A DNA stretch of 53,293 nucleotides from Planctomycetota bacterium (GTDB taxonomy: Bacteria > Planctomycetota > Planctomycetia > Pirellulales > PLA5), in assembly GCA_029259895.1 (NCBI GenBank), contig JAJDEG010000122.1:1-53293 (forward strand), given 5' to 3'. Shown one piece after another: positions 1-53,293 of this stretch (within the stretch, counting starts at the first letter, position 1; every line of letters begins with the position of its first letter). The notes beneath the pieces were generated by a model that ran no database searches, was not told the DNA's origin, and saw only the letters and a list, made by a program, of their open reading frames with translations. A program made the position numbers and the translations under genes.

Positions 1-77
1 TCACGATCAGCTCGACCAGCCGATCCACATCGATCCGCCCGCTGCGAACGTCGTCCCTGATTTGCTCAACGTCCATG
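1..77 (-). CDS. 5' end of an unidentified gene running off the left edge (partial)
   Basis: Minus-strand ATG at 77-75 reads MDVEQIRDDVRSGRIDVDRLVELIV with no stop before position 1. Only 25 codons are visible. It is divergent from the methylase fragment, and the RBS is weak. Confidence 0.3.
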
Positions 78-195
78 CCCCAATTACATAACCAGTTCGG
101 CCAAATCACGCAGCGCCAGCTTCAGAGAATGGACAGCTACGTTTCATTGTTTCACGAGTAAGTATCTTGCATTTGCTTTTGTATCACCGAATATC

Positions 196-1356
196 GTGTT
201 TGCAGCACCTCATATCGTCATCGGCATGGATAAGTATAGTCACTTCGGAATACTGCAAGGTTTCTCGCATGAGACTTGGGTCAGATTCAAGACTTCTTAT
301 CTTTCCAGCTCACTAAGATATACGCCGAGCGACTGCTTCGAAACCTTCCCGTTTCCCGAATGTTCGGTAAGGCTTGACGTAGTGTCACGACACTACTACG
401 AGTCCCGTGCCATGTATATGTTGGCGAACAGTACAGGATTGACAGACACCTACAATCGCTTTCACGACCCCGGCGAAACTTCCGCCGACATTCAGAAGCT
501 CCGTGATCTGCATGTCGAGATGGATCAAGCGGTTGCCGCCGCCTACGGCTGGACCGATCTCGACCTCGGGCACGGCTTCCACGAAACCAAGCAAGGCGTC
601 CGTCTCACCATCAGCGAACCCGCCCGCCGCGAAGTCCTCCAGCGCCTGCTCAAGCTCAACCACGAACGCTACGCCGAGGAAGTCAAGCAAGGCCTGCACA
701 ACAAGAAGCGGAAGGGGACGAAGAGCAAGGGACGAGGGCGGAAGACCAAGGCGGCTCGCGGCAGTCCCACGCTGTTCGGTGATGAAAACGAAGAGCCGGA
801 CGCCGCCGACGCAGCGACCGAAGGCGACGCCGAAGACACGCCCACGGCCAACCGGCAACGCAGCGTGTCGAGCCGCTCGACGGAGGAATCGAGCCGCCCA
901 ACGCCCATCGAGGAAATCGCCTCCGACGAAATCATGGCCGCCTTCCGCCAAGCCGCCCGCGGCCGCGGATCGCTGGAGCGCGACGAGTTGCTCAAGGAAG
1001 CGTCGCTCATTCTCGGCTTCCAACGACTCGGACCCAAGATCGAAGAGGCATTGCGCGGCCACCTCCGCGCCGCCATCCGCCGCGGCATCATCGAAGCCGA
1101 CGGTGCCAACCTGGTCCGCGCAGCAACCACGTCAATGGCCGACTACGACCTCGAAGCCCTCCGCGAATCGTTCCGCTCGGTCATGCGCAAAGGCGCGAAC
1201 TACCAGCGCGAAGAAGTCATCCACGACCTAGCCCGCTACCTAGGCTTCGCCCGAGTCACCGACACCAGCCGCGACGCGATCAAGTCCGCCATCAACAGCG
1301 CCATCCGCCAAGGCATCCTCGGCTACGAAGGCAGCGAGATCTGGCGGGAAGAGTAA
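196..1356 (+). CDS. drmMI: 3' fragment of an MmeI/PglX/DrmMI-type N6-adenine DNA methyltransferase (post-catalytic/target-recognition region plus two tandem C-terminal helical repeats); no catalytic domain in the window
   Basis: The block KYSHFGILQGFSHETWVRF...LRYTPSDCFETFPFPE resembles the region following the catalytic domain in MmeI/PglX-type enzymes. The frame is open back to 61 and closed by TGA at 58-60. No FxGxG or NPPY-type motif is present. The C-terminus carries two similar ~55-aa units (LLKEASLILGFQRLGPKIEEALRGHLRAAIRRGIIE and VIHDLARYLGFARVTDTSRDAIKSAINSAIRQGILG). It sits at the head of the DISARM-like operon. Confidence 0.6.
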   Translation: MFAAPHIVIGMDKYSHFGILQGFSHETWVRFKTSYLSSSLRYTPSDCFETFPFPECSVRLDVVSRHYYESRAMYMLANSTGLTDTYNRFHDPGETSADIQKLRDLHVEMDQAVAAAYGWTDLDLGHGFHETKQGVRLTISEPARREVLQRLLKLNHERYAEEVKQGLHNKKRKGTKSKGRGRKTKAARGSPTLFGDENEEPDAADAATEGDAEDTPTANRQRSVSSRSTEESSRPTPIEEIASDEIMAAFRQAARGRGSLERDELLKEASLILGFQRLGPKIEEALRGHLRAAIRRGIIEADGANLVRAATTSMADYDLEALRESFRSVMRKGANYQREEVIHDLARYLGFARVTDTSRDAIKSAINSAIRQGILGYEGSEIWREE

Positions 1357-1388
1357 CTGAACCAACGACTTATCATGTGGGCTGATAC

Positions 1389-3062
1389 GTGATCCTCAAA
1401 AGCATCACACCACGTCACTTCGGACCGTTCATCGGCAACACGACGCTGCACTTCGATCCCGAAGTGACGGTCCTCACCGGTCCGAATGACGTCGGTAAGA
1501 GTCTGGCGTTGCGCGCGATTCAGTTGCTTTGCACGAAGCCCGCAGCCGAAGAACGCGAAGTCAATTGGAACCGATTCGGTGAGTTCGACGGAAAGTGGAA
1601 CGATGATCCGGACGTCTGCTGCGAGGCTGAGTTTGAGCTAACGCAGCAGTCAGTTGGATTGAAGGGCATTCCCCAGAATTACAAGCCAGGAACGCTCTTC
1701 CGCATTCGCAAGCGGCTAAACGTGCCGAGCAATGCCGCCGACATACTGGAAGCCCGAATTGGAAACACGAAGCCGCACGCGCAAGGCAACTGGGGGTGTT
1801 TTCCTCAAGTTCTGAGCCTTCCGCTCCAATCGGAAGTTCGGCCAAAGGTCGAGTTCGGGAGCCTCACGGAGGCGGAGAAGCACCTGTTGTGGCTGGGATT
1901 CGGCGGCAAGGCGGCAATAAGGCAACTCTCTACCTTGGACGATTTATCACGCGCGATTCGCATTGATGCGGCAACCACATTGCTGAACGAACGCCTGTTG
2001 CAGCTTCTGCCACTGGCGATGCCGATGCAATTGAAGTTGACCGAGGTGTCCAAGGACCCCTTTGCATTGGGCGTTAGCTTGATCGACCAACAATTGGGGT
2101 ACTTTCCCGTCAACTACCGCGGAACGGGTTTGCGAAAGCTACTCAACATCGCCGGCGCCTTGCTGCAACTCAATCCGACCGCCGGCCCTGCGATCATAAT
2201 CTTTGATGAGCCGGAATCGTCGCTTCATTCCGATGCGCAGCACATGCTTCGCCGTTTCCTTGAGGGCATCGCAGCCCAGCCGACATTCCAAGTCGTCTAT
2301 TCGACACACTCGCCGGCGATGATTAACACGCTGCGACCAAATTCGATCCGCGTTTTGGAGCGAAGGCGCGATGGCGACAAGGCTATATCTTGCTTCACGA
2401 AGGACACTTTCTCCGGGAACTATGCTCGTGTGCGATCGAGTCTCGGAATCACGCCCGCCGATTCGCTGCTCTATTCGCCGATCACTATCGTCGTCGAGGG
2501 AATCACGGAAGTCCTTTGTCTGCCGCTAGTCTTCGACAAACTGGCCAAGGCGGGAACGCTGGACAAAGCGCAACTCGACGTTCTGCTCCCGCTCACGCAC
2601 ATTCTCGATGGTGAGGGCGACACGTTCGAGCACCTGTGCCGACTTGCAAAGTCACAAGGCGCGCATCCGATCCTGTTCCTCGACGGCGACAAGTCGAATC
2701 GGCTAACAAAGGTTTGCAAAATGCACTCCGATGTCCCGATCGTGTTACTGCCAGAGCGACGCGAGTTCGAGCAAATCGTCCCACAACCGCGTTATATTGA
2801 AGCCGTTGCCGGTCTCCTTGGCGAAGCGTCAACGGAGATCACCGATGCTGGATTTACTACATGGCAGGCTCAAGCGGCCCTGCATGAGAAGATGGCCTTC
2901 TCCAAACGGGTCGATCGATGGATCGAAGACAAAATCGGTTATTCTCCGCACAAGCCATCCGTGATGGCGAAAGCGATCGAGTTGACGGATGCAGCCGAGC
3001 TCGACGCGGCGCCATTCGTAGAACTCGTTGAGAAAATGAAGACTGTTAGCGAAAGGCTCTAA
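1389..3062 (+). CDS. OLD-family ATP-dependent endonuclease (ABC/AAA15-type ATPase fused to a Toprim domain)
   Basis: GTG start. Walker A is LTGPNDVGKSLALRAI, Walker B is AIIIFDEPESSLHSDAQ, and VVYSTHSPAMIN follows. The C-terminal Toprim has ITIVVEGITEVLCLPLV (EGxxE) and PILFLDGDKSN (DxD). It lies 32 nt after the methylase fragment and 2 nt before drmA. Confidence 0.8.
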   Translation: MILKSITPRHFGPFIGNTTLHFDPEVTVLTGPNDVGKSLALRAIQLLCTKPAAEEREVNWNRFGEFDGKWNDDPDVCCEAEFELTQQSVGLKGIPQNYKPGTLFRIRKRLNVPSNAADILEARIGNTKPHAQGNWGCFPQVLSLPLQSEVRPKVEFGSLTEAEKHLLWLGFGGKAAIRQLSTLDDLSRAIRIDAATTLLNERLLQLLPLAMPMQLKLTEVSKDPFALGVSLIDQQLGYFPVNYRGTGLRKLLNIAGALLQLNPTAGPAIIIFDEPESSLHSDAQHMLRRFLEGIAAQPTFQVVYSTHSPAMINTLRPNSIRVLERRRDGDKAISCFTKDTFSGNYARVRSSLGITPADSLLYSPITIVVEGITEVLCLPLVFDKLAKAGTLDKAQLDVLLPLTHILDGEGDTFEHLCRLAKSQGAHPILFLDGDKSNRLTKVCKMHSDVPIVLLPERREFEQIVPQPRYIEAVAGLLGEASTEITDAGFTTWQAQAALHEKMAFSKRVDRWIEDKIGYSPHKPSVMAKAIELTDAAELDAAPFVELVEKMKTVSERL

Positions 3063-3064
3063 CG

Positions 3065-6000
3065 GTGAGCAGTGGCGAACAAAACGCGACGGCAAAGGTG
3101 GTCCCCACACAGCACGCCCTGCGCGCGAAGCTGGAGGCAATGGTCCTGGGCGACTTGCTCGGCCCCGCCGCCGGCGAGAACGAGGAATTAACCGAACGCA
3201 CAGTTCGCGATCGCTATCTCGTCGGCGTCCTTGCGCCAAGTCGAGGGACGATCGCAAGCTCGTCGGCATCGGCGCCCGCCCCAAGCCCCACGCCCGTCGA
3301 TGACGAAGACGACGACATCCCGTCGATCCCCGACGAACTCTCCGCAGGCGGCAGCGACACAGCCGACGACGGCACGACCGACGCCGACGTGCCCGTGGTC
3401 CAGGCCCATCTGCCGTCGTCTTTTGGCATGAGCTTCTGCGTTGGCGCCGACGCCCAGGCGATCGAGGTGACCGCGGCGTGGGGCCAGTACAAGCGCGAGA
3501 AGCGCGAAGATCAAACCGACCACAAGGGCAATCCCTTGCGAGTCTGGAAACGCTACCCGCGCCGCGGCAGCTTCAAGCTGCCCCTCCGCGACGGGCCGAT
3601 CATCGCCACACCGCCCGACTCCCAGTTCCCCGACATCTATGTCCGCGGCCGGATCCGCGATCGAACGACGCATTTCGTCGTCACGCTGTTCCTGGTCAAC
3701 GCCCAGGAGGAGCAGCGTCCCAAGGACGAATTTCACATCTTCCAACCGACGTTGAAAGTTACTGGCGAAGACGGTCAGGCGGTGTTCTGCAAACGCTCGA
3801 CAGTCGGCGCAACCGACGACCTCGAAGAGCGGATGATGGCGATGCTCTACCGGCGCCACGTCGAGTTCGCCGTCGGCCACGGCATCAGCGTTCACGCGGA
3901 AGTCGCCAAGGATTCGCCCGACCGGGCCACGAGCATCGAGACGGTCATTGTGCCAACCTACGAAGTTCCGCGGACCGCCCCGCCGACCGCGGACGATGCC
4001 GACGAGAATCCGGCGTTCGCCAAATTGGCCGGGCTGGTCCTCGATATGAAGGTGCTGGCCGAGTCGGACGCCAAACAGCTTCCACGGCAGCTTGGCCCGC
4101 TGGTCGAAGCTTACCGCGAATGGATCGATCGCGAAGAAGCCAAGCTCAACGATTCGCATGAGGGCCTGTCGCAGTTTGGCGACGCCGGCCCCGTGGCCAT
4201 CGTCAATTGCCGCGCGACGCTCAAGCGGATCGAAGAAGGACTGGCTTTGTTCGGCAGCGACGCGCAGGCGTTCGAGGCGTTCCAGTTCATGAACCGGGCC
4301 ATGTGGCTCCAGCGGACGCACTCGATCTATGCTGAAAAAGTCCGCCGCGGCGAACAGCCCGACTTCGACCGCGACATCGACGAGCCGAAAAACCGAAGTT
4401 GGCGACCGTTTCAGATTGCGTTTATCCTGCTCAACTTGCCCGGCGTCTCAAAGCTCGATCATGCCGAGCGCGGCATCGGCCCTGAGGCGCTGGCCGACTT
4501 GCTCTTCTTTCCGACCGGTGGCGGCAAGACGGAAGCGTATCTTGGCCTGTCGGCCTACACGATGGGCCTGCGGCGGCTGCAAGGCACGGTCGCCGGACGT
4601 CCGGGCGACGAAGGTGTAGCCGTGTTGATGCGGTACACGCTGCGGCTCTTGACGATCCAGCAGTTTCAGCGGGCGACGGCGCTGATTTGTGCTTGCGAGT
4701 CGATCCGACGCAAAGCGTTGGAGCACGGCGACGCACGCTGGGGCAAGACGCCGTTTCGCATTGGCCTGTGGGTCGGCCGCCGCACGACACCCAATCGCAC
4801 GGACGATGCCGTCGAGGCGATCAAGCAGGCTCGCGGCAACCAATACGTCGGCGGCGGCATCGGCACGCCGTACCAGCTTACAGCCTGCCCGTGGTGCGGT
4901 AGCGCCATCGAGGCCGGCAAGCACCTCGACGCGCAGCCGTATCCACACGGTTCCGGTCGCACGCTCACCTATTGCGGCGACAAGTTCGGCCAGTGCCTCT
5001 TCAGCAAGCGCCAGGCGGCGAACGAGGGATTGCCCGTCGTCGTCGTGGATGAAGAGATTTATCGCCGCCTGCCGTCCTTGCTGATCGCCACGGTCGACAA
5101 GTTCGCCCAGATGCCGTGGAAAGGCGAAGTTCAAATGCTCTTCGGGCAGGTCAACGGAGTTTGTGCCCGCCACGGTTTCAAGTCGCCCGAGATCGAAGAC
5201 TCGTCGTCGCACCCGCAGTCGAAATTCGGTTTGCCGGCCGTCCGCATGCAGGAACACTCGCCGCTGCGTCCGCCGGATCTCATTATTCAGGACGAGTTGC
5301 ACCTCATCAGCGGCCCGCTGGGCACACTTGTAGGCCTCTACGAGACGGCGATCGACAAGCTCTGCACATGGGAAGTCGGCGGCAAGCAGGTCCGCCCCAA
5401 GGTGATTGCGTCAACGGCCACGATCAAGAACGCCGACGTCCAGGTGCGGAGCCTGTTTCTGCGGACGGTCAACGTCTTTCCGCCGCCGGGCCTCGACGTC
5501 CGCGACAACTTCTTCTCGGTGCAACGCCCGCCGACGGAACAGGAGTTCGGCCGACGCTACATCGGCATTTGCGCACCCGGCCGCCGGCTCAAAGCGGCGC
5601 TGATCCGCGTTTACACGGCGTTTCTCTGCTCGGCACAGGCGCTGTACGAAACGTCCGGCAATCGCGTCGACCCGTGGATGACGCTGGTCGGCTACTTCAA
5701 TTCGATGCGCGAGCTTGGAGGGATGCGGCGGCTCGTCGACGACGACGTGTTCTCCCGTTGCCGCAAACAGGACCGCCGCGGCTTGGCCAAGCGGTTTTTC
5801 AACGGCGATTACCTGGCCGAGTTGACCAGCCGTATGCGGTCAGAGGAAATCCCACAGACGCTCGATCGCCTGGAGGCCGGTTTCGATCCGGAACTCGACG
5901 AGCGCCGCAAAGCAGCATACAAAGCGAAGGACTTCAAGAACGCGCCCAAGAAACCGCTCGACGTGTTGTTGGCCACGAACATGATTTCGGTCGGTGTCGA

Positions 6001-6697
6001 CGTCAAACGGCTTGGCCTGATGGTCGTCGCCGGACAGCCAAAGGCGACTGCCGAATACATCCAAGCCACCAGTCGCGTCGGCCGTACGTTTCCTGGCTTG
6101 GTTTGCACGGTATTCAATTGGGCTAGGCCGCGCGACCTTTCCCACTACGAAACCTTCGAGCACTACCACGCGACCTTTTACAAGCACGTCGAGCCGCTTT
6201 CCGTGACGCCGTTCTCGCCGGGAGCGCTACAACGCGGGTTGGCCGGCTTGCTCGTGTCGCTCGTGCGGCTGCGGAGCAACGAGTTCAACCCGAATGAATC
6301 CGCCGCTCGCATCACGACCGGCAATCCTTACGTTCAGGACGCGATCGAAACGATTGTGCGGCGCGCGGAACTAATCGGTGACGGAAATGCAACGGGCGAC
6401 TTTTGCCGTGCGGAGCTGCTAAGCAAGGCCGACTTGTGGCAAGCCGAGGCCCAAAACACGACCGGCGGGCGCACGCTGACTTACACCGAGCGGTATGGCG
6501 CAGGCGGCCCCAAACGCGGAACGGCGGTCCAACTTCTCCGTAATCCCGGCACCGAGCGCTGGGAAGACTTCACGTGCCTTAACTCGCTGCGGGAAGTTGA
6601 GCCGCCGGTGAAATTCATCGTCAGCGATGGCGGTCTCGACGAAGTGACGAGCGTTGCCGATGCCGACGACGTGCCCGATGAGGAGGAATCGGCATGA
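3065..6697 (+). CDS. drmA: DISARM DrmA-like DExH-box helicase
   Basis: 1210 aa with a GTG start. Motif I is FFPTGGGKTEAYLG, motif II is IIQDELHLISGPLG, and motif VI is YIQATSRVGR. A 4-nt ATGA overlap joins it to the downstream DUF1998 gene. Confidence 0.85.
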   Translation: MSSGEQNATAKVVPTQHALRAKLEAMVLGDLLGPAAGENEELTERTVRDRYLVGVLAPSRGTIASSSASAPAPSPTPVDDEDDDIPSIPDELSAGGSDTADDGTTDADVPVVQAHLPSSFGMSFCVGADAQAIEVTAAWGQYKREKREDQTDHKGNPLRVWKRYPRRGSFKLPLRDGPIIATPPDSQFPDIYVRGRIRDRTTHFVVTLFLVNAQEEQRPKDEFHIFQPTLKVTGEDGQAVFCKRSTVGATDDLEERMMAMLYRRHVEFAVGHGISVHAEVAKDSPDRATSIETVIVPTYEVPRTAPPTADDADENPAFAKLAGLVLDMKVLAESDAKQLPRQLGPLVEAYREWIDREEAKLNDSHEGLSQFGDAGPVAIVNCRATLKRIEEGLALFGSDAQAFEAFQFMNRAMWLQRTHSIYAEKVRRGEQPDFDRDIDEPKNRSWRPFQIAFILLNLPGVSKLDHAERGIGPEALADLLFFPTGGGKTEAYLGLSAYTMGLRRLQGTVAGRPGDEGVAVLMRYTLRLLTIQQFQRATALICACESIRRKALEHGDARWGKTPFRIGLWVGRRTTPNRTDDAVEAIKQARGNQYVGGGIGTPYQLTACPWCGSAIEAGKHLDAQPYPHGSGRTLTYCGDKFGQCLFSKRQAANEGLPVVVVDEEIYRRLPSLLIATVDKFAQMPWKGEVQMLFGQVNGVCARHGFKSPEIEDSSSHPQSKFGLPAVRMQEHSPLRPPDLIIQDELHLISGPLGTLVGLYETAIDKLCTWEVGGKQVRPKVIASTATIKNADVQVRSLFLRTVNVFPPPGLDVRDNFFSVQRPPTEQEFGRRYIGICAPGRRLKAALIRVYTAFLCSAQALYETSGNRVDPWMTLVGYFNSMRELGGMRRLVDDDVFSRCRKQDRRGLAKRFFNGDYLAELTSRMRSEEIPQTLDRLEAGFDPELDERRKAAYKAKDFKNAPKKPLDVLLATNMISVGVDVKRLGLMVVAGQPKATAEYIQATSRVGRTFPGLVCTVFNWARPRDLSHYETFEHYHATFYKHVEPLSVTPFSPGALQRGLAGLLVSLVRLRSNEFNPNESAARITTGNPYVQDAIETIVRRAELIGDGNATGDFCRAELLSKADLWQAEAQNTTGGRTLTYTERYGAGGPKRGTAVQLLRNPGTERWEDFTCLNSLREVEPPVKFIVSDGGLDEVTSVADADDVPDEEESA

Positions 6698-8538
6698 CGG
6701 TTTCCAGCCATTTGAAGAAATCTGAGGTTGGTGAGGTTCGCCCCAGTCAAATCCTCACGACATTCGGCGTTGGCTCGTTGGTCGACTTGCCGAATATGTC
6801 GGTGATCGTCATGGGGCTGGATGACTGGCCGATTGGCGACGAGATTCACGAGGAGCGCTTGATGCGCTCCGCTCGCTCGATCCTCGGCCCTCAAGTCGCG
6901 CGGTTTCTTACGCCGCCACGAGGTCCGGAATCGCCAGGTTCGCAAACCAACTGGTTTGACGAATCTCGCCAGATCGGCGTGCCGGTGGCCCCGTTTCCGC
7001 GATGGATGGTCTGCTCGAAATGCCGGCTGCTCGCGCCCATCAGTTCCGGGCTTTTCGAGCCGAAGGTCTATCCCTATCGTCCCGACCGGGCATGCTATCT
7101 GCACAATTGCACGACGCAGGGCCGCGCGCCGCTCGTACTTCCGGCCCGTTTCATGGTGACGTGCGAACACGGCCATCTCGACGACTTTCCGTGGGTGGAG
7201 TTCGTGCACCATGGGCCGACGAATTGCCGTGGTTTGCTGTACCTCTACGAAGTTGGTGCCAGTGGCGAGGCGTTGGATGTCGAATTGAAGTGCGATGGTT
7301 GCGAGAAACGTCGCCGCATGGGCGAAGCGTTTGGCGTTAACAACCGCACGACGATGTCCGCCTGCCGCGGTCGTCGGCCACAATTACGCGATATGGATCC
7401 CAATGGCTGCGACCAAGACCACGTCAAGCCGATGCTGCAAGGCGCGTCGAACCTCTGGTTTCCTGTGGTGATTTCAGCGCTGTCCGTTCCGCAAGCAACA
7501 GACGAGCTAGGGCAGCGCGTCGATGAAAACTGGGCGGTGCTGGAGCAGGCCACAAGCCCCGAGGTACTACGTGCCTTTCGTTCAATCGGTCAACTCAGGG
7601 ATTTGGGCAATTACAGCGACGATCAGCTTTGGGAGGCGATGCGAAAGAAGCTTCAGGGCGCTTCGGCCGCGACCGCAGACCCGGACGACCTCAAGTCGCC
7701 CGAATGGCGCGTGTTTGCCAACCCCACCAGGGCAAAGGAAAGCCGCTCGTTCAAACTGCGTTCTGTCGATCCGCCCGCCGACTTTGCCAGGCATTTCGCG
7801 AAGATCGTCTTAGTAGAGAAGCTCCGCGAAGTTCGCACGCTCGTGGGCTTCACGCGCATCATGTCGCCGCGCGATTTTGACAGCGCGGCTGATCTTCCGC
7901 CCGAGAACCGGGCTAGAATATCGCGCAAGGATCCGACGTGGCTGCCTGCCAGCGAAACACGCGGCGAGGGAATATTCTTCCAATTCTCCGAATCGCTGAT
8001 CCAGGATTGGGTGCAACGCAATCGCGCCTACGATCGTGAGTTCGAGCTTGGCCACCAGGCATGGCGTGCCACCAAAAACCTTGATCCCAGCAAGGGCAAC
8101 CCGGGTATCCGTTACGTCTTGCTGCATACATTCGCGCACGCGCTTATCCGGCAACTGGCCATCGAATGCGGCTACACGAGCGCTTCGATCACGGAACGCA
8201 TCTACTCGCGCAATCCCGCCGACGGAGAGCCGATGGCCGGCGCGCTGATCTACACCGCCGCGCCCGACAGCGAGGGGACGCTCGGTGGCCTCTGTGCTCT
8301 TGGCGAACCCGACAAGCTTGGTCGGCACATCCGTCGGGCGCTGGACAAGATGAGCCTGTGCGCTTCGGATCCCCTGTGTGCTGAGCACGCCGTCGACGGT
8401 GGCGACAAGCTCCACGGAGCTTCCTGCCACGCCTGTTCGTTCCTGCCGGAAACGTCGTGCGAGCGTGGGAATAAGTATCTCGATCGGTCGGCCTTGGTCG
8501 CGACCGTGGAGCGCACGAACCTGGCATTCTTCGAGTGA
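6694..8538 (+). CDS. drmB: DISARM DrmB-like DUF1998 protein
   Basis: N-terminus is VRPSQILTTFGVGSLVDLPNMSVIVMGLDDW, with Cys-rich zinc-ribbon stretches. The C-terminal signature is LLHTFAHALIRQL...YTAAPDSEGTLGGL...CHACSFLPETSCERGNKYLDR, typical of DUF1998. It is translationally coupled to drmA. Confidence 0.85.
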   Translation: MTVSSHLKKSEVGEVRPSQILTTFGVGSLVDLPNMSVIVMGLDDWPIGDEIHEERLMRSARSILGPQVARFLTPPRGPESPGSQTNWFDESRQIGVPVAPFPRWMVCSKCRLLAPISSGLFEPKVYPYRPDRACYLHNCTTQGRAPLVLPARFMVTCEHGHLDDFPWVEFVHHGPTNCRGLLYLYEVGASGEALDVELKCDGCEKRRRMGEAFGVNNRTTMSACRGRRPQLRDMDPNGCDQDHVKPMLQGASNLWFPVVISALSVPQATDELGQRVDENWAVLEQATSPEVLRAFRSIGQLRDLGNYSDDQLWEAMRKKLQGASAATADPDDLKSPEWRVFANPTRAKESRSFKLRSVDPPADFARHFAKIVLVEKLREVRTLVGFTRIMSPRDFDSAADLPPENRARISRKDPTWLPASETRGEGIFFQFSESLIQDWVQRNRAYDREFELGHQAWRATKNLDPSKGNPGIRYVLLHTFAHALIRQLAIECGYTSASITERIYSRNPADGEPMAGALIYTAAPDSEGTLGGLCALGEPDKLGRHIRRALDKMSLCASDPLCAEHAVDGGDKLHGASCHACSFLPETSCERGNKYLDRSALVATVERTNLAFFE

Positions 8539-8541
8539 TCC

Positions 8542-9333
8542 ATGACACCGGAGCGTATCATCGTCGAGTCGGCATACGCCTTGGCGTGCAGTTTGCCAAG
8601 CAGCACGATTGAGTCGGTGGCTGCGGCCGTTCGCACTTGCCCCCTGGGATCATTGCGGGCCGAAATCTCCAGATTGGTTGCGCATCACCATCATCGCGAC
8701 CTTGCGCTCGGGTTCGTCGATCGTTGGCGAATGGACGCCAACAACGTCGACGCTCTAACGGTGAGCGTGGCACTGCAATCCGCGGCGCTTTCCGAACAGG
8801 CCCACCGCGATTCGCAATCGGTCGAACTTGTATGGACCGGCCCTGATACCGAGCACGCGCCGTTTCGCCGCACCGAGCAGGCGATCCTGCAACTCCTCGA
8901 CGCGGCGGAGGATCGCGTCACGCTCGTGAGTTTCGCCGTCTACCGAATTCCCAACGTCGGCCAGGCGCTGGTTCGGGCCGCAAGACGGGGCGTTCGACTG
9001 ACCGTAATCGTAGAAACACCGAACAAGATCGAAGGCGCCGGCGAGTACAACACGATCCAGGCCTTGGGGCCGGAGGTGGCATCGTGTTCGACGGTCTACT
9101 ACTGGCCAAAAGAGAATCGCCCGATTGGTGACAACAACAAGGTCGGCATCCTGCACGTCAAATGCGCGGTCGCCGACGGCGAGTGGTTGTTCCTCTCATC
9201 CGCCAACCTCACGCAGCAAGCGTTCACGATCAACATGGAATTGGGCATGCTCGTCCGCGGCGGAACAATGCCATCCCGCGTTGAGCAACAGTTCGAGCAG
9301 CTCATCCAGAGCGAAGATTTGCGAAAACTGTAA
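8542..9333 (+). CDS. drmC: DISARM DrmC-like phospholipase D-family (single HKD) nuclease
   Basis: The HxKxxxxD motif occurs in GILHVKCAVADGEWLFLSSANLT. The protein is 263 aa and starts 3 nt after the drmB stop. Confidence 0.8.
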   Translation: MTPERIIVESAYALACSLPSSTIESVAAAVRTCPLGSLRAEISRLVAHHHHRDLALGFVDRWRMDANNVDALTVSVALQSAALSEQAHRDSQSVELVWTGPDTEHAPFRRTEQAILQLLDAAEDRVTLVSFAVYRIPNVGQALVRAARRGVRLTVIVETPNKIEGAGEYNTIQALGPEVASCSTVYYWPKENRPIGDNNKVGILHVKCAVADGEWLFLSSANLTQQAFTINMELGMLVRGGTMPSRVEQQFEQLIQSEDLRKL

Positions 9334-9406
9334 CGGAATAGAGGGAAATCAAAGGAAGTGAGGACGGCGTAACGCTATCAACAAACGCCCGGGGAGACTG
9401 CAACTC

Positions 9407-12400
9407 ATGCCAGCGTCATCGCTTTTTCAAAACGGCGACACGGTTGTCCTGCGGTCCAACCGCGCGCAGGTCGGCAGGATAATCAGGGATCCGGATCTCG
9501 ATGGGGGCGAATATTGGTATCGAGTTCAATTCGCAGCGCAAGTCAAGAACGTTGTCGAAGACGACCTCGAATTGTTGACCGGAGACCTCGACTCCGTCGA
9601 GTCCCTGATAAGCCAGGGTCGCTGGGGTCACGTAGATTCGTTCCGGTGCGCGCTTGCCGTGGAACGGATTACTCAAACGGATAGTCGCAGCACGGTCTAT
9701 TCCTATCGGGCTCAGCGGATTCTCTTTGAAGCGTATCAGTATAAACCGCTACTCAAAATCCTCGATTCGCCTGATCGTCGGTTGTTGATTGCCGACGAGG
9801 TTGGGTTGGGAAAGACCATCGAAGCCGGCCTGATCTTGACTGAATTCGAGGCGCGCCATCGGTCACTCGACAGGGTGTTGATCGTATGTCCGTCGCGGCT
9901 CCGCCAGAAATGGCGTGAGGAATTGAATCGAAAATTCGACCAGGACTTCGAGATCTTCGACAAGCGCGCGTTGCTGCAGTACGTTGAACGCCTGCGCGAT
10001 AATCCCCACCGCAGCCGTTTACGGGCGATTGTCTCGATGCAAACGCTCCGCAACGAACAGCTTCGCGAACAACTCTTGGCCGAGGTGCCACAAATTGATG
10101 TCGTGATCGTGGACGAGGCCCACCATGCCAGAAACCCTCTCACGCAGACGTCCGAAACGCTCCGTGACATTGCGGCGATTGGCGTCTGCGTGGTCCTGCT
10201 CACGGCGACGCCGCTGCACTTGGGCAGCAAGGATTTGTTCACGTTGTTGAATGCGTTGCGGCCAACCGAGTTCCGCGACGCAAATGTTTTTGAGAACGAT
10301 CTGCGCCGCCATCGCGGCGTTATCGAAGCCGGATTGCGCGTTCGTACACGTGCTGCCGAGGCGTTGCCACAAGTCGTCGACCTGTTACGCGAGGTGTTCG
10401 TGGACGGATCGTTGTTCGATGTTCAGGATCCGTTGGCGAAACAGGTAATTGAGGAGATTCAGCAGGCGCCGCCCGAGGACGCGCGTGATTGGGTCGACTT
10501 AGAGCGGCGCATTCAGGATCTGCATCCGTTGGCCAGCATCCTCACTCGCACGCGGAAGCGCGACGTCCAAGAAAACGCGCCGATGCGTCGCGCCCACGTC
10601 GTTTCTTGCCCGTGGACTGAGGAGGAAGATGATGCTTATCGACGGCTTGTTAGGAGTGCCGCCAAGCGAGGCTGGATCCAGGGGCGTTTAGGTTTCGGCG
10701 AGATTCAGCGCGCTCGACAAGCGGCGAGCTGCCTCCCCGCGACGTACAATACGCACATGGCCCTTCCAGCGACGTCCGACGATGAGGCCGTCGAACTGTC
10801 GGACATCATGCCGAGCGAAACGCTGGAGGCTCCCGCGGATGAAGACGCACATGCCATTGGCCGCACGTCAGGGCCTTGGAGCGGGCCCGACTCCAAGTAC
10901 GCCAAGCTGCGTGAGATTCTTGATCTCCTGTCGGCGGAGGAACCGCAGGCCAAAGTCCTCGTGTTTTCCTACTTTCGAGGAACAGTGAACTACCTAGCGG
11001 ATCGTTTGTCGGCCGAGGGGTTTCCCGCCCTCTCGATTCACGGAGACGTTCGGTCAAGTCCAACGCGACCTGAGCATGACGAACGGGGCAGGCGGATACT
11101 ACAGTTTCGAGAAGATCCGAGCGTTCGCGCGCTCATTTCGACCGAGGTCGGTAGCGAGGGACTCGACTTTCAGTTTTGTCACCATGTCGTGAATTACGAT
11201 CTTCCCTGGAACCCGATGGTGGTCGAGCAGCGGATTGGCCGCATCGACCGATTCGGCCAGGAATCGAACGTCGTTCATATCCACAACCTCGTTGTCGAGG
11301 GAACGGTGGAAGATCGGATTCTCCTTCGACTATATAAGCGGATTGGGATTTTCGAGCAGAGTATCGGTGATCTTGAAGCCATCCTCGGCGAAACGGTCAG
11401 CGAACTACAGCGGGATTACGTCAGCGGCAAGCTGACGCCGGAAGAAGCGGATCTCCGCGTCGATCAGGCCGCCTGGGCGATCAATCGACGACGTTCACAC
11501 CTCGAGACCCTGGAGAGAAACGCGGCCGACCTGTTCGGGCACGACGAATATATCCGCCAGGAGATGGAACGCGTCGGTCGGCTGGGTCGCTTCGTCAGCG
11601 AGAATGCCATGTTGGCGGTCCTTCGCAGCTATCTCCAGATTTGCCATCCGACCATTCAGCTCTGGGAAGAAGTCACGGGGATTTTTGGATTGCGGCTGAC
11701 CGACGAATTGCGCCGCGACATCCAAGATGCTTCTCGCGGTGGGCATGTGTGGATGGATCGAAGCCGCAGCGGCCGTCTGTTGGTCACGACGCACGGCGAC
11801 ATTGCTTTCCGTCGGTCGGATGTCGAACTGATCAATGTCTCGCATCCCCTCGTACGTGCGGCGGTTGCCGCGATTGGCCAGCAATTAAAAGACGCGGCAG
11901 CGCGCGTTGGACAGGCAGTCGTGCGACTTGAGCGAAACGCAGACCTGGAGCTGTCGAGTGGCAAGTTTTTTGTTGCCGTTTTCACGCATCAGGTCGACGG
12001 CCTTCGAGCGAGGCAGATCCTGGAAACCGCGGCATGGTCCGAGACCGACGGCAGGCTACTCGGTGCCGAAGAGAGCGAACGTCTGCTACACCTCGTCGTT
12101 GAGCGTGGCCAGCAATGGGATAGTTCCCAGGACGCTCATGCGATGCCGACCGCGCTCTGGAATCAAATCGTCTCCCAAGTCAGAACCCGCAATCGCCACT
12201 TGCTAGAACGGGAGAAACGTGAAAATGAGGCGCTGTACGTCCGCCGCAGACGAGCGATTGAAGCGGAATACCAATACGACCGTCAACTGAAGGCCACGCG
12301 GCTTGAAACCGCCCGGGCGCGCGGTCGCGAAGACCGGATCCTGCGCGCATTTCAAGGGCAAGTGGACAAGGCAGACTCCAACCATCGTGAGAGACTCGCT

Positions 12401-12481
12401 AGCCTGGACCAGACGCGCGAAGTAAGTGCCCAACTATCGGATCCGGTCGCCGCCTGTCTCGTCGAGGTGCGGCGCATTTGA
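9407..12481 (+). CDS. drmD: DISARM DrmD-like SNF2-family helicase
   Basis: Motifs LIADEVGLGKTIEAGL (motif I), VIVDEAHHARN (DEAH) and helicase-C DLPWNPMVVEQRIGRIDRFGQ. The protein is 1024 aa. Confidence 0.85.
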   Translation: MPASSLFQNGDTVVLRSNRAQVGRIIRDPDLDGGEYWYRVQFAAQVKNVVEDDLELLTGDLDSVESLISQGRWGHVDSFRCALAVERITQTDSRSTVYSYRAQRILFEAYQYKPLLKILDSPDRRLLIADEVGLGKTIEAGLILTEFEARHRSLDRVLIVCPSRLRQKWREELNRKFDQDFEIFDKRALLQYVERLRDNPHRSRLRAIVSMQTLRNEQLREQLLAEVPQIDVVIVDEAHHARNPLTQTSETLRDIAAIGVCVVLLTATPLHLGSKDLFTLLNALRPTEFRDANVFENDLRRHRGVIEAGLRVRTRAAEALPQVVDLLREVFVDGSLFDVQDPLAKQVIEEIQQAPPEDARDWVDLERRIQDLHPLASILTRTRKRDVQENAPMRRAHVVSCPWTEEEDDAYRRLVRSAAKRGWIQGRLGFGEIQRARQAASCLPATYNTHMALPATSDDEAVELSDIMPSETLEAPADEDAHAIGRTSGPWSGPDSKYAKLREILDLLSAEEPQAKVLVFSYFRGTVNYLADRLSAEGFPALSIHGDVRSSPTRPEHDERGRRILQFREDPSVRALISTEVGSEGLDFQFCHHVVNYDLPWNPMVVEQRIGRIDRFGQESNVVHIHNLVVEGTVEDRILLRLYKRIGIFEQSIGDLEAILGETVSELQRDYVSGKLTPEEADLRVDQAAWAINRRRSHLETLERNAADLFGHDEYIRQEMERVGRLGRFVSENAMLAVLRSYLQICHPTIQLWEEVTGIFGLRLTDELRRDIQDASRGGHVWMDRSRSGRLLVTTHGDIAFRRSDVELINVSHPLVRAAVAAIGQQLKDAAARVGQAVVRLERNADLELSSGKFFVAVFTHQVDGLRARQILETAAWSETDGRLLGAEESERLLHLVVERGQQWDSSQDAHAMPTALWNQIVSQVRTRNRHLLEREKRENEALYVRRRRAIEAEYQYDRQLKATRLETARARGREDRILRAFQGQVDKADSNHRERLASLDQTREVSAQLSDPVAACLVEVRRI

Positions 12482-12502
12482 TTTTTTTGGCGAGGTGAGC
12501 CA

Positions 12503-13987
12503 ATGAGCATTTTGAAGCGTCTCATCGCATATCTTTTCCGACGCAATACGCGAGGCATTCCGGCTCGCAAGGGCAAAACACGACCGGCGCCGTTGCCGCC
12601 GCTTGGCCCGGCCGCGTCAAATCCCGCCGCCCCCAACGTGTCCCCGGTGGAATTCCCGGATCTGCCCGAATTCTTTGTCGAGACGCCTCAAATTGTCCCG
12701 GAAGATTCGGACGTTCACGTCGGCGACATTCCTCGGTCGCCCCCGCGACCCCCATCGACCGCCGTTGTCGTCGGCCTTGACTTTGGCACGCACTCCACCA
12801 AGTTGCTACTGCGAAAACGAAACTCGGAAACGGCTCAACTTATGCGGATCGACAAATCGCATCCCGCCTACCCGCCGTTCGCCGCTCCATCGCTAGTGAA
12901 AGTGCATGAAAAGCACGTGTACTTTGGCTCGCGATCGCTTGATATACCGGGCGGAACGCTCTTTCGTTCCTTGAAAGTCCGCCTGCTTGCAGCTCCATCT
13001 CCGAATTGCGATGACGAGGAGAATGCCCTCGGGCTAACACCAGACCTAATGGTCGCGTGGTTTCTGTCGTGGTGCATGGACCGGATCCGAAGAACTGTCG
13101 AAAAATACATTACGCAAGATGTCTCGAGACTCTTCATAAACGTCGCGGCACCGATGGATCATTTCGAAAATGAACAATTGAAGACGCGCTACCTGAAGAT
13201 CGTGCATGCCGCATGGCAATCGGTATTTGGCGAGGCACGGTTTCCAATGCGCCAATCAACGCACGTGGATGAAGCGACGCATCGATTTGCGTCGTGGTTG
13301 GCCGCGGATGTGCCCAGTCGAGAAACCCGCCTGTTCGAAGTGCTCCCGGAGTCCGTCGCGCCGATCGTGTCGCTGTCGCGAGACCCGCAGATGGACCCGG
13401 GCATGTACATGATCGTCGATATGGGTGCGGGAACGACCGAGCTTTCGGTGAACCACGTCGGTGAAGTGGGCGCCGATCAGCGGGTCTTGTGTTACGACGA
13501 TAATTCAACGCAATTTGGCGGTGACGACTTTGATTCGGCGGAGCAATACACTGACGGGGCGGCGAATTTGTCGCGGCGAATCGACAAACTCGTCGCGCAA
13601 TTCATGGGCACGTTTCGACCCACATGGTGTCGGGCTTATCAAAAAGATGGACGCAACCCAGCAGCACGCGAACGATGGCGTCATTTTCGAGTTCTTTTAA
13701 CTGGCGGCGGCGCGCGAAGGCCGGAAATCGAACGTGCGATCCGGTCGACCCTACCGCACCCGCCCTGGCCGGTGGGCGAGGAGCAATACGATGTCTCATG
13801 GCACGAGCCAACTGGAATTGTGTTGGACATGAATGAGAGCGCGCAGAAAATCCACTTGCTAGCAGTAGCCCACGGTCTTTCGGTCCCTCGGCAACAATGG
13901 CCCATTTTCTTCCTTCCCAGCGAGATCGATACCCAACAAGCTCCCCAAGTCGTCGAGCAACCTCAAGGCCACTGGTATGTTGGATGA
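12503..13987 (+). CDS. actin/Hsp70-fold (ASKHA superfamily) ATPase with a Pro-rich N-terminal extension
   Basis: Phosphate-1 motif VVVGLDFGTHSTKLLL, phosphate-2 motif YMIVDMGAGTTELSV and adenosine motif RVLLTGGGARRPEI. A GAGG RBS lies about 9 nt upstream of the ATG. It starts 21 nt after the drmD stop on the same strand. Confidence 0.75.
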   Translation: MSILKRLIAYLFRRNTRGIPARKGKTRPAPLPPLGPAASNPAAPNVSPVEFPDLPEFFVETPQIVPEDSDVHVGDIPRSPPRPPSTAVVVGLDFGTHSTKLLLRKRNSETAQLMRIDKSHPAYPPFAAPSLVKVHEKHVYFGSRSLDIPGGTLFRSLKVRLLAAPSPNCDDEENALGLTPDLMVAWFLSWCMDRIRRTVEKYITQDVSRLFINVAAPMDHFENEQLKTRYLKIVHAAWQSVFGEARFPMRQSTHVDEATHRFASWLAADVPSRETRLFEVLPESVAPIVSLSRDPQMDPGMYMIVDMGAGTTELSVNHVGEVGADQRVLCYDDNSTQFGGDDFDSAEQYTDGAANLSRRIDKLVAQFMGTFRPTWCRAYQKDGRNPAARERWRHFRVLLTGGGARRPEIERAIRSTLPHPPWPVGEEQYDVSWHEPTGIVLDMNESAQKIHLLAVAHGLSVPRQQWPIFFLPSEIDTQQAPQVVEQPQGHWYVG

Positions 13988-14361
13988 TGGTTTGCTTTCA
14001 CAACGCACCCATACCGAGGGGCACGGTCAGCCGTAAACAACGATAGTGCCGCCAATCGTCTCCGTGACGTCACCGACATGCGCCCCACATTCGACGAAGC
14101 CGCCCTCCGCGGCCTCAAATTCTCCGAGTGCTTGCCGCTCGATCTGGCAACGGAAATGTTGGAGCAACGGCTTCAGGACGACGATGCCATGCAGCAAATT
14201 CTCAATGGTGCCGTGTGATTCTGCGTCGAACAATTACCCAGCCACCGCGGTCGTTTCCAGCAGTCAATCGATCAAGACTTTCGGATGATTCCTACGCTCC
14301 GATGTGCGGCTGGATTCCAGAGGCATATGATATGCGCGGCCGACACGACGCGCGACGCGAC

Positions 14362-14916
14362 CTAGCGCAGGTTCTTGCGAACGAATGCCTTGACCTTTTT
14401 GACGTCCGACGTTACTTCCGAGAACGCTCGCGGCAGCCCCGCGATCTCGCTTCGATGGTTGAGATAGGCGATCACGGGTCGCTTATATTTCATGGCTAGC
14501 CGCACCTCGCTAGCCGTTCCTTTGCCGCCGGGCAAGGCAATGATCACGCAAGCCGTGAGGGCGATGAGATGATTTCGGGACCGAATCAGTCCGCCCTTTG
14601 CATCGGCCAAGTGCAGATGCGTGAAGATCGGAATCTCCACGTACTTGTTCGGGTATTTTCTTTTGGGAATATTTGGCGACGCGCTTTATGCGCAAGGCAC
14701 AATGCCAAGGACGCGGCCCTCACGACCTGCGTGTTCAAAAAATCCTTTGCTAGCGCCCAGCATCGCGCCGGTCCCGCCCCCGGTTACGAGGTGCACGTCG
14801 AGCGTCGCCAGCCACGCACCGACTTCCTCTCCGCGGCCGTCCGCATCTTTGTCGTGAGACCCGATCACGCCGACGATCGGAAAACGCGGAATCGCCGTGC
14901 CTTTTTGTTTCGCCAT
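14362..14916 (-). pseudogene. LOG/TIGR00725-type (SLOG-fold) Rossmann nucleotide-binding protein interrupted by one in-frame TAA
   Basis: Two ORFs (14686..14985 and 14362..14640) share one frame. The read-through translation is ...HLVTGGGTGAMLGASKG...RVLGIVPCA*SASPNIPKRKYPNKYVEIPIFTH...IIALPGGKGTASEV... The GGGxGxM and PGGxGTxxE family motifs lie on opposite sides of the stop (TAA is the complement of 14686-14688). The start was chosen at MAKQKG (14916) and is uncertain. Confidence 0.7.
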
Positions 14917-15205
14917 GTTGAAGCACCCGTGCAATCGGTAAGACATGCGGCAAATAAGCTTCTGGCCGCTGCCACAACGGCCCATTCAATTCGCCTCCTC
15001 TGCCATCACCGCCGCGCGCTAAGCCAATTCGGCGTAGCCCTCGGCGAATTCTAAGCGGAGACGCGACTCGTTCGCTACTCCGCGCCAAACCGCCAAAGTC
15101 ACTTTGAAAAAAAATGTCGCCTGCCGCACCAAAACGGCAATTTACTATTGGGACTCTCGGCCGAATTGCCACGTCACCAGACCGCGCGGCAACCTGCGGC
15201 ATTTC

Positions 15206-15400
15206 TCACTCCACCTGAAGTTCCAGCCACATGATCTCCCCGGTCGGGCAGGGAATCGGCACAAGTTGCCCCGGCGAGACGCGGGAGCGATACTCGAAAT
15301 ATCCGGACCGTCGGGGCGAAGTCCGCACGATTCGCACGCGGATCTTGTTCCCGCACTTGGCGTCCCGGCGCCTCGGCTTGTTGTCGACGCAAACGACCAT
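15206..15400 (-). CDS. small hypothetical protein (64 aa)
   Basis: An ATG is preceded by GAGGAG 8 nt upstream (ttcGAGGAGacaaagcaATG), the same RBS type as confident genes here. Third-position GC is coding-like. No family was recognised. Confidence 0.5.
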   Translation of the reverse strand: MVVCVDNKPRRRDAKCGNKIRVRIVRTSPRRSGYFEYRSRVSPGQLVPIPCPTGEIMWLELQVE

Positions 15401-15429
15401 TGCTTTGTCTCCTCGAATAATTTGAATGC

Positions 15430-15454
15430 GAACTTTCGTAAACGTTGCTACGTC
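15430..15454 (+). promoter_or_regulatory. candidate ECF-type promoter (GAAC-N17-CGTC) upstream of the ECF sigma gene
   Basis: The sequence is tgcGAACtttcgtaaacgttgctaCGTCgta, about 110 nt upstream of the sigma start at 15566. It matches the generic ECF -35/-10 pattern. Confidence 0.3.
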
Positions 15455-15565
15455 GTACTTCAGTTAGCTTGCCGATTCGGTCGCGACCGCGACACGGAAA
15501 AACGAACATTTCGTCTCGATTCCCAACGGCTACTTACCAACTATTGCCAGTCTTTTTTTATTGCC

Positions 15566-16192
15566 ATGTCCCAGCTAACCGATCCCATCGACGGCAGCGT
15601 GACGATCTGGCTCCAGTCACTTCGCCGGGGCGACGACGCTGCCGCCCGGCAGGTCTGGGATCGGTATTTCGCCCGCGTCGTCGCGCTGGCCCGGCGGAAA
15701 TTCGGCACGCGGCCCCGTCGCGTTTCCGACGAAGAGGACGTGGCCATTAGCGTCCTTGCCACGCTGGTTCGCCGTGCCAAGGAGGGCCGTTTTCCCGACT
15801 TAAACGACCAGCGTGCCCTTTGGTGCCTTCTCGTGGCGATTACGCAGCGAAAGGTTGCCGGAGTGCTGCGAAAAGAAGGCCGTGGCAAGCGCGGCGGCGG
15901 CAAAGTCCGCGGCGACTCGGTGCTGGCCAAAGCCGGAGGTGGCGACCGTCCGTTCAGCTGGGACGATTTCGCGGCCGACGATCCCACCCCGGACTTCCTC
16001 ACCGCCATCGACGAGCAGTACCGGCAGCTCTATGCCGCCCTCCGCGACGACAGTCTCCGAAATGTGGTGGACGCTCTAATGGAGGGTTATACTATCAGCG
16101 AGATTGCCGCCCGCCTGAACGTATCGAAGCGCACCATCCAGCGCAAGGTGAACTTGATTCGAGACAACTGGTCAAGGGTACTCGTGCAATGA
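15566..16192 (+). CDS. ECF-type RNA polymerase sigma factor (kinase-associated type)
   Basis: The start was chosen at MSQLTDPIDGS. The longer ORF from 15104 has a non-protein-like N-terminus that overlaps a minus-strand gene. The region 4 HTH is YTISEIAARLNVSKRTIQRKV. The stop overlaps the kinase ATG (ATGA at 16189-16192). Confidence 0.8.
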   Translation: MSQLTDPIDGSVTIWLQSLRRGDDAAARQVWDRYFARVVALARRKFGTRPRRVSDEEDVAISVLATLVRRAKEGRFPDLNDQRALWCLLVAITQRKVAGVLRKEGRGKRGGGKVRGDSVLAKAGGGDRPFSWDDFAADDPTPDFLTAIDEQYRQLYAALRDDSLRNVVDALMEGYTISEIAARLNVSKRTIQRKVNLIRDNWSRVLVQ

Positions 16193-19100
16193 CGTCGCAG
16201 TTGCACAACAACGGCCTGACTGACGTGTCGCGAAACGATCGCATCGATGTGATCTGCGATCAGTTCGAGGCGGCTTGGCAATCGGGCGCGCGTCCCTCGT
16301 TCGACGACTTTCTGTCCCAAGTCGATGCTGCCGAGCAAGCCGAGCTTTTGAGCCAACTGCTGCCGCTGGAAATCGAATACCGCCGCACCCACGGCGAAGC
16401 ACCGACGGCCCGTGATTACGTTGAACGCTTCGGTCCACTTCGAGCGACCGTCGAACGCGTATTTGGCGAAGGGTCGACGGTGGTGCATAAGGAAATGCCG
16501 ACGCTCGTCTCAGCCCCGTCCACGCCAGCCGCGTCGCCGCGCGTCGGACGTTTTTGGTTGCATGAGGAAATTGGCCGCGGTGCGTTTGGTCGAGTGCATC
16601 GCGCGTATGATGAGCAGCTTCGTCGCGACGTGGCCCTCAAGATTCCGTTTCAGGCCATCGCGCCCGGACAGGAAACGGAAGAGTTTCTCCGCGAAGCTCG
16701 CAACGCCGCCCAGTTGCCGTCCCATTCCGGCATCGTCCCGGTCTTTGACGCCGGCGTGGCAGCCGAAGGCCCGTTTATCGCCTCGGAGTTCGTCGAGGGC
16801 CGCACGCTCAAGGACGAGCTTGAAAGTCGGCACTACAAACCGCGCGAGGCAGCGCAACTTGTTGCCGCCGTCGCCGATGCGCTCGCCCACGCTCACCGCA
16901 GCGACGTGATCCACCGTGACGTCAAGCCATCCAACATCATGTTGCAGCCCCGCACCGCGCCGCAAGGGTCGACAAACGAAGAGTCGACGGCGCTGACCTA
17001 CGTGCCGCGCGTCCTCGACTTCGGTCTGGCCCGCTGTGCCCAGATCGATGTGGGGGCGACGCAGGAGGGAGACCTCAAGGGCACAATTCGCTACATGAGC
17101 CCGGAGCAGGCCCAAGGCAAGGCAAACGCTGTCGATGCCCGTTCGGACGTCTACAGCCTCGGCGTCGTGCTGTTTGAACTCCTCAGCGGCGACACGCCCT
17201 TCTCAGGCTCGCCCACGGAAATCCTGACGCAGGTCGCCCGCAACGACGCCCCCAGCGTACGCGCCCGCAACCGCGCCCTCGACCCCGACCTCGCCGCCGT
17301 CTGCGACCAGTGCCTGCGTCACGACCGCCGCGAACGATACGCATCGGCCGCGGCTTTGGCGGACGATCTACGCCGCTGGCTTGGCGGCGAACCCACTCAC
17401 GCCCGCCCGCTCACGTTCGTCCAGCGAACGATTCGAAAATGCCGCCACCACCGCGCCCGCGTCGCCGCCGCCGTGCTCGCCTGCGTGCTTGCGATCCTGG
17501 CCGTCAGCGTCGCCGCTTGGCAACGAGGGCAGATTCGCAATTCGGATCAGGCGACGGTTCGCGAGGGCATTCATGCGTACTTCGATGCGCCGCCAAGCGT
17601 GCTTGCCACGGCGTTGGGACGAGTACGCGATCTACCCAATGCTCGGCCAGAAATGGAACGACTGCTTGTTTCAGAGTCGCTCGACGAGCATGAGCGCTTT
17701 CGTTTGCAACTCGCGCTTCTAGATAGTGAACCGCGTTACGCATCAACACTTTTCGAGGAACTCTTGACGGCGGGCGTGCATGAATTCCTCGTACTGCGCG
17801 AGGAACTATTGCCTCATGCGGAATCGTTTCTTGAGCGGTTGCGCGAAATCGTCGTGGCGCCCGAATCTGATGTGTCGCCCGCAACTTGGCTGCGGGCGGC
17901 GTGCGCTTTAACGCGCTTCGAGAACTATTCTGCGTCAACAATCTCGACCGAATTGGCGGAAGAAATGGCAATGCTGCTCGCTTCCCAGCCAAAGGAAGAA
18001 ATTGAGGCCTGGGCCGAGGCAGCGCTTCCCGCGAAGCTGTACCTTCAGGCCCCACTGCGCGCTCGTCTGTCAAGTGAAACGTATGGTCTCGCATCCTGTT
18101 ACATTCTTGTGCATTTCCTCCATACGCAACCGGATGAGCTCGCCGCCCTATTGTTGGAAACAACTGCCGAGCAGCACCAACCCGTCTTAGCGGCGCTACA
18201 GCAACATCGTCGCTCCGCCGAAGAGACCATGGCCAAGTCTAATTCCGTGCCGCCGGACTCCGCCGCATACGACCTCGAAAGCGAGTCATCAGTCCACCGC
18301 CGTGCCGTCGCCACGATAGCCTTGTTGCAGATCGGTAACCGTAAAGCCGCTTGGCGTCAATTCGTTTATGGTTCTGACCCACGCGTGCCGACACAACTCA
18401 TTCGCGAGGCTGCACCACGCGGACTATCAGCAGACGTTCTAATGCAGCGTCTGCCAGAGGAGAGCGATTCCGACGCGTTGTACGTTATGATCCTTTCCTT
18501 GGGCCATTATCCGTTCGATGAATTATCTCCGGGGAACCGTGCTCGCCTACTTCCTTGGTTGACTCGAACCTACGAAGCACACCCGGATTCCGGTATTCAC
18601 GCTGCATCGGCTTGGCTTCTGCGCCGTTGGGGATGTAATCTTTCCGCAACAGACGCGGTGTTGATCAAGCAAGGCCTACGAGAGGATCGAAACTGGTATC
18701 TCAACTCCATGGGCCAACTGATGGTGGTGATTCGAGCGCCCCACGCGATGCCGATTCGGCCACAAGCTTCTCAGAATAAACAACCCCTCAGATCTGACGA
18801 ATCGAGTTGGCGCATTCCGAACGGCTTCGCCATCGCCGCCACAGAGACCACCTACGAACAGTTTCTGCAGTTTCGTCCAAGCCATGCGGACCGGCAGGCC
18901 AATCTTCGGGACCCTGATAGCCCGGTAACGGATGTCTCGTTCCACGACGCGGCGGCGTATTGTGCTTGGCTCAGCGAGCGAGAGCGAGTCCCGCCAAACG
19001 AAATATCCGTGCATCAGACGAGCGGCGATAAGGTGATGACAAAGATAAGCTTCCAAAAGCACGGCTACCGGTTGCCCAGCGCCGAGGAATGGCAGAATGC

Positions 19101-19509
19101 CTGCCGTACGCTTAGCGTCACGAGCCGCTTTTTCGGTGAACAGTCGACGCCGGGTTTAGGTGGGTTTTGCTGGACGTCGATGGATGGACGAACGTCACAC
19201 GTTGCGAAGCTGATGCCGAATCGTTTCGGGTTGTTCGACGTGTTTGGCAACGTGCATGAGTGGACGTCGCAGTTCCATGGCGGCCCGCCGGTCGGCGTCT
19301 TTCCCAGCGAAGTTGTCGTGGAACATGCGGCCGCCGTGTTCTATTACGGGGGCGCCAACAACACTCTTGCCGCTGATTTCGCCTGTGATTTACGCTATCC
19401 GTTCGTGGCTCACAATTGGTTTCAAAACCTCGGCTTTCGCATCGCGAGAACCTTACCGCCGAATGCGCCGATGCGCAGTGCGCAGGAACCGGGCGTTTTC
19501 GATCGTTAA
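16189..19509 (+). CDS. Ser/Thr protein kinase, one TM helix, helical region, C-terminal FGE-sulfatase (SUMF1/C-type-lectin-fold) domain
   Basis: Kinase motifs are DVALKIPF, VIHRDVKPSNIML, VLDFGLARC and IRYMSPEQ. The TM helix is VAAAVLACVLAILAVSVAAW. FGE motifs are HGYRLPSAEEWQNACR, NRFGLFDVFGNVHEWTS and NLGFRIARTL. The start was chosen at MTSQLHNNG (16189). Confidence 0.85.
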   Translation: MTSQLHNNGLTDVSRNDRIDVICDQFEAAWQSGARPSFDDFLSQVDAAEQAELLSQLLPLEIEYRRTHGEAPTARDYVERFGPLRATVERVFGEGSTVVHKEMPTLVSAPSTPAASPRVGRFWLHEEIGRGAFGRVHRAYDEQLRRDVALKIPFQAIAPGQETEEFLREARNAAQLPSHSGIVPVFDAGVAAEGPFIASEFVEGRTLKDELESRHYKPREAAQLVAAVADALAHAHRSDVIHRDVKPSNIMLQPRTAPQGSTNEESTALTYVPRVLDFGLARCAQIDVGATQEGDLKGTIRYMSPEQAQGKANAVDARSDVYSLGVVLFELLSGDTPFSGSPTEILTQVARNDAPSVRARNRALDPDLAAVCDQCLRHDRRERYASAAALADDLRRWLGGEPTHARPLTFVQRTIRKCRHHRARVAAAVLACVLAILAVSVAAWQRGQIRNSDQATVREGIHAYFDAPPSVLATALGRVRDLPNARPEMERLLVSESLDEHERFRLQLALLDSEPRYASTLFEELLTAGVHEFLVLREELLPHAESFLERLREIVVAPESDVSPATWLRAACALTRFENYSASTISTELAEEMAMLLASQPKEEIEAWAEAALPAKLYLQAPLRARLSSETYGLASCYILVHFLHTQPDELAALLLETTAEQHQPVLAALQQHRRSAEETMAKSNSVPPDSAAYDLESESSVHRRAVATIALLQIGNRKAAWRQFVYGSDPRVPTQLIREAAPRGLSADVLMQRLPEESDSDALYVMILSLGHYPFDELSPGNRARLLPWLTRTYEAHPDSGIHAASAWLLRRWGCNLSATDAVLIKQGLREDRNWYLNSMGQLMVVIRAPHAMPIRPQASQNKQPLRSDESSWRIPNGFAIAATETTYEQFLQFRPSHADRQANLRDPDSPVTDVSFHDAAAYCAWLSERERVPPNEISVHQTSGDKVMTKISFQKHGYRLPSAEEWQNACRTLSVTSRFFGEQSTPGLGGFCWTSMDGRTSHVAKLMPNRFGLFDVFGNVHEWTSQFHGGPPVGVFPSEVVVEHAAAVFYYGGANNTLAADFACDLRYPFVAHNWFQNLGFRIARTLPPNAPMRSAQEPGVFDR

Positions 19510-19575
19510 ACGAATTCGTGTTGTATCGCGTTTTTACCTGGCGTTCGGAATCCCTTAACTACGAAAGCGAGAAGA

Positions 19576-20061
19576 ATGGCTAATACACCTCACCAAGCCG
19601 GCCATGCCACCGTCGACGATAGTGCGCCATGCTATTGTGAGTACCACCAGATTAACGGCACTTGGTACTGCCATCACGCCGATCCGCCATCTGGTTCTTA
19701 TTGCCGCAGTCAAGTTCATAAAAACGGCAACACCGCCACTTACACGTGCTTCGACCCGTTGCCAATACCAAGCAGCATGATGCCGCATGAACAGTGCGGC
19801 GAGTATTGTCGTTACGCATACGTGGGCGGCAACTACTACCTTGTGGAAGGCGCCTGCGGCTGTGGCAATCATTGTCCAACGGACCTAATGGCGCATCTAA
19901 AGAAGGCAGATCGAGCGTTGTATAAGTTCTTGAGCGACAAGCCGGCGATCCTTGGTGTCATCATTCATCCGACGTGTCCCGATCGCGCGCCGGTAAAGAA
20001 GGCAAAGACCAGAAAGAAAAGTAAACCGCGTCCGACACAAAGGAAGACGGCGAAGCGATGA
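19576..20061 (+). CDS. Cys/His-rich hypothetical protein with a Lys/Arg-rich C-terminal tail
   Basis: 161 aa with 11 Cys and many His in the first ~100 aa (CYCEYH, YCHH, GACGCGNHC). The tail is KKAKTRKKSKPRPTQRKTAKR. The segment has lower GC than its surroundings, and no family was recognised. Confidence 0.55.
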   Translation: MANTPHQAGHATVDDSAPCYCEYHQINGTWYCHHADPPSGSYCRSQVHKNGNTATYTCFDPLPIPSSMMPHEQCGEYCRYAYVGGNYYLVEGACGCGNHCPTDLMAHLKKADRALYKFLSDKPAILGVIIHPTCPDRAPVKKAKTRKKSKPRPTQRKTAKR

Positions 20062-20171
20062 TCCTCGTGTCATGCGCGGCATGTCACGTTTCGTATCGAG
20101 CAGTTCCCGTAGGCATGAGCCGTTGAAATGCCGAGAGCCACTTGGCGTCGGCACGCACGGCAAGCGACCCG

Positions 20172-21044
20172 CTAGGATTTGTGTTTCCTGCCCGTTGCTG
20201 TTTTCGCAGGAATGGCAGAAGGCGAGTGCTTTTCAATCCGGGACCACGATCTAATGCCAGCGAGATTGAGGTCTTGGCACTCCCGATACGTCGGAATCCA
20301 GACATCTTGCGTCAGACGATATTCCATGTGGGATGCCGCAACAAAATGCCAGATTCGCACGTCTGGCACGTTGGCCATGCACGGGTGGCAGTTAAAGTGG
20401 CCCCCCAGTATGCGATAAGGGTGACGAAGGAGCAATAGCTGGAAGGCGATCTCGTCAGGCAAGGGTGCATGGCGTCCCAGACGGGCTAACTCATCCCACT
20501 CGTCCAGGAATGGTGTTCCGGGCTGCACGGCAAACACGCCAGTATTGATGGCGGGCATGCGATTGTTCAGTAGGACACGAATCACGCGCTGAAGGCCGAA
20601 CTTCTTAGCGCCCTCGCCACGCAGTCGTCTCCAGCCACGCAAGCGAGACCGCACCGGCTCTTCTGTCGTCGAAGTGTTGCAGAATTGTGTCGCCGTGACC
20701 GGCGACGTTTCGGCGGACCAAATCAAATCCGCGATGCTGCCGACAACTATCGTATCGGCATCCAAAAACACGGTGGCGTCATACGGAGACGATTGGACGG
20801 CTCTGATCTTCGTCAAGTACGAGGAGACATACCCGCGTCCCCGCCGCTCGGTGAGCGGTAACGTCTCAACGCCCAGCCGCGAGTCTTTCGCCATCAGTCG
20901 ACCGATCGCGTGGGATTGTGGCCGCGTCGTGAAGATGGTTACCGGCCCAGTGTACCACTTCCGAAGCGTATACAGTGAAACCACCAATCGCGCAGCTAGC
21001 GGAGTATCAGTAAGCAAGTAGATGACGCCGACGGACATAGGCAA
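20172..21044 (-). CDS. GT8-like nucleotide-diphospho-sugar glycosyltransferase
   Basis: DxD motif VFLDADTIVVG, PAINTGVFAV, and a GT-A-like N-terminus (GVIYLLTD...). Confidence 0.65.
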   Translation of the reverse strand: MPMSVGVIYLLTDTPLAARLVVSLYTLRKWYTGPVTIFTTRPQSHAIGRLMAKDSRLGVETLPLTERRGRGYVSSYLTKIRAVQSSPYDATVFLDADTIVVGSIADLIWSAETSPVTATQFCNTSTTEEPVRSRLRGWRRLRGEGAKKFGLQRVIRVLLNNRMPAINTGVFAVQPGTPFLDEWDELARLGRHAPLPDEIAFQLLLLRHPYRILGGHFNCHPCMANVPDVRIWHFVAASHMEYRLTQDVWIPTYRECQDLNLAGIRSWSRIEKHSPSAIPAKTATGRKHKS

Positions 21045-21152
21045 GGCTCGAAGCGTGACGTGTTTTTAGTTACAGCTGAGCTGGATAGGCCATCGAGGAC
21101 GGTGAACCGAAACCGGTCGCAATGCCTGTTCGACTTACACGACCCTGCCGCG

Positions 21153-21470
21153 TCACTGCGGCATCTCGATGATTTGGCGGAAGTCGCGGTAGTGGCCGCC
21201 GGCGATGTCGACTTCGCCTCAGGCGCCCAGGACGATGCGTAGCTTGCCTCTTCCGCCCGGGGCGGGTCGGACCACGTCGCATTCGTGATAGTAGTTGTTT
21301 GGTTTGGCCGGCAGGTCGCCGTCGCGGTTCTCGAACTCTCTTCCACCGCGCACACCGTGGGGCAACTGACCGCCGCGGCGGATGTCCCGCACCAGTTCGT
21401 CGAGCCCGGCTAGCCGCGGATCGTTGAACGGGTTGTTGCGTCCCCAGATGATACGGTCGCGAATGGGCAT
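21153..21470 (-). pseudogene. RNase Sa/barnase (microbial guanyl-specific N1/T1) family ribonuclease with an in-frame TGA
   Basis: Translation is MPIRD...GGQLPHGVRGGREFENRDGDLPAKPNNYYHECDVVRPAPGGRGKLRIVLGA*GEVDIAGGHYRDFRQIIEMPQ*. It aligns by eye with RNase Sa (FQNRESVLP..YYHEYTV.TPG..TRGTRRIICGE......TGDHYATFSLI). The TGA (complement of 21219-21221) separates the Glu/Arg-bearing part from the GGHY segment that matches the catalytic His. Confidence 0.75.
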
Positions 21471-21489
21471 GTCACGGCCTCTGTACGGT

Positions 21490-21747
21490 TCAGGATATCG
21501 CAGTGCTGCCGTCGCGGTCGTGGGTGGAGTGGCCGCGGGCGATTTCGCGCTCCAGTTGGGCGAGCGTTGTGATGCCGCGTGTCGCGCCGTCCTTGCGTAG
21601 TTCGCGGAAAAAGTGCGTGCCCGTCCCTTCCTTCCAACCGCGACTCGCAATCGCGTTCATGAATTCTGGACCGGTGACGCTCGACAATAGGCGATTCGCG
21701 ATCAGGCCGACGGATTTGATCTCGCTGAGGTTGGACGGCATTGGCAT
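21490..21747 (-). CDS. hypothetical protein (85 aa) immediately upstream of the RNase gene
   Basis: ATG start with high third-position GC. It ends 19 nt before the RNase ATG, which has an AGAGG-like RBS. No family was recognised. It may be the 3' part of a frameshifted gene (see 21748..21937). Confidence 0.5.
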   Translation of the reverse strand: MPMPSNLSEIKSVGLIANRLLSSVTGPEFMNAIASRGWKEGTGTHFFRELRKDGATRGITTLAQLEREIARGHSTHDRDGSTAIS

Positions 21748-21937
21748 TCTCCCGCGACCACAACGCTAATACCAGACGCCCGCCCATCGCGTTGAACACG
21801 TAGAGCGTGCCGCCGCTGTCGGCTTCCATGGCGTCCATCAGGCGATGGAAGTCCGCCGAGGTGGACGGCACGCTGTGCCCATTGCCGCTGAATGGTGGGG
21901 CAACAGGCGAATCGGGAACGTGTTTGCCGCCGCGCAC
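21748..21937 (-). pseudogene. coding-like segment with no stop of its own; probably the 5' part of a frameshifted gene continuing in 21490..21747
   Basis: The frame reads (V)RGGKHVPDSPVAPPFSGNGHSVPSTSADFHRLMDAMEADSGGTLYVFNAMGGRLV with GC-rich third positions. Beyond about 21750 this frame becomes Arg-rich noise, while the adjacent frame becomes coding-like. It shares the frame of the giant gene upstream, separated by one TGA and 9 codons. Confidence 0.35.
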
Positions 21938-21964
21938 GTGCCCAGTCCCAGGATGAAACTTGAT

Positions 21965-24900
21965 TCACGCCTTCACACGTTGCGCCCATCCGCGGAAACG
22001 GCGTGTGCGAAGTTCTTCACTCCTACCGCTGGGCGAGCCAACCTGCGGCGATAGCCAGCCGGTCGACATGCCAGCCAAGACCATCGCCGCCGCCGAGTGA
22101 TCTTGAGCTGTCGGTAACTCCCACTCGCCTGTCGGAACGGACAGCGGCTCTTCCTCCTTTCGCTCACTCGATGTTCCGCCCGGCGCTCGCCGTGAATCGT
22201 CCAACAGCAGCTTGGACTCCTGCGGAAATCCAGCGGATTCCACTTTTCTGCTGGCCTCCGTGGGTGCGGTGTCTTGCCGGCGCGCGTCTTCCCTGTCATT
22301 CGATTCCTGTCCGACCGGTGTGACGCTTTTGCGACCAACGACGTCACTGTCTTCATCGCTGGGCTCGTTCTCCAAGTACCAGAAGAAAAAATCGTGCCCG
22401 GCCACCCGATCTGCGTCGATCAACTCTTCCTGCTCATGAACGGCGGGATCTTGCATCTCAGCCAATTGGGAATCGGCAATACCGGCGATCGCCTCTTCGT
22501 CCTCGTATTCGTCGTCCTCCGGCATGAGTTCCTCCGCCCATTCGTCCGGCAGTCGTTGGTTGGTGACCTCGTTTTCGTCGCCAGCACTGCCCCCCGATTC
22601 CTCGTCGAGCGTGTCGCCATCGTCTCCCTCAAGAATCAGCAGTCCCAGCGTGCCAAGGTCCGCGCCCGAGAACAGGCTGACGATAAACGGCAAGAACGTG
22701 TCGCCGAAGCTGCTAAAGTCCGTGTGAGCTTCGCCCGCCGTTCGGATAACGTCGAATCCATTGTCCGGTACTGCGGAGAACAGCAACACCGCCGCCTCAT
22801 GCCCGTCGCCGACGCCAAAGACAGACACGCGACCACGATCATCCCACACGGCCAAGTCCGTGGGGTGCGACAATCCCGCGAAGTGCTGCGATCGGAGCAG
22901 CGTGAATCCGTCGCCGTCGGCGGCAAAGAACGAAAACAGTCCGTCAAGCTCGTGAGCTACCAAGAGGTCCAAACGGCTGTCGAAGTTGAAGTCACCCACG
23001 ACTGCCGACACGGGGCGCAGCCCGAACGTCGAGATCGTCGACGATACAAGCGGATTCATGCCGGGGAAGAACGTCAGGCTATTCGAGTCGCGGTTCACCG
23101 CCGTCAACGTATTTCCAGAAACAAAACTCTGGACAGGACTAGAGCCAACCGGGAACACATTCACGGAACTGCTGCGGTCGTCGAAAAAACCTCCGCCGCG
23201 GCCCGGCAGCACGAAGACGGTATTCTCTCGTTGGTTTGTCACGACGATGTCCGGCACGCCATCGGCGGTCGCGTCGGCAACGGCCGTATGCACGGGCCCT
23301 TGCCCGGCAGCAAGCCGTGGCCCCAATCCGAACGTCCACGACTCGGCCCGCCCCTTGCCGAGCAGTACGCCGACGTCGTTCGATCCTGAGTTGGCTGCGA
23401 CGACGTCGGGGATCCCATCGCTGTTGACGTCAGCCACGGTCACATGCGCCGGATTGCCTCCCACGGGAAAACTACGCCCCGCGGCGAACTTGCCGGGCGC
23501 GATTCCCAAATACACGACGATCGCGTTCGCACCCTCATTCGGCGCCGCCAGATCGGTGACACCATCGCGATTGAAATCAGCGATCACAACCTCGCCCGGG
23601 GCGTCGAGGCCATCGGACGCGCTCTGCATGAACGCCCCCGTCGACGAAAGTTTGACTTGAATCGTGTCCTGTGATTCGTTGGTGAACACTTGGTCTAGAA
23701 TTCCATCGCCATCGACATCGGCAACCGTCAGCAAAATGCTCGTCGACGATCGCCGGAATGCACTAAACGCACCGTGGCCGTCTCCGAGCAGCGTCAGCAC
23801 GTCGCCAAAGCGGTTCGCGACGACCAGGTCGAGAATGTTGTCGCCGCTTACGTCGACAAGGCTCAAGCCCGTCGGGGCGTTTCCGACAGTAAACCGGATT
23901 TCGTTCCCGTCCTCGTTCGTTGCGGGCGTGAATCCGCCCAGACCGTCGCCCAACAGCACGGCGGCCTCGCCCTCATTGGCGTACAGCACAACCAGATCCG
24001 CATTTTCGTCACCGTCAACGTCGCCAATAGCCACCGCGCTTGGGGAACCCGTCAATGCGATCGGCCGTGTCCCGGCGAGCGAGCGATTCCCCTTGCCCAG
24101 AATCACGGCGGCCGAGTTCGTGCCCTTGTTGATCGCCACCAGATCCACTGCGCCATTCGCGTCAACGTCCCCGCCAACGACGGTGGCCGTTTCGTGAACG
24201 CTCTCCACGGCAGATCCCGTCAGACCGTACGGCCAGTGCGTCTGGTCGCCCGCCCGGACAGCGAACTCGGGCGTCGTCGTAAACGAGCCGTCACCGTTGC
24301 CCACGAATACCAGAATCATGCCGGAAGACCGATTCGTTACAACCAGGTCGACAGCACTGTCGCCCTCGGCAACGCTCATCAACGCGACGTCCGCGACGCC
24401 GGCTCCGACGGCCAACGGGTCATCAAATTGATCGAACCCGCCGCCGGCATTCTGAATCAGCGAGTGCACGGTCGCTGTAAACGCGCTGAAGACAACTAGG
24501 TCGGAACGCACGTCGCCGTTCGAATTTCCTGCGGCGATCCGCGCCGCGCCCGACCCGACGTTGACCGTAGATCGATCGAACCGCCCGTCGCTCCGCAATC
24601 GGTACAGTGAGACGACGCCGGCGGAGGCGGCCGGCCGACTCGTGTCGTCCTGTATATCGGTCGCCGCGATCAGCCACGCACCGCCGGCCTCGACCACCAC
24701 GACATCGCGAGCTGGAATCTTGTCGCCCTGTTCGTCGACGTTGACAATCTGCGGCGGCGAGTAACGCAGGCTATTGTCGTCGCCGGTCGACGTGACTTCC
24801 CGATAGCGAACGAGTATCTCACCGCGGCTGGTCAACGTGACCACGTCGTCCCGACCATCGGCGTTGAGGTCGACGAAAATCGGATCGACGACCGCGCCGT

Positions 24901-27900
24901 CGACCCCGCCGCTAGCGGATTTCGCGCCGTCGCCAGCGCCGAGGTCGATCGTCAGATCGTTGTCGATATCGCGGATGGTCACGACGTCCTCGTAACCGTC
25001 GCGGTTGATGTCCGCAACGACCGCCGCCGGCGGCGCCGCCGTGCGACCGATCCGCGCTTCCGCCTTAAACCCGCCGGCCGCGTTGTGCTTCAGAATCGAC
25101 AAGTCATACGAACCGCGATTGCCGACAACGAGATCGAGTCCGGCATCGTCGCCGGCGGTAAAGTTCGCCGCCGCGAGCGTGCCGGGAAAAACTCCAACGC
25201 CGAGATGCTCGACCTTCGGAGCCAGCGCGTCGTTCTCGAAAGTCTCGCGGAGGTTGTCGCCGTAGATCACCGTCACTTCGCCGAGAAACTTGTCGACGAC
25301 CGCGATGTCCAGGCGGCCATCCGCGTCGACGTCGGCGACGATCGCCTGGCGAATGTCGAGGTCCGCCGAACCACCGAGGTTCTTCGGCCGTCGGAAATCG
25401 TGGAAAGTATTCGTGAATTGGCCTCCGTCGTTCCACAGAATCCATACGCGATCGGCCGACATGTCGGGAACGACGATGTCGTCGAATCCGTTGCCGTCCA
25501 AATCGGCGGCCGCGATGAATTCGGCCGATGCCTTTTCGTCGCCGTCGTCCGACATTTCGACCCGTTTTCCCGGCCTGAACGAACCGTCGCCATTGCCGAA
25601 GACGATATGGATCGCTCCGTCCTCACTGCGGTCGAAGCTGGCGACGTCGGGAATCTCGTCGTGATCGAAACGTCCCACGGCAATGCCGGCATAGAGAAGC
25701 GGAGCCGTCGCCTCGTCGGCGACAACGAGCGGTGTTTCCTTCGCGACGAACTGGCGGTCGCTTTCCCGCAGAAAGACCGACAGTTTCTTCTCGTCGTTGT
25801 TGCCGACAAGAATGTCGCGTCGGCCGTCGCCGTCGAGGTCCCACAACACGATCCGCTCCGGTCCATCCAGCGTATCGTGTACCTTGCCGTCTTCGAATCG
25901 GCCGTCGCCGCGGCCGTAGTGAATAACAATTTGGTTTTCGCCGTCGTGCGCCGTGACGAGATCGACGTGCTCGTCCTCGTCCAGGTAGTCCGCCACGATG
26001 TACTCGGGATCCTCCAGCGTTTGGAATTGCAGCGGCGGCTGAAACGTACCGTCGCCGTAACCCAGCAGGATGAAGTACGCGTGCGTCCGATCGTCCACCA
26101 TGGCGACGTCCTGGTGACCGTCGTCGTTGAAGTCGGCCGTCGTCACCGACCTCGGCAAGAACGTCGTTGGCGACGTATCGCCGTCCAGCCGTGGCTCGGC
26201 GCTGCTGCCCCACTCCCAGCCGGGCAGGTTCCTCGCGTCGAATGTTCGTTCGTCGGGAAGCGAAGCTGCCACTTCCGTACTGATCAATTCGCGACCGGAC
26301 GGCGTGAACGTCAACACCGTAAGGTCGTGCGTTAACCGATTCACGGTGGCCAGATAGCGCGACTCGCCAGTCTTTCCCGCCAGCAGCAGTTCCGGCGACA
26401 TGCCACCGGCAAGCCCGTGATCCTGGCGATCGAAGCTCAACTCGCCTGATTGTGCGCCGTACAGCACGCTAACGCTGTCGCCCTTGCGATTGGCCGTGGC
26501 GATATCGACAAAACCATCGTCGTCGAAATCGTCGGCGACGATCGCCCACGGCGAATCTCCCACCGGAACCGTGGCGGCGTGCAAAACGAACCGTCCATTG
26601 CCCAAGCCCAGCAACACCGACACATCGTCCGTCTGTTGGTTGGCGGTGACGAGGTCGACGCGGCCGTCGTCGTTCACGTCGGCGGCGACGAGCGCCCGCG
26701 GCGAAAGCGCGTCGTCGAGCGCGTACAACGTTTGCGTACCGAACGTGCCGTCGCCGCGCCCCAGCAGCACCGACACGTCGTGCGACCCGACATTGGCGAC
26801 GGCCACGTCGGCGAAACCGTCGTAGTTGAAGTCGGCCCAAGCGATCGCCTCGGGATTGTCGCCGACCGTCGGCTGCTCTTCGATAAGAAACGTTCCGTCG
26901 CCGCGGCCGAACAAAAAAGTCAACTCGCCCCCGTCCAGCTTGACGGCGATATCTTCGTTGCCGTCGTTGTTGAAATCGCCGACGGCCAAATCGGTTGGCC
27001 GGAACCCCGTCGGATAGACGCGCCGCGGATGAAACGAACCGGTCGCTTTGCGGTCCGGCCCCTTTAAGCCGATTAACACCGACATGTCGTGCGTGTCTTC
27101 GTTGGTAACCGCCAGGTCGGGCACGCCATCGCCGTTGAAGTCACCCAGGCGAACGACTTCGGAATCGACGCCGACGTCGAACTCGGGGCGATTGGTTTCT
27201 TTGTCGAACGTGCCGTCACCGTTGCCGAACCGCAGCGAAACCGTATCGCTCTTGTCGTTAACGGCTGCAAGATCGACGTTTCCGTCGGCATTAAAGTCCG
27301 CAACAACGATTAACTGAGTGCCGATCTTCTTCGCGTCGACCGGGCCCATCGGAACGCGATCTTTGAGCAAGAACGACAGCTTGCCGGTTTGCCCATCGCT
27401 GTCCATTTGGTTGAGCCATACGAGCGCCGCGCCCCCGTCCTTAAACGTTACCACGACGTCGAGTCGACCGTCGCCGTCGAAATCGCCGATGGAAGCCCCT
27501 TCGCTTTCCGATAGGCCTTTTTTTTCTTCGTCTGTCGCGGCCAACGTAGCCGTGCTCCAGTCCTCAAACGCTTTTTCGTGATCGCCGTAGACGATTTTGT
27601 TTGTACCACGCGTTGGGACTACGAGGTCGTCGTTGCCGTCGCCGTCCAAATCGGCGACGGCGATTGCGCCAATGCGGCCGTCGAGTGGGATGGAACCTGT
27701 CGCCAATGCCCATTCCCCCTCACCAAGATTTCGGACAAAGTTCAGCTTTTCATCGGTTGCGAGCGCAATGACGAGGTCCAAGTCGCCGTCGCCGTCGAAA
27801 TCGCCCGCGACGATGGTCCGCGAGGCGCTTGCTTGAATGTTGCCAACGATTGGATCCGGGCTGCGAAACGTGCCGTCGCCCACGCCGTAGAACACCCGCA

Positions 27901-28645
27901 AGACGTTGTCATCGTTGATGCTGGCGATATCTTCGTTACCGTCGCCGTCGAGGTCGGCGATCACCACGCCTTCCTTGCCGCCCTCGATCCGTTGGCCACT
28001 TCCGGAGATCTTTTCGGTCGGCTGCCAGGACACGTCGAGCGCGAACCGACCGGTGCTTTGATTTGCGTCGGCGTCCGGCGACGCGGCCATCGTCAGGCGG
28101 AAAACTCGCGGTTGCCCATCGTCGAGAGTAGTCAGCTCCTGCGAAATCCGCGCGGACAGCGTGTCGCACGAATTGTCGCTCGACGTGTCGCTCGACGTGT
28201 CGCACGCAACGCCGTCGTTTGACACGAGCAGTTCGCCGGTGGAATCGTCGTAGAGCCACAACATGCTGTCCAGCGCGCTGTCGGCCGCCCGCATGTCGAC
28301 GATCAGCCGGCCGGTCGTCTCGACGCGGAACTCCTTCGTCAGCTTCGGGGCATTGGGCGTAATAATGCCCAATAGTCTCGAATCGGCGGCTTCTTCGAGA
28401 ACCAACGGGGCGCCGATGTCTCGTTCACTCGCCGAGCGAGCCTGCTGCACCAACGGCGGATCGGCCGCGTAGGGCACGGCCGAGAGCATCACGCGTTCGG
28501 CCAGCCGCTCGACGCCGAGCCGCAACGGAGAATGAAGACGTCCACCCGCGACACGGCCGATGCGCGGCCAACGGCGAGCGCCGCCCATCGGCGATCGATC
28601 CCGCCGCGAATTCGGCCGCGAAGGCAAATCGCATGTCGCCGTCAT
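21965..28645 (-). CDS. giant (2226 aa) secreted/surface FG-GAP/VCBS-repeat protein with an N-terminal PPC-like domain, acidic C-terminal region and C-terminal hydrophobic segment
   Basis: There are dozens of repeats of the type GDFNGDGVPDLAV, ADLDGDGNDDLVV and GxGDGTF. The N-terminus has RLGVERLAERVMLSA followed by the PPC-like DSMLWLYDDSTGELLVSNDG. The C-terminus is Asp/Glu-rich and ends with AAAMVLAGMSTGWL plus a basic tail. The ATG overlaps the kinase stop (ATGA at 28642-28645). Confidence 0.9.
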   Translation of the reverse strand: MTATCDLPSRPNSRRDRSPMGGARRWPRIGRVAGGRLHSPLRLGVERLAERVMLSAVPYAADPPLVQQARSASERDIGAPLVLEEAADSRLLGIITPNAPKLTKEFRVETTGRLIVDMRAADSALDSMLWLYDDSTGELLVSNDGVACDTSSDTSSDNSCDTLSARISQELTTLDDGQPRVFRLTMAASPDADANQSTGRFALDVSWQPTEKISGSGQRIEGGKEGVVIADLDGDGNEDIASINDDNVLRVFYGVGDGTFRSPDPIVGNIQASASRTIVAGDFDGDGDLDLVIALATDEKLNFVRNLGEGEWALATGSIPLDGRIGAIAVADLDGDGNDDLVVPTRGTNKIVYGDHEKAFEDWSTATLAATDEEKKGLSESEGASIGDFDGDGRLDVVVTFKDGGAALVWLNQMDSDGQTGKLSFLLKDRVPMGPVDAKKIGTQLIVVADFNADGNVDLAAVNDKSDTVSLRFGNGDGTFDKETNRPEFDVGVDSEVVRLGDFNGDGVPDLAVTNEDTHDMSVLIGLKGPDRKATGSFHPRRVYPTGFRPTDLAVGDFNNDGNEDIAVKLDGGELTFLFGRGDGTFLIEEQPTVGDNPEAIAWADFNYDGFADVAVANVGSHDVSVLLGRGDGTFGTQTLYALDDALSPRALVAADVNDDGRVDLVTANQQTDDVSVLLGLGNGRFVLHAATVPVGDSPWAIVADDFDDDGFVDIATANRKGDSVSVLYGAQSGELSFDRQDHGLAGGMSPELLLAGKTGESRYLATVNRLTHDLTVLTFTPSGRELISTEVAASLPDERTFDARNLPGWEWGSSAEPRLDGDTSPTTFLPRSVTTADFNDDGHQDVAMVDDRTHAYFILLGYGDGTFQPPLQFQTLEDPEYIVADYLDEDEHVDLVTAHDGENQIVIHYGRGDGRFEDGKVHDTLDGPERIVLWDLDGDGRRDILVGNNDEKKLSVFLRESDRQFVAKETPLVVADEATAPLLYAGIAVGRFDHDEIPDVASFDRSEDGAIHIVFGNGDGSFRPGKRVEMSDDGDEKASAEFIAAADLDGNGFDDIVVPDMSADRVWILWNDGGQFTNTFHDFRRPKNLGGSADLDIRQAIVADVDADGRLDIAVVDKFLGEVTVIYGDNLRETFENDALAPKVEHLGVGVFPGTLAAANFTAGDDAGLDLVVGNRGSYDLSILKHNAAGGFKAEARIGRTAAPPAAVVADINRDGYEDVVTIRDIDNDLTIDLGAGDGAKSASGGVDGAVVDPIFVDLNADGRDDVVTLTSRGEILVRYREVTSTGDDNSLRYSPPQIVNVDEQGDKIPARDVVVVEAGGAWLIAATDIQDDTSRPAASAGVVSLYRLRSDGRFDRSTVNVGSGAARIAAGNSNGDVRSDLVVFSAFTATVHSLIQNAGGGFDQFDDPLAVGAGVADVALMSVAEGDSAVDLVVTNRSSGMILVFVGNGDGSFTTTPEFAVRAGDQTHWPYGLTGSAVESVHETATVVGGDVDANGAVDLVAINKGTNSAAVILGKGNRSLAGTRPIALTGSPSAVAIGDVDGDENADLVVLYANEGEAAVLLGDGLGGFTPATNEDGNEIRFTVGNAPTGLSLVDVSGDNILDLVVANRFGDVLTLLGDGHGAFSAFRRSSTSILLTVADVDGDGILDQVFTNESQDTIQVKLSSTGAFMQSASDGLDAPGEVVIADFNRDGVTDLAAPNEGANAIVVYLGIAPGKFAAGRSFPVGGNPAHVTVADVNSDGIPDVVAANSGSNDVGVLLGKGRAESWTFGLGPRLAAGQGPVHTAVADATADGVPDIVVTNQRENTVFVLPGRGGGFFDDRSSSVNVFPVGSSPVQSFVSGNTLTAVNRDSNSLTFFPGMNPLVSSTISTFGLRPVSAVVGDFNFDSRLDLLVAHELDGLFSFFAADGDGFTLLRSQHFAGLSHPTDLAVWDDRGRVSVFGVGDGHEAAVLLFSAVPDNGFDVIRTAGEAHTDFSSFGDTFLPFIVSLFSGADLGTLGLLILEGDDGDTLDEESGGSAGDENEVTNQRLPDEWAEELMPEDDEYEDEEAIAGIADSQLAEMQDPAVHEQEELIDADRVAGHDFFFWYLENEPSDEDSDVVGRKSVTPVGQESNDREDARRQDTAPTEASRKVESAGFPQESKLLLDDSRRAPGGTSSERKEEEPLSVPTGEWELPTAQDHSAAAMVLAGMSTGWLSPQVGSPSGRSEELRTRRFRGWAQRVKA
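28175..28198. repeat. perfect 12-bp tandem duplication (gtcgctcgacgt x2) inside the giant gene
   Basis: Read directly from the sequence. It is in frame and encodes the TSSD-TSSD stretch of the N-terminal domain. Confidence 0.8.
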
Positions 28646-31600
28646 CGTGTGCCTCCTTCGGCCTTAACCGCAATGGTTACAGAAACACCTTGCCTCTGAC
28701 CGAGTTGCGAAGGCCGGGCATGTTTGAGTTTTAGATCGATGTATTCCGGAAAATCGTGAAGTGCCCGGAACGTACCGCTTTCCCCGAACATGCGAATCTT
28801 CAGCGCCTTCGAGTGGGTAAACTTGCCCGCGGCATCGACGCTTGAAGAGTCCTCAAGCGACTCGCGGAGCAGCGCGAGACTTCGCTCCGCGCACGGCCGG
28901 AATCGTGTGCGCAGCTCGCCCCTATCGGATGTTGCAATGCGGGCGGCTAGGGCATAGATGCCAGCGACCTTATAGACGTCAAATGCGTCGCTTGTCTCAT
29001 CCGCAACGCGCTCGGCGTCATCGAATGCGCGATCGAAATCCTTCGCGAGCACGAGGGCAAAGCCGCGGCCGATCAAGGTCGGATGGTCGGCACCGCCGAG
29101 TTCGATGGCGCGGTCGAACGCCGCGACGGATTGCTCCGGCTCGCCGATCATAGCCAGGCAAACACCACGCTGCCGCAATACGCGTGCTTGGCTTTTTTCT
29201 AGTTTTTCGCCGGCGTTTGGGCCGTTCGCGTCGAGCGCGGCCAAATGATACAGCGCCGCGGCACGGCCATAATCCGCGGCCGCACTTACCAGGTCACGAT
29301 CGGGTTCCGCGATGCGTACGCGCAAGTTGCCTCGCAGCTCAAGCACCTCGGGATCACGTTCGTTCGCGGCAAGGTAGGCGTCGAGCGAACTTAGGGCGCC
29401 GCGATTCGCTTCCCGTGCCTTGCGAAGGGCTTCTTTTCGATCCTCTGTTCTTTCCTCGCTTGCAAAGTAAGCGGAACGCACAGTTCGATTTCGCGCCTGC
29501 TTGATCCTCAGCAGCGCCGCGACCAAGTGTGCGTCGCTCGCACGCCTCTTCAAGGCAGAGTTTAGTACGGCGTCTCTCGTATCGGCATTTAGCCTAGCAA
29601 GTTCCAATATCTCGTCGCACGCTCGAATTGCCGTCGTCTGATCGCCATTTTCGATCGCAAAGCCGGTCAACCAGGCGTAATTCACCAGGGCGGCCGCGTG
29701 CTGCGCGGGCGCATCGCGTCGTTCGCGATATGCATCCGCCGCGGACTTACAATCCGCCGCCGCGGCATGGAAGTCGCCTTGCCGAAGTCGGGTTTCCGCG
29801 CGTGTAAGCAGAAGCGACGCCTTCGCCTCGATCGGGGCTGCGTCTAACGCGGAATCAAGAATCGACAATGCCCGTTGGAGCTTTGTCGGTTCTTTCTGTG
29901 CCTGTGCCTGTGCACGGAGCGCGAGTGCGAGTTGTATGTCCGCATCGAGTGCTAAGTGAGGCGACTTGGCTTCGCGCGCTACTCCGGCCGCCGTTTCGAA
30001 GTCGCTGACCGCCGAATCGAGACGGCTCGGATCGACTATTGCACCGTCGAAATGCAGCGCGCCGCGACTCATCAGCACGGCGAACTGCAAGCGAGAAGAC
30101 AAATCACGCGAAAGACCATTTTTGCCAGCGCGTTCATTGGTTAACTTGCGTGCCTTGTCGAAGTCAGCGACAGCGCTCGCATAAGCCGACGCGTTGCGAC
30201 GAGGATCCTTTTCGTAAAGTCGACCGCGCGCGATGCCTCGCAAGATGTACGCGAAGGGAAAATTTTTGACGAGGTGGATGTGCCTCGTAAGTTCATTCTC
30301 GGCGGCGGCCGGTTCGTCCAGCCGAACTCGGCAAAGAGCCATGAAATAGCTCGTCCAAACTCGGTCCGAATCCAATTCGTAGCTTTGTTTGAAATGCCGC
30401 AGAGCGGCAGCGTAATCCGCTGGATCTTCGTTGCTCGACACCAGTTGCAAGCGGCGGCATCCGGCGACGAAATGATCAAATGCGGTAGCGTCTGGCGGGA
30501 GCGACTCGTGTGAAGCGTCGCCGTCGCGTCCTTCGCTGACCGCTTCTAGCTCAGTGCGCATCAGCCGATACGTGTACAGTGGCATTTCGCTAGGACCGTC
30601 CGATGAACTTTCTGCGGCGTCACCGCCAACCGACGTACCATTGGCGAGGTTGACCAACCCGATTCGCTCGGCCGCGGACACCTCAGCCAGTGCCAATTGC
30701 GCCCGCGCTGGTTTCTTTTCGATGTCGTCTTGCCCCGTTCCAGCGTCAAATCGATACGTTGCCTGGGCATGGATGAGAATAATCTCACAAGCCAGTTTCT
30801 TTGTCTCTTTGACGTCCGTATCGGAAAATGGTGCTCCCCCGTAATAATGAATTTCGTTTGCGTCGTTTGTTGCGTGCTGCATCTGTTTCCACAGCAAGCC
30901 GGAAGAATCCTTGTCTAGCGACTCTAATTCCGAGAAATCGATTCCCAATTCAGCTAGAGCAGCGCGAGACGTCTGTCGTACTTCGCGGATTGCATGTTGA
31001 TAGTCCGGGGGCAGCGGCACGCTGCCAAAAACTTGGGCAGGCAGCGCGTCGGTGCGAATCTCCGCCTCGCCTACGGACCCGATTGTGCTTGCAATGTCGT
31101 CATCGCGATGGGCACGGCCATCCGCTGCGATCTGAGTCAGCGCATCCGAAACGTCCGGAGTATCGTTCGCAGGTTCGATCAACAATCGATTCGGTTCCAC
31201 CTCGTTGGGCCCACCGGAGCGAACGTGGCGCCCGGTGAACATGAGCGACCCGAGCAATTCCATCACGTCGCGGTGTAGCCTTTCAAGGTTGTCTTTCCGA
31301 ACCTCGATTGCGGTAATGTCCTGTTCCAAATCCTCAACGATCTTGATGGTTTTTGCCGTCGCGTCGAGTTTGCCGGAGAACGACTCGACGGCATCCAAGC
31401 CACTTTTGATTCGTTCGTCATCCGGTGCCACTTTGCGCATGTCCTTGTATATGGCCATTAGCACGTTGATTTCGGCTCGCGCTAGCTCAACGCCATCGGT
31501 GGCCCCTGCTTCGCCAATTGCATCCGAAACGGTTTTCGTTTGGCTCTGGGCGCGGCCCATAAGCGTTTTGAATTGCTCGTTTCGCTCAGCAAAACGAATT

Positions 31601-33147
31601 AACCCTATCCCCAATGCCGTAATCGTGGCCACCGCTGCCACTGTGCTCATCCCCGCTGCGATGGCCCGCGCTGGGTGGCGCTTGGCCCATTTCACCAGCC
31701 GTTCGGGCCGCGAGGCTGGTCGCGTCAGAATCGGTTCGCCTCGGAGATAACGGCCCAGCTCGTCCGCCAATTCCTTCGCCGAGGCGAAGCGCTTCAAGCG
31801 TTCTTTCTCAAGACAGCGAAAACAGATCGTCTCCAGGTCGCGCGACGTCTTTGGCGCGTGTCTGAGGATGCTTGTCGGGGCTTCCTTTTGTATGTTGTTC
31901 ATGATCGTCAGGCGGTCGCCGTGGAACGGCAATGTGCCCGCGAGCATTTCGTACATCACGATGCCGAGCGAAAAAACGTCGCTGCGGGCGTCGGCCGAGT
32001 TTCCCTTGCCGGCAGCCTGCTCCGGCGACATGTAGGCAACCGTGCCGATAAGCTCGCCGGCCGAAGAGAGCACAACGTTTTCGCTCGCGCGTTTGGCGAG
32101 ACCGAAGTCGGTCAGGTGCGGCTCGTCGTCCGTGTCAAGCAGAATGTTCGACGGCTTTACGTCACGGTGCACGATGCCCTGGCCGTGGAGATAGTGCAGC
32201 GCATCGGCAACCTTGCGGCAGAGACCGGCGACGTCCTCGGGCGCTCTGCGGCTGATGCGGAGCGACGTTTCCAGGTTGTCTCCCTTGATGTACTCACTGG
32301 AAATGTACTCGCTGTCGCCCTGGACCAATTCATAGACGTGAACGATGTGCGGATGATTCAAGCCGGCGAGAGTACGTGCTTCGTTGCGAATCAGGTTTGG
32401 CCGTTCTTCGCCTTTGCGGCGGCTATACGGAATCTTAAGCGCCGCGTGCCGCTCTAGCTGTTGATCGAACGCCAGCCAGACATTGGCAAACGACCCACGC
32501 CCCAACCAGCGAACTAGCTGATAGTTGCCGACGATCTCCCCTTCGCGCTGGTCACCGCGCCGCGCATCGATGATCGGAACTTTCTCACCGCACTGGCAAG
32601 TGACAACCTCAACGGCCGCGGCCGTCAACTCCGGAACGGCGATCGACGTATGGCACTGCGGACAGCGGACGAACCTCGCCGTCGGCTGGGTCATGTCCGT
32701 TTCTTCATCGCGCAGCCTCTCGCGAAGCTGATCGACGTGGGATGGGAACCGGGCGAAGTACTCGCCGTGATCGACCTTGTCGCCCGCCATGTTACGTGCT
32801 TTGAATTCCTGGACGACCAAATCGACGGGCATGTCTTCCGCGGAACCGAGTTCCGGGAACTGGGCGAGATAGTCTTCGATCCGCGGTTTCGACGGCAGCC
32901 GGTCGTCGGTCGAGTCGATATGGCTACGCGGGAACCCCTCCTTCCAGCGGTACTCGATGTCGACTTCCACTAACTCGACGAGCAACTGCCGACGCGTGTA
33001 ACAGTTGGCCTCGGCTGTAACGTGGTCAGGAAGGAACTCTTCTATCGCCGGCGTGGCCGTGCCTTGCCATGCCGTGTCGAACCGTTCGCGGCGACGTCGA
33101 AAGTCCTGTGCCCGCCGCCCTCTTGTTGGACTCTTGGTGCTCGCCAT
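28642..33147 (-). CDS. Ser/Thr protein kinase with a zinc-ribbon-like segment, one TM helix and a long TPR-like C-terminal region
   Basis: Kinase motifs are HAALKIPY, IVHRDVKPSNILL, LTDFGLAKR and VAYMSPEQ. CPQCH...CQCG precedes the kinase domain. The TM helix is AIAAGMSTVAAVATITALGIGLI. An AAGGAG RBS lies 8 nt upstream of the ATG at 33147. Confidence 0.9.
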   Translation of the reverse strand: MASTKSPTRGRRAQDFRRRRERFDTAWQGTATPAIEEFLPDHVTAEANCYTRRQLLVELVEVDIEYRWKEGFPRSHIDSTDDRLPSKPRIEDYLAQFPELGSAEDMPVDLVVQEFKARNMAGDKVDHGEYFARFPSHVDQLRERLRDEETDMTQPTARFVRCPQCHTSIAVPELTAAAVEVVTCQCGEKVPIIDARRGDQREGEIVGNYQLVRWLGRGSFANVWLAFDQQLERHAALKIPYSRRKGEERPNLIRNEARTLAGLNHPHIVHVYELVQGDSEYISSEYIKGDNLETSLRISRRAPEDVAGLCRKVADALHYLHGQGIVHRDVKPSNILLDTDDEPHLTDFGLAKRASENVVLSSAGELIGTVAYMSPEQAAGKGNSADARSDVFSLGIVMYEMLAGTLPFHGDRLTIMNNIQKEAPTSILRHAPKTSRDLETICFRCLEKERLKRFASAKELADELGRYLRGEPILTRPASRPERLVKWAKRHPARAIAAGMSTVAAVATITALGIGLIRFAERNEQFKTLMGRAQSQTKTVSDAIGEAGATDGVELARAEINVLMAIYKDMRKVAPDDERIKSGLDAVESFSGKLDATAKTIKIVEDLEQDITAIEVRKDNLERLHRDVMELLGSLMFTGRHVRSGGPNEVEPNRLLIEPANDTPDVSDALTQIAADGRAHRDDDIASTIGSVGEAEIRTDALPAQVFGSVPLPPDYQHAIREVRQTSRAALAELGIDFSELESLDKDSSGLLWKQMQHATNDANEIHYYGGAPFSDTDVKETKKLACEIILIHAQATYRFDAGTGQDDIEKKPARAQLALAEVSAAERIGLVNLANGTSVGGDAAESSSDGPSEMPLYTYRLMRTELEAVSEGRDGDASHESLPPDATAFDHFVAGCRRLQLVSSNEDPADYAAALRHFKQSYELDSDRVWTSYFMALCRVRLDEPAAAENELTRHIHLVKNFPFAYILRGIARGRLYEKDPRRNASAYASAVADFDKARKLTNERAGKNGLSRDLSSRLQFAVLMSRGALHFDGAIVDPSRLDSAVSDFETAAGVAREAKSPHLALDADIQLALALRAQAQAQKEPTKLQRALSILDSALDAAPIEAKASLLLTRAETRLRQGDFHAAAADCKSAADAYRERRDAPAQHAAALVNYAWLTGFAIENGDQTTAIRACDEILELARLNADTRDAVLNSALKRRASDAHLVAALLRIKQARNRTVRSAYFASEERTEDRKEALRKAREANRGALSSLDAYLAANERDPEVLELRGNLRVRIAEPDRDLVSAAADYGRAAALYHLAALDANGPNAGEKLEKSQARVLRQRGVCLAMIGEPEQSVAAFDRAIELGGADHPTLIGRGFALVLAKDFDRAFDDAERVADETSDAFDVYKVAGIYALAARIATSDRGELRTRFRPCAERSLALLRESLEDSSSVDAAGKFTHSKALKIRMFGESGTFRALHDFPEYIDLKLKHARPSQLGQRQGVSVTIAVKAEGGTR

Positions 33148-33505
33148 CGGACCATCTCCTTAGGTGGTTGGGGAGATGCAAGTGCTCCTCCCCTAGGGAA
33201 ATTGCCGTTTCGCGTCGAGTTTTTTCGCCGCCGGCGACTTTTTCGGAGAAATCTTGAAAAAGCGGGCCGACAGATCGCCTCGCCCGCTAGGCGCGCACGC
33301 GATCGCCCAATGCGTCAAGGGCCACCGTCTCGCAAAGCGCACTCGGCGACACGGACGACGCTGCCGCCTTAAGTCGCTTCGCTGGTTCGACTTATGTAAA
33401 CCGCCTTCGGCCGGCGGCGAACTGCGGAATGCGTTGGCAACGCACCGATCACTGCCGCGTGGAGCTTGCTCGGCGGCGTTATCTCGGGCGACCGCACAAT
33501 GTCGA

Positions 33506-34180
33506 CTAGGTTGATATCTCGCCGCTTTGCGTAAAGCTGGATTTGAGACGGTCCGAGAGGTCGTCCTTGAAGTCACGCAGCACGTTCCGAGCGTTGGTCT
33601 CGCTGGTGTGGGCCTTTTCCTTAATCTCCTTTACCGAGAATCCCTGCAAGCTCAGGGTGATAATGTGCCTCTGCTTGGCCGTGTATAGCTTCATGACTTC
33701 TTCCACGCCGTCACGTAACTGGCGCACTTCGTCATCGTCAGGTTCAACGGCCAGTTCCTCGAGCGGAATACCGTTCACGCTGCCAAAGATACCCAGGTCC
33801 TGCTTGCGCTCGCGGTTGACGTCGCGTTTGCCGCGCGATTCGTTGCGTTTCCTTTCGCGCAGCTTGTTCATCGCAATGGCCGCAAGCAGGTGCCAGAGTT
33901 GGCCGCTGTTGCGAAAATCAAACTCGCCCTTCCTCATGCGGACGAAAAAGCTGCTCATCGCCGACTGGACGATGTCTTCGGAATCGAAACGCGTGCGGTA
34001 TTGGGGCGGAAGTTCGCGCCGCACGAGGCCGATCAGGCGCCGGACGTATCGATCGTAAAGCATTGTCGACGCATCTTGGTCGCCCTCGCGGATACGTTGG
34101 ATCAACTCATCCAGACTTTGAAACGAACCCAGAATCGACCCGAACTCGGAGTCATGAGATGGACGGTCGCTGCTTGCCAT
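33506..34180 (-). CDS. ECF-type RNA polymerase sigma factor
   Basis: The start was chosen at MASSDRP, with GAGGAG 7 nt upstream. It contains LIQRIREGDQDA...YDRYVRRL (region 2-like) and the region 4 HTH FSVKEIKEKAHTSETNARNVLRDF. Confidence 0.8.
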   Translation of the reverse strand: MASSDRPSHDSEFGSILGSFQSLDELIQRIREGDQDASTMLYDRYVRRLIGLVRRELPPQYRTRFDSEDIVQSAMSSFFVRMRKGEFDFRNSGQLWHLLAAIAMNKLRERKRNESRGKRDVNRERKQDLGIFGSVNGIPLEELAVEPDDDEVRQLRDGVEEVMKLYTAKQRHIITLSLQGFSVKEIKEKAHTSETNARNVLRDFKDDLSDRLKSSFTQSGEIST

Positions 34181-34700
34181 TGCGTTGCTCCTCGCAAATG
34201 GTGGTTCCAATTTTCAAATACGTTCCCACGTCGAACGCGTTGCTACCTACCGTTAATGAGGCGAATCGGCCGACGATGCGCGGAATTGCATGGACCGGTC
34301 TGACACGCCACTTCGGCCCCCATATCGAGCTAGAATCGAGGATAGCGTGCCCCCCTCGACGTGTCTACATTCTCTCGGTACCGCGAAACTCGAGTCCGAC
34401 CAATTGGCGATGCGACTTGTTGCCACCATCCTGGTGAAAATCCGTCTCCATCAATAGGACCACACGCGTCGTAATTGACGCGTAGGCCGCGATTTTGGCC
34501 GGGGTCGTCGTTCGACGTTTGCCCATCGGAATACGTGCCAGAACGGCTCGTTGATTTTGGTCAACACGCCTTAGCTAACGGAGCGTACGGCCTCGCTTCT
34601 GCGAAAAAGTATGACGCAAATCGGCTCACGACGGCAATCTACTTGATGGGGCACGATCGAACGCCCAAGGGAAACTCAAGAAAAAGCCGAGAGGTGAACC

Positions 34701-35189
34701 ATGGTGGCCGCGTGTTGTTCAGCCGTCCGTTGCGCCAAAGCTCACGAGAAGCAGGCCCGTGCCGAATGGCAACGGCTGTGTTTCGTATTGGAGGGAATCC
34801 AGGCCAAAAATGTGATTGAGCTCAGCGCGGACAAATATGCGTTCGCCCGCAGCTATACGACGTATCAAGCGGAGGAAGCAAGGACGATCGCGCTGTTAAC
34901 GGATTCGATCGACCGCGGCGATTACGAATTCTTTGTCGATCGCGGCGTACCGTCTTGCCTGTTGTGTCGCTCTTTCGCCTGTCAATTGCTGTGCGATTGG
35001 AAAATCGCGATCGTTTCAAAGCAAGCGAGATTGGCCGAAGCGTTTCAAGGGCGCTTTGGCGAGGACATCGAAGTCTTCTGTGTCACGTCGTGCAATCTTC
35101 CGGCTTTGAAAGCTTCTTCCAGTTCGGACGCCAGCAACGCCATCTGGTTGCTTGCCCATTGGAACGCGGCGCAAGCAAAGGCCGTTTGA
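34701..35189 (+). CDS. hypothetical protein, paralog of 38155..38733
   Basis: 162 aa. Blocks shared with the paralog are EWQRLC/EWKHLC, DKYAFARSY/DKYQYAKTY, IVSKQARLAEAFQGRFGEDIEVF/VASKRARVAEMFLRRFGEDIEEF and LAHW/LADW. A GAGAGG RBS is present. Confidence 0.65.
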   Translation: MVAACCSAVRCAKAHEKQARAEWQRLCFVLEGIQAKNVIELSADKYAFARSYTTYQAEEARTIALLTDSIDRGDYEFFVDRGVPSCLLCRSFACQLLCDWKIAIVSKQARLAEAFQGRFGEDIEVFCVTSCNLPALKASSSSDASNAIWLLAHWNAAQAKAV

Positions 35190-35263
35190 CGCAACGTGTC
35201 GGCGCACAGTCGACGCGATTCAGTCGAGTTCGGCGATCCGATTACACGGGAGACTAGATCACG

Positions 35264-35518
35264 ATGCAACGTCTTCGCGCGAACGGCCAAAAAATCGTTA
35301 CTTTGCGCGACGAACTCGACCTGACTCAGGAAGAGTTGTCCGTCAGGGTTGGGTACAGCGTCAAAACGATTTGGAAGGCCGAGTCTAGCCGCGTTCTGCG
35401 GCGGCGAACGTTGGAGCACATCGCCATTGCCCTGAATTGCTCGCTCACCGACATCGTCGACGCCGCGCACATTGCGCTGTACTCGCACAAACCCGCCCTC
35501 GTGCTCGGCGGCGATTGA
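35264..35518 (+). CDS. XRE-family helix-turn-helix transcriptional regulator
   Basis: 84 aa with the HTH LTQEELSVRVGYSVKTIWKAES. Confidence 0.7.
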   Translation: MQRLRANGQKIVTLRDELDLTQEELSVRVGYSVKTIWKAESSRVLRRRTLEHIAIALNCSLTDIVDAAHIALYSHKPALVLGGD

Positions 35519-35739
35519 ATCGATGTGCCGCGCAGGCTGACGCCCTGTCGGCAATCGTTCCGGTAGAGTTCCGGTTCCGTTCCTGTTGTGCATCGCGACG
35601 AATCAGTATCGTTGGCGAGGGCATACGCGAGGCTTCCTTCGCGCCGGCGACGATCCGTCTGCCCCGTGACATGCCAACGTTAGAGATTTTGCCCGTTACG
35701 TTTCGATTCGCGTCGTTCTATTCACCGAGGAGTGTTGCC

Positions 35740-37833
35740 ATGATGTTCAATCCGTTTTCGCGCTCTGTTGAAGACAATGGCCACGGTCGACGCCGCTGCC
35801 GCAAGACTTATCGCAAAAGGCCGCGGACTTTGTCCAGCGAAACGCTGGAGCCGCGGCAAATGCTAACCGTTTCGCTGAATCCGATCGGGCGTTATGCGAC
35901 GGATATCTTCGACGCCGACGCGGCCGAGGCCGTGAATTACAACGTTGAGGCGGAACGAATTTTTATCGGCAACCGCGCGGCATTCACGCCCGGCGATCCG
36001 GATAGCAGTTATGTGCCGGACTGTGTGGGCGACCCGGGCGACCCCGGCGATCCAGACGCCGATCCACCCATTCCACCGACGCCACCGATTCCCCCGGAGC
36101 CGTGTTCTTTCGGTCGCATCGACGTCGTGGACGCATCCGATCCAACCAACTTGGGACCGGACAAAAAGCTGTTTTCGATCGACATCAGTAAGTACGGAGC
36201 GCCGACGAGCATCGCTTCGCACGGCGATTTGATCGCCGTCGCGATTCCCAACGGTACCGACGAGACGTTGCCGGGCGTCGTGGCCTTCTTCGATGCGACC
36301 GACAAGAAGCCAAAGAAACCGGTCAAGGTTGTCGAGGTTGGCGCTCTGCCCGACATGGTTACGTTCTCGCCCAACGGAAAGAAGGTGATCACGGCCAACG
36401 AAGGCCAGCCATGTGCCTTGGATGATCCGGCCGATTGCGCCGAAGCCGATCCCCAAGGCTCGATTTCGGTGATCGACCTCTCGCGCGGCGTCCGCCGGGC
36501 GAAAGAGCACCGGGCGACGTTCGACCGATACGATGGCCACGAAGATTGGTTGAACGCGCATGGCGTTCGAGTGCTATCGGACCGGCCGGCTTCGCAGAGC
36601 ATCGAACCGGAGTACGTGGCGGTCGACCCAACGTCGCACTTCGCTTGGGTCACGCTGCAAGAAAACAACGCGATCGCGATCGTCAGCCTCGACTTTGCCA
36701 AGGTGCTCTTCGTGCGTGGATTGGGCACGAAGGATCATTCGCTTGCAGAGAACGGGTTGGATCCCAGCGACCGAGATGGCCTGACATGCGATATGGAAGA
36801 TCCGCCGAACTGCAAAGAAGTAGCCGAGATCAACATTGGCAATTGGCCGCTAGAGGGCCTGTACCAACCTGACGGCATCACCGCGTTCACTACGGACGAT
36901 GGGCTGTTTCTCGCCACGGCCAATGAGGGCGACAACTTCGAGGGCGAGAACGCTCGCGTTGGCGGATTGGACCTTGACGATGCCGCTTTCCCCAACGAGG
37001 CGGACCTTAAGACGAACGCCCAATTGGGTCGCCTGAATGTCAGCAGCACGTTTGGCGACACGGACGGCGACGGCGATATCGACGTACTCCAGAGCTTCGG
37101 AGCACGGTCGTTTTCGATCTGGAGTCCGCTGGGCGGTTTGGTCTACGACAGCGGCGACGATTTTGAGCAGATCACCGCCGCGGCGTATCCAGACAACTTC
37201 AACGCCAGCAACACCAACAATTCGCTCGACATTCGAAGTGACGACAAAGGCCCCGAGCCGACGACCGTCGCAGTGGCCAAGGTTGACGGCCGCTCGTACG
37301 CAGTCATCACCATCGAGCGGACCGGCGGGTTGATGGTCTACGACGTCACGACGCCCTCGTCACCGTCGTTCGTGCAATACGTCAATACCCGCGATTTTTC
37401 GATCGATCCGGAAGAGGCGGGAGCGACGACCGATTTGCATCCGGAAAATGTGACGATCGTTTCGGCCAGTGACAGCCCGACGGGCAAGACTCTGGTGGTC
37501 GTCAGTTACCCGGTGAGCGGATCCGTGAGAGTGTTCGAATTTGACACTACGCCGGCGTCGGCCGCATCGGCCGTGTTCGCGCGTGTCGGGGCACCGTCGA
37601 GCACGACAGAAGCACCGCGCACGGCGGCGGATCGTCAAGCAACGCGTCGCGCCATTTCGCCGGTCTCTCAGACGCCTACGCGGCGACTAACGGCGACAGA
37701 CAGAGCGTTTGCAACGCAGCAAGACGCGGGAACGCAGCGCTCCGCGTTGTATGCGTCGCGAGGCGGCCGAGCTACCGTCGAGGCGGCCATCGGGTCGCTT
37801 GCGACGAGCCTGGCACGGACGCTAGGCAAATAG
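35740..37833 (+). CDS. secreted choice-of-anchor-I-family (beta-propeller) protein
   Basis: The start was chosen at MMFNPF, with GAGGAG 7 nt upstream. The N-terminus is an Arg-rich segment followed by LEPRQMLTV. Family-typical blocks are VGALPDMVTFSPNGKKVITANEG, WVTLQENNAIAIV, SFGARSFSIWS, RSDDKGPEPTTV and IERTGGLMVYDV. Confidence 0.8.
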   Translation: MMFNPFSRSVEDNGHGRRRCRKTYRKRPRTLSSETLEPRQMLTVSLNPIGRYATDIFDADAAEAVNYNVEAERIFIGNRAAFTPGDPDSSYVPDCVGDPGDPGDPDADPPIPPTPPIPPEPCSFGRIDVVDASDPTNLGPDKKLFSIDISKYGAPTSIASHGDLIAVAIPNGTDETLPGVVAFFDATDKKPKKPVKVVEVGALPDMVTFSPNGKKVITANEGQPCALDDPADCAEADPQGSISVIDLSRGVRRAKEHRATFDRYDGHEDWLNAHGVRVLSDRPASQSIEPEYVAVDPTSHFAWVTLQENNAIAIVSLDFAKVLFVRGLGTKDHSLAENGLDPSDRDGLTCDMEDPPNCKEVAEINIGNWPLEGLYQPDGITAFTTDDGLFLATANEGDNFEGENARVGGLDLDDAAFPNEADLKTNAQLGRLNVSSTFGDTDGDGDIDVLQSFGARSFSIWSPLGGLVYDSGDDFEQITAAAYPDNFNASNTNNSLDIRSDDKGPEPTTVAVAKVDGRSYAVITIERTGGLMVYDVTTPSSPSFVQYVNTRDFSIDPEEAGATTDLHPENVTIVSASDSPTGKTLVVVSYPVSGSVRVFEFDTTPASAASAVFARVGAPSSTTEAPRTAADRQATRRAISPVSQTPTRRLTATDRAFATQQDAGTQRSALYASRGGRATVEAAIGSLATSLARTLGK

Positions 37834-37926
37834 CAACCGCCGACTTCTCACTCCGGCAGCGGCCGGGGGATCCTGCACGTGGCGGACCGGAGGCGGGCGC
37901 TGCGACGGGATCCTTCGGCGGTTGCT
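37832..37926. repeat. 12-bp perfect inverted repeat (AGCAACCGCCGA ... TCGGCGGTTGCT) spanning a 71-nt GC-rich spacer, directly after a stop codon
   Basis: Read directly from the sequence. The arms are at 37832-37843 and 37915-37926. The spacer contains two GGGATCC copies. Function is unknown; it may be a terminator or an RNA structure. Confidence 0.5.
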
Positions 37927-38154
37927 GGCGTGGACGGAGTGGTTTGCCCGGTGCAGGCGATCGCCGCGGCGGGTTTACAAGAAAATCATGGCAGGATCTG
38001 GATGAATCCGCGCCCGCTTTCGACGCCAATCGCAATCTCAACGATTGGAGGACGTTGGTGTTTGCAGCGTCAAACGACCGCACGGCTCCGTTCGCGAGTG
38101 AAACTGAGTTGCGAACGCCCGGGTCGAGACGGGGAATGAACCGACGAGGCCGCG

Positions 38155-38733
38155 ATGGCGTCACTTCCTAACCCGCCCCCGCAAAGTTTCACGACAGAAC
38201 AGGAAGCGGTCCTTCAAGAATGGAAGCACCTATGCCAAACGCTCGAACACGCCCAGGGCGACCATCTCGTCGCCACCTGCCGCGACAAATATCAATACGC
38301 CAAGACGTATCTCGTTTATGGCCGCGAGGTCGATCAGGTGAATGTCGAAGTCCGCCAAGCAGCCAGGCAGGGGAGCTACGGATTCTTCGCGGGCCGGGGA
38401 ATCGCCGCTCGCCATCTGACGCCGCGGCTCGCCGACGAAATGCTCAAGGCGTGGCGAATCACCGTGGCTTCGAAGCGAGCGCGCGTGGCGGAGATGTTCT
38501 TGCGACGTTTCGGCGAGGACATCGAGGAGTTCATCGGCACGCCGCATCATGCCTCGCGGCTTGTCATGGCGGTCGGACTTGACCGTCGAGATGCGATCCT
38601 GGCCTTGGCCGATTGGACGCAAGAGAAACTCGTCGGCGCGGAAGTTTCGCAACTCCGAGCGGATGTCGCGACGCTGCGGCAGGAAATCGAAAAGCTCGGT
38701 CAACAATTGATGAGATGGTGGAATCGAGAATAG
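38155..38733 (+). CDS. hypothetical protein, paralog of 34701..35189, with a C-terminal coiled-coil-like tail
   Basis: 192 aa. The shared blocks are listed under 34701..35189. The tail is EVSQLRADVATLRQEIEKLGQQLMRWW. Confidence 0.65.
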   Translation: MASLPNPPPQSFTTEQEAVLQEWKHLCQTLEHAQGDHLVATCRDKYQYAKTYLVYGREVDQVNVEVRQAARQGSYGFFAGRGIAARHLTPRLADEMLKAWRITVASKRARVAEMFLRRFGEDIEEFIGTPHHASRLVMAVGLDRRDAILALADWTQEKLVGAEVSQLRADVATLRQEIEKLGQQLMRWWNRE

Positions 38734-38812
38734 CGCAATCCGTTGCGCCTGGCGTAACGCGAACGGCACGTCACCTCAACGACCCGAATCTTCTCACTTC
38801 GCACGGGTACAC

Positions 38813-39757
38813 ATGCGAGACAGAGACCGACAACGCGGAGCGATCATTGGTCTGGCCGTCGGCGATGCCTTGGGCGCCGCCGTCGAGTTTTCGCAGCCCG
38901 GCAAGTTCGAGCCAGTGACCGATTACCGCGACGGTGGACCGCATCGCCTCAACGCGGGCGAATGGACTGACGATACGAGCATGGCCCTGGCACTCGCGGA
39001 CAGCATTGGCCAAGTCGGTTGGGATATCAACGACCAGGCGGAGCGATACGTCACATGGTGGGCCACCGGAAAGTACTCGGTCAACGGCCGCGTGTTCGAT
39101 ATCGGCGGCACGACCGTTCGCGCACTGCATCGATTCTGGCGAGCGCACGACGCCCGAACGTCCGGCAATCCGTCGAGCAGTGCGAGCGGAAACGGCTCGA
39201 TCATGCGGCTGGCTCCGGTGCCAGTGGCGTACGTGAATCTGTTTCCCGATCGCCTGGTCGAGTTGACGGAAAAGCTCGCCGAATCGAGTCTGCCGACGCA
39301 CGCCAGCGGGCAATGCCTGTCGGCATGCGTCTATTTGGGCGCGGTGTTGTGCGGCCTCCTCCACGGACGGCCACGAGAGGAAGTGCTTTCACCCGACTGG
39401 CCGCCACTCGAACAGATCACGCAAAACTACATGCTGCACGCTGAGGTCGACGAGGTCCGGCAGGGCAGTTTTCGCCATAAACAGCCGCCGAAGATTTGCG
39501 GCAGCGGTTACGTCGTGCAGTCGCTCGAAGCAGCGCTTTGGGCGTTCCACGACGCCCGCGATTTTCGCGAAGCCGTGCTACGGGCCGTCAACCTCGGTCA
39601 CGACGCCGACACAACCGCCGCCGTTTGCGGACAACTCGCTGGAGCGTACTGGGGCGAGTCCGGAATCCCACGGGAATGGCGAGCCGGACTCGCCCGGCGA
39701 GACTTGATAGAGCCGATTCTGGATCGCCTGTGCGAGGCTTCGCCGAAAAAAAAATGA
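38813..39757 (+). CDS. ADP-ribosylglycohydrolase family protein (DraG/ARH-like)
   Basis: Motifs IIGLAVGDALGAAVEF, EWTDDTSMALALADS and GHDADTTAAVCGQLAGAYWG. Confidence 0.85.
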   Translation: MRDRDRQRGAIIGLAVGDALGAAVEFSQPGKFEPVTDYRDGGPHRLNAGEWTDDTSMALALADSIGQVGWDINDQAERYVTWWATGKYSVNGRVFDIGGTTVRALHRFWRAHDARTSGNPSSSASGNGSIMRLAPVPVAYVNLFPDRLVELTEKLAESSLPTHASGQCLSACVYLGAVLCGLLHGRPREEVLSPDWPPLEQITQNYMLHAEVDEVRQGSFRHKQPPKICGSGYVVQSLEAALWAFHDARDFREAVLRAVNLGHDADTTAAVCGQLAGAYWGESGIPREWRAGLARRDLIEPILDRLCEASPKKK

Positions 39758-39912
39758 CGAACTCGCGTCGTTCCCGACCATCGAACGGCAATTAACCAAA
39801 TAGCAGAGTCACCGCCGCGCGTCACTTGAAATCAGCCGGCTGCGAAGGAAGGGGCAACGTGTCTCGATTCGGCCATGCGCCCTAGCGCTGGGGCCAATGG
39901 AGGAGCTCAATT

Positions 39913-42132
39913 ATGTCATATGTGCCCGACCCTTCTCGTAGTATGAAGCCGGATCCGAATCGTGCTTCAAAACCCGTTCCAATGGCGGAGCGTCGCACAA
40001 CGGCTCGGCCAACGCCACAAAAGCTTCCAACGGCCCGCCCGATTCGCGCAGTGCCGCGCACGGATCGTTCGATTTCCGCAATGCCGGTTATCCAGACGCA
40101 GGACGACGCGCGGACGAGCGCCGCGAAGTGGAAAGCCGACCGAAGCCGGCGACGCCGAAGGGCGAATCGGCTAGTGCCGACGACGATCGCCGTTGGCACG
40201 GTGGCCGCGATCATTTTCGTGGTTGCCTTGCTATTACCCGGTCCAAGTTCGGTGAGTCGCCGCGACAAAGAATCGAAACGGGACAGTAAGGGCGACGCTT
40301 CCACGGATGACGAGCACAACAACAAACTGCCCGGCACGAACAAAGGATCCACGCCGAAACGACCTACACCTGACGCAACTTCGTCGACGCCAGGCACCAA
40401 AGCGCCGCCCACGCGAGTGCCGCCCCTCTCGCCATCGCCCCAACCTGAAGCGAGCGAGGACGGAATCCTTTTGCCGGACCCTCTCGACCCAGAGATGGAT
40501 TTTGTCGATCTGGTGGCGAAGGTGAAGATGTCCGTCGTGAAGATCGACGTGGAAACTGGCGCGGGAAAAGGGGTCGGCAGTGGGTTCGTGGTCGATAAGC
40601 TCGGCACGATCGTGACGAACTACCACGTGATCAAAGGGGCCCGGCAGGTGGAGGTCGGCTTTGCCGACGGCACACGCGCTCGCGTCGAGGGCTTCTTGGC
40701 AATCGACGTAGGGCACGACCTGGCCCTGTTGCGCATCGATTGGTTTGAACATCGACTACACCCGCTCCCCATTGCGCGTCGGCGACCGAGCGAGGGCGAA
40801 ACGGTGGTGGCGATCGGTTCGCCGCTGTCGCTGGGCTTTACGCCCTCCCGCGGCATCGTCAGCGGCGTTCGCACGGGCACGGAACTGCGCGGCATGCTTC
40901 GCGAAGTCGCCGGCGGCGACATCTATCAAGCGATGGGGTTGGTGGACGACGCGGTTTGGATACAGACGGACGCGGCGATTTCGCAGGGAAACAGCGGCGG
41001 TCCGCTCGTGAACCTGCGCGGCCATGTGGTCGGCGTCAACACGTTCTACATTCCCGGCGGGCAAAACCTGAACTTCGCCAGTAGCTTCTTCGCGATTAGC
41101 GACATCGTCGAGAAGCGGAAGGCATCGGTGCAATCGTTGGCAAGCCTGCCGGTACCAACACCGAAAACTCCCGACGAAGGCCCTGATGACGACGATTCCG
41201 TACTGCCGACTGGCGACCGCGTCCTCGCAAATCGTCACGCCGGCGGAGTCATCGACATGTCGCTCTCGCTCAGGGGGCGAATGCTGGCTACCGTTGGCAA
41301 AGACAAGACGCTGCGGCTTTTCGATCTCAAAGGCGACAAGGAGATCCAGCGTTACGAAGTCGATGTCGGCACATTCACTGGTGTGATGTTTACCGGGACG
41401 GCGCAAGTCCTTGCGTGCGGAACGGCCGGCACCGGTGAGCCGGCGGGGATTCATTTCTTTGACCTCGCCCGGCAAGCCCGCATTCTGCGGCTTCCGACCC
41501 GCGCGGATGGTCCGCGATGGCTTACGATTTCGCCGAACGGATTGATGGTGACGACGCACGACCGCGGTTGCGCCGAAGTGCGCGTCCTGGATCCGTACAA
41601 CTACTTGGATCGTCACACGCTTACGGTCAACGACAGGACAACGCCGTGCCACAGCGCGTCGTTCTCGCCAAACGGCGATCAACTGGCACTCTCTAGCGGC
41701 AACGGCTCGATCACGATGTACGACTTCACGGACAAGCCGCGGATCAGCGGAGTCAAGCGTGGGCACCGCGGCGCGGTTCACCAAGTGGCCTTTTCACCGA
41801 ACGGCAGATTCTTAGCGTCGGCAGGGGCCGATTCGATTTTGCGCGTCTGGACAGACTGGGAAAAAGGAAATCAGTGGAAGGCGGCGGCCGAACTGCGGGG
41901 ACATAAAGGCGCAATCGCCCAATTCGCCTGGTCGCCGTCCGGCAAGTACCTGGCAAGCGGCGGCGCAGACGCCATTGTGCGCGTCTGGGATCCGACGAAA
42001 GCCAAAACGATCAGGGAATGGAAGGGACACGAGAAACCCGTCACTTGCGTTGGGTTTTCTCGCGACAACTCTCACGTGTTTGCCGGAGGACAGGACGGAT
42101 CAATCAGAATTTGGGCGATGCCTGAAGACTGA
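39913..42132 (+). CDS. membrane-anchored trypsin-like (S1/HtrA-type) serine protease fused to WD40 repeats
   Basis: A GGAGGAG RBS is present. The TM helix is TIAVGTVAAIIFVVALLLPG. The catalytic triad context is IVTNYHVIKG, GHDLALLRI and ISQGNSGGPLVN. WD40 units include GHRGAVHQVAFSPNGRFLASAGADSILRVW, GHKGAIAQFAWSPSGKYLASGGADAIVRVWD and GHEKPVTCVGFSRDNSHVFAGGQDGSIRIW. Confidence 0.85.
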   Translation: MSYVPDPSRSMKPDPNRASKPVPMAERRTTARPTPQKLPTARPIRAVPRTDRSISAMPVIQTQDDARTSAAKWKADRSRRRRRANRLVPTTIAVGTVAAIIFVVALLLPGPSSVSRRDKESKRDSKGDASTDDEHNNKLPGTNKGSTPKRPTPDATSSTPGTKAPPTRVPPLSPSPQPEASEDGILLPDPLDPEMDFVDLVAKVKMSVVKIDVETGAGKGVGSGFVVDKLGTIVTNYHVIKGARQVEVGFADGTRARVEGFLAIDVGHDLALLRIDWFEHRLHPLPIARRRPSEGETVVAIGSPLSLGFTPSRGIVSGVRTGTELRGMLREVAGGDIYQAMGLVDDAVWIQTDAAISQGNSGGPLVNLRGHVVGVNTFYIPGGQNLNFASSFFAISDIVEKRKASVQSLASLPVPTPKTPDEGPDDDDSVLPTGDRVLANRHAGGVIDMSLSLRGRMLATVGKDKTLRLFDLKGDKEIQRYEVDVGTFTGVMFTGTAQVLACGTAGTGEPAGIHFFDLARQARILRLPTRADGPRWLTISPNGLMVTTHDRGCAEVRVLDPYNYLDRHTLTVNDRTTPCHSASFSPNGDQLALSSGNGSITMYDFTDKPRISGVKRGHRGAVHQVAFSPNGRFLASAGADSILRVWTDWEKGNQWKAAAELRGHKGAIAQFAWSPSGKYLASGGADAIVRVWDPTKAKTIREWKGHEKPVTCVGFSRDNSHVFAGGQDGSIRIWAMPED

Positions 42133-42160
42133 CGTCCGTGCTCCGTGGATCGGCGGGCTA

Positions 42161-42784
42161 ATGTTCCATGGTTCGCGCCGGCGGCTGCTCATTCGAATAC
42201 CGGACAAGAAACGGCTAATGTCCCGCACATCCAAAACTTCATGCCATCGCGCACCTATCGTGACCATGCATGCACGTCGACGTGAACTGTCGCGTTTGCA
42301 GCGTCGACGAGTGGCGCTGTTTATCGTGAAGACGATTGCTCTACACGCAGCCGCAGTCGCCGCGTTCGTATCGGGCGAAGCATTCGTCGGCCATGACTGG
42401 AGACCACTTGTAGTGTCTGCGTTAAAGTCGGCGTTAGGCGGGAGTCTTTTGGGCTCGGTTGTTGTCGGCGGTTTGACACTTGTCGTTGTCGAATATGAAG
42501 TCAAGCGAATGGCTAACGACCAGACTTTCTGCAGGCCAGCTCCCTTCGAGCGCCATTTTTGGTTCACTACCAAGTCCGTTGGCGAGGCGTTCCAACTGGC
42601 GGCAGCCGGCGGCGCCTTTCTGAGGGCCACTTCGCACGCCACGACGGCCACCGCCAAGAACGTTGCCGTTGTAGTCTTCGCGGTATTGGCAGTGGCCGTG
42701 TTCTGGTCCGTCGCGAGAATCGCGGCGCGTTTGAAAGCCAGTGCATTGCGCTGGCGTGACGGGATCGCGACAAGACCGGCCTAA
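42161..42784 (+). CDS. hypothetical multi-pass membrane protein (start uncertain: ATG at 42161, 42218 or 42266)
   Basis: Hydrophobic helices are VALFIVKTIALHAAAVAAFV, LGGSLLGSVVVGGLTLVVV and VAVVVFAVLAVAVFWSV. No clear RBS was found at any candidate start. Confidence 0.55.
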   Translation: MFHGSRRRLLIRIPDKKRLMSRTSKTSCHRAPIVTMHARRRELSRLQRRRVALFIVKTIALHAAAVAAFVSGEAFVGHDWRPLVVSALKSALGGSLLGSVVVGGLTLVVVEYEVKRMANDQTFCRPAPFERHFWFTTKSVGEAFQLAAAGGAFLRATSHATTATAKNVAVVVFAVLAVAVFWSVARIAARLKASALRWRDGIATRPA

Positions 42785-42915
42785 TTCTTTTCAGCATATT
42801 CCAAGAACGCCTGCGCCAAGTACACAAGGACACTCTCGCGCGCTGGTTAGCGACCTGCGAGCAACCGGTCGCCGCGTGTGTCCAGCACTACTTCAGCCGA
42901 AGGGGAGCCATTGCG

Positions 42916-45099
42916 ATGTTGCGCGAAATCGATTGCGAATGTGGCCGCCGGCGGGTCGTGGACAACTTACATTCACCGGATGTTTACTGCACGTGCGGCC
43001 GGCAGATTCTGCCGACCGCGAGCCTGCGTCACGACGGCGATGCTGAACTGAACGATGGGGGTGTCGATGCCGCGGTGATCAACGAGGCGACGTTTTCACC
43101 GCTGGCGCCACCGAACAATCAGTCGAGTTGGTTCGCCAAAGCGATCGTCGCCGGCGTGATCGTCGTCGGCGTCGTTTCATGCATTGCGCACGTCGGCAAG
43201 GAACACGACGGTTGGTTCTCAAATCAGCCTAAGCGGTTGCCTCCGCGTGAAGTCGAGTCCGCCGCCCAGCGGAATCGCGCAGCTGGCGAAGTGTTTGGCG
43301 ACAACGGCCGTGTCGCCGCCCCAGCGAACGATGAGGAGTTGGTGGCATTTTTCGAGGACTTCGGCAATGCATTGCGGGAACGAGACGAGCGCGCACTTGC
43401 CGCGTTGGTCGATACCAACCGCATGTATCAAGAAATGGAGCGCAGCGGGCACGTAGCGCGTTTGGACTATTCCGCACGAGGGAAGCTAATCGAGCATTTT
43501 GGACAAGCAATTCCTAAGCATCTCGCGAAGAGTGCCGCAGGATACGAGTTTGACCGCTTCACCATCAAGAAGATTCAGCCTTCATCCGCAGACGCGAGCG
43601 AGACCATCGTCTTTGTTCGTGAGTGGTCCGACATGCACAATCGCTCGGACAAGTGCCGGTATTGGCTCGTATGCCGCGACGAACGATGGCGGCTCTTCGA
43701 CATACAGAGCTTGGGGGTACCGCTGCGACTCACGGACGGCATGTCCTTGGGAATTCAGGCGGCGCAGCAAGGTGACTTTCGCGCAGGTGACATGAAGCAG
43801 CAATGGGAGCGCATCGGACGGCTAGACCATGCCGTTGCCATCGGCGACACAGAGCTTGTCCGCAGCCTTCTGGCCGAAGGCGAGCCGAAGAATGTCGCAC
43901 CGCAGTTTCGCGGGCTTTTTTGGTACTTCAGCGCATGCTACGCGGTGGGCGACGAGCGCTACCAAGATGCTCTGGACGACTGTAACCGAGCGAAGCGACA
44001 ATACGAGGACTTGCCGATCCTTGCGCTGATTCGCGCGGCAGCGTGGAACGGCCTGACTGAGTACAGCCGGGCTCGAGACGAGGCACAACGATTTCTCGAC
44101 CTGCTTGGCGGCGACGCCGATGGGTACGCGCAACTCGGCCTGGCGTTGACCGGATTACAGGATACCGAAGGCGCCAAGAATGCATTTTTCAAGGGCCTAG
44201 CAGACAATCCGGACTCCGTGGAGAATCTCTATCATTTGAGCACAGTGCTGCACGGTGAGGAACTTAGCCAATTGGGCATCTTTTATGCGGGGATGCGCGA
44301 ACCGCTGTCAAACCTAGTGATTCTCTGCGAGTCCCTTTACGAGGCTGAGCATCTTGACGCATTCCATTCGCTCGTGGATAAAGCCGCGGACCTCTCCCCC
44401 GAGGATCCGCGCGTCGTCTATTACCAGCACGTCGCGGACGAACGCTGGGACGACGCCGTGATCGCTGCGCCCACTGCGTTTGGAGAGTTGCCAGAATCGG
44501 CCGATCCAACTCTCTTCTTGGTTAGTCTCGTCGACGCCTTCTTTCGTTCAGGACGTTCTTTGCACGGCCTTGAAACGGTCCCGCCGATGGAAGCCACATT
44601 CGTCCGACTGGCGACGCACGCACTCGGCAGGGAGGATACAGCAACGCTGACGTTGCTCATCGACGCCTTCGAAGACGAACGGCCGGGAAATATTCTGGCC
44701 CCTCAGTGGCGAGTCACCGTTCAATACCTAAACAAGAACTACGACGGCGTTGTGGCGACCGCGGATTCACAGTACGAGTCGCTCATTCAGCAAGGCGCCG
44801 ACGCTCACTTTCTGGCGGATCGTCTCGTTCGCAGTCTACTTCACACAAATCGACTGGAACGCGCGACTGAAGTTGCGAACGAATACTGGATGCAAACCAA
44901 CGATCCGTTGCTACGCGCGGTTGTCAGTGCGGCGTCGGGGGATGTCGACCTGACCGAACAGTGGTTTCGGTATTGCGTCGACTACGGCTATTCACCGGCG
45001 GCGTTCCATGAGGACGAGTTTCTCGCGTCGGCACTAAAAAGCGAGGCGTTTGCTGGTGTGCGCGAGAAGTTTCCACGCGTTGAAACCAGCTTGCCGTGA
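42916..45099 (+). CDS. hypothetical protein: N-terminal CxC...CxC zinc-ribbon-like motif, one TM helix, TPR-like helical repeats
   Basis: The protein is 727 aa and has an N-terminal segment MLREIDCECGRRRVVDNLHSPDVYCTCG. The TM helix is AIVAGVIVVGVVSCIAHV. The rest of the protein is long and alpha-helical in character. Confidence 0.7.
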   Translation: MLREIDCECGRRRVVDNLHSPDVYCTCGRQILPTASLRHDGDAELNDGGVDAAVINEATFSPLAPPNNQSSWFAKAIVAGVIVVGVVSCIAHVGKEHDGWFSNQPKRLPPREVESAAQRNRAAGEVFGDNGRVAAPANDEELVAFFEDFGNALRERDERALAALVDTNRMYQEMERSGHVARLDYSARGKLIEHFGQAIPKHLAKSAAGYEFDRFTIKKIQPSSADASETIVFVREWSDMHNRSDKCRYWLVCRDERWRLFDIQSLGVPLRLTDGMSLGIQAAQQGDFRAGDMKQQWERIGRLDHAVAIGDTELVRSLLAEGEPKNVAPQFRGLFWYFSACYAVGDERYQDALDDCNRAKRQYEDLPILALIRAAAWNGLTEYSRARDEAQRFLDLLGGDADGYAQLGLALTGLQDTEGAKNAFFKGLADNPDSVENLYHLSTVLHGEELSQLGIFYAGMREPLSNLVILCESLYEAEHLDAFHSLVDKAADLSPEDPRVVYYQHVADERWDDAVIAAPTAFGELPESADPTLFLVSLVDAFFRSGRSLHGLETVPPMEATFVRLATHALGREDTATLTLLIDAFEDERPGNILAPQWRVTVQYLNKNYDGVVATADSQYESLIQQGADAHFLADRLVRSLLHTNRLERATEVANEYWMQTNDPLLRAVVSAASGDVDLTEQWFRYCVDYGYSPAAFHEDEFLASALKSEAFAGVREKFPRVETSLP

Positions 45100-45614
45100 C
45101 GACCTAGGTGCTTGTCGTGAGGATCTCACGTCCGTGGTACAGTTGACGACGACATCGTGCGAGTCGCACTTGGCAACAAGGCAGCGCGTACCGTGGAATA
45201 GGCGTATCGTCGACGAACGGTGAATCAGAGTTTTCACGCAAAAATTTTCCGACGGCAAACGTAACCTCATACGCGCGCTCGATGGGGGGCCCACCCCCGC
45301 CCCTTCGCCATCCTGCACCGTATAGACACGCGGCCACTCATCGTGAAGCGCGCGGCGCACATCATCGACGTCGCAAACAGCGATCAAGCAGCCGCGAAAC
45401 AACGCGCAAAGAGCGCGTCAACAGCAACGACGGACCTCGCTGTCTTCACGCAACCGGCGGCCATCGAATGGGGCGAGCCACGATCTGTGCAGTGTATCGA
45501 TACGATCGCGCATGAGCGCTGCAAGACGGCACAAACGACGACGCAACAGGACGCAAGCGATGAACAAAGAACACGTCGTCGCGCACGATCTTTCACAAAA
45601 TGTTTCACGCGCGC

Positions 45615-45642
45615 TTGACACGAATCCGACACCGTATAGACT
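45615..45642 (+). promoter_or_regulatory. candidate sigma70-like promoter (TTGACA-N16-TAGACT) upstream of the ArdC-like gene
   Basis: The sequence is cgcTTGACAcgaatccgacaccgtaTAGACTacg, about 100 nt upstream of the ATG at 45745. Confidence 0.3.
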
Positions 45643-45744
45643 ACGCAAAGACGTTTGCGGATCGTCCGCAAACAAAAGCGGCCACGCCCGATGCGCAAAC
45701 ATCGAACGTGGCCTAACGACACAACCTGTATTAGAGGTTGCATC

Positions 45745-46611
45745 ATGTACGTTTCCACGTATGAGCGTATCACTGCGCTAATTGTCGAACAACTCGAAAA
45801 GGGCGCACCGCCGTGGCGTCGCCCGTGGGGCGGCCAGTTCCAATGGCCGCGGAATCTCTCGACGCTAAAGCAGTATCGCGGCGTCAACGTCTTTCTCTTA
45901 TCGGCCCAAGGCTTCGCGTCGCCGTTCTGGCTGACGTACCGCCAAGCCCAGCAACTCGGCGGCCACGTCCGCAAAGGCGAACACGGCGCGCCGGTCGTGT
46001 TCTGGAAAGAATGGGAAACCGAAGATCGCGACACGGGCGCAGCAGCCAAAATCCCCGTCTTGCGGCACTACACAGTCTTCCACGTCAGCCAGATCGACGG
46101 CGTCGACCATCTTGTTCCGCCGGGCGAAGTCTTCGACAAGCCCCACACGCCGATCGAGCGCTGCCAGCAAGTCGTCCACGACATGCCGCGCCGCCCCACG
46201 ATCCGCCACGACTTTGACCGGGCATTCTATCGCCCATCGGATGACATGGTGGGGATGCCGAAGATCGGCGCATTCGACACAGCCGAAGGCTACCACGCCA
46301 CGCTGTTTCACGAACTAGGCCACGCTACCGGCCACAAAGACCGCTTGAATCGCGCCAGCATCGTGGAGGCGGTCCACTTCGGCAGCGAAAGCTACGGCAA
46401 AGAGGAACTGGTCGCCGAGATGACGGCGGCCTTTCTGTGCGGCCACACGGGCATCGACCCGGCCACGCTCGACAACAGCGCGGCCTACGTCGCCGGTTGG
46501 CTGAAGGCGATCCGCAAAGATGCCCGGCTCGTCGTCACCGCGGCATCGGCCGCCCAACGCGCCGCCGACTTCATCCTCGGTCAATCGTTCGGCCAGCCGG
46601 CCAGCCCGTAG
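45745..46611 (+). CDS. ardC: ArdC-like antirestriction protein (N-terminal ssDNA-binding domain plus C-terminal zincin metalloprotease)
   Basis: The start was chosen at MYVSTYE, with an AGAGG RBS. Motifs are [19 protein letters not shown] and the HExxH motif [11 protein letters not shown]. Confidence 0.8.
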
Positions 46612-46622
46612 CCCATCGCCAC

Positions 46623-46664
46623 GCCCGCGCCGTCGGTCCACGCGATCGGCGGCCGGGCGCTTTT
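46623..46664 (+). terminator. candidate intrinsic terminator after the ArdC-like gene
   Basis: An imperfect GC-rich hairpin (GCCCG...CGGGC outer stem, CCG/CGG inner stem) is followed by GCTTTTCAATT. It begins 12 nt after the stop codon. Confidence 0.4.
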
Positions 46665-46696
46665 CAATTCACGACAACCTGCCAGGAACCAACGAT

Positions 46697-47350
46697 ATGC
46701 AACTCCACGAACAATACCGCCCCACGACATGGTCCGACGTCGTCGGCCAAGACAAGATCATCGCCAAGATTCGCGGACTAGCCAAGCGAGGATTGACCGG
46801 CCGAGCGTTCTGGTTGTCCGGCCAAAGCGGCACGGGAAAGACGACCCTCGCCCGGTTGATCGCCGCCGAAGTCGCCGACGAGTTTTGCATCGACGAGGTG
46901 GACGCAGGCGACCTGACGCTAGACCGGCTCCGCGACATCGAGCGATCCCAATGGATTCGCGGCATGGGCCAGCGCGGCGGACGCGCCTACGTCATCAACG
47001 AAGCCCACGGCCTGCGTGCGCCGGTCGTCCGCAAGCTGCTGACAATCTTCGAGCCGATCCCGCCGCACGTCGCGTGGTGCTTTACCACGACCATCGAAGG
47101 CCAGGACAAGCTATTCGACGACTTGGACGACGCCTGCCCGTTGCTATCACGCTGCATCCGGCTCGACCTGGCGCGCCGGGACTTGGCCACCGCCTTCGCC
47201 CACCGCGCTCAGCAGATCGCCCAGGCGGAAGGCTTGGACGGCCAGCCGATCGAGCGCTACGTCAACTTGGCAAAGCGGCACCGCAACAACTTGCGTGCCA
47301 TGCTCCAAACCATCGAAGCCGGCGACATGCTCGGCGAACCGCCCAGCTAG
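46697..47350 (+). CDS. AAA+ ATPase, clamp-loader (DNA polymerase III gamma/tau / RFC)-like
   Basis: The start was chosen at [21 protein letters not shown], a typical clamp-loader N-terminus. Walker A is [15 protein letters not shown] and Walker B is [10 protein letters not shown]. Confidence 0.75.
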
Positions 47351-47365
47351 TAGCCGAAGTCCGTC

Positions 47366-47405
47366 GCCCGTTCGGCCCACAAAGCCGGCCGGGCGCTATT
47401 TCATT
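47366..47405 (+). terminator. candidate intrinsic terminator after the AAA+ gene; near-identical 3' half to the one at 46623..46664
   Basis: The hairpin is GCCCG-TTCGGC-loop-GCCGGC-CGGGC followed by GCTATTTCATT. It shares GGCCGGGCGCT(T/A)TTTCA(A)TTC with 46651-46670. Confidence 0.4.
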
Positions 47406-47449
47406 CCCCTTTTCCGAATCTCTATCCCCGAACCACAAAGAGTCCCTCC

Positions 47450-47815
47450 ATGCCCGCCCATCGTTCGATCGCTGCCCTGCTCCGCTACGAAGTCGCCCAC
47501 GCCGACCTAAACCTCAACGCCGTGGCCAAAGAAACCGGCGTCTTGCAACCGCCGTTGTGGCGCTTCGTCAACGAAGAAACCGATCCGCCCTTGGCCACGG
47601 CCGAGCGCTTGCTCAGATACTTCGGCTACGTCGTGGTGAAGGAAACCGACGCCAAGGCGGCCGGCATCGCCTGCGTCCGCCCCACGGCCAACCCCAAAAC
47701 CCGCCGCGTCGAACAGCGCGAGCGCTACGCCGCCGAGCGTGAGAAGGCGACCAAGACGAGGCGGACGGTCCGCCGCGCCAAGCCTGCCACGAAACGCCCC
47801 AAGCCCAAGCGATAA
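47450..47815 (+). CDS. small DNA-binding (HTH-like) protein with a basic C-terminal tail
   Basis: The HTH-like segment is LNAVAKETGVLQPPLWRFVNEE. The tail is KATKTRRTVRRAKPATKRPKPKR. Confidence 0.5.
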   Translation: MPAHRSIAALLRYEVAHADLNLNAVAKETGVLQPPLWRFVNEETDPPLATAERLLRYFGYVVVKETDAKAAGIACVRPTANPKTRRVEQRERYAAEREKATKTRRTVRRAKPATKRPKPKR

Positions 47816-47832
47816 CCACCGATGCGACGCCG

Positions 47833-47917
47833 CCAAAGTGTAAAGTTTCATCCTCACCGAAAAACGGCCATCCGGCGCGTTGCAAACAAACGACTTGCGC
47901 CGACGCGAAAGTGTAAG
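47833..47917. repeat. two direct copies of CGACGC(N0-3)(C/G)AAAGTGTAA(A)G about 70 bp apart, upstream of the serine recombinase gene
   Basis: Read directly from the sequence: gcgacgccgccAAAGTGTAAAG (47825-47845) and gccgacgcgAAAGTGTAAG (47899-47917). Confidence 0.5.
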
Positions 47918-48114
47918 TCACGGTCTGTAGATCATTTTTTACAGCCGCCGCCCAAATCGCGTAGCGGGCCTGCCTGGATCGGGCTACGCGCACCCCAAAT
48001 GACGACATTCAGCGTCGCTGCCAAGGCATCGCCCGCGGCGATCCAAAGCCCAACCGCGGGCCAGCCAGGAACGGCCGGGCCACCATCCACCATCCTCACG
48101 GAGTGCAGCCAGCA

Positions 48115-48723
48115 ATGTCCCGTCACATCGCGATCTACGTCCGCGTCTCGACCAAGCGCCAGGACACCCGCAGTCAAGAGCCCGACCTGAAGCGTTGGGC
48201 CGAAGCCTTTGACGAGGCGGATTCGGCGGTGTGGTATCGCGACAAGGCGACCGGCAAGACAATGGACCGCCCCGGCTGGCGCAAGTTAGAAGCGGCAATC
48301 AACGCCAGCAAGGTGAGCAAACTCGTCTGCTGGCGCCTCGATCGCCTTGGGAGGACAGCCAGCGGCCTTACGGCACTATTCGACGACCTTCGCGCAAAGA
48401 AGGTCAACCTCGTCTCGGTCCGCGACGGCCTCGACCTAGAAACGCCCGCCGGCCGACTGATGGCCAACGTGCTCGCCAGCGTAGCCGCCTACGAAAACGA
48501 AGTCCGCAGCGAACGAATCGTCGCCGGCCAAGCCGCTGCCCGCGCCAACGGCAAACGTTGGGGCGGCAGCCGCAAAGGCGAGCGCAAAACCGTGACGCCA
48601 GAATTGGCCGCCGTCATCCAGGGGCTACGTGACGACGGCACGTCCATCGTCAAGATCGCCCGAGCAGTCAGGCTTTCGCGGCCGACGGTCTACAGCGTTT
48701 TGGCGACAGGCACGGATGGCTAG
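48115..48723 (+). CDS. serine recombinase (resolvase/invertase family) with a C-terminal HTH
   Basis: The catalytic Ser context is IAIYVRVSTKRQD. Further motifs are LVCWRLDRLGR and the HTH IARAVRLSRPTVYSVL. The start was chosen at MSRHIAIY. Confidence 0.85.
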   Translation: MSRHIAIYVRVSTKRQDTRSQEPDLKRWAEAFDEADSAVWYRDKATGKTMDRPGWRKLEAAINASKVSKLVCWRLDRLGRTASGLTALFDDLRAKKVNLVSVRDGLDLETPAGRLMANVLASVAAYENEVRSERIVAGQAAARANGKRWGGSRKGERKTVTPELAAVIQGLRDDGTSIVKIARAVRLSRPTVYSVLATGTDG

Positions 48724-49023
48724 GCCTTGGGCGTGCCTGGTCGCGTCTGGCGACCGCCCGAACGCGACTTCGACGGGCTACCGTCAAAGCCCGTCGTATC
48801 TTGAGCTGCAGCCGTATTGCATTTCCGGGAGCGTCGCATTGGCCCTGCTTTCGACCGCGCGCCCGTCAATCTGGGAAAGATTGGCCGTCGATCACGGCAA
48901 GATGGTGCATGCATCCAACAGGGTTCCGGCGATTTTCCTCGCTTTAGTTGTCGCCGCATCGGGCAGTTGGCAATCAACAAATAGAGGCAGAAGCAACCGC
49001 CTGCTTTTTTATCGGAGGCAGCC

Positions 49024-49683
49024 ATGGCCGCCACGACTCAACCACGCATCGGTAGACCCGTTCTCGCCGGCGGCGTAGCCAACGCCACTTGGTCTCCATC
49101 GGTCTCCGTTTTCGATGCCATTCGTACCGTCGGCAACTGGCTCCGGTGTTGCGCGGCCAATGCAGTCGGCGTTTTTCGCCGTGACGGGCGCGAGTCATGC
49201 CGCCATGACGCGGGCGCTACGCGACTTGCTCGACATCACGTTGGTCACGTCCGTCGGCATTCGCCATCGTCTGAGCCCGTGCGATTGGGCTGCCGCCCGT
49301 CCCGTACTTTTGGGCGTGTGGACGCGTTGGGGTCGCCGCCGCTTTCGCCGCGGGAGTTCGACGACGTTCGCAAGAAATGGCTGGGCGATAGCGGGCATCC
49401 TGGCGAGCAGCCTACTGACGAAGTGGCAATCCACCCTGACCTGAAGACCTGGACGATCGGTCAGATTGCGGACCAAGGATACGGTCTCTGCATTTCCCTC
49501 TGCGGACAGCAGGCGGCCGAGGAGTTCTTTGCCAAGTTGTCGCGGTTCATGGACGAGGCCAAGCGAGCCGACCTGCCGAACACGGCCGAATACTGGTGGC
49601 ATCGCCTGACGGCCCGCGAACAAACGACCGTCCTCGTCGCCTACCAAGTTGCCTGCAATCTTGACCGCTGGCCGTCGGAGTAG
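49024..49683 (+). CDS. hypothetical protein (the middle third is poorly protein-like; possible frame problem)
   Basis: A GGAGG RBS lies 5 nt upstream of the ATG. The last ~115 aa are clearly coding-like (PREFDDVRKKWLGD...AEYWWHRLTAREQTTVLVAYQVACNL). In 49150-49340 an alternative frame looks equally or more protein-like. Confidence 0.45.
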   Translation: MAATTQPRIGRPVLAGGVANATWSPSVSVFDAIRTVGNWLRCCAANAVGVFRRDGRESCRHDAGATRLARHHVGHVRRHSPSSEPVRLGCRPSRTFGRVDALGSPPLSPREFDDVRKKWLGDSGHPGEQPTDEVAIHPDLKTWTIGQIADQGYGLCISLCGQQAAEEFFAKLSRFMDEAKRADLPNTAEYWWHRLTAREQTTVLVAYQVACNLDRWPSE

Positions 49684-49773
49684 CATTTCATCGGGGCATC
49701 GCTGATACGGTGTACGGATGCGTTCACACGGAACAAGACATCGGATCGTGCGACAGATGGTAGGACAATTTCC

Positions 49774-50436
49774 ATGATACGCCTCGTGCTCTTCACGCTC
49801 ATGCATGCGGTCCAAGTCTCGACTGTTGACGTGACGCCGATGGCAGCGAACACGGCGGCAAGTGAGCAGGTACACGAATTGATCGATCAACTGGGTGGCC
49901 CGGACTACCACGCCCGCGAGGATGCATCTCGGAAACTCTTGCAGGCCGGCTCCCGAGCCCTCGTGTCGTTGAAAACCGCAGCCCACGATACTGATCCAGA
50001 ACGCGCATGGCGAGCACGCCGTATTCTCGCGGTCATCGCGAACGCTGCCGAGTACCGCGAACTTCAAGGGACATGGACATACACTTCCGTAATAAATTTC
50101 GGCAAGGAAGAACCGAAAGCGGCTGGGGCATTGCTTGAACTGAAGGATCGATCGATGACGATCCGCCGCCGCGATGGCTCGGTCACGCCCGGGGCGAGTA
50201 TGTTTACGATCGATGGCGAGGCAACACCGAAACACTTCAATATTATCGCTGGCAGGACGATCACGAAGGGCATCTATCGCCTCGCCGGCGACACGCTAAC
50301 GCTCTGTTATCCCACCGACACGAGCGGACCCCGTCCGACAGATTTCGAGACGAAAGTAGGTGACCGTCGACGCCTTCACGTCCTCACGCGCAAGCCGGCC
50401 GCGGACTCGAAAGGCGTGGAACGCACACCTGAATAG
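49774..50436 (+). CDS. TIGR03067-type (Planctomycetes-typical) domain protein
   Basis: Motifs LQGTWTYTSVINFGKEEP, ATPKHFNII, KGIYRLAGDTLTLCY and RPTDFET. Confidence 0.75.
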   Translation: MIRLVLFTLMHAVQVSTVDVTPMAANTAASEQVHELIDQLGGPDYHAREDASRKLLQAGSRALVSLKTAAHDTDPERAWRARRILAVIANAAEYRELQGTWTYTSVINFGKEEPKAAGALLELKDRSMTIRRRDGSVTPGASMFTIDGEATPKHFNIIAGRTITKGIYRLAGDTLTLCYPTDTSGPRPTDFETKVGDRRRLHVLTRKPAADSKGVERTPE

Positions 50437-50787
50437 AACAAGACGACGAATCGGGCGGGGGCACCAAGTAGTAGCCTGTACGATTTAAGTGGCGCGACCA
50501 CCGCGCGCCGATCGAATCCGCATTAGTTTCTGCCTCAACGCTGAAGACGACGCGATCAACCGCTCGACATGCACACCGTGAATTAGGCCGACGAAGGCAC
50601 GGCCTCAGTAGCCGTATTGCGGTCTCGAATCCCAAAAGGGCCGGCAAATGGCCCATGGAAGCGGGGAATTGCCGTAACCTTCGGATCCGGAAGCACTTCC
50701 GCCGCCGCACCAGCCGAATGCGTTTAGCTCCCCCTGCGCCCCGGCCCACGACGGATGCACCTTATAACCACCCGCTCCAAATTGCCG

Positions 50788-51342
50788 TCAAAACCCCAAA
50801 GCCTCGCGAACCACCTCACGCTGAACAGGATCGCGTTCGCAAATGTTCCCCAACACTCGCAGCAAATCCCTCAGCGCCGCCGTCTGGAGCTCTTCGTCGG
50901 TCGCGCGATTGAGAAAATCGCGTCGGCGCTGCTCTTCGATCGGCGCCATGACGATCAGGATGTCAATGATGCACCGCATGTGCTTCAGAGCGAGGCTGTG
51001 ATTGTCCAGCGCTTCTGCCGCTTTGATGTGCCCGTGCCAGATTTCGACGAGCCGCGCCATTCCGCCGAATTCTCGGACCATGGCATTGATCACGGCGGCC
51101 ACGCGGTTGAACCCGCGGTCGCGAGCACGGTGAATCTCACTGGCGAACCGATCGAGCCGCTTTCCAACTTGTTTTGCTTTCCGCTGACGTTGATACGCGG
51201 CGTTGCAGTCGCGGCAGATCGAGTGCCGCCGCCTGGCAGCGACATCTCGGAAGCGAAAATGCTCGATGGACCGGACCACGCCACACTCGCAGCAACGACG
51301 AAGCGGCATTTCGCAAGTGTCGGAAATTTCGGCGGTTTTCAT
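50788..51342 (-). CDS. hypothetical protein with an N-terminal Cys4 zinc-ribbon-like motif
   Basis: The motif is CCECGVVRSIEHFRF...RRHSICRDCNAAY. The start is separated by one nt from the stop of the upstream small ORF (tggaaaTGAtATG). Confidence 0.6.
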   Translation of the reverse strand: MKTAEISDTCEMPLRRCCECGVVRSIEHFRFRDVAARRRHSICRDCNAAYQRQRKAKQVGKRLDRFASEIHRARDRGFNRVAAVINAMVREFGGMARLVEIWHGHIKAAEALDNHSLALKHMRCIIDILIVMAPIEEQRRRDFLNRATDEELQTAALRDLLRVLGNICERDPVQREVVREALGF

Positions 51343-51343
51343 A

Positions 51344-51535
51344 TCATTTCCATTCGAGGAAGTAAGGACTTTGCCTCGTCAAAAGCTGCTTCATTCTTCG
51401 CGTAAGCCGGCCATAGGGCACCTCATAGTTTGAAACGCCGACTTTGGTTGCCGTGTCGGAAATGTCGGATTTGTCGGGCGATTTCACAACCGACAGGAAC
51501 GCCGTCAGGAGTTGATGGCGTGCATTCACCCGCAA
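51344..51535 (-). CDS. small hypothetical protein, possibly HTH-containing (non-ATG start)
   Basis: It has a TTG or GTG start. The segment DISDTATKVGVSNYEVPYGRLTRRMKQLL is HTH-like. It is translationally coupled to 50788..51342. Confidence 0.35.
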   Translation of the reverse strand: MRVNARHQLLTAFLSVVKSPDKSDISDTATKVGVSNYEVPYGRLTRRMKQLLTRQSPYFLEWK

Positions 51536-51794
51536 GCGTTGACGGCAAGGATCGGGTCCAACGAGAGGAGGCCAACAACCTTCCGTCGGTTAGCGAGAAC
51601 TGCCGTTGCCAGGATCGGAACCAACGGAACTTGCCGTTATTGCGAACGCCCGTTTGATGGCAAGCGGCAGCGTGGCCCAGTGCTGTAGTACGGTGGTCAA
51701 CTCTGGGTCCGATGCGGCTGATTTCAGGACAAGTGCGCTCCAATGTGCGCCCACGCCTGTAGAAACAGCGATTTTCTCGGCGTTTTTTGAGATC

Positions 51795-51844
51795 GTCCCC
51801 GGGTTCTCAGCCCGGGAACAGGGGTTCGACTCCCCTAGGGGGTA
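51795..51844 (+). other. 3' fragment of a tRNA-Glu(CUC) gene (anticodon arm to discriminator); probable integration (att) core
   Basis: The anticodon arm is CCGGG-TTCTCAG-CCCGG and the T arm is AGGGG-TTCGACT-CCCCT. The 3' acceptor strand is AGGGGGT plus the discriminator A. This closely parallels the 3' end of E. coli tRNA-Glu (AACAGGGGTTCGAATCCCCTAGGGGACG). No complementary 5' acceptor strand (ACCCCCT) or D arm lies upstream. Confidence 0.7.
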
Positions 51845-53147
51845 CTGGTGTACGAAATGCACCTAAAGGCGAAGTGCCGCTCTCTGTCGCATTAACTGGC
51901 ATTTCGGCCGAGTTTTCCCGGCGTTTTTCGCCGGTTCTACCCTGCACGTACGAGTCACCGCGATTCTCGGCGTGTCCCCGCTGCGCCGGATTCTGCGCCG
52001 CCAGTGCGCCGGATTCTGCGCCGCCTTGATCGACCGTCCGAAGCCGGGCCGCGTCGGCGAAGTGAGCGTCGGTAACTTGCAGATAATGCTTGTCGGCAAT
52101 CGGGGCGCTGTTGCCGATCCACTCACAGACAACATGTAACGGAAATCGGGCCGTCAGTTCGGTTTGTCGGCTCGCCCGCATGTTGTGGAACAGCCGTGGC
52201 CACGGCTTTAGGCCGGCCCGACCGATGATGCGGAGCAATTGCGTTCGCAGATTCGCCAACCTATCACGATACCGGGTGACGACGAACGTCGTTCCCGGCT
52301 CGGCTTCATCCCAAGCAGCTTCCAAGTAGGGACGCAATTCCGGGAACAGCGGAACGCCGCGAGATTCGCCGCCGGCGTGGTGTTCCGTTTTGGGGCTACG
52401 CACGGTCATCCGCCCACGTTCCCAATCAATATCGCCCCAAGTCAAACTCAAATGCTCCGACGGGCAACGTAACCCGCCAAAACGGCTTAGTGCCACGATC
52501 AACCGCCATTGAACATCGGGGCAGGCGTCAAGCACTTTCTCCGTCGCGTCGGCCGTAATGAAGAATTCCCGGCTGGCGTTGTCTTGGGCGGGGGCTTTCA
52601 CGTCGGCGAATGGGTTCTCGCCGATCAACCGCTTGCGAACGGCGGCTCGGAAAAACTGCCTCGCCCGTTTCACTTCCCGGCTAACTGTCGCGGCCGACAG
52701 CCGCTTGCGGAGCGCCTCCCGCCAATCGTCGGCGTCACCGCAACTTATATCGTCCAGCGGTCGGCCCTCGCCGAAGTAATCAATCAAGTGCTTGCGTGTG
52801 GCGTCGTAGTTCCGTTTCGTATTCGGTTTCAGGTTCGCCCGTCCCGCGACGTACTCTGCCAGGAACGGCCCCAGCGTCGTCTTGGGTTTCGACTCGCGGG
52901 AAACCACCAGTCCGACCGCCGCCAATTTCTCGTATAGGTCCGCTCCGATTTCGGCGAGCCACGCGGCAGTCTGCGGTCGGATCGGCTGGCCAGACCGTTT
53001 CGCCGTCACGAGCGCTTCGACGTGCCGCGCAATACTGTTGGCGTCGCGTTCGCTCATCTTGCCCAACCGAATCGCGGGCCGCTTCCCGTTTGGGTCGACA
53101 AACAGGATGCGCCGCCGTCCGCCGGGATCGTTCACAACGCTGGCCAT
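51807..53147 (-). CDS. int: tyrosine recombinase / phage-type integrase
   Basis: The R...HxxR...W...Y signature is SRFGGLRCPSEHL, LFHNMRASRQTEL, CEWIGNS and ADKHYLQ. The last ~12 codons (PPRGVEPLFPG) are antisense to the tRNA-Glu fragment. Confidence 0.85.
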   Translation of the reverse strand: MASVVNDPGGRRRILFVDPNGKRPAIRLGKMSERDANSIARHVEALVTAKRSGQPIRPQTAAWLAEIGADLYEKLAAVGLVVSRESKPKTTLGPFLAEYVAGRANLKPNTKRNYDATRKHLIDYFGEGRPLDDISCGDADDWREALRKRLSAATVSREVKRARQFFRAAVRKRLIGENPFADVKAPAQDNASREFFITADATEKVLDACPDVQWRLIVALSRFGGLRCPSEHLSLTWGDIDWERGRMTVRSPKTEHHAGGESRGVPLFPELRPYLEAAWDEAEPGTTFVVTRYRDRLANLRTQLLRIIGRAGLKPWPRLFHNMRASRQTELTARFPLHVVCEWIGNSAPIADKHYLQVTDAHFADAARLRTVDQGGAESGALAAQNPAQRGHAENRGDSYVQGRTGEKRRENSAEMPVNATESGTSPLGAFRTPVPPRGVEPLFPG

Positions 53148-53293
53148 AGTTCACCCGGATTATTCAGTGCGCCGTGAAAGCTGTTGTGTTTCAGCGGGTG
53201 CAAGTCCCGCCCGGCAATTGGGTCGCTCCGGCCGGTAGCAATTGGAGCGGCGGTGGAGGTGACGAAGCCGCCGGAGCCTTCGATGGAAAGGAT
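53132..53293 (-). CDS. 3' end of an unidentified gene entering from the right edge (partial); overlaps the integrase start by 16 nt
   Basis: An open minus-strand frame runs from 53293 (…SIEGSGGFVTSTAAPIATGRSDPIAGRDLHPLKHNSFHGALNNPGELWPAL*). Third positions are GC-rich. No family was recognised. Confidence 0.3.
   Translation of the reverse strand: MLSIEGSGGFVTSTAAPIATGRSDPIAGRDLHPLKHNSFHGALNNPGELWPAL

What the first reader, a model, noticed from the sequence alone, without database searches (positions are those of the whole stretch)
12503..13987. Actin/Hsp70-fold ATPase as the terminal gene of the defence operon
Seen: all three ASKHA nucleotide-binding motifs are present (GLDFGTHSTK, VDMGAGTTE, LLTGGGA). 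They follow an ~85-aa Pro-rich, low-complexity N-terminus. The gene has a GAGG RBS and starts 21 nt after drmD. It has no peptide-binding domain like DnaK, and it does not look like MreB, FtsA or ParM outside the motifs. Inference: an ASKHA-fold ATPase is not a described DISARM component. It may be a filament-former, a chaperone-like regulator, or a separate single-gene defence candidate riding on the operon.
Basis: partly seen in the sequence, partly recalled or inferred. Interest (0 to 1): 0.65.

Follow-up and report, generated by a model that had tools for sequence, protein, structure and literature searches.

The report
Hsp70-like ATPase partnered with SNF2 helicase
The gene encodes a real Hsp70/actin-fold ATPase, but it is not a lone rider on DISARM: it is the fixed partner of the SNF2 helicase just upstream, and this undescribed two-gene cassette recurs in bacterial anti-phage defence islands with or without DISARM.

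Summary
ORF 12503-13987 (+) encodes 494 aa with the three ASKHA motifs, a Pro-rich N-terminus, a GAGG RBS and a 21-nt gap. The AlphaFold2 model (pLDDT 84.6, pTM 0.80) matches Hsp70/DnaK nucleotide-binding domains best (Foldseek E 3e-13). There is no substrate-binding domain.

The interpretation needs correcting.
- In 57 of 57 assessable homolog loci, the ATPase lies directly downstream of one particular SNF2 helicase clade. These loci come from Planctomycetota, Acidobacteriota, Actinomycetota, a Shinella isolate and metagenomes.
- The two proteins co-diverge (Mantel r 0.96).
- In several loci it sits beside a bona fide DrmD, so it is a DrmD/RapA-like paralog.

The pair is a cassette. It abuts or sits inside DISARM class 1, ARMADA-like or Druantia III loci in roughly 40% of well-sampled cases, in any orientation. 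Elsewhere it lies next to Azaca, RM systems or integrases, or stands alone.

Most homologs carry an N-terminal amphipathic helix, and nine carry a transmembrane helix plus coiled coil. This suggests membrane tethering.

No Pfam, NCBIfam or PADLOC model covers the ATPase, and no searched paper describes it. Its function is inferred: an ATP-gated regulatory or anchoring subunit of the SNF2 motor.

The parts
12503..13987 (+). Gene for the 494-aa Hsp70-NBD-like (ASKHA) ATPase, the subject of the finding
   Evidence: ORF. 130+ homologs, all annotated 'hypothetical'. AF2 pLDDT 84.6. Foldseek best match is the Hsp70 NBD, E 3e-13.
12503..12550 (+). N-terminal amphipathic helix (residues 1-16, MSILKRLIAYLFRRNT), a putative membrane-targeting or docking element
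   Evidence: Helix 2-16 in the AF2 model, pLDDT about 82 for residues 1-10. The motif recurs in at least 90 of 195 complete homologs and is replaced by a TM helix plus coiled coil in 9. It is also present in distant clades.
12551..12757 (+). Pro-rich disordered linker (residues 17-85)
   Evidence: 18 Pro. pLDDT <50 for residues 14-63. Length and sequence vary among homologs.
12773..12802 (+). Phosphate-1 motif GLDFGTHSTK (residues 91-100)
   Evidence: D93, G95, T96, T99 and K100 are invariant in 47 sequences.
13346..13363 (+). PESVAP 'connect-1' motif with E283, which aligns to the DnaK catalytic residue E171
   Evidence: hhalign of family profile A1 against the DnaK NBD. E283 is invariant.
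13415..13441 (+). Phosphate-2 motif VDMGAGTTE (residues 305-313); D306 aligns to DnaK D194 and T312 to DnaK T199
13694..13714 (+). Adenosine motif LLTGGGA (residues 398-404)
   Evidence: G401 and G402 are invariant. The motif aligns to the MreB/actin-family 'GGG' motif in the PDB profile search.
12492..12495 (+). GAGG ribosome-binding site, 7 nt upstream of the ATG
   Evidence: Read directly from the sequence.
9407..12481 (+). Partner gene: a 1024-aa SNF2 helicase, DrmD/RapA-like (PADLOC DrmD sub-model PDLC02623). It is the conserved upstream neighbour of the ATPase.
   Evidence: PADLOC 475.6 bits. NCBIfam DrmD 363.9 bits, below the 610 cut-off, and RapA 217 bits. It lies upstream of the ATPase in 57 of 57 assessable loci. 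The fused AF2 model suggests a C-terminal long helical hairpin.
3065..9333 (+). DISARM class 1 core next to the cassette: DrmA 3065-6697, DrmB 6694-8538, DrmC 8542-9333
   Evidence: PADLOC. NCBIfam DrmA 1410 bits (cut-off 950), DrmB 670 (cut-off 240), DrmC_I 204 (cut-off 133).
196..3062 (+). DrmMI C-terminal fragment (196-1356, cut by the contig start) and an OLD/GajA-like AAA_15 ATPase (1389-3062)
   Evidence: PADLOC and Pfam. There is an in-frame stop at 58-60.

Best explanation
The gene encodes the second subunit of a conserved two-gene cassette. The first gene is a about 1020-aa DrmD/RapA-like SNF2 translocase, and the second is a about 400-530-aa Hsp70-NBD-like ATPase translated from the same operon. 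The cassette is a mobile defence-island module. It plugs into or sits beside YprA-helicase/MmeI-type-methylase systems (DISARM class 1 in this window; ARMADA-like and Druantia III loci elsewhere), and it also occurs without them.

Shown: the fold, the intact catalytic motifs, strict synteny and co-divergence with the SNF2 gene, the defence-island context, and the conserved N-terminal amphipathic or TM element.

Inferred: the two proteins form a complex. The ATPase uses its ATP/ADP cycle (catalytic residues D93, K100, E283, D306 and T312 are conserved) as a switch that licenses or positions the SNF2 motor. The N-terminal amphipathic helix plus flexible Pro-rich linker (a TM helix plus coiled-coil stalk in some lineages) tethers the machine to the inner membrane, where foreign DNA enters. 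In this window the cassette probably acts as an accessory or parallel arm of DISARM, not as a core DISARM subunit.
For: Fold and active site.

Synteny in the species-representative genome scan: the ATPase lies directly downstream of the SNF2 gene in all 28 assessable loci.

Synteny on metagenome contigs reached from ATPase homologs: all 13 loci, two of them near-identical (L032-L038, L119, L120, L122-L125).

Shinella isolate: the two genes overlap.

Reciprocal test: a metagenome scan seeded with the SNF2 protein found 21 of 23 clade members with downstream DNA carrying the ATPase. Of 49 other SNF2 helicases, none did.

Co-divergence: Mantel r = 0.96, with 0 of 2000 permutations as high.

Gene spacing: 4-nt overlaps or gaps of 8-21 nt in many loci.

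Defence context: DISARM genes lie next to the pair in the window and in L016, L024/26/27/28, L032, L036, L038, L061, L064 and L073. DruE3 lies directly upstream in L053, and DrmMI in L061. The pair is embedded in the order YprA helicase, SNF2, pair, methylase in L124. Azaca is adjacent in L122. Type I and IIG RM, PDC-S68 and GajB-like genes occur nearby. Integrases and AbiEii occur nearby.

N-terminal anchor survey.
Against: No physical interaction was shown. An AF2 run on a fused SNF2(399-1024)+ATPase chain gave pTM 0.39 and mean pLDDT 62, with no confident arrangement. That run used a shallow MSA and omitted the SNF2 N-terminal half, so it is inconclusive.

The cassette has no recognisable nuclease or toxin effector, so autonomous defence is unproven.

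Some loci (L037, L120, L125) have housekeeping-looking neighbours.

About 59 of 195 homologs have little or no N-terminal extension, and some helices are rather polar. Membrane tethering is therefore not universal and could instead be a protein-docking helix.

Two SNF2 clade members (L040, L042) lack the ATPase.
Confidence: 0.6

Rival explanations
1. It is a dedicated extra DISARM subunit. The SNF2 gene is simply this organism's DrmD, and the ATPase is a lineage-specific DISARM regulator that works only within the DrmA/B/C/MI complex.
For: In the window it is co-directional with, and 21 nt from, the end of a verified DrmMI-DrmA-DrmB-DrmC cluster. PADLOC files the SNF2 gene under a DrmD sub-model. 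DISARM genes recur next to the pair. The contig starts inside DrmMI, so no other DrmD can be seen here.
Against: Most pairs have no DrmA/B/C within 7-10 kb on either side. Where DISARM is near, orientation varies: convergent in L032 and L038, divergent in L016 and L024-28. In L024/26/27/28/36/73 a canonical DrmD is also present, so the cassette helicase is an additional SNF2. The helicase fails the NCBIfam DrmD cut-off. The pair also associates with Druantia III, ARMADA-like and Azaca loci.
Confidence: 0.15
2. The two genes are a self-sufficient two-gene anti-phage system that merely co-localises with other systems in defence islands.
For: Stand-alone occurrences include L006, L008, L013, L017, L018, L022, L023, L033, L037, L121 and L125. 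Neighbours include integrases, transposases and TA genes. Distribution across phyla is sporadic.
Against: No nuclease or other effector domain was detected in either protein. Embedding inside an operon between the SNF2 and methylase genes (L124) and tight co-direction with DrmC, DruE or DrmMI (window, L053, L061) look like functional integration rather than neighbourhood.
Confidence: 0.2
3. It is an actin-like filament former (ParM/MreB/AlfA-type) or a classical Hsp70-type chaperone, unrelated in mechanism to the helicase.
For: It has the ASKHA fold with an intact ATP site. MreB is among the structural hits (E 2e-10). E. coli MreB carries an N-terminal amphipathic helix (background knowledge).
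Against: There is no substrate-binding domain and no DnaJ or GrpE nearby. Pfam HSP70 and MreB scores are far below their cut-offs. No plasmid or phage copies were found, which argues against a segregation role. Strict pairing with an SNF2 gene is not expected for cytoskeletal or chaperone paralogs.
Confidence: 0.05

Closest known systems
Hsp70/DnaK nucleotide-binding domain (ASKHA superfamily)
   Same: It is the best structural match (Foldseek E 3e-13, prob 1.0). Sequence-level matches run from EPTAAA through DLGGGT to GGEDFD. E283 aligns to DnaK E171, D306 to D194 and T312 to T199.
   Different: There is no substrate-binding domain or lid. Identity is only 12-15%. The Pfam HSP70 score is 9.6 against a cut-off of 20.6. 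Subdomain IIB appears reduced. The protein has its own N-terminal helix plus Pro-rich linker, and it is paired with an SNF2 helicase rather than with J-protein or GrpE partners.
DISARM class 1 (DrmD, DrmMI, DrmA, DrmB, DrmC; Ofir et al. 2018, as cited in PMC11090510 and PMC13463889)
   Same: It sits at the 3' end of a verified DrmMI/DrmA/DrmB/DrmC cluster. Its partner helicase is the nearest relative of DrmD.
   Different: An ASKHA ATPase is not a defined DISARM gene. The partner helicase fails the DrmD equivalog cut-off. The pair occurs mostly without DISARM and sometimes alongside a true DrmD.
ARMADA / YprA-family systems (bioRxiv 10.1101/2025.09.15.676423; PMC13463889)
   Same: These systems combine a BrxHII/RapA-like SNF2 helicase, a PglX/MmeI-like methylase, a YprA helicase and sometimes a UvrD/GajB-like helicase. 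The pair is embedded in such an operon in L124 and lies next to UvrD plus a YprA-like helicase in L119.
   Different: The ARMADA descriptions searched do not mention any Hsp70/actin-fold partner. In L124 the cassette helicase is additional to the ArmA/DpdE-like SNF2.
CoCoNuT CnuD / Hsp70-like domains fused to McrB or McrC (PMC11090510)
   Same: It is an Hsp70-like ATPase recruited into a nucleic-acid-targeting defence system.
   Different: CnuD keeps both NBD and SBD, has degenerate catalytic motifs, is proposed to bind RNA, and partners with McrBC GTPase systems. Here the protein is NBD only, its catalytic residues are invariant, and its partner is an SNF2 helicase.
Eukaryotic Snf2 remodellers with actin/Arp modules (SWI/SNF, INO80, SWR1) - analogy from background knowledge
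   Same: An Snf2-family ATPase is paired with an actin/Hsp70-fold protein acting as an accessory subunit.
   Different: There is no evidence of homology beyond the superfamily level. The bacterial protein is closer to Hsp70 than to actin. No HSA-like binding was demonstrated, and the fused AF2 model was inconclusive.
PADLOC candidate PDC-M61B
   Same: It is the only PADLOC model hit by the family (E 4e-4 to 2e-6). The hit suggests that it too is an Hsp70-like protein.
   Different: The match covers only about 35-45 residues around the phosphate-2 motif of a 588-position profile. It is not the same family.
Zorya (ZorAB membrane complex plus the SNF2-type ZorD; PMC11946911) - functional analogy
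   Same: It is a defence system that couples a membrane-anchored component to an SNF2-family helicase.
   Different: There is no sequence or architectural relationship. Membrane anchoring here is only inferred from N-terminal helices.

Membership tests
ASKHA superfamily (actin / Hsp70 / sugar kinase fold) | Two RNase-H-like lobes that bind nucleotide between them | tested here: met
   AF2 model with pLDDT 84.6 and pTM 0.80. There were 371 PDB matches at E<=1e-3, led by Hsp70 NBDs and MreB.
ASKHA superfamily (actin / Hsp70 / sugar kinase fold) | Phosphate-1, connect-1, phosphate-2 and adenosine motifs | tested here: met
   GLDFGTHSTK, PESVAP, VDMGAGTTE and LLTGGGA are present. Their key residues are invariant in 47 homologs.
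Hsp70/DnaK chaperones | Passes the Pfam HSP70 (PF00012) gathering threshold | tested here: not met
   9.6 bits against a cut-off of 20.6. No NCBIfam hit.
Hsp70/DnaK chaperones | C-terminal substrate-binding domain and lid | tested here: not met
   The chain ends about 25 residues after the NBD fold. The secondary-structure map shows no beta-sandwich SBD.
Hsp70/DnaK chaperones | J-domain or GrpE co-chaperone partners in the neighbourhood | tested here: not met
   None among the window genes or the neighbours of homologs.
MreB/ParM/FtsA actin-like filament proteins | Family-level sequence membership (Pfam MreB_Mbl) | tested here: not met
   11.9 bits against a cut-off of 27.
MreB/ParM/FtsA actin-like filament proteins | ATP-dependent polymerisation | not testable with these tools
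   This needs purified protein or in vivo imaging.
DISARM class 1 system (the locus) | DrmA, DrmB and DrmC present and passing curated cut-offs, plus the DrmMI methylase | tested here: met
   NCBIfam DrmA 1410 (cut-off 950), DrmB 670 (cut-off 240), DrmC_I 204 (cut-off 133). PADLOC detects a DrmMI C-terminal fragment at the contig edge.
DISARM DrmD (tested on the upstream partner gene) | Passes the NCBIfam NF038317 DISARM_DrmD equivalog cut-off | tested here: not met
   363.9 bits against a cut-off of 610. The control, canonical DrmD in L024, scores 1311.7. The PADLOC sub-model PDLC02623, named DrmD, matches at 475.6 bits but has no curated threshold.
DISARM component (the ATPase itself) | Consistent co-occurrence with DrmA/DrmB/DrmC across homologs | tested here: not met
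   Most homolog loci lack DrmA/B/C within 7-10 kb. DISARM or related YprA systems are adjacent in roughly 40% of well-sampled loci, in varied orientations.
RapA/HepA (tested on the partner gene) | Passes the NCBIfam NF003426 cut-off | tested here: not met
   217 bits against a cut-off of 576, although the match covers profile positions 118-917 of 959.
CoCoNuT CnuD-type Hsp70-like defence proteins | NBD plus SBD unit associated with McrB/McrC homologs | tested here: not met
   No SBD. No McrBC genes in the window or in homolog neighbourhoods. The family is described in PMC11090510.
Proposed SNF2-ASKHA cassette (defined in this report) | ATPase gene immediately downstream of, and co-directional with, the PDLC02623-type SNF2 gene | tested here: met
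   In the window the gap is 21 nt. The arrangement holds in 57 of 57 assessable loci elsewhere.

The most novel reading that the evidence does not exclude
The SNF2 helicase and the Hsp70/actin-fold ATPase form a previously unrecognised, membrane-tethered two-subunit DNA-translocase machine. It would act either as an autonomous anti-phage/anti-plasmid system or as a portable 'front end' that can be bolted onto YprA-helicase systems (DISARM, ARMADA, Druantia III). That would make it a bacterial functional counterpart of the eukaryotic Snf2 plus actin/Arp arrangement. It would also mean that part of what annotation pipelines call 'DrmD' is a different system.
Probability: 0.35. Interest if true: 0.8.

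Novelty: new variant of a known kind. Interest (0 to 1): 0.66.

Why it matters
DISARM, ARMADA and Druantia are mechanistically unresolved helicase-based immune systems, and the role of their SNF2 component is the least understood part.

This work shows that one 'DrmD' sub-family always travels with an uncharacterised Hsp70-like ATPase that has an intact active site and a probable membrane anchor. That has three consequences.
- It corrects an annotation, because PADLOC's PDLC02623 'DrmD' is a separate cassette helicase.
- It defines a new protein family of at least about 1,600 50%-identity clusters at E<=1e-10 with no Pfam, NCBIfam or PADLOC model.
- It gives a simple, testable two-gene unit, present in a cultured Shinella isolate, for asking how SNF2 motors are regulated or localised in bacterial immunity.

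Tried and rejected
- Pfam, NCBIfam and PADLOC scans of the ATPase gave only sub-threshold motif-level hits: HSP70, MreB and PDC-M61B.
- Sequence search of the PDB gave only weak local DnaK/MreB hits.
- The IMG/VR viral contig scan and the GenBank phage tblastn found no homologs, so a phage origin was rejected.
- The PLSDB tblastn gave one hit. It lies in a 4.6-Mb Shinella replicon labelled as a plasmid, not in a small plasmid.
- An AF2 'complex' was attempted as a fused chain, SNF2(399-1024)+ATPase. Alignments with more than about 8+8 homologs were misaligned by MAFFT and discarded (A4, A6, A7). The usable alignment A5 gave pTM 0.39 and pLDDT 62, which is inconclusive.
- Promoter and terminator scans around 9200-14700 were at or below shuffle expectation and add nothing. 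The GC profile shows only a slight drop over the cassette.
- Pfam scans of the SNF2 N-terminal 105 aa, the SNF2 C-terminal 384 aa and the ATPase N-terminus found nothing.
- Literature searches for an SNF2 plus Hsp70/actin-like pairing in DISARM, ARMADA, BREX, CoCoNuT and conflict-system papers found no description. The library holds only open-access papers and bioRxiv, so absence is not proof.
- The 'single-gene rider' and 'housekeeping paralog' readings were considered and rejected on the synteny and context data.
Full report
**1. What is in the window**

ORF 12503-13987 (+) encodes 494 aa. The upstream ORF (9407-12481) stops 21 nt earlier, and a GAGG lies 7 nt before the ATG.

Upstream genes on the same strand:

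| Coordinates | Gene | Evidence |
|---|---|---|
| 196-1356 | DrmMI C-terminal fragment | Cut by the contig start; in-frame stop at 58-60 |
| 1389-3062 | OLD/GajA-like AAA_15 ATPase | PADLOC, Pfam |
| 3065-6697 | DrmA | NCBIfam 1410 bits, cut-off 950 |
| 6694-8538 | DrmB | NCBIfam 670 bits, cut-off 240 |
| 8542-9333 | DrmC | Class-I model 204 bits, cut-off 133 |
| 9407-12481 | 1024-aa SNF2 helicase | See section 4 |

Downstream, on the other strand, is a SLOG cluster-4 gene carrying an in-frame TAA. The ATPase gene is therefore the last gene of the + strand cluster. The ECF sigma factor (PF07638), the Ser/Thr kinase with an FGE-sulfatase domain, and the taxonomy of the closest homologs all indicate a planctomycete contig.

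**2. The protein**

No Pfam, NCBIfam or PADLOC family covers it. HSP70 and MreB hits are far below threshold, and the only PADLOC hit is a 35-45-residue match to candidate PDC-M61B around the phosphate-2 motif.

It nevertheless belongs to a sizeable family.
- A word-indexed search found 130 relatives, all annotated 'hypothetical'.
- An exhaustive profile search of 1.84 billion cluster representatives found 265 at E<=1e-30, 1610 at E<=1e-10 and 2623 at E<=1e-3.

In a 47-sequence alignment the nucleotide-binding residues are invariant: D93, G95, T96, T99, K100, E283, D306, G308, T312, E313, G401 and G402.

The AlphaFold2 model is confident (pLDDT 84.6, pTM 0.80). Foldseek places it with Hsp70-type nucleotide-binding domains: DnaK, Hsp110/Sse1 and BiP at E 3e-13 to 1e-10, and MreB at 2e-10. 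The viral structure library returns only Hsp70 homologs.

Profile alignment to the DnaK NBD lines up several key positions:
- E283 with the catalytic E171
- D306 with D194
- T312 with T199
- GGDDFD with GGEDFD

There is no substrate-binding domain. The protein is therefore an Hsp70-NBD-like ASKHA ATPase with an apparently competent active site.

**3. The decisive context result**

A scan of one genome per GTDB species returned 29 true relatives.
- In all 28 with upstream DNA, a homolog of the window's SNF2 helicase lies immediately upstream on the same strand. Identity to the window protein is 45-64% in Planctomycetota and relatives, and about 32% in Acidobacteriota.
- tblastn with the window's DrmA, DrmB, DrmC and DrmMI found them in almost none of these loci. 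The exceptions are L016 (a divergent DrmA) and L024 (DrmMI).
- All-against-all clustering of neighbours found no other conserved gene.

Thirteen metagenome loci reached through exact-protein look-ups all show the same pair (two are near-identical copies of one place). So does a cultured isolate, Shinella sp. PSBB067, where the two genes overlap.

The reciprocal test used an alignment of the SNF2 proteins to scan metagenome contigs.
- Full-length clade members scored >=580 bits to the clade profile. Of the 23 with sufficient downstream DNA, 21 carry a more divergent ATPase directly downstream.
- Of 49 other SNF2 helicases (<440 bits), none did.
- The exceptions are L040 and L042.

Pairwise distances of the two proteins are tightly correlated (Mantel r 0.96; 0 of 2000 permutations as high). 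The ATPase evolves faster. Gene spacing is typically a 4-nt overlap or 8-21 nt. The unit of inheritance is the gene pair.

**4. The partner is not DrmD proper**

PADLOC matches the window helicase best to DrmD sub-model PDLC02623 (476 bits). The main DrmD model PDLC02621 scores 250 bits.

NCBIfam's DrmD equivalog (NF038317, cut-off 610) scores it at 364, so it fails. RapA is second at 217 bits over most of its profile.

In Acidobacteriota loci L024, L026, L027 and L028, and also in L036 and L073, a canonical DrmD lies beside the cassette, usually followed by DrmMI. In L024 this DrmD scores 1382 bits on PDLC02621 and 1312 bits on NF038317. The cassette helicase is therefore an additional, paralogous SNF2. 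Whether the window also has a canonical DrmD cannot be seen, because the contig begins inside DrmMI.

**5. Where the cassette lives**

| Neighbourhood | Loci |
|---|---|
| Co-directional after DrmC | window |
| Convergent with DrmMI-x-DrmA-DrmB-DrmC | L032, L038 |
| Divergent from DrmA or from DrmD-DrmMI | L016, L024-28, L036, L073 |
| Directly after DrmMI | L061 |
| Directly after a Druantia III DruE | L053 |
| Embedded in the order YprA-like helicase, DpdE-type SNF2, pair, MmeI-type methylase | L124 |
| After UvrD plus a 1839-aa YprA-like helicase | L119 |
| After an MmeI-type methylase, an HSP70-TPR protein and UvrD | L034 |
| After a methylase plus MoxR-vWA | L123 |
| Next to a complete Azaca system | L122 |
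| Next to type I or IIG RM, PDC-S68 or GajB-like genes | several |
| Next to integrases, IS elements, AbiEii or PIN toxins | several |
| No recognisable defence neighbour | L037, L120, L125 |

No copy was found on viral contigs, phage genomes or small plasmids.

This is the signature of a mobile defence-island module with a marked, though not obligatory, affinity for YprA-helicase/MmeI-methylase systems. The 'single-gene rider' idea is not supported either.

**6. The N-terminus**

The '85-aa low-complexity N-terminus' has structure to it. Residues 2-16 (SILKRLIAYLFRRNT) form an amphipathic helix, followed by a Pro-rich disordered linker.

Among 195 complete homologs:
- At least 90 start with the same kind of helix, roughly M-x-hydrophobic-[W/F]-[K/R]-x-hydrophobic-hydrophobic-x-[W/L]-L-x-G, followed by a linker of 30-140 residues.
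- Nine instead start with a transmembrane helix followed by a 290-437-aa coiled coil.
- 59 have a short or absent extension.

The helix is also present in the distant Acidobacteriota, Microthrix and Shinella proteins.

Replacement of an amphipathic helix by a TM helix is most simply read as membrane anchoring. This is inference. Some helices are rather polar and could instead dock onto a protein.

**7. Mechanism**

Shown: the fold, the intact catalytic residues, obligate synteny and co-divergence with one SNF2 clade, the defence-island context, and the conserved N-terminal helix or TM element.

Inferred: the two proteins form a complex. The ATPase acts as an ATP/ADP-gated regulatory or positioning subunit of the SNF2 translocase, tethering it by a flexible or coiled-coil stalk to the membrane where invading DNA appears. 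In this window the cassette serves as an accessory or parallel arm to DISARM.

A direct computational test was inconclusive. AF2 on a fused SNF2(399-1024)+ATPase chain with 8+8 homologs gave pTM 0.39. That model did suggest that the helicase ends in a long helical hairpin.

Neither protein has a recognisable nuclease, which argues for cooperation with neighbouring systems or for a non-degradative mode of action.

**8. Comparison with what is known**

- The closest fold family is the Hsp70 NBD, but membership of Hsp70 proper fails on the Pfam threshold, the SBD and co-chaperones.
- Hsp70-like proteins have been reported in defence. CoCoNuT CnuD has NBD plus SBD, degenerate motifs and McrBC partners (PMC11090510). 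HSP70 also occurs with GTPase and tubulin in conflict systems (PMC7159879). Neither matches this architecture or partner.
- The DISARM, ARMADA/YprA and BREX analyses that could be searched do not mention such a partner.
- The eukaryotic Snf2-actin/Arp arrangement is an appealing functional analogy, but it is only an analogy.

**9. Verdict**

The real finding is a conserved, apparently undescribed SNF2 plus Hsp70-NBD-like ATPase cassette. In this window it is attached to a class 1 DISARM. I rate it a new variant of a known kind (an SNF2-containing defence module with a novel obligate partner), with interest about 0.66.

Noticed in passing
window 1389-3062 (+): A 557-aa OLD/GajA/PtuA-like AAA_15/AAA_21 ATPase is inserted between DrmMI and DrmA. 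The same slot holds GmrSD_N plus AAA_15 in L038 and a DUF1016/YhcG protein in L032. This suggests a variable accessory slot in these DISARM operons.
   Followed up: partly
window 1-1356 (+): Only the C-terminal end of DrmMI is present (PADLOC profile positions 1156-1340 of 1347). The contig starts inside the gene, and there is an in-frame stop at 58-60. The rest of the 386-aa ORF (residues about 190-386) is not DrmMI-like and weakly hits PDC-S37.
   Followed up: partly
window 14362-14985 (-): A SLOG cluster-4 (LOG-like) gene is split by a single in-frame TAA at 14686-14688. It is probably a pseudogene or a sequencing error.
   Followed up: yes
window 15104-19509 (+): A planctomycete-type ECF sigma factor (PF07638) is followed by, and overlaps, a 1229-aa Ser/Thr kinase with a C-terminal FGE-sulfatase domain.
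   Followed up: no
window 21965-33147 (-): Two consecutive giant ORFs of 2226 and 1501 aa. They were not examined.
   Followed up: no
L034 1-11245: On a 601-kb planctomycete contig, the operon runs MmeI-type methylase, a 751-aa HSP70-NBD plus TPR protein, a UvrD-like helicase, a 199-aa protein, then the SNF2-ATPase pair. A second, different Hsp70-like gene therefore sits in the same cluster.
   Followed up: partly
L124 1-16093: The pair is embedded inside an ARMADA-like operon, in the order DruE/YprA-like helicase, DpdE-type SNF2 (PADLOC 894 bits), pair, DrmMI-like methylase.
   Followed up: partly
L122 3324-9757: A complete Azaca system (ZacA, ZacB, ZacC, all strong PADLOC hits) lies directly downstream of the pair in one of the closest relatives (59% identity).
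   Followed up: yes
L123 1-14468: Co-directional island: MmeI-type methylase, CBS protein, MoxR-like AAA, 191-aa protein, vWA protein, the pair, ADP-ribosylglycohydrolase, HNH nuclease, ADP-ribosylglycohydrolase.
   Followed up: no
L019 2-1966 and L021 9672-10555: These are degraded copies of the cassette. In L019 the SNF2 C-terminus runs in frame into an internally deleted ATPase. L021 keeps only short remnants of both genes.
   Followed up: partly
L040 3553-10078: One of the two SNF2 clade members that lack the ATPase is instead preceded by a 985-aa SMC_N/AAA_15-type ATPase.
   Followed up: partly

What the first reader, a model, noticed from the sequence alone, without database searches (positions are those of the whole stretch)
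21153..21470. RNase Sa/barnase-family toxin gene disarmed by an in-frame TGA placed just before the catalytic histidine
Seen: the translation through the stop is ...REFENRDGDLPAKPNNYYHECDVVRPAPGGRGKLRIVLGA*GEVDIAGGHYRDFRQIIEMPQ*. Established: in RNase Sa the general base is the Glu of YYHEY, the phosphate-binding arginines lie in RGTRRI, and the general acid is the His of GDHY. All four contexts are recognisable here (YYHEC, RGKLRI, GGHY). However, the TGA (complement of 21219-21221) truncates the protein before GGHY. The same frame continues for 21 more codons to a second TGA at 21153-21155, giving a normal family length of about 105 aa. I could find no signal peptide and no barstar-like gene downstream (21045-21152). 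Inference: this is a cytotoxic RNase lacking an obvious inhibitor that has been neutralised by a nonsense mutation. Less likely, it is expressed only by rare stop-codon read-through.
Basis: partly seen in the sequence, partly recalled or inferred. Interest (0 to 1): 0.7.

Follow-up and report, generated by a model that had tools for sequence, protein, structure and literature searches.

The report
Broken RNase Sa-like gene (pseudogene)
This is a small RNA-cutting enzyme gene from a planctomycete, knocked out by a single stop codon just before its catalytic histidine; it is most likely an ordinary, recently dead gene and not a regulated or recoded toxin.

Summary
On the minus strand an ORF runs from the ATG at 21470 to an in-frame TGA at 21221-21219 (83 codons). 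The same frame continues for 21 codons to a second TGA at 21155-21153. The Pfam Ribonuclease model (PF00545) and RNase Sa/Sa2 align across the stop and include the GHY histidine. About 50 relatives, all from Planctomycetota, are uninterrupted proteins of about 105 aa, 60-71% identical. Most have Gly at the stop position, and one uses GGA, which is one base change from TGA. TGA is an ordinary stop in this window. No SECIS-like or Rfam element is present. A second assembly of run SRR15505512 also carries the TGA.

The copy has radical changes at near-invariant positions (Y64C, Y88D, T90A, N92G), three of them after the stop. The post-stop peptide is an outlier against the family (z = -2.7) while the pre-stop part is normal (z = -0.8). 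The gene next door is also truncated. Best reading: a recent pseudogene.

The "toxin disarmed for want of an inhibitor" story is not shown. Intact relatives also lack a signal peptide and any conserved barstar-like neighbour. Interest is low. The only mildly new point is the leaderless family itself.

The parts
21219..21470 (-). Truncated RNase Sa-like ORF: the ATG at 21470, 83 sense codons, then the premature TGA. It encodes the family-specific N-terminal extension (MPIRDRIIWG..NPF.DPRL), the helix, the F-x-N loop, the general-base Glu63 (YYHEC) and Arg74/Arg78 (RGKLRI).
   Evidence: PF00545, 37 bits; P0001, 83 aa, and 50 homologues; alignment A1.
21219..21221 (-). Premature in-frame TGA, at a family column that is mostly Gly. 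Relatives use GGA, GGC, GGG or GGT there, and GGA to TGA is a single G>T change.
   Evidence: The same base is present in an independent Logan assembly of run SRR15505512.
21153..21218 (-). Post-stop remnant: 21 codons in the same frame (GEVDIAGGHYRDFRQIIEMPQ) plus the family's normal stop at 21155-21153. It encodes the last two beta-strands and the general-acid His93-Tyr94. It carries Y88D, T90A and N92G at conserved columns.
   Evidence: the Pfam alignment extends to profile position 97/98, +7 bits; PDB alignments; deviations; z = -2.7; strands 87-91 and 98-101 in the model of relative P0002.
21045..21152 (.). A 108-nt spacer between the RNase remnant and the next gene (20172..21044, 290 aa, weak GT8-like hit). 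It holds no ORF and no barstar-like gene.
21490..21747 (-). Upstream neighbour: an 85-aa ORF from a conserved small planctomycete family of unknown function. This copy lacks the C-terminal ~30 aa of the family, and a Cys invariant in the other members is Arg here. It ends 19 nt before the RNase ATG. It is not a conserved partner of the RNase family.

Best explanation
This is a recently inactivated (pseudogenised) copy of a Planctomycetota-specific, leaderless RNase Sa-like gene of about 105 aa. A single G>T change turned a Gly codon (GGA-like) at position 84 into TGA. Translation therefore ends after 83 residues. The product lacks the last two beta-strands and the general-acid His93-Tyr94, so it cannot form the RNase Sa fold or cleave RNA (this step is inferred from the established mechanism of the family). 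The downstream 21 codons are still recognisable but already carry radical substitutions at positions that are almost never changed in relatives, as expected once selection is lifted. The neighbouring small gene is also truncated, which suggests a local patch of gene decay or rearrangement. Shown: homology across the stop, the standard genetic code, intact relatives, and reproducibility of the TGA in a second assembly. Inferred: loss of activity, relaxed selection, and the order of events.
For: The frame and the stop are as described. The Pfam and PDB alignments run through the stop to the His strand. All 14 relatives read at DNA level are uninterrupted ORFs, and the protein hits are nearly all 104-107 aa. 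The stop column is Gly in most relatives and GGA in L001. TGA ends at least eight long genes in the window, and ORFs of 2226, 1501, 1229, 1210 and 1024 codons carry no internal stop. This shows the standard code and low sequence error: I estimate below 3% chance that an error would hit this 105-codon gene. A Logan assembly of SRR15505512 is 100% identical over 4271 bp, including the TGA. The window copy has three non-conservative changes at columns conserved at 90% or more (Y64C, T90A, N92G) plus Y88D, whereas most members have 0-2, mostly conservative, changes. In a leave-one-out PSSM the pre-stop part scores z = -0.84 and the post-stop part z = -2.7, second lowest of 48. There is no SECIS-like stability (z = 0.14) and no Rfam hit. 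The upstream gene is truncated too. Other family members in public data are also disrupted (P0081, P0082, P0083, P0086, P0087, P0149), so decay of this gene is not unusual.
Against: I could not inspect reads. The second assembly may come from the same read set, so a systematic error or a minor-allele issue is not fully excluded. The excess of substitutions after the stop rests on four residues (z about -2 to -2.7) and is suggestive only. There is no frameshift or deletion in the remnant, so the gene would be functional again after a single reversion if the four substitutions are tolerated. Basal UGA read-through would still give traces of full-length protein.
Confidence: 0.8

Rival explanations
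1. Sequencing or assembly error, or a minority allele. The organism actually has an intact gene with a sense codon (probably Gly) at position 84.
For: Only one contig and one run carry this sequence. No near-identical DNA exists in the genome or metagenome collections for comparison. A single base decides the matter.
Against: An independent Logan assembly of SRR15505512 gives the identical sequence. More than 10,000 codons of long ORFs in the same window are unbroken. The lesion is a substitution and not a homopolymer indel. The extra radical substitutions in the same gene and the truncated neighbour fit real decay.
Confidence: 0.07
2. A leaky or programmed stop. The TGA is read through at low frequency, so a dangerous cytoplasmic RNase is made only in trace amounts or under special conditions.
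For: The downstream frame is open and ends at the family's normal stop. UGA is the leakiest bacterial stop (my own knowledge). Two distant relatives (P0083, P0087) are broken within four codons of the same place.
Against: No relative among about 50 has a stop here. There is no significant RNA structure after the TGA and no Rfam element. The breaks in relatives are frameshifts, in P0083/L100 at a run of six G, which is a trivial mutational hot spot. Others break at residues ~43, 64 and 72. The post-stop peptide has lost conserved residues, which is not expected if it were still used.
Confidence: 0.05
3. The truncated 83-aa protein is kept for a non-catalytic role, for example binding through the very conserved N-terminal extension.
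For: The pre-stop part scores within the family range (z = -0.84). The N-terminal 24 residues are the best conserved part of the family.
Against: Without strands 4 and 5 the fold seen in the model of P0002 cannot close. Y64C lies in the retained part. No other truncated member ends at this position with a clean stop.
Confidence: 0.05
4. The TGA is recoded, either as selenocysteine or through an alternative genetic code.
For: One relative (P0011/L025) has Cys at the aligned column.
Against: The column is Gly in most members and is otherwise variable (S, H, N, A, D). The RNA after the TGA is no more stable than shuffles. Many long genes in the window end at TGA and none contains it in frame. No tRNA-Sec is found in the window.
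Confidence: 0.01

Closest known systems
RNase Sa, Sa2 and Sa3 of Streptomyces aureofaciens (Pfam PF00545, microbial guanyl-specific ribonucleases)
   Same: Best sequence matches in the PDB (Sa2 E = 1e-11; Sa E = 1e-7). They are also the best fold matches for the modelled relative P0002 (TM 0.66-0.71). The catalytic constellation is aligned: Glu63/Glu54, Arg74/Arg65, Arg78/Arg69, His93-Tyr94/His85-Tyr86. The size is similar, about 100 aa.
   Different: RNase Sa enzymes are secreted with a signal peptide and have a Cys7-Cys96 disulfide (my own knowledge). This family has no leader and no Cys pair. It has its own highly conserved 20-residue N-terminal extension (MPIRDRIIWG..NPFSDPRL) and is confined to Planctomycetota. 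The window copy is interrupted by a stop before the His.
Barnase/binase with barstar, and Tox-Barnase/Imm-barstar modules of polymorphic toxin systems (Zhang et al. 2012, PMC3482391)
   Same: Same superfamily: barnase scores E about 0.01-0.03 by sequence and TM about 0.5 by fold. These are small metal-independent RNases that can act as toxins. One relative is followed by a SUKH/SMI1_KNR4 gene, a known immunity superfamily. One divergent relative sits directly after VgrG and PAAR genes.
   Different: Imm-barstar is described as specifically associated with barnase-like toxins (PMC3482391). Here there is no barstar and no other conserved neighbour in 16 or more loci. The gene is a stand-alone ORF that begins at its own Met and is not the C-terminal tip of a large toxin. 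No trafficking domain is present.
Nonsense or frameshift pseudogenes of small accessory genes in bacterial genomes
   Same: A single inactivating point mutation, a still-recognisable downstream frame, extra radical substitutions, a decayed neighbouring gene, and further disrupted copies among relatives.
   Different: Nothing notable. This is the class it fits best.

Membership tests
Microbial ribonuclease, Pfam PF00545 (RNase Sa / T1 / barnase) | Profile HMM score above the curated gathering score (24 bits) | tested here: met
   37 bits for the 83-aa product and 44.1 bits for the read-through sequence.
Microbial ribonuclease, Pfam PF00545 (RNase Sa / T1 / barnase) | Alpha+beta fold: an N-terminal helix packed on a 4-5 stranded antiparallel sheet | tested here: inconclusive
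   Met for the full-length relative P0002 (AF2 pLDDT 78.7; Foldseek TM 0.66-0.71 to RNase Sa). The window's 83-aa product lacks strands 87-91 and 98-101, so it cannot have the complete fold (inference).
Microbial ribonuclease, Pfam PF00545 (RNase Sa / T1 / barnase) | General-base Glu and phosphate-binding Arg residues (Glu54, Arg65, Arg69 in RNase Sa) | tested here: met
   E63, R74 and R78 align to them. They are conserved at 90% or more in the family.
Microbial ribonuclease, Pfam PF00545 (RNase Sa / T1 / barnase) | General-acid His (His85 in RNase Sa) present in the translated product | tested here: not met
   H93 is encoded only after the in-frame TGA at 21221-21219. It is invariant in all relatives.
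Secreted RNase with cognate inhibitor (barnase-barstar type) | N-terminal signal peptide | tested here: not met
   The N-terminus MPIRDRIIWGRNNPFNDPRLAGLDELVRD has no hydrophobic core (read from the sequence). The same holds for all relatives.
Secreted RNase with cognate inhibitor (barnase-barstar type) | Adjacent barstar (PF01337) or other conserved inhibitor gene | tested here: not met
   No Pfam barstar hit on the neighbours in the window or in the relatives' loci. An all-against-all comparison of flanking ORFs finds no shared neighbour. tblastn with barstar is negative in the window.
Selenoprotein (UGA decoded as Sec) | SECIS hairpin just after the UGA, and Cys at the same position in homologues | tested here: not met
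   The fold z-score is 0.14 against shuffles. There is no Rfam hit. The column is Gly in most relatives and Cys in only one of 50.
Polymorphic-toxin or T6SS cargo effector | Linkage to VgrG/PAAR/Rhs or an N-terminal trafficking domain, plus an immunity gene | tested here: not met
   None was found in the window genes scanned. A PAAR query finds nothing in the window or in the other loci. Only the divergent relative in L100 follows VgrG-PAAR, and only L013/L016 has a SUKH gene.

The most novel reading that the evidence does not exclude
The leaderless, Planctomycetota-specific RNase Sa-like family may be a cytoplasmically made toxin or effector that is kept harmless without barstar. Candidate means are its conserved N-terminal extension, variable partners (SUKH, VgrG-PAAR linkage, a fused membrane or coiled-coil tail), or breaks clustered just before the catalytic His that act as an off switch: the TGA here, and frameshifts at or beside the Gly-Gly codons in P0083 (a run of six G) and P0087. 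On that reading the window copy would be an 'off' allele that one base change, or rare UGA read-through, could turn on again.
Probability: 0.05. Interest if true: 0.55.

Novelty: new member of a known kind. Interest (0 to 1): 0.18.

Why it matters
As a pseudogene it matters little. It should be annotated as a disrupted PF00545 gene and not as an 83-aa ribonuclease. The surrounding family is a modest lead: a conserved, signal-less RNase Sa-type enzyme found across Planctomycetota with no barstar next to it. That raises the question of how these cells tolerate or deploy it. The question could be tested directly with an intact relative such as P0002 or P0037 and its SUKH neighbour.

Tried and rejected
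1. Alternative genetic code or selenocysteine. Rejected: TGA terminates many long genes and never occurs inside them, there is no stable hairpin, no Rfam element, no tRNA-Sec in the window, and Gly (not Cys) sits at the aligned column.

2. ORF 21490..21747 as inhibitor. Rejected: it has its own family, it is never next to PF00545 genes, it has no homologue in 13 RNase loci, and it is truncated here. It has no Pfam, NCBIfam or PDB match.

3. A conserved neighbour of the RNase family. None was found by all-against-all BLAST of flanking ORFs or by Pfam.

4. The C-terminal ~215-aa extension seen in P0062, P0071 and L012 as a detached partner elsewhere. No match in the other loci or in the window.

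5. Ser/Thr kinase linkage. Kinases lie within 4 kb in 6 of 16 well-flanked loci, or 7 of 17 counting the window. The window alone has two kinases in 53 kb, so the background is too high to claim enrichment.

6. T6SS context. VgrG-PAAR is found only in L100; PAAR is absent from all other loci and from the window.

7. A search for a near-identical allele with a sense codon. There were no matches in genome contigs or metagenome contigs, so population-level support for or against the TGA could not be obtained.

8. PADLOC and NCBIfam on the RNase. No hits.

9. Short-patch gene conversion from the upstream ORF as the source of Y88D, T90A and N92G. All four derived bases match the upstream sequence. 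However, the ancestral homology is only 14 of 21 nt, and a second similar match (21371-21404) involves ancestral sequence on both sides. Chance resemblance of GC-rich codons is therefore at least as likely. Left as a note.

Full report
**Observation.** Against Pfam PF00545 (Ribonuclease) the 83-aa product scores 37 bits and covers profile positions 26-75 of 98. With the stop bridged, the score rises to 44.1 bits and the alignment runs to position 97 of 98; the gathering score is 24. A search of PDB sequences gives RNase Sa2 (E = 1e-11), Sa3 and Sa as best matches, with unbroken alignments from residue 29/30 to residue 100. E63, R74, R78 and H93-Y94 fall opposite Glu54, Arg65, Arg69 and His85-Tyr86 of RNase Sa. 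The catalytic roles of those residues come from my knowledge of the RNase Sa literature; the residue numbering is confirmed in PMC2956060.

**The family.** A search of 5.8 billion proteins returned the window's own 83-aa product plus 50 relatives. These are 60-71% identical (one outlier at 47%) over 89-100% of the bridged sequence, and almost all are 104-107 aa.
- Their alignment shows a tight family with consensus MPIRDRIIWGxxNPFSDPRLxGLD...YYREYDV...RGKLRxVLGxGGEVYITGNHYRDFRQIINMP.
- His93 is invariant, Arg74 and Arg78 are invariant or nearly so, and Glu63 and Tyr94 are conserved at 90% or more.
- Nine of the ten species-representative genomes that carry it are Planctomycetota MAGs (Planctomyces, Pirellulales, Planctomycetaceae, Isosphaeraceae); the tenth is labelled Alcaligenaceae.
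- An AlphaFold model of relative P0002 (pLDDT 78.7) has a helix at 23-33 and strands at 40-46, 61-66, 77-82, 87-91 and 98-101. Its best PDB fold matches are RNase Sa, Sa2 and Sa3 (TM 0.66-0.71), followed by barnase.
- The family has no signal peptide and no Cys pair, and it has a very conserved 20-residue N-terminal extension not seen in RNase Sa.
- A profile search of 1.84 billion cluster representatives found 2904 PF00545-like proteins at E up to 1e-3, but only roughly 25 clusters that share this N-terminus.

**Is the stop real, and is it a stop?**
- All 14 relatives read at DNA level have an uninterrupted ORF.
- The column of the stop is Gly in most of them (codons GGA, GGC, GGG, GGT; otherwise Ser, His or Asn). 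L001 uses GGA, so one G>T change gives TGA.
- In the window, TGA ends genes of 1210, 614, 1024, 2226, 1501, 739 and 727 codons, and none of these long ORFs contains an internal stop. The code is therefore standard.
- Those same long ORFs (10 genes, more than 10,000 codons in all) also show that sequence quality is high. From them I estimate that a disruptive error in a given 105-codon gene has a probability below about 3%.
- A Logan assembly of run SRR15505512 carries a contig that is 100% identical to window 22489-18219, TGA included.
- The RNA after the TGA is no more stable than shuffled controls (z = 0.14). No Rfam family matches 20900-21900, and no tRNA-Sec is present in the window.
- No near-identical DNA exists in the genome or metagenome collections, so allele frequencies could not be examined.

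**Signs of decay.**
- Besides the stop, the copy differs from the family at columns conserved at 90% or more: Y64C, T90A and N92G. It also has Y88D at an aromatic position. Most other members show 0-2 deviations, mostly conservative ones such as I/V or N/D.
- In a leave-one-out position-specific scoring, the 83 pre-stop residues fall inside the family distribution (z = -0.84). The 21 post-stop residues are the second worst of 48 (z = -2.7). The difference between the two segments is about two standard deviations from the family mean. This is what relaxed selection downstream of a nonsense codon predicts, though it rests on few sites.
- The upstream ORF (21490-21747) belongs to a separate small family of 89-116 aa with no Pfam or PDB match. 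The window's copy aligns only to residues 1-80, lacks the C-terminal ~30 aa anywhere in the window, and has Arg where all the others have Cys. It ends 19 nt before the RNase ATG.
- Two adjacent damaged genes point to local decay or a rearrangement.
- Disrupted copies of the RNase family also occur elsewhere. There are frameshifted products (P0081, P0082, P0083, P0086, P0087, P0149). There are also fragments fused in frame to unrelated ORFs in L036 and L037, although some of these may be assembly artefacts.

**Toxin without an inhibitor?** The flanks of the RNase gene differ in every locus examined, and no neighbour is shared. No barstar was found.
- One locus (L013/L016) has a SMI1_KNR4/SUKH gene directly downstream. 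SUKH is a known immunity superfamily (PMC3482391).
- One divergent relative (L100) follows VgrG and PAAR genes.
- Some members carry a C-terminal extension of about 215 aa, apparently coiled-coil/transmembrane judging from the sequence (P0062, P0071, L012).
- Several loci have Ser/Thr kinase, FHA or PP2C genes next door. Kinases are so dense in this window (two in 53 kb) that I do not claim enrichment.

Lacking an adjacent inhibitor is thus the rule for intact members, so it cannot be read as the reason for inactivation here. Whether the family is toxic at all is untested.

**Mechanism and verdict.** The most likely account (about 0.8) is a recent nonsense pseudogene. Translation stops at codon 84. 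The product lacks strands 4-5 and the general-acid His, and it is inactive and probably unstable (inference from the fold model and the known mechanism). The rivals are:
- an error or minor allele (about 0.07);
- a leaky stop that gives traces of enzyme (about 0.05);
- a non-catalytic role for the fragment (about 0.05);
- recoding of the TGA (about 0.01).

The finding is a new, broken member of a known enzyme family and is of low interest. The only mildly new element is the leaderless planctomycete RNase Sa-like family, which has no cognate barstar.

**Window context.** Going downstream on the minus strand from the RNase:
- a 290-aa gene with only a weak GT8 hit (20172-21044);
- two unannotated small ORFs;
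- a convergent 1229-aa Ser/Thr kinase with an FGE-sulfatase domain.

Going upstream:
- a 2226-aa FG-GAP repeat protein and a 1501-aa kinase;
- an ECF sigma factor.

The left 12.5 kb of the window holds a class 1 DISARM system.

Noticed in passing
window 21490-21747 (-): The 85-aa ORF upstream of the RNase belongs to a small conserved planctomycete family (89-116 aa, no Pfam, NCBIfam or PDB match). This copy lacks the last ~30 aa (...GKTLHWICxGxAYIVYNxxTRTLITFSxGR), and a Cys invariant in the other members is Arg here. It looks like a second damaged gene, ending 19 nt before the RNase start.
   Followed up: yes
window 21177-21210 versus 21514-21547 (and 21371-21404 versus 21531-21564): A 34-nt direct repeat (26/34 identical) links the RNase post-stop region (DIAGGHY) and the upstream ORF (EIARGHS). 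All four derived bases behind Y88D, T90A and N92G match the upstream sequence. These two pairs are the only matches of 26/34 or better within 1 kb in the window outside the FG-GAP repeats. This could be a micro gene conversion or a chance similarity of GC-rich codons.
   Followed up: partly
window 196-12481 (+): A class 1 DISARM defence system: the DrmMI C-terminal part (196-1356, apparently cut by the window start), DrmA (3065-6697), DrmB (6694-8538), DrmC (8542-9333) and DrmD (9407-12481). An OLD/GajA/AriA-like AAA ATPase gene (1389-3062) sits between DrmMI and DrmA.
   Followed up: partly
window 53192-53293 (+): An Rfam group II intron domain D1-D4 match (RF02003, 68 bits), cut off by the end of the window.
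   Followed up: no
window 51753-51845 (+): ARAGORN calls a 93-nt tRNA-Gln(ttg). It is unusually long and overlaps ORF 51807-53147 on the other strand, so it may be spurious or intron-containing.
   Followed up: no
L005, L008, L009, L010, L011, L015 and L003; window 15820-19509 and 28642-33147: Ser/Thr kinase genes lie next to or near the RNase-family gene in six loci (an FHA-kinase in L011). FHA and SpoIIE/PP2C genes lie directly upstream in L003. Kinase density is high in these genomes (two in this window, one of them fused to an FGE-sulfatase domain), so the linkage is not clearly above background.
   Followed up: partly
L100:1-2693: A divergent family member (P0083) lies directly after VgrG (Phage_GPD) and PAAR genes and before a 192-aa ORF, which is a T6SS/contractile-injection cargo layout. 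Its frame is broken by an extra base in a run of six G at the Gly-Gly codons, one to two codons from the window's stop. The His strand is intact in the +1 frame.
   Followed up: partly
P0062, P0071, L012:4001-4970: Some family members have the RNase domain at the N-terminus fused to an extension of about 215 aa that looks coiled-coil and hydrophobic (possibly transmembrane). In L012 this tail appears to be split by a frameshift.
   Followed up: partly
L036:634-774; L037:37-126: Short metagenome contigs carry fragments of the RNase gene (residues 51-97 and residues 1-30) joined in frame to unrelated ORFs. These are either gene remnants or chimeric assemblies.
   Followed up: partly
L013/L016:4391-5735: In one relative the RNase gene is followed by a SMI1_KNR4/SUKH gene (an immunity-protein superfamily) and, further on, a ParE-like toxin gene. 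This is the only locus with a plausible immunity partner.
   Followed up: partly
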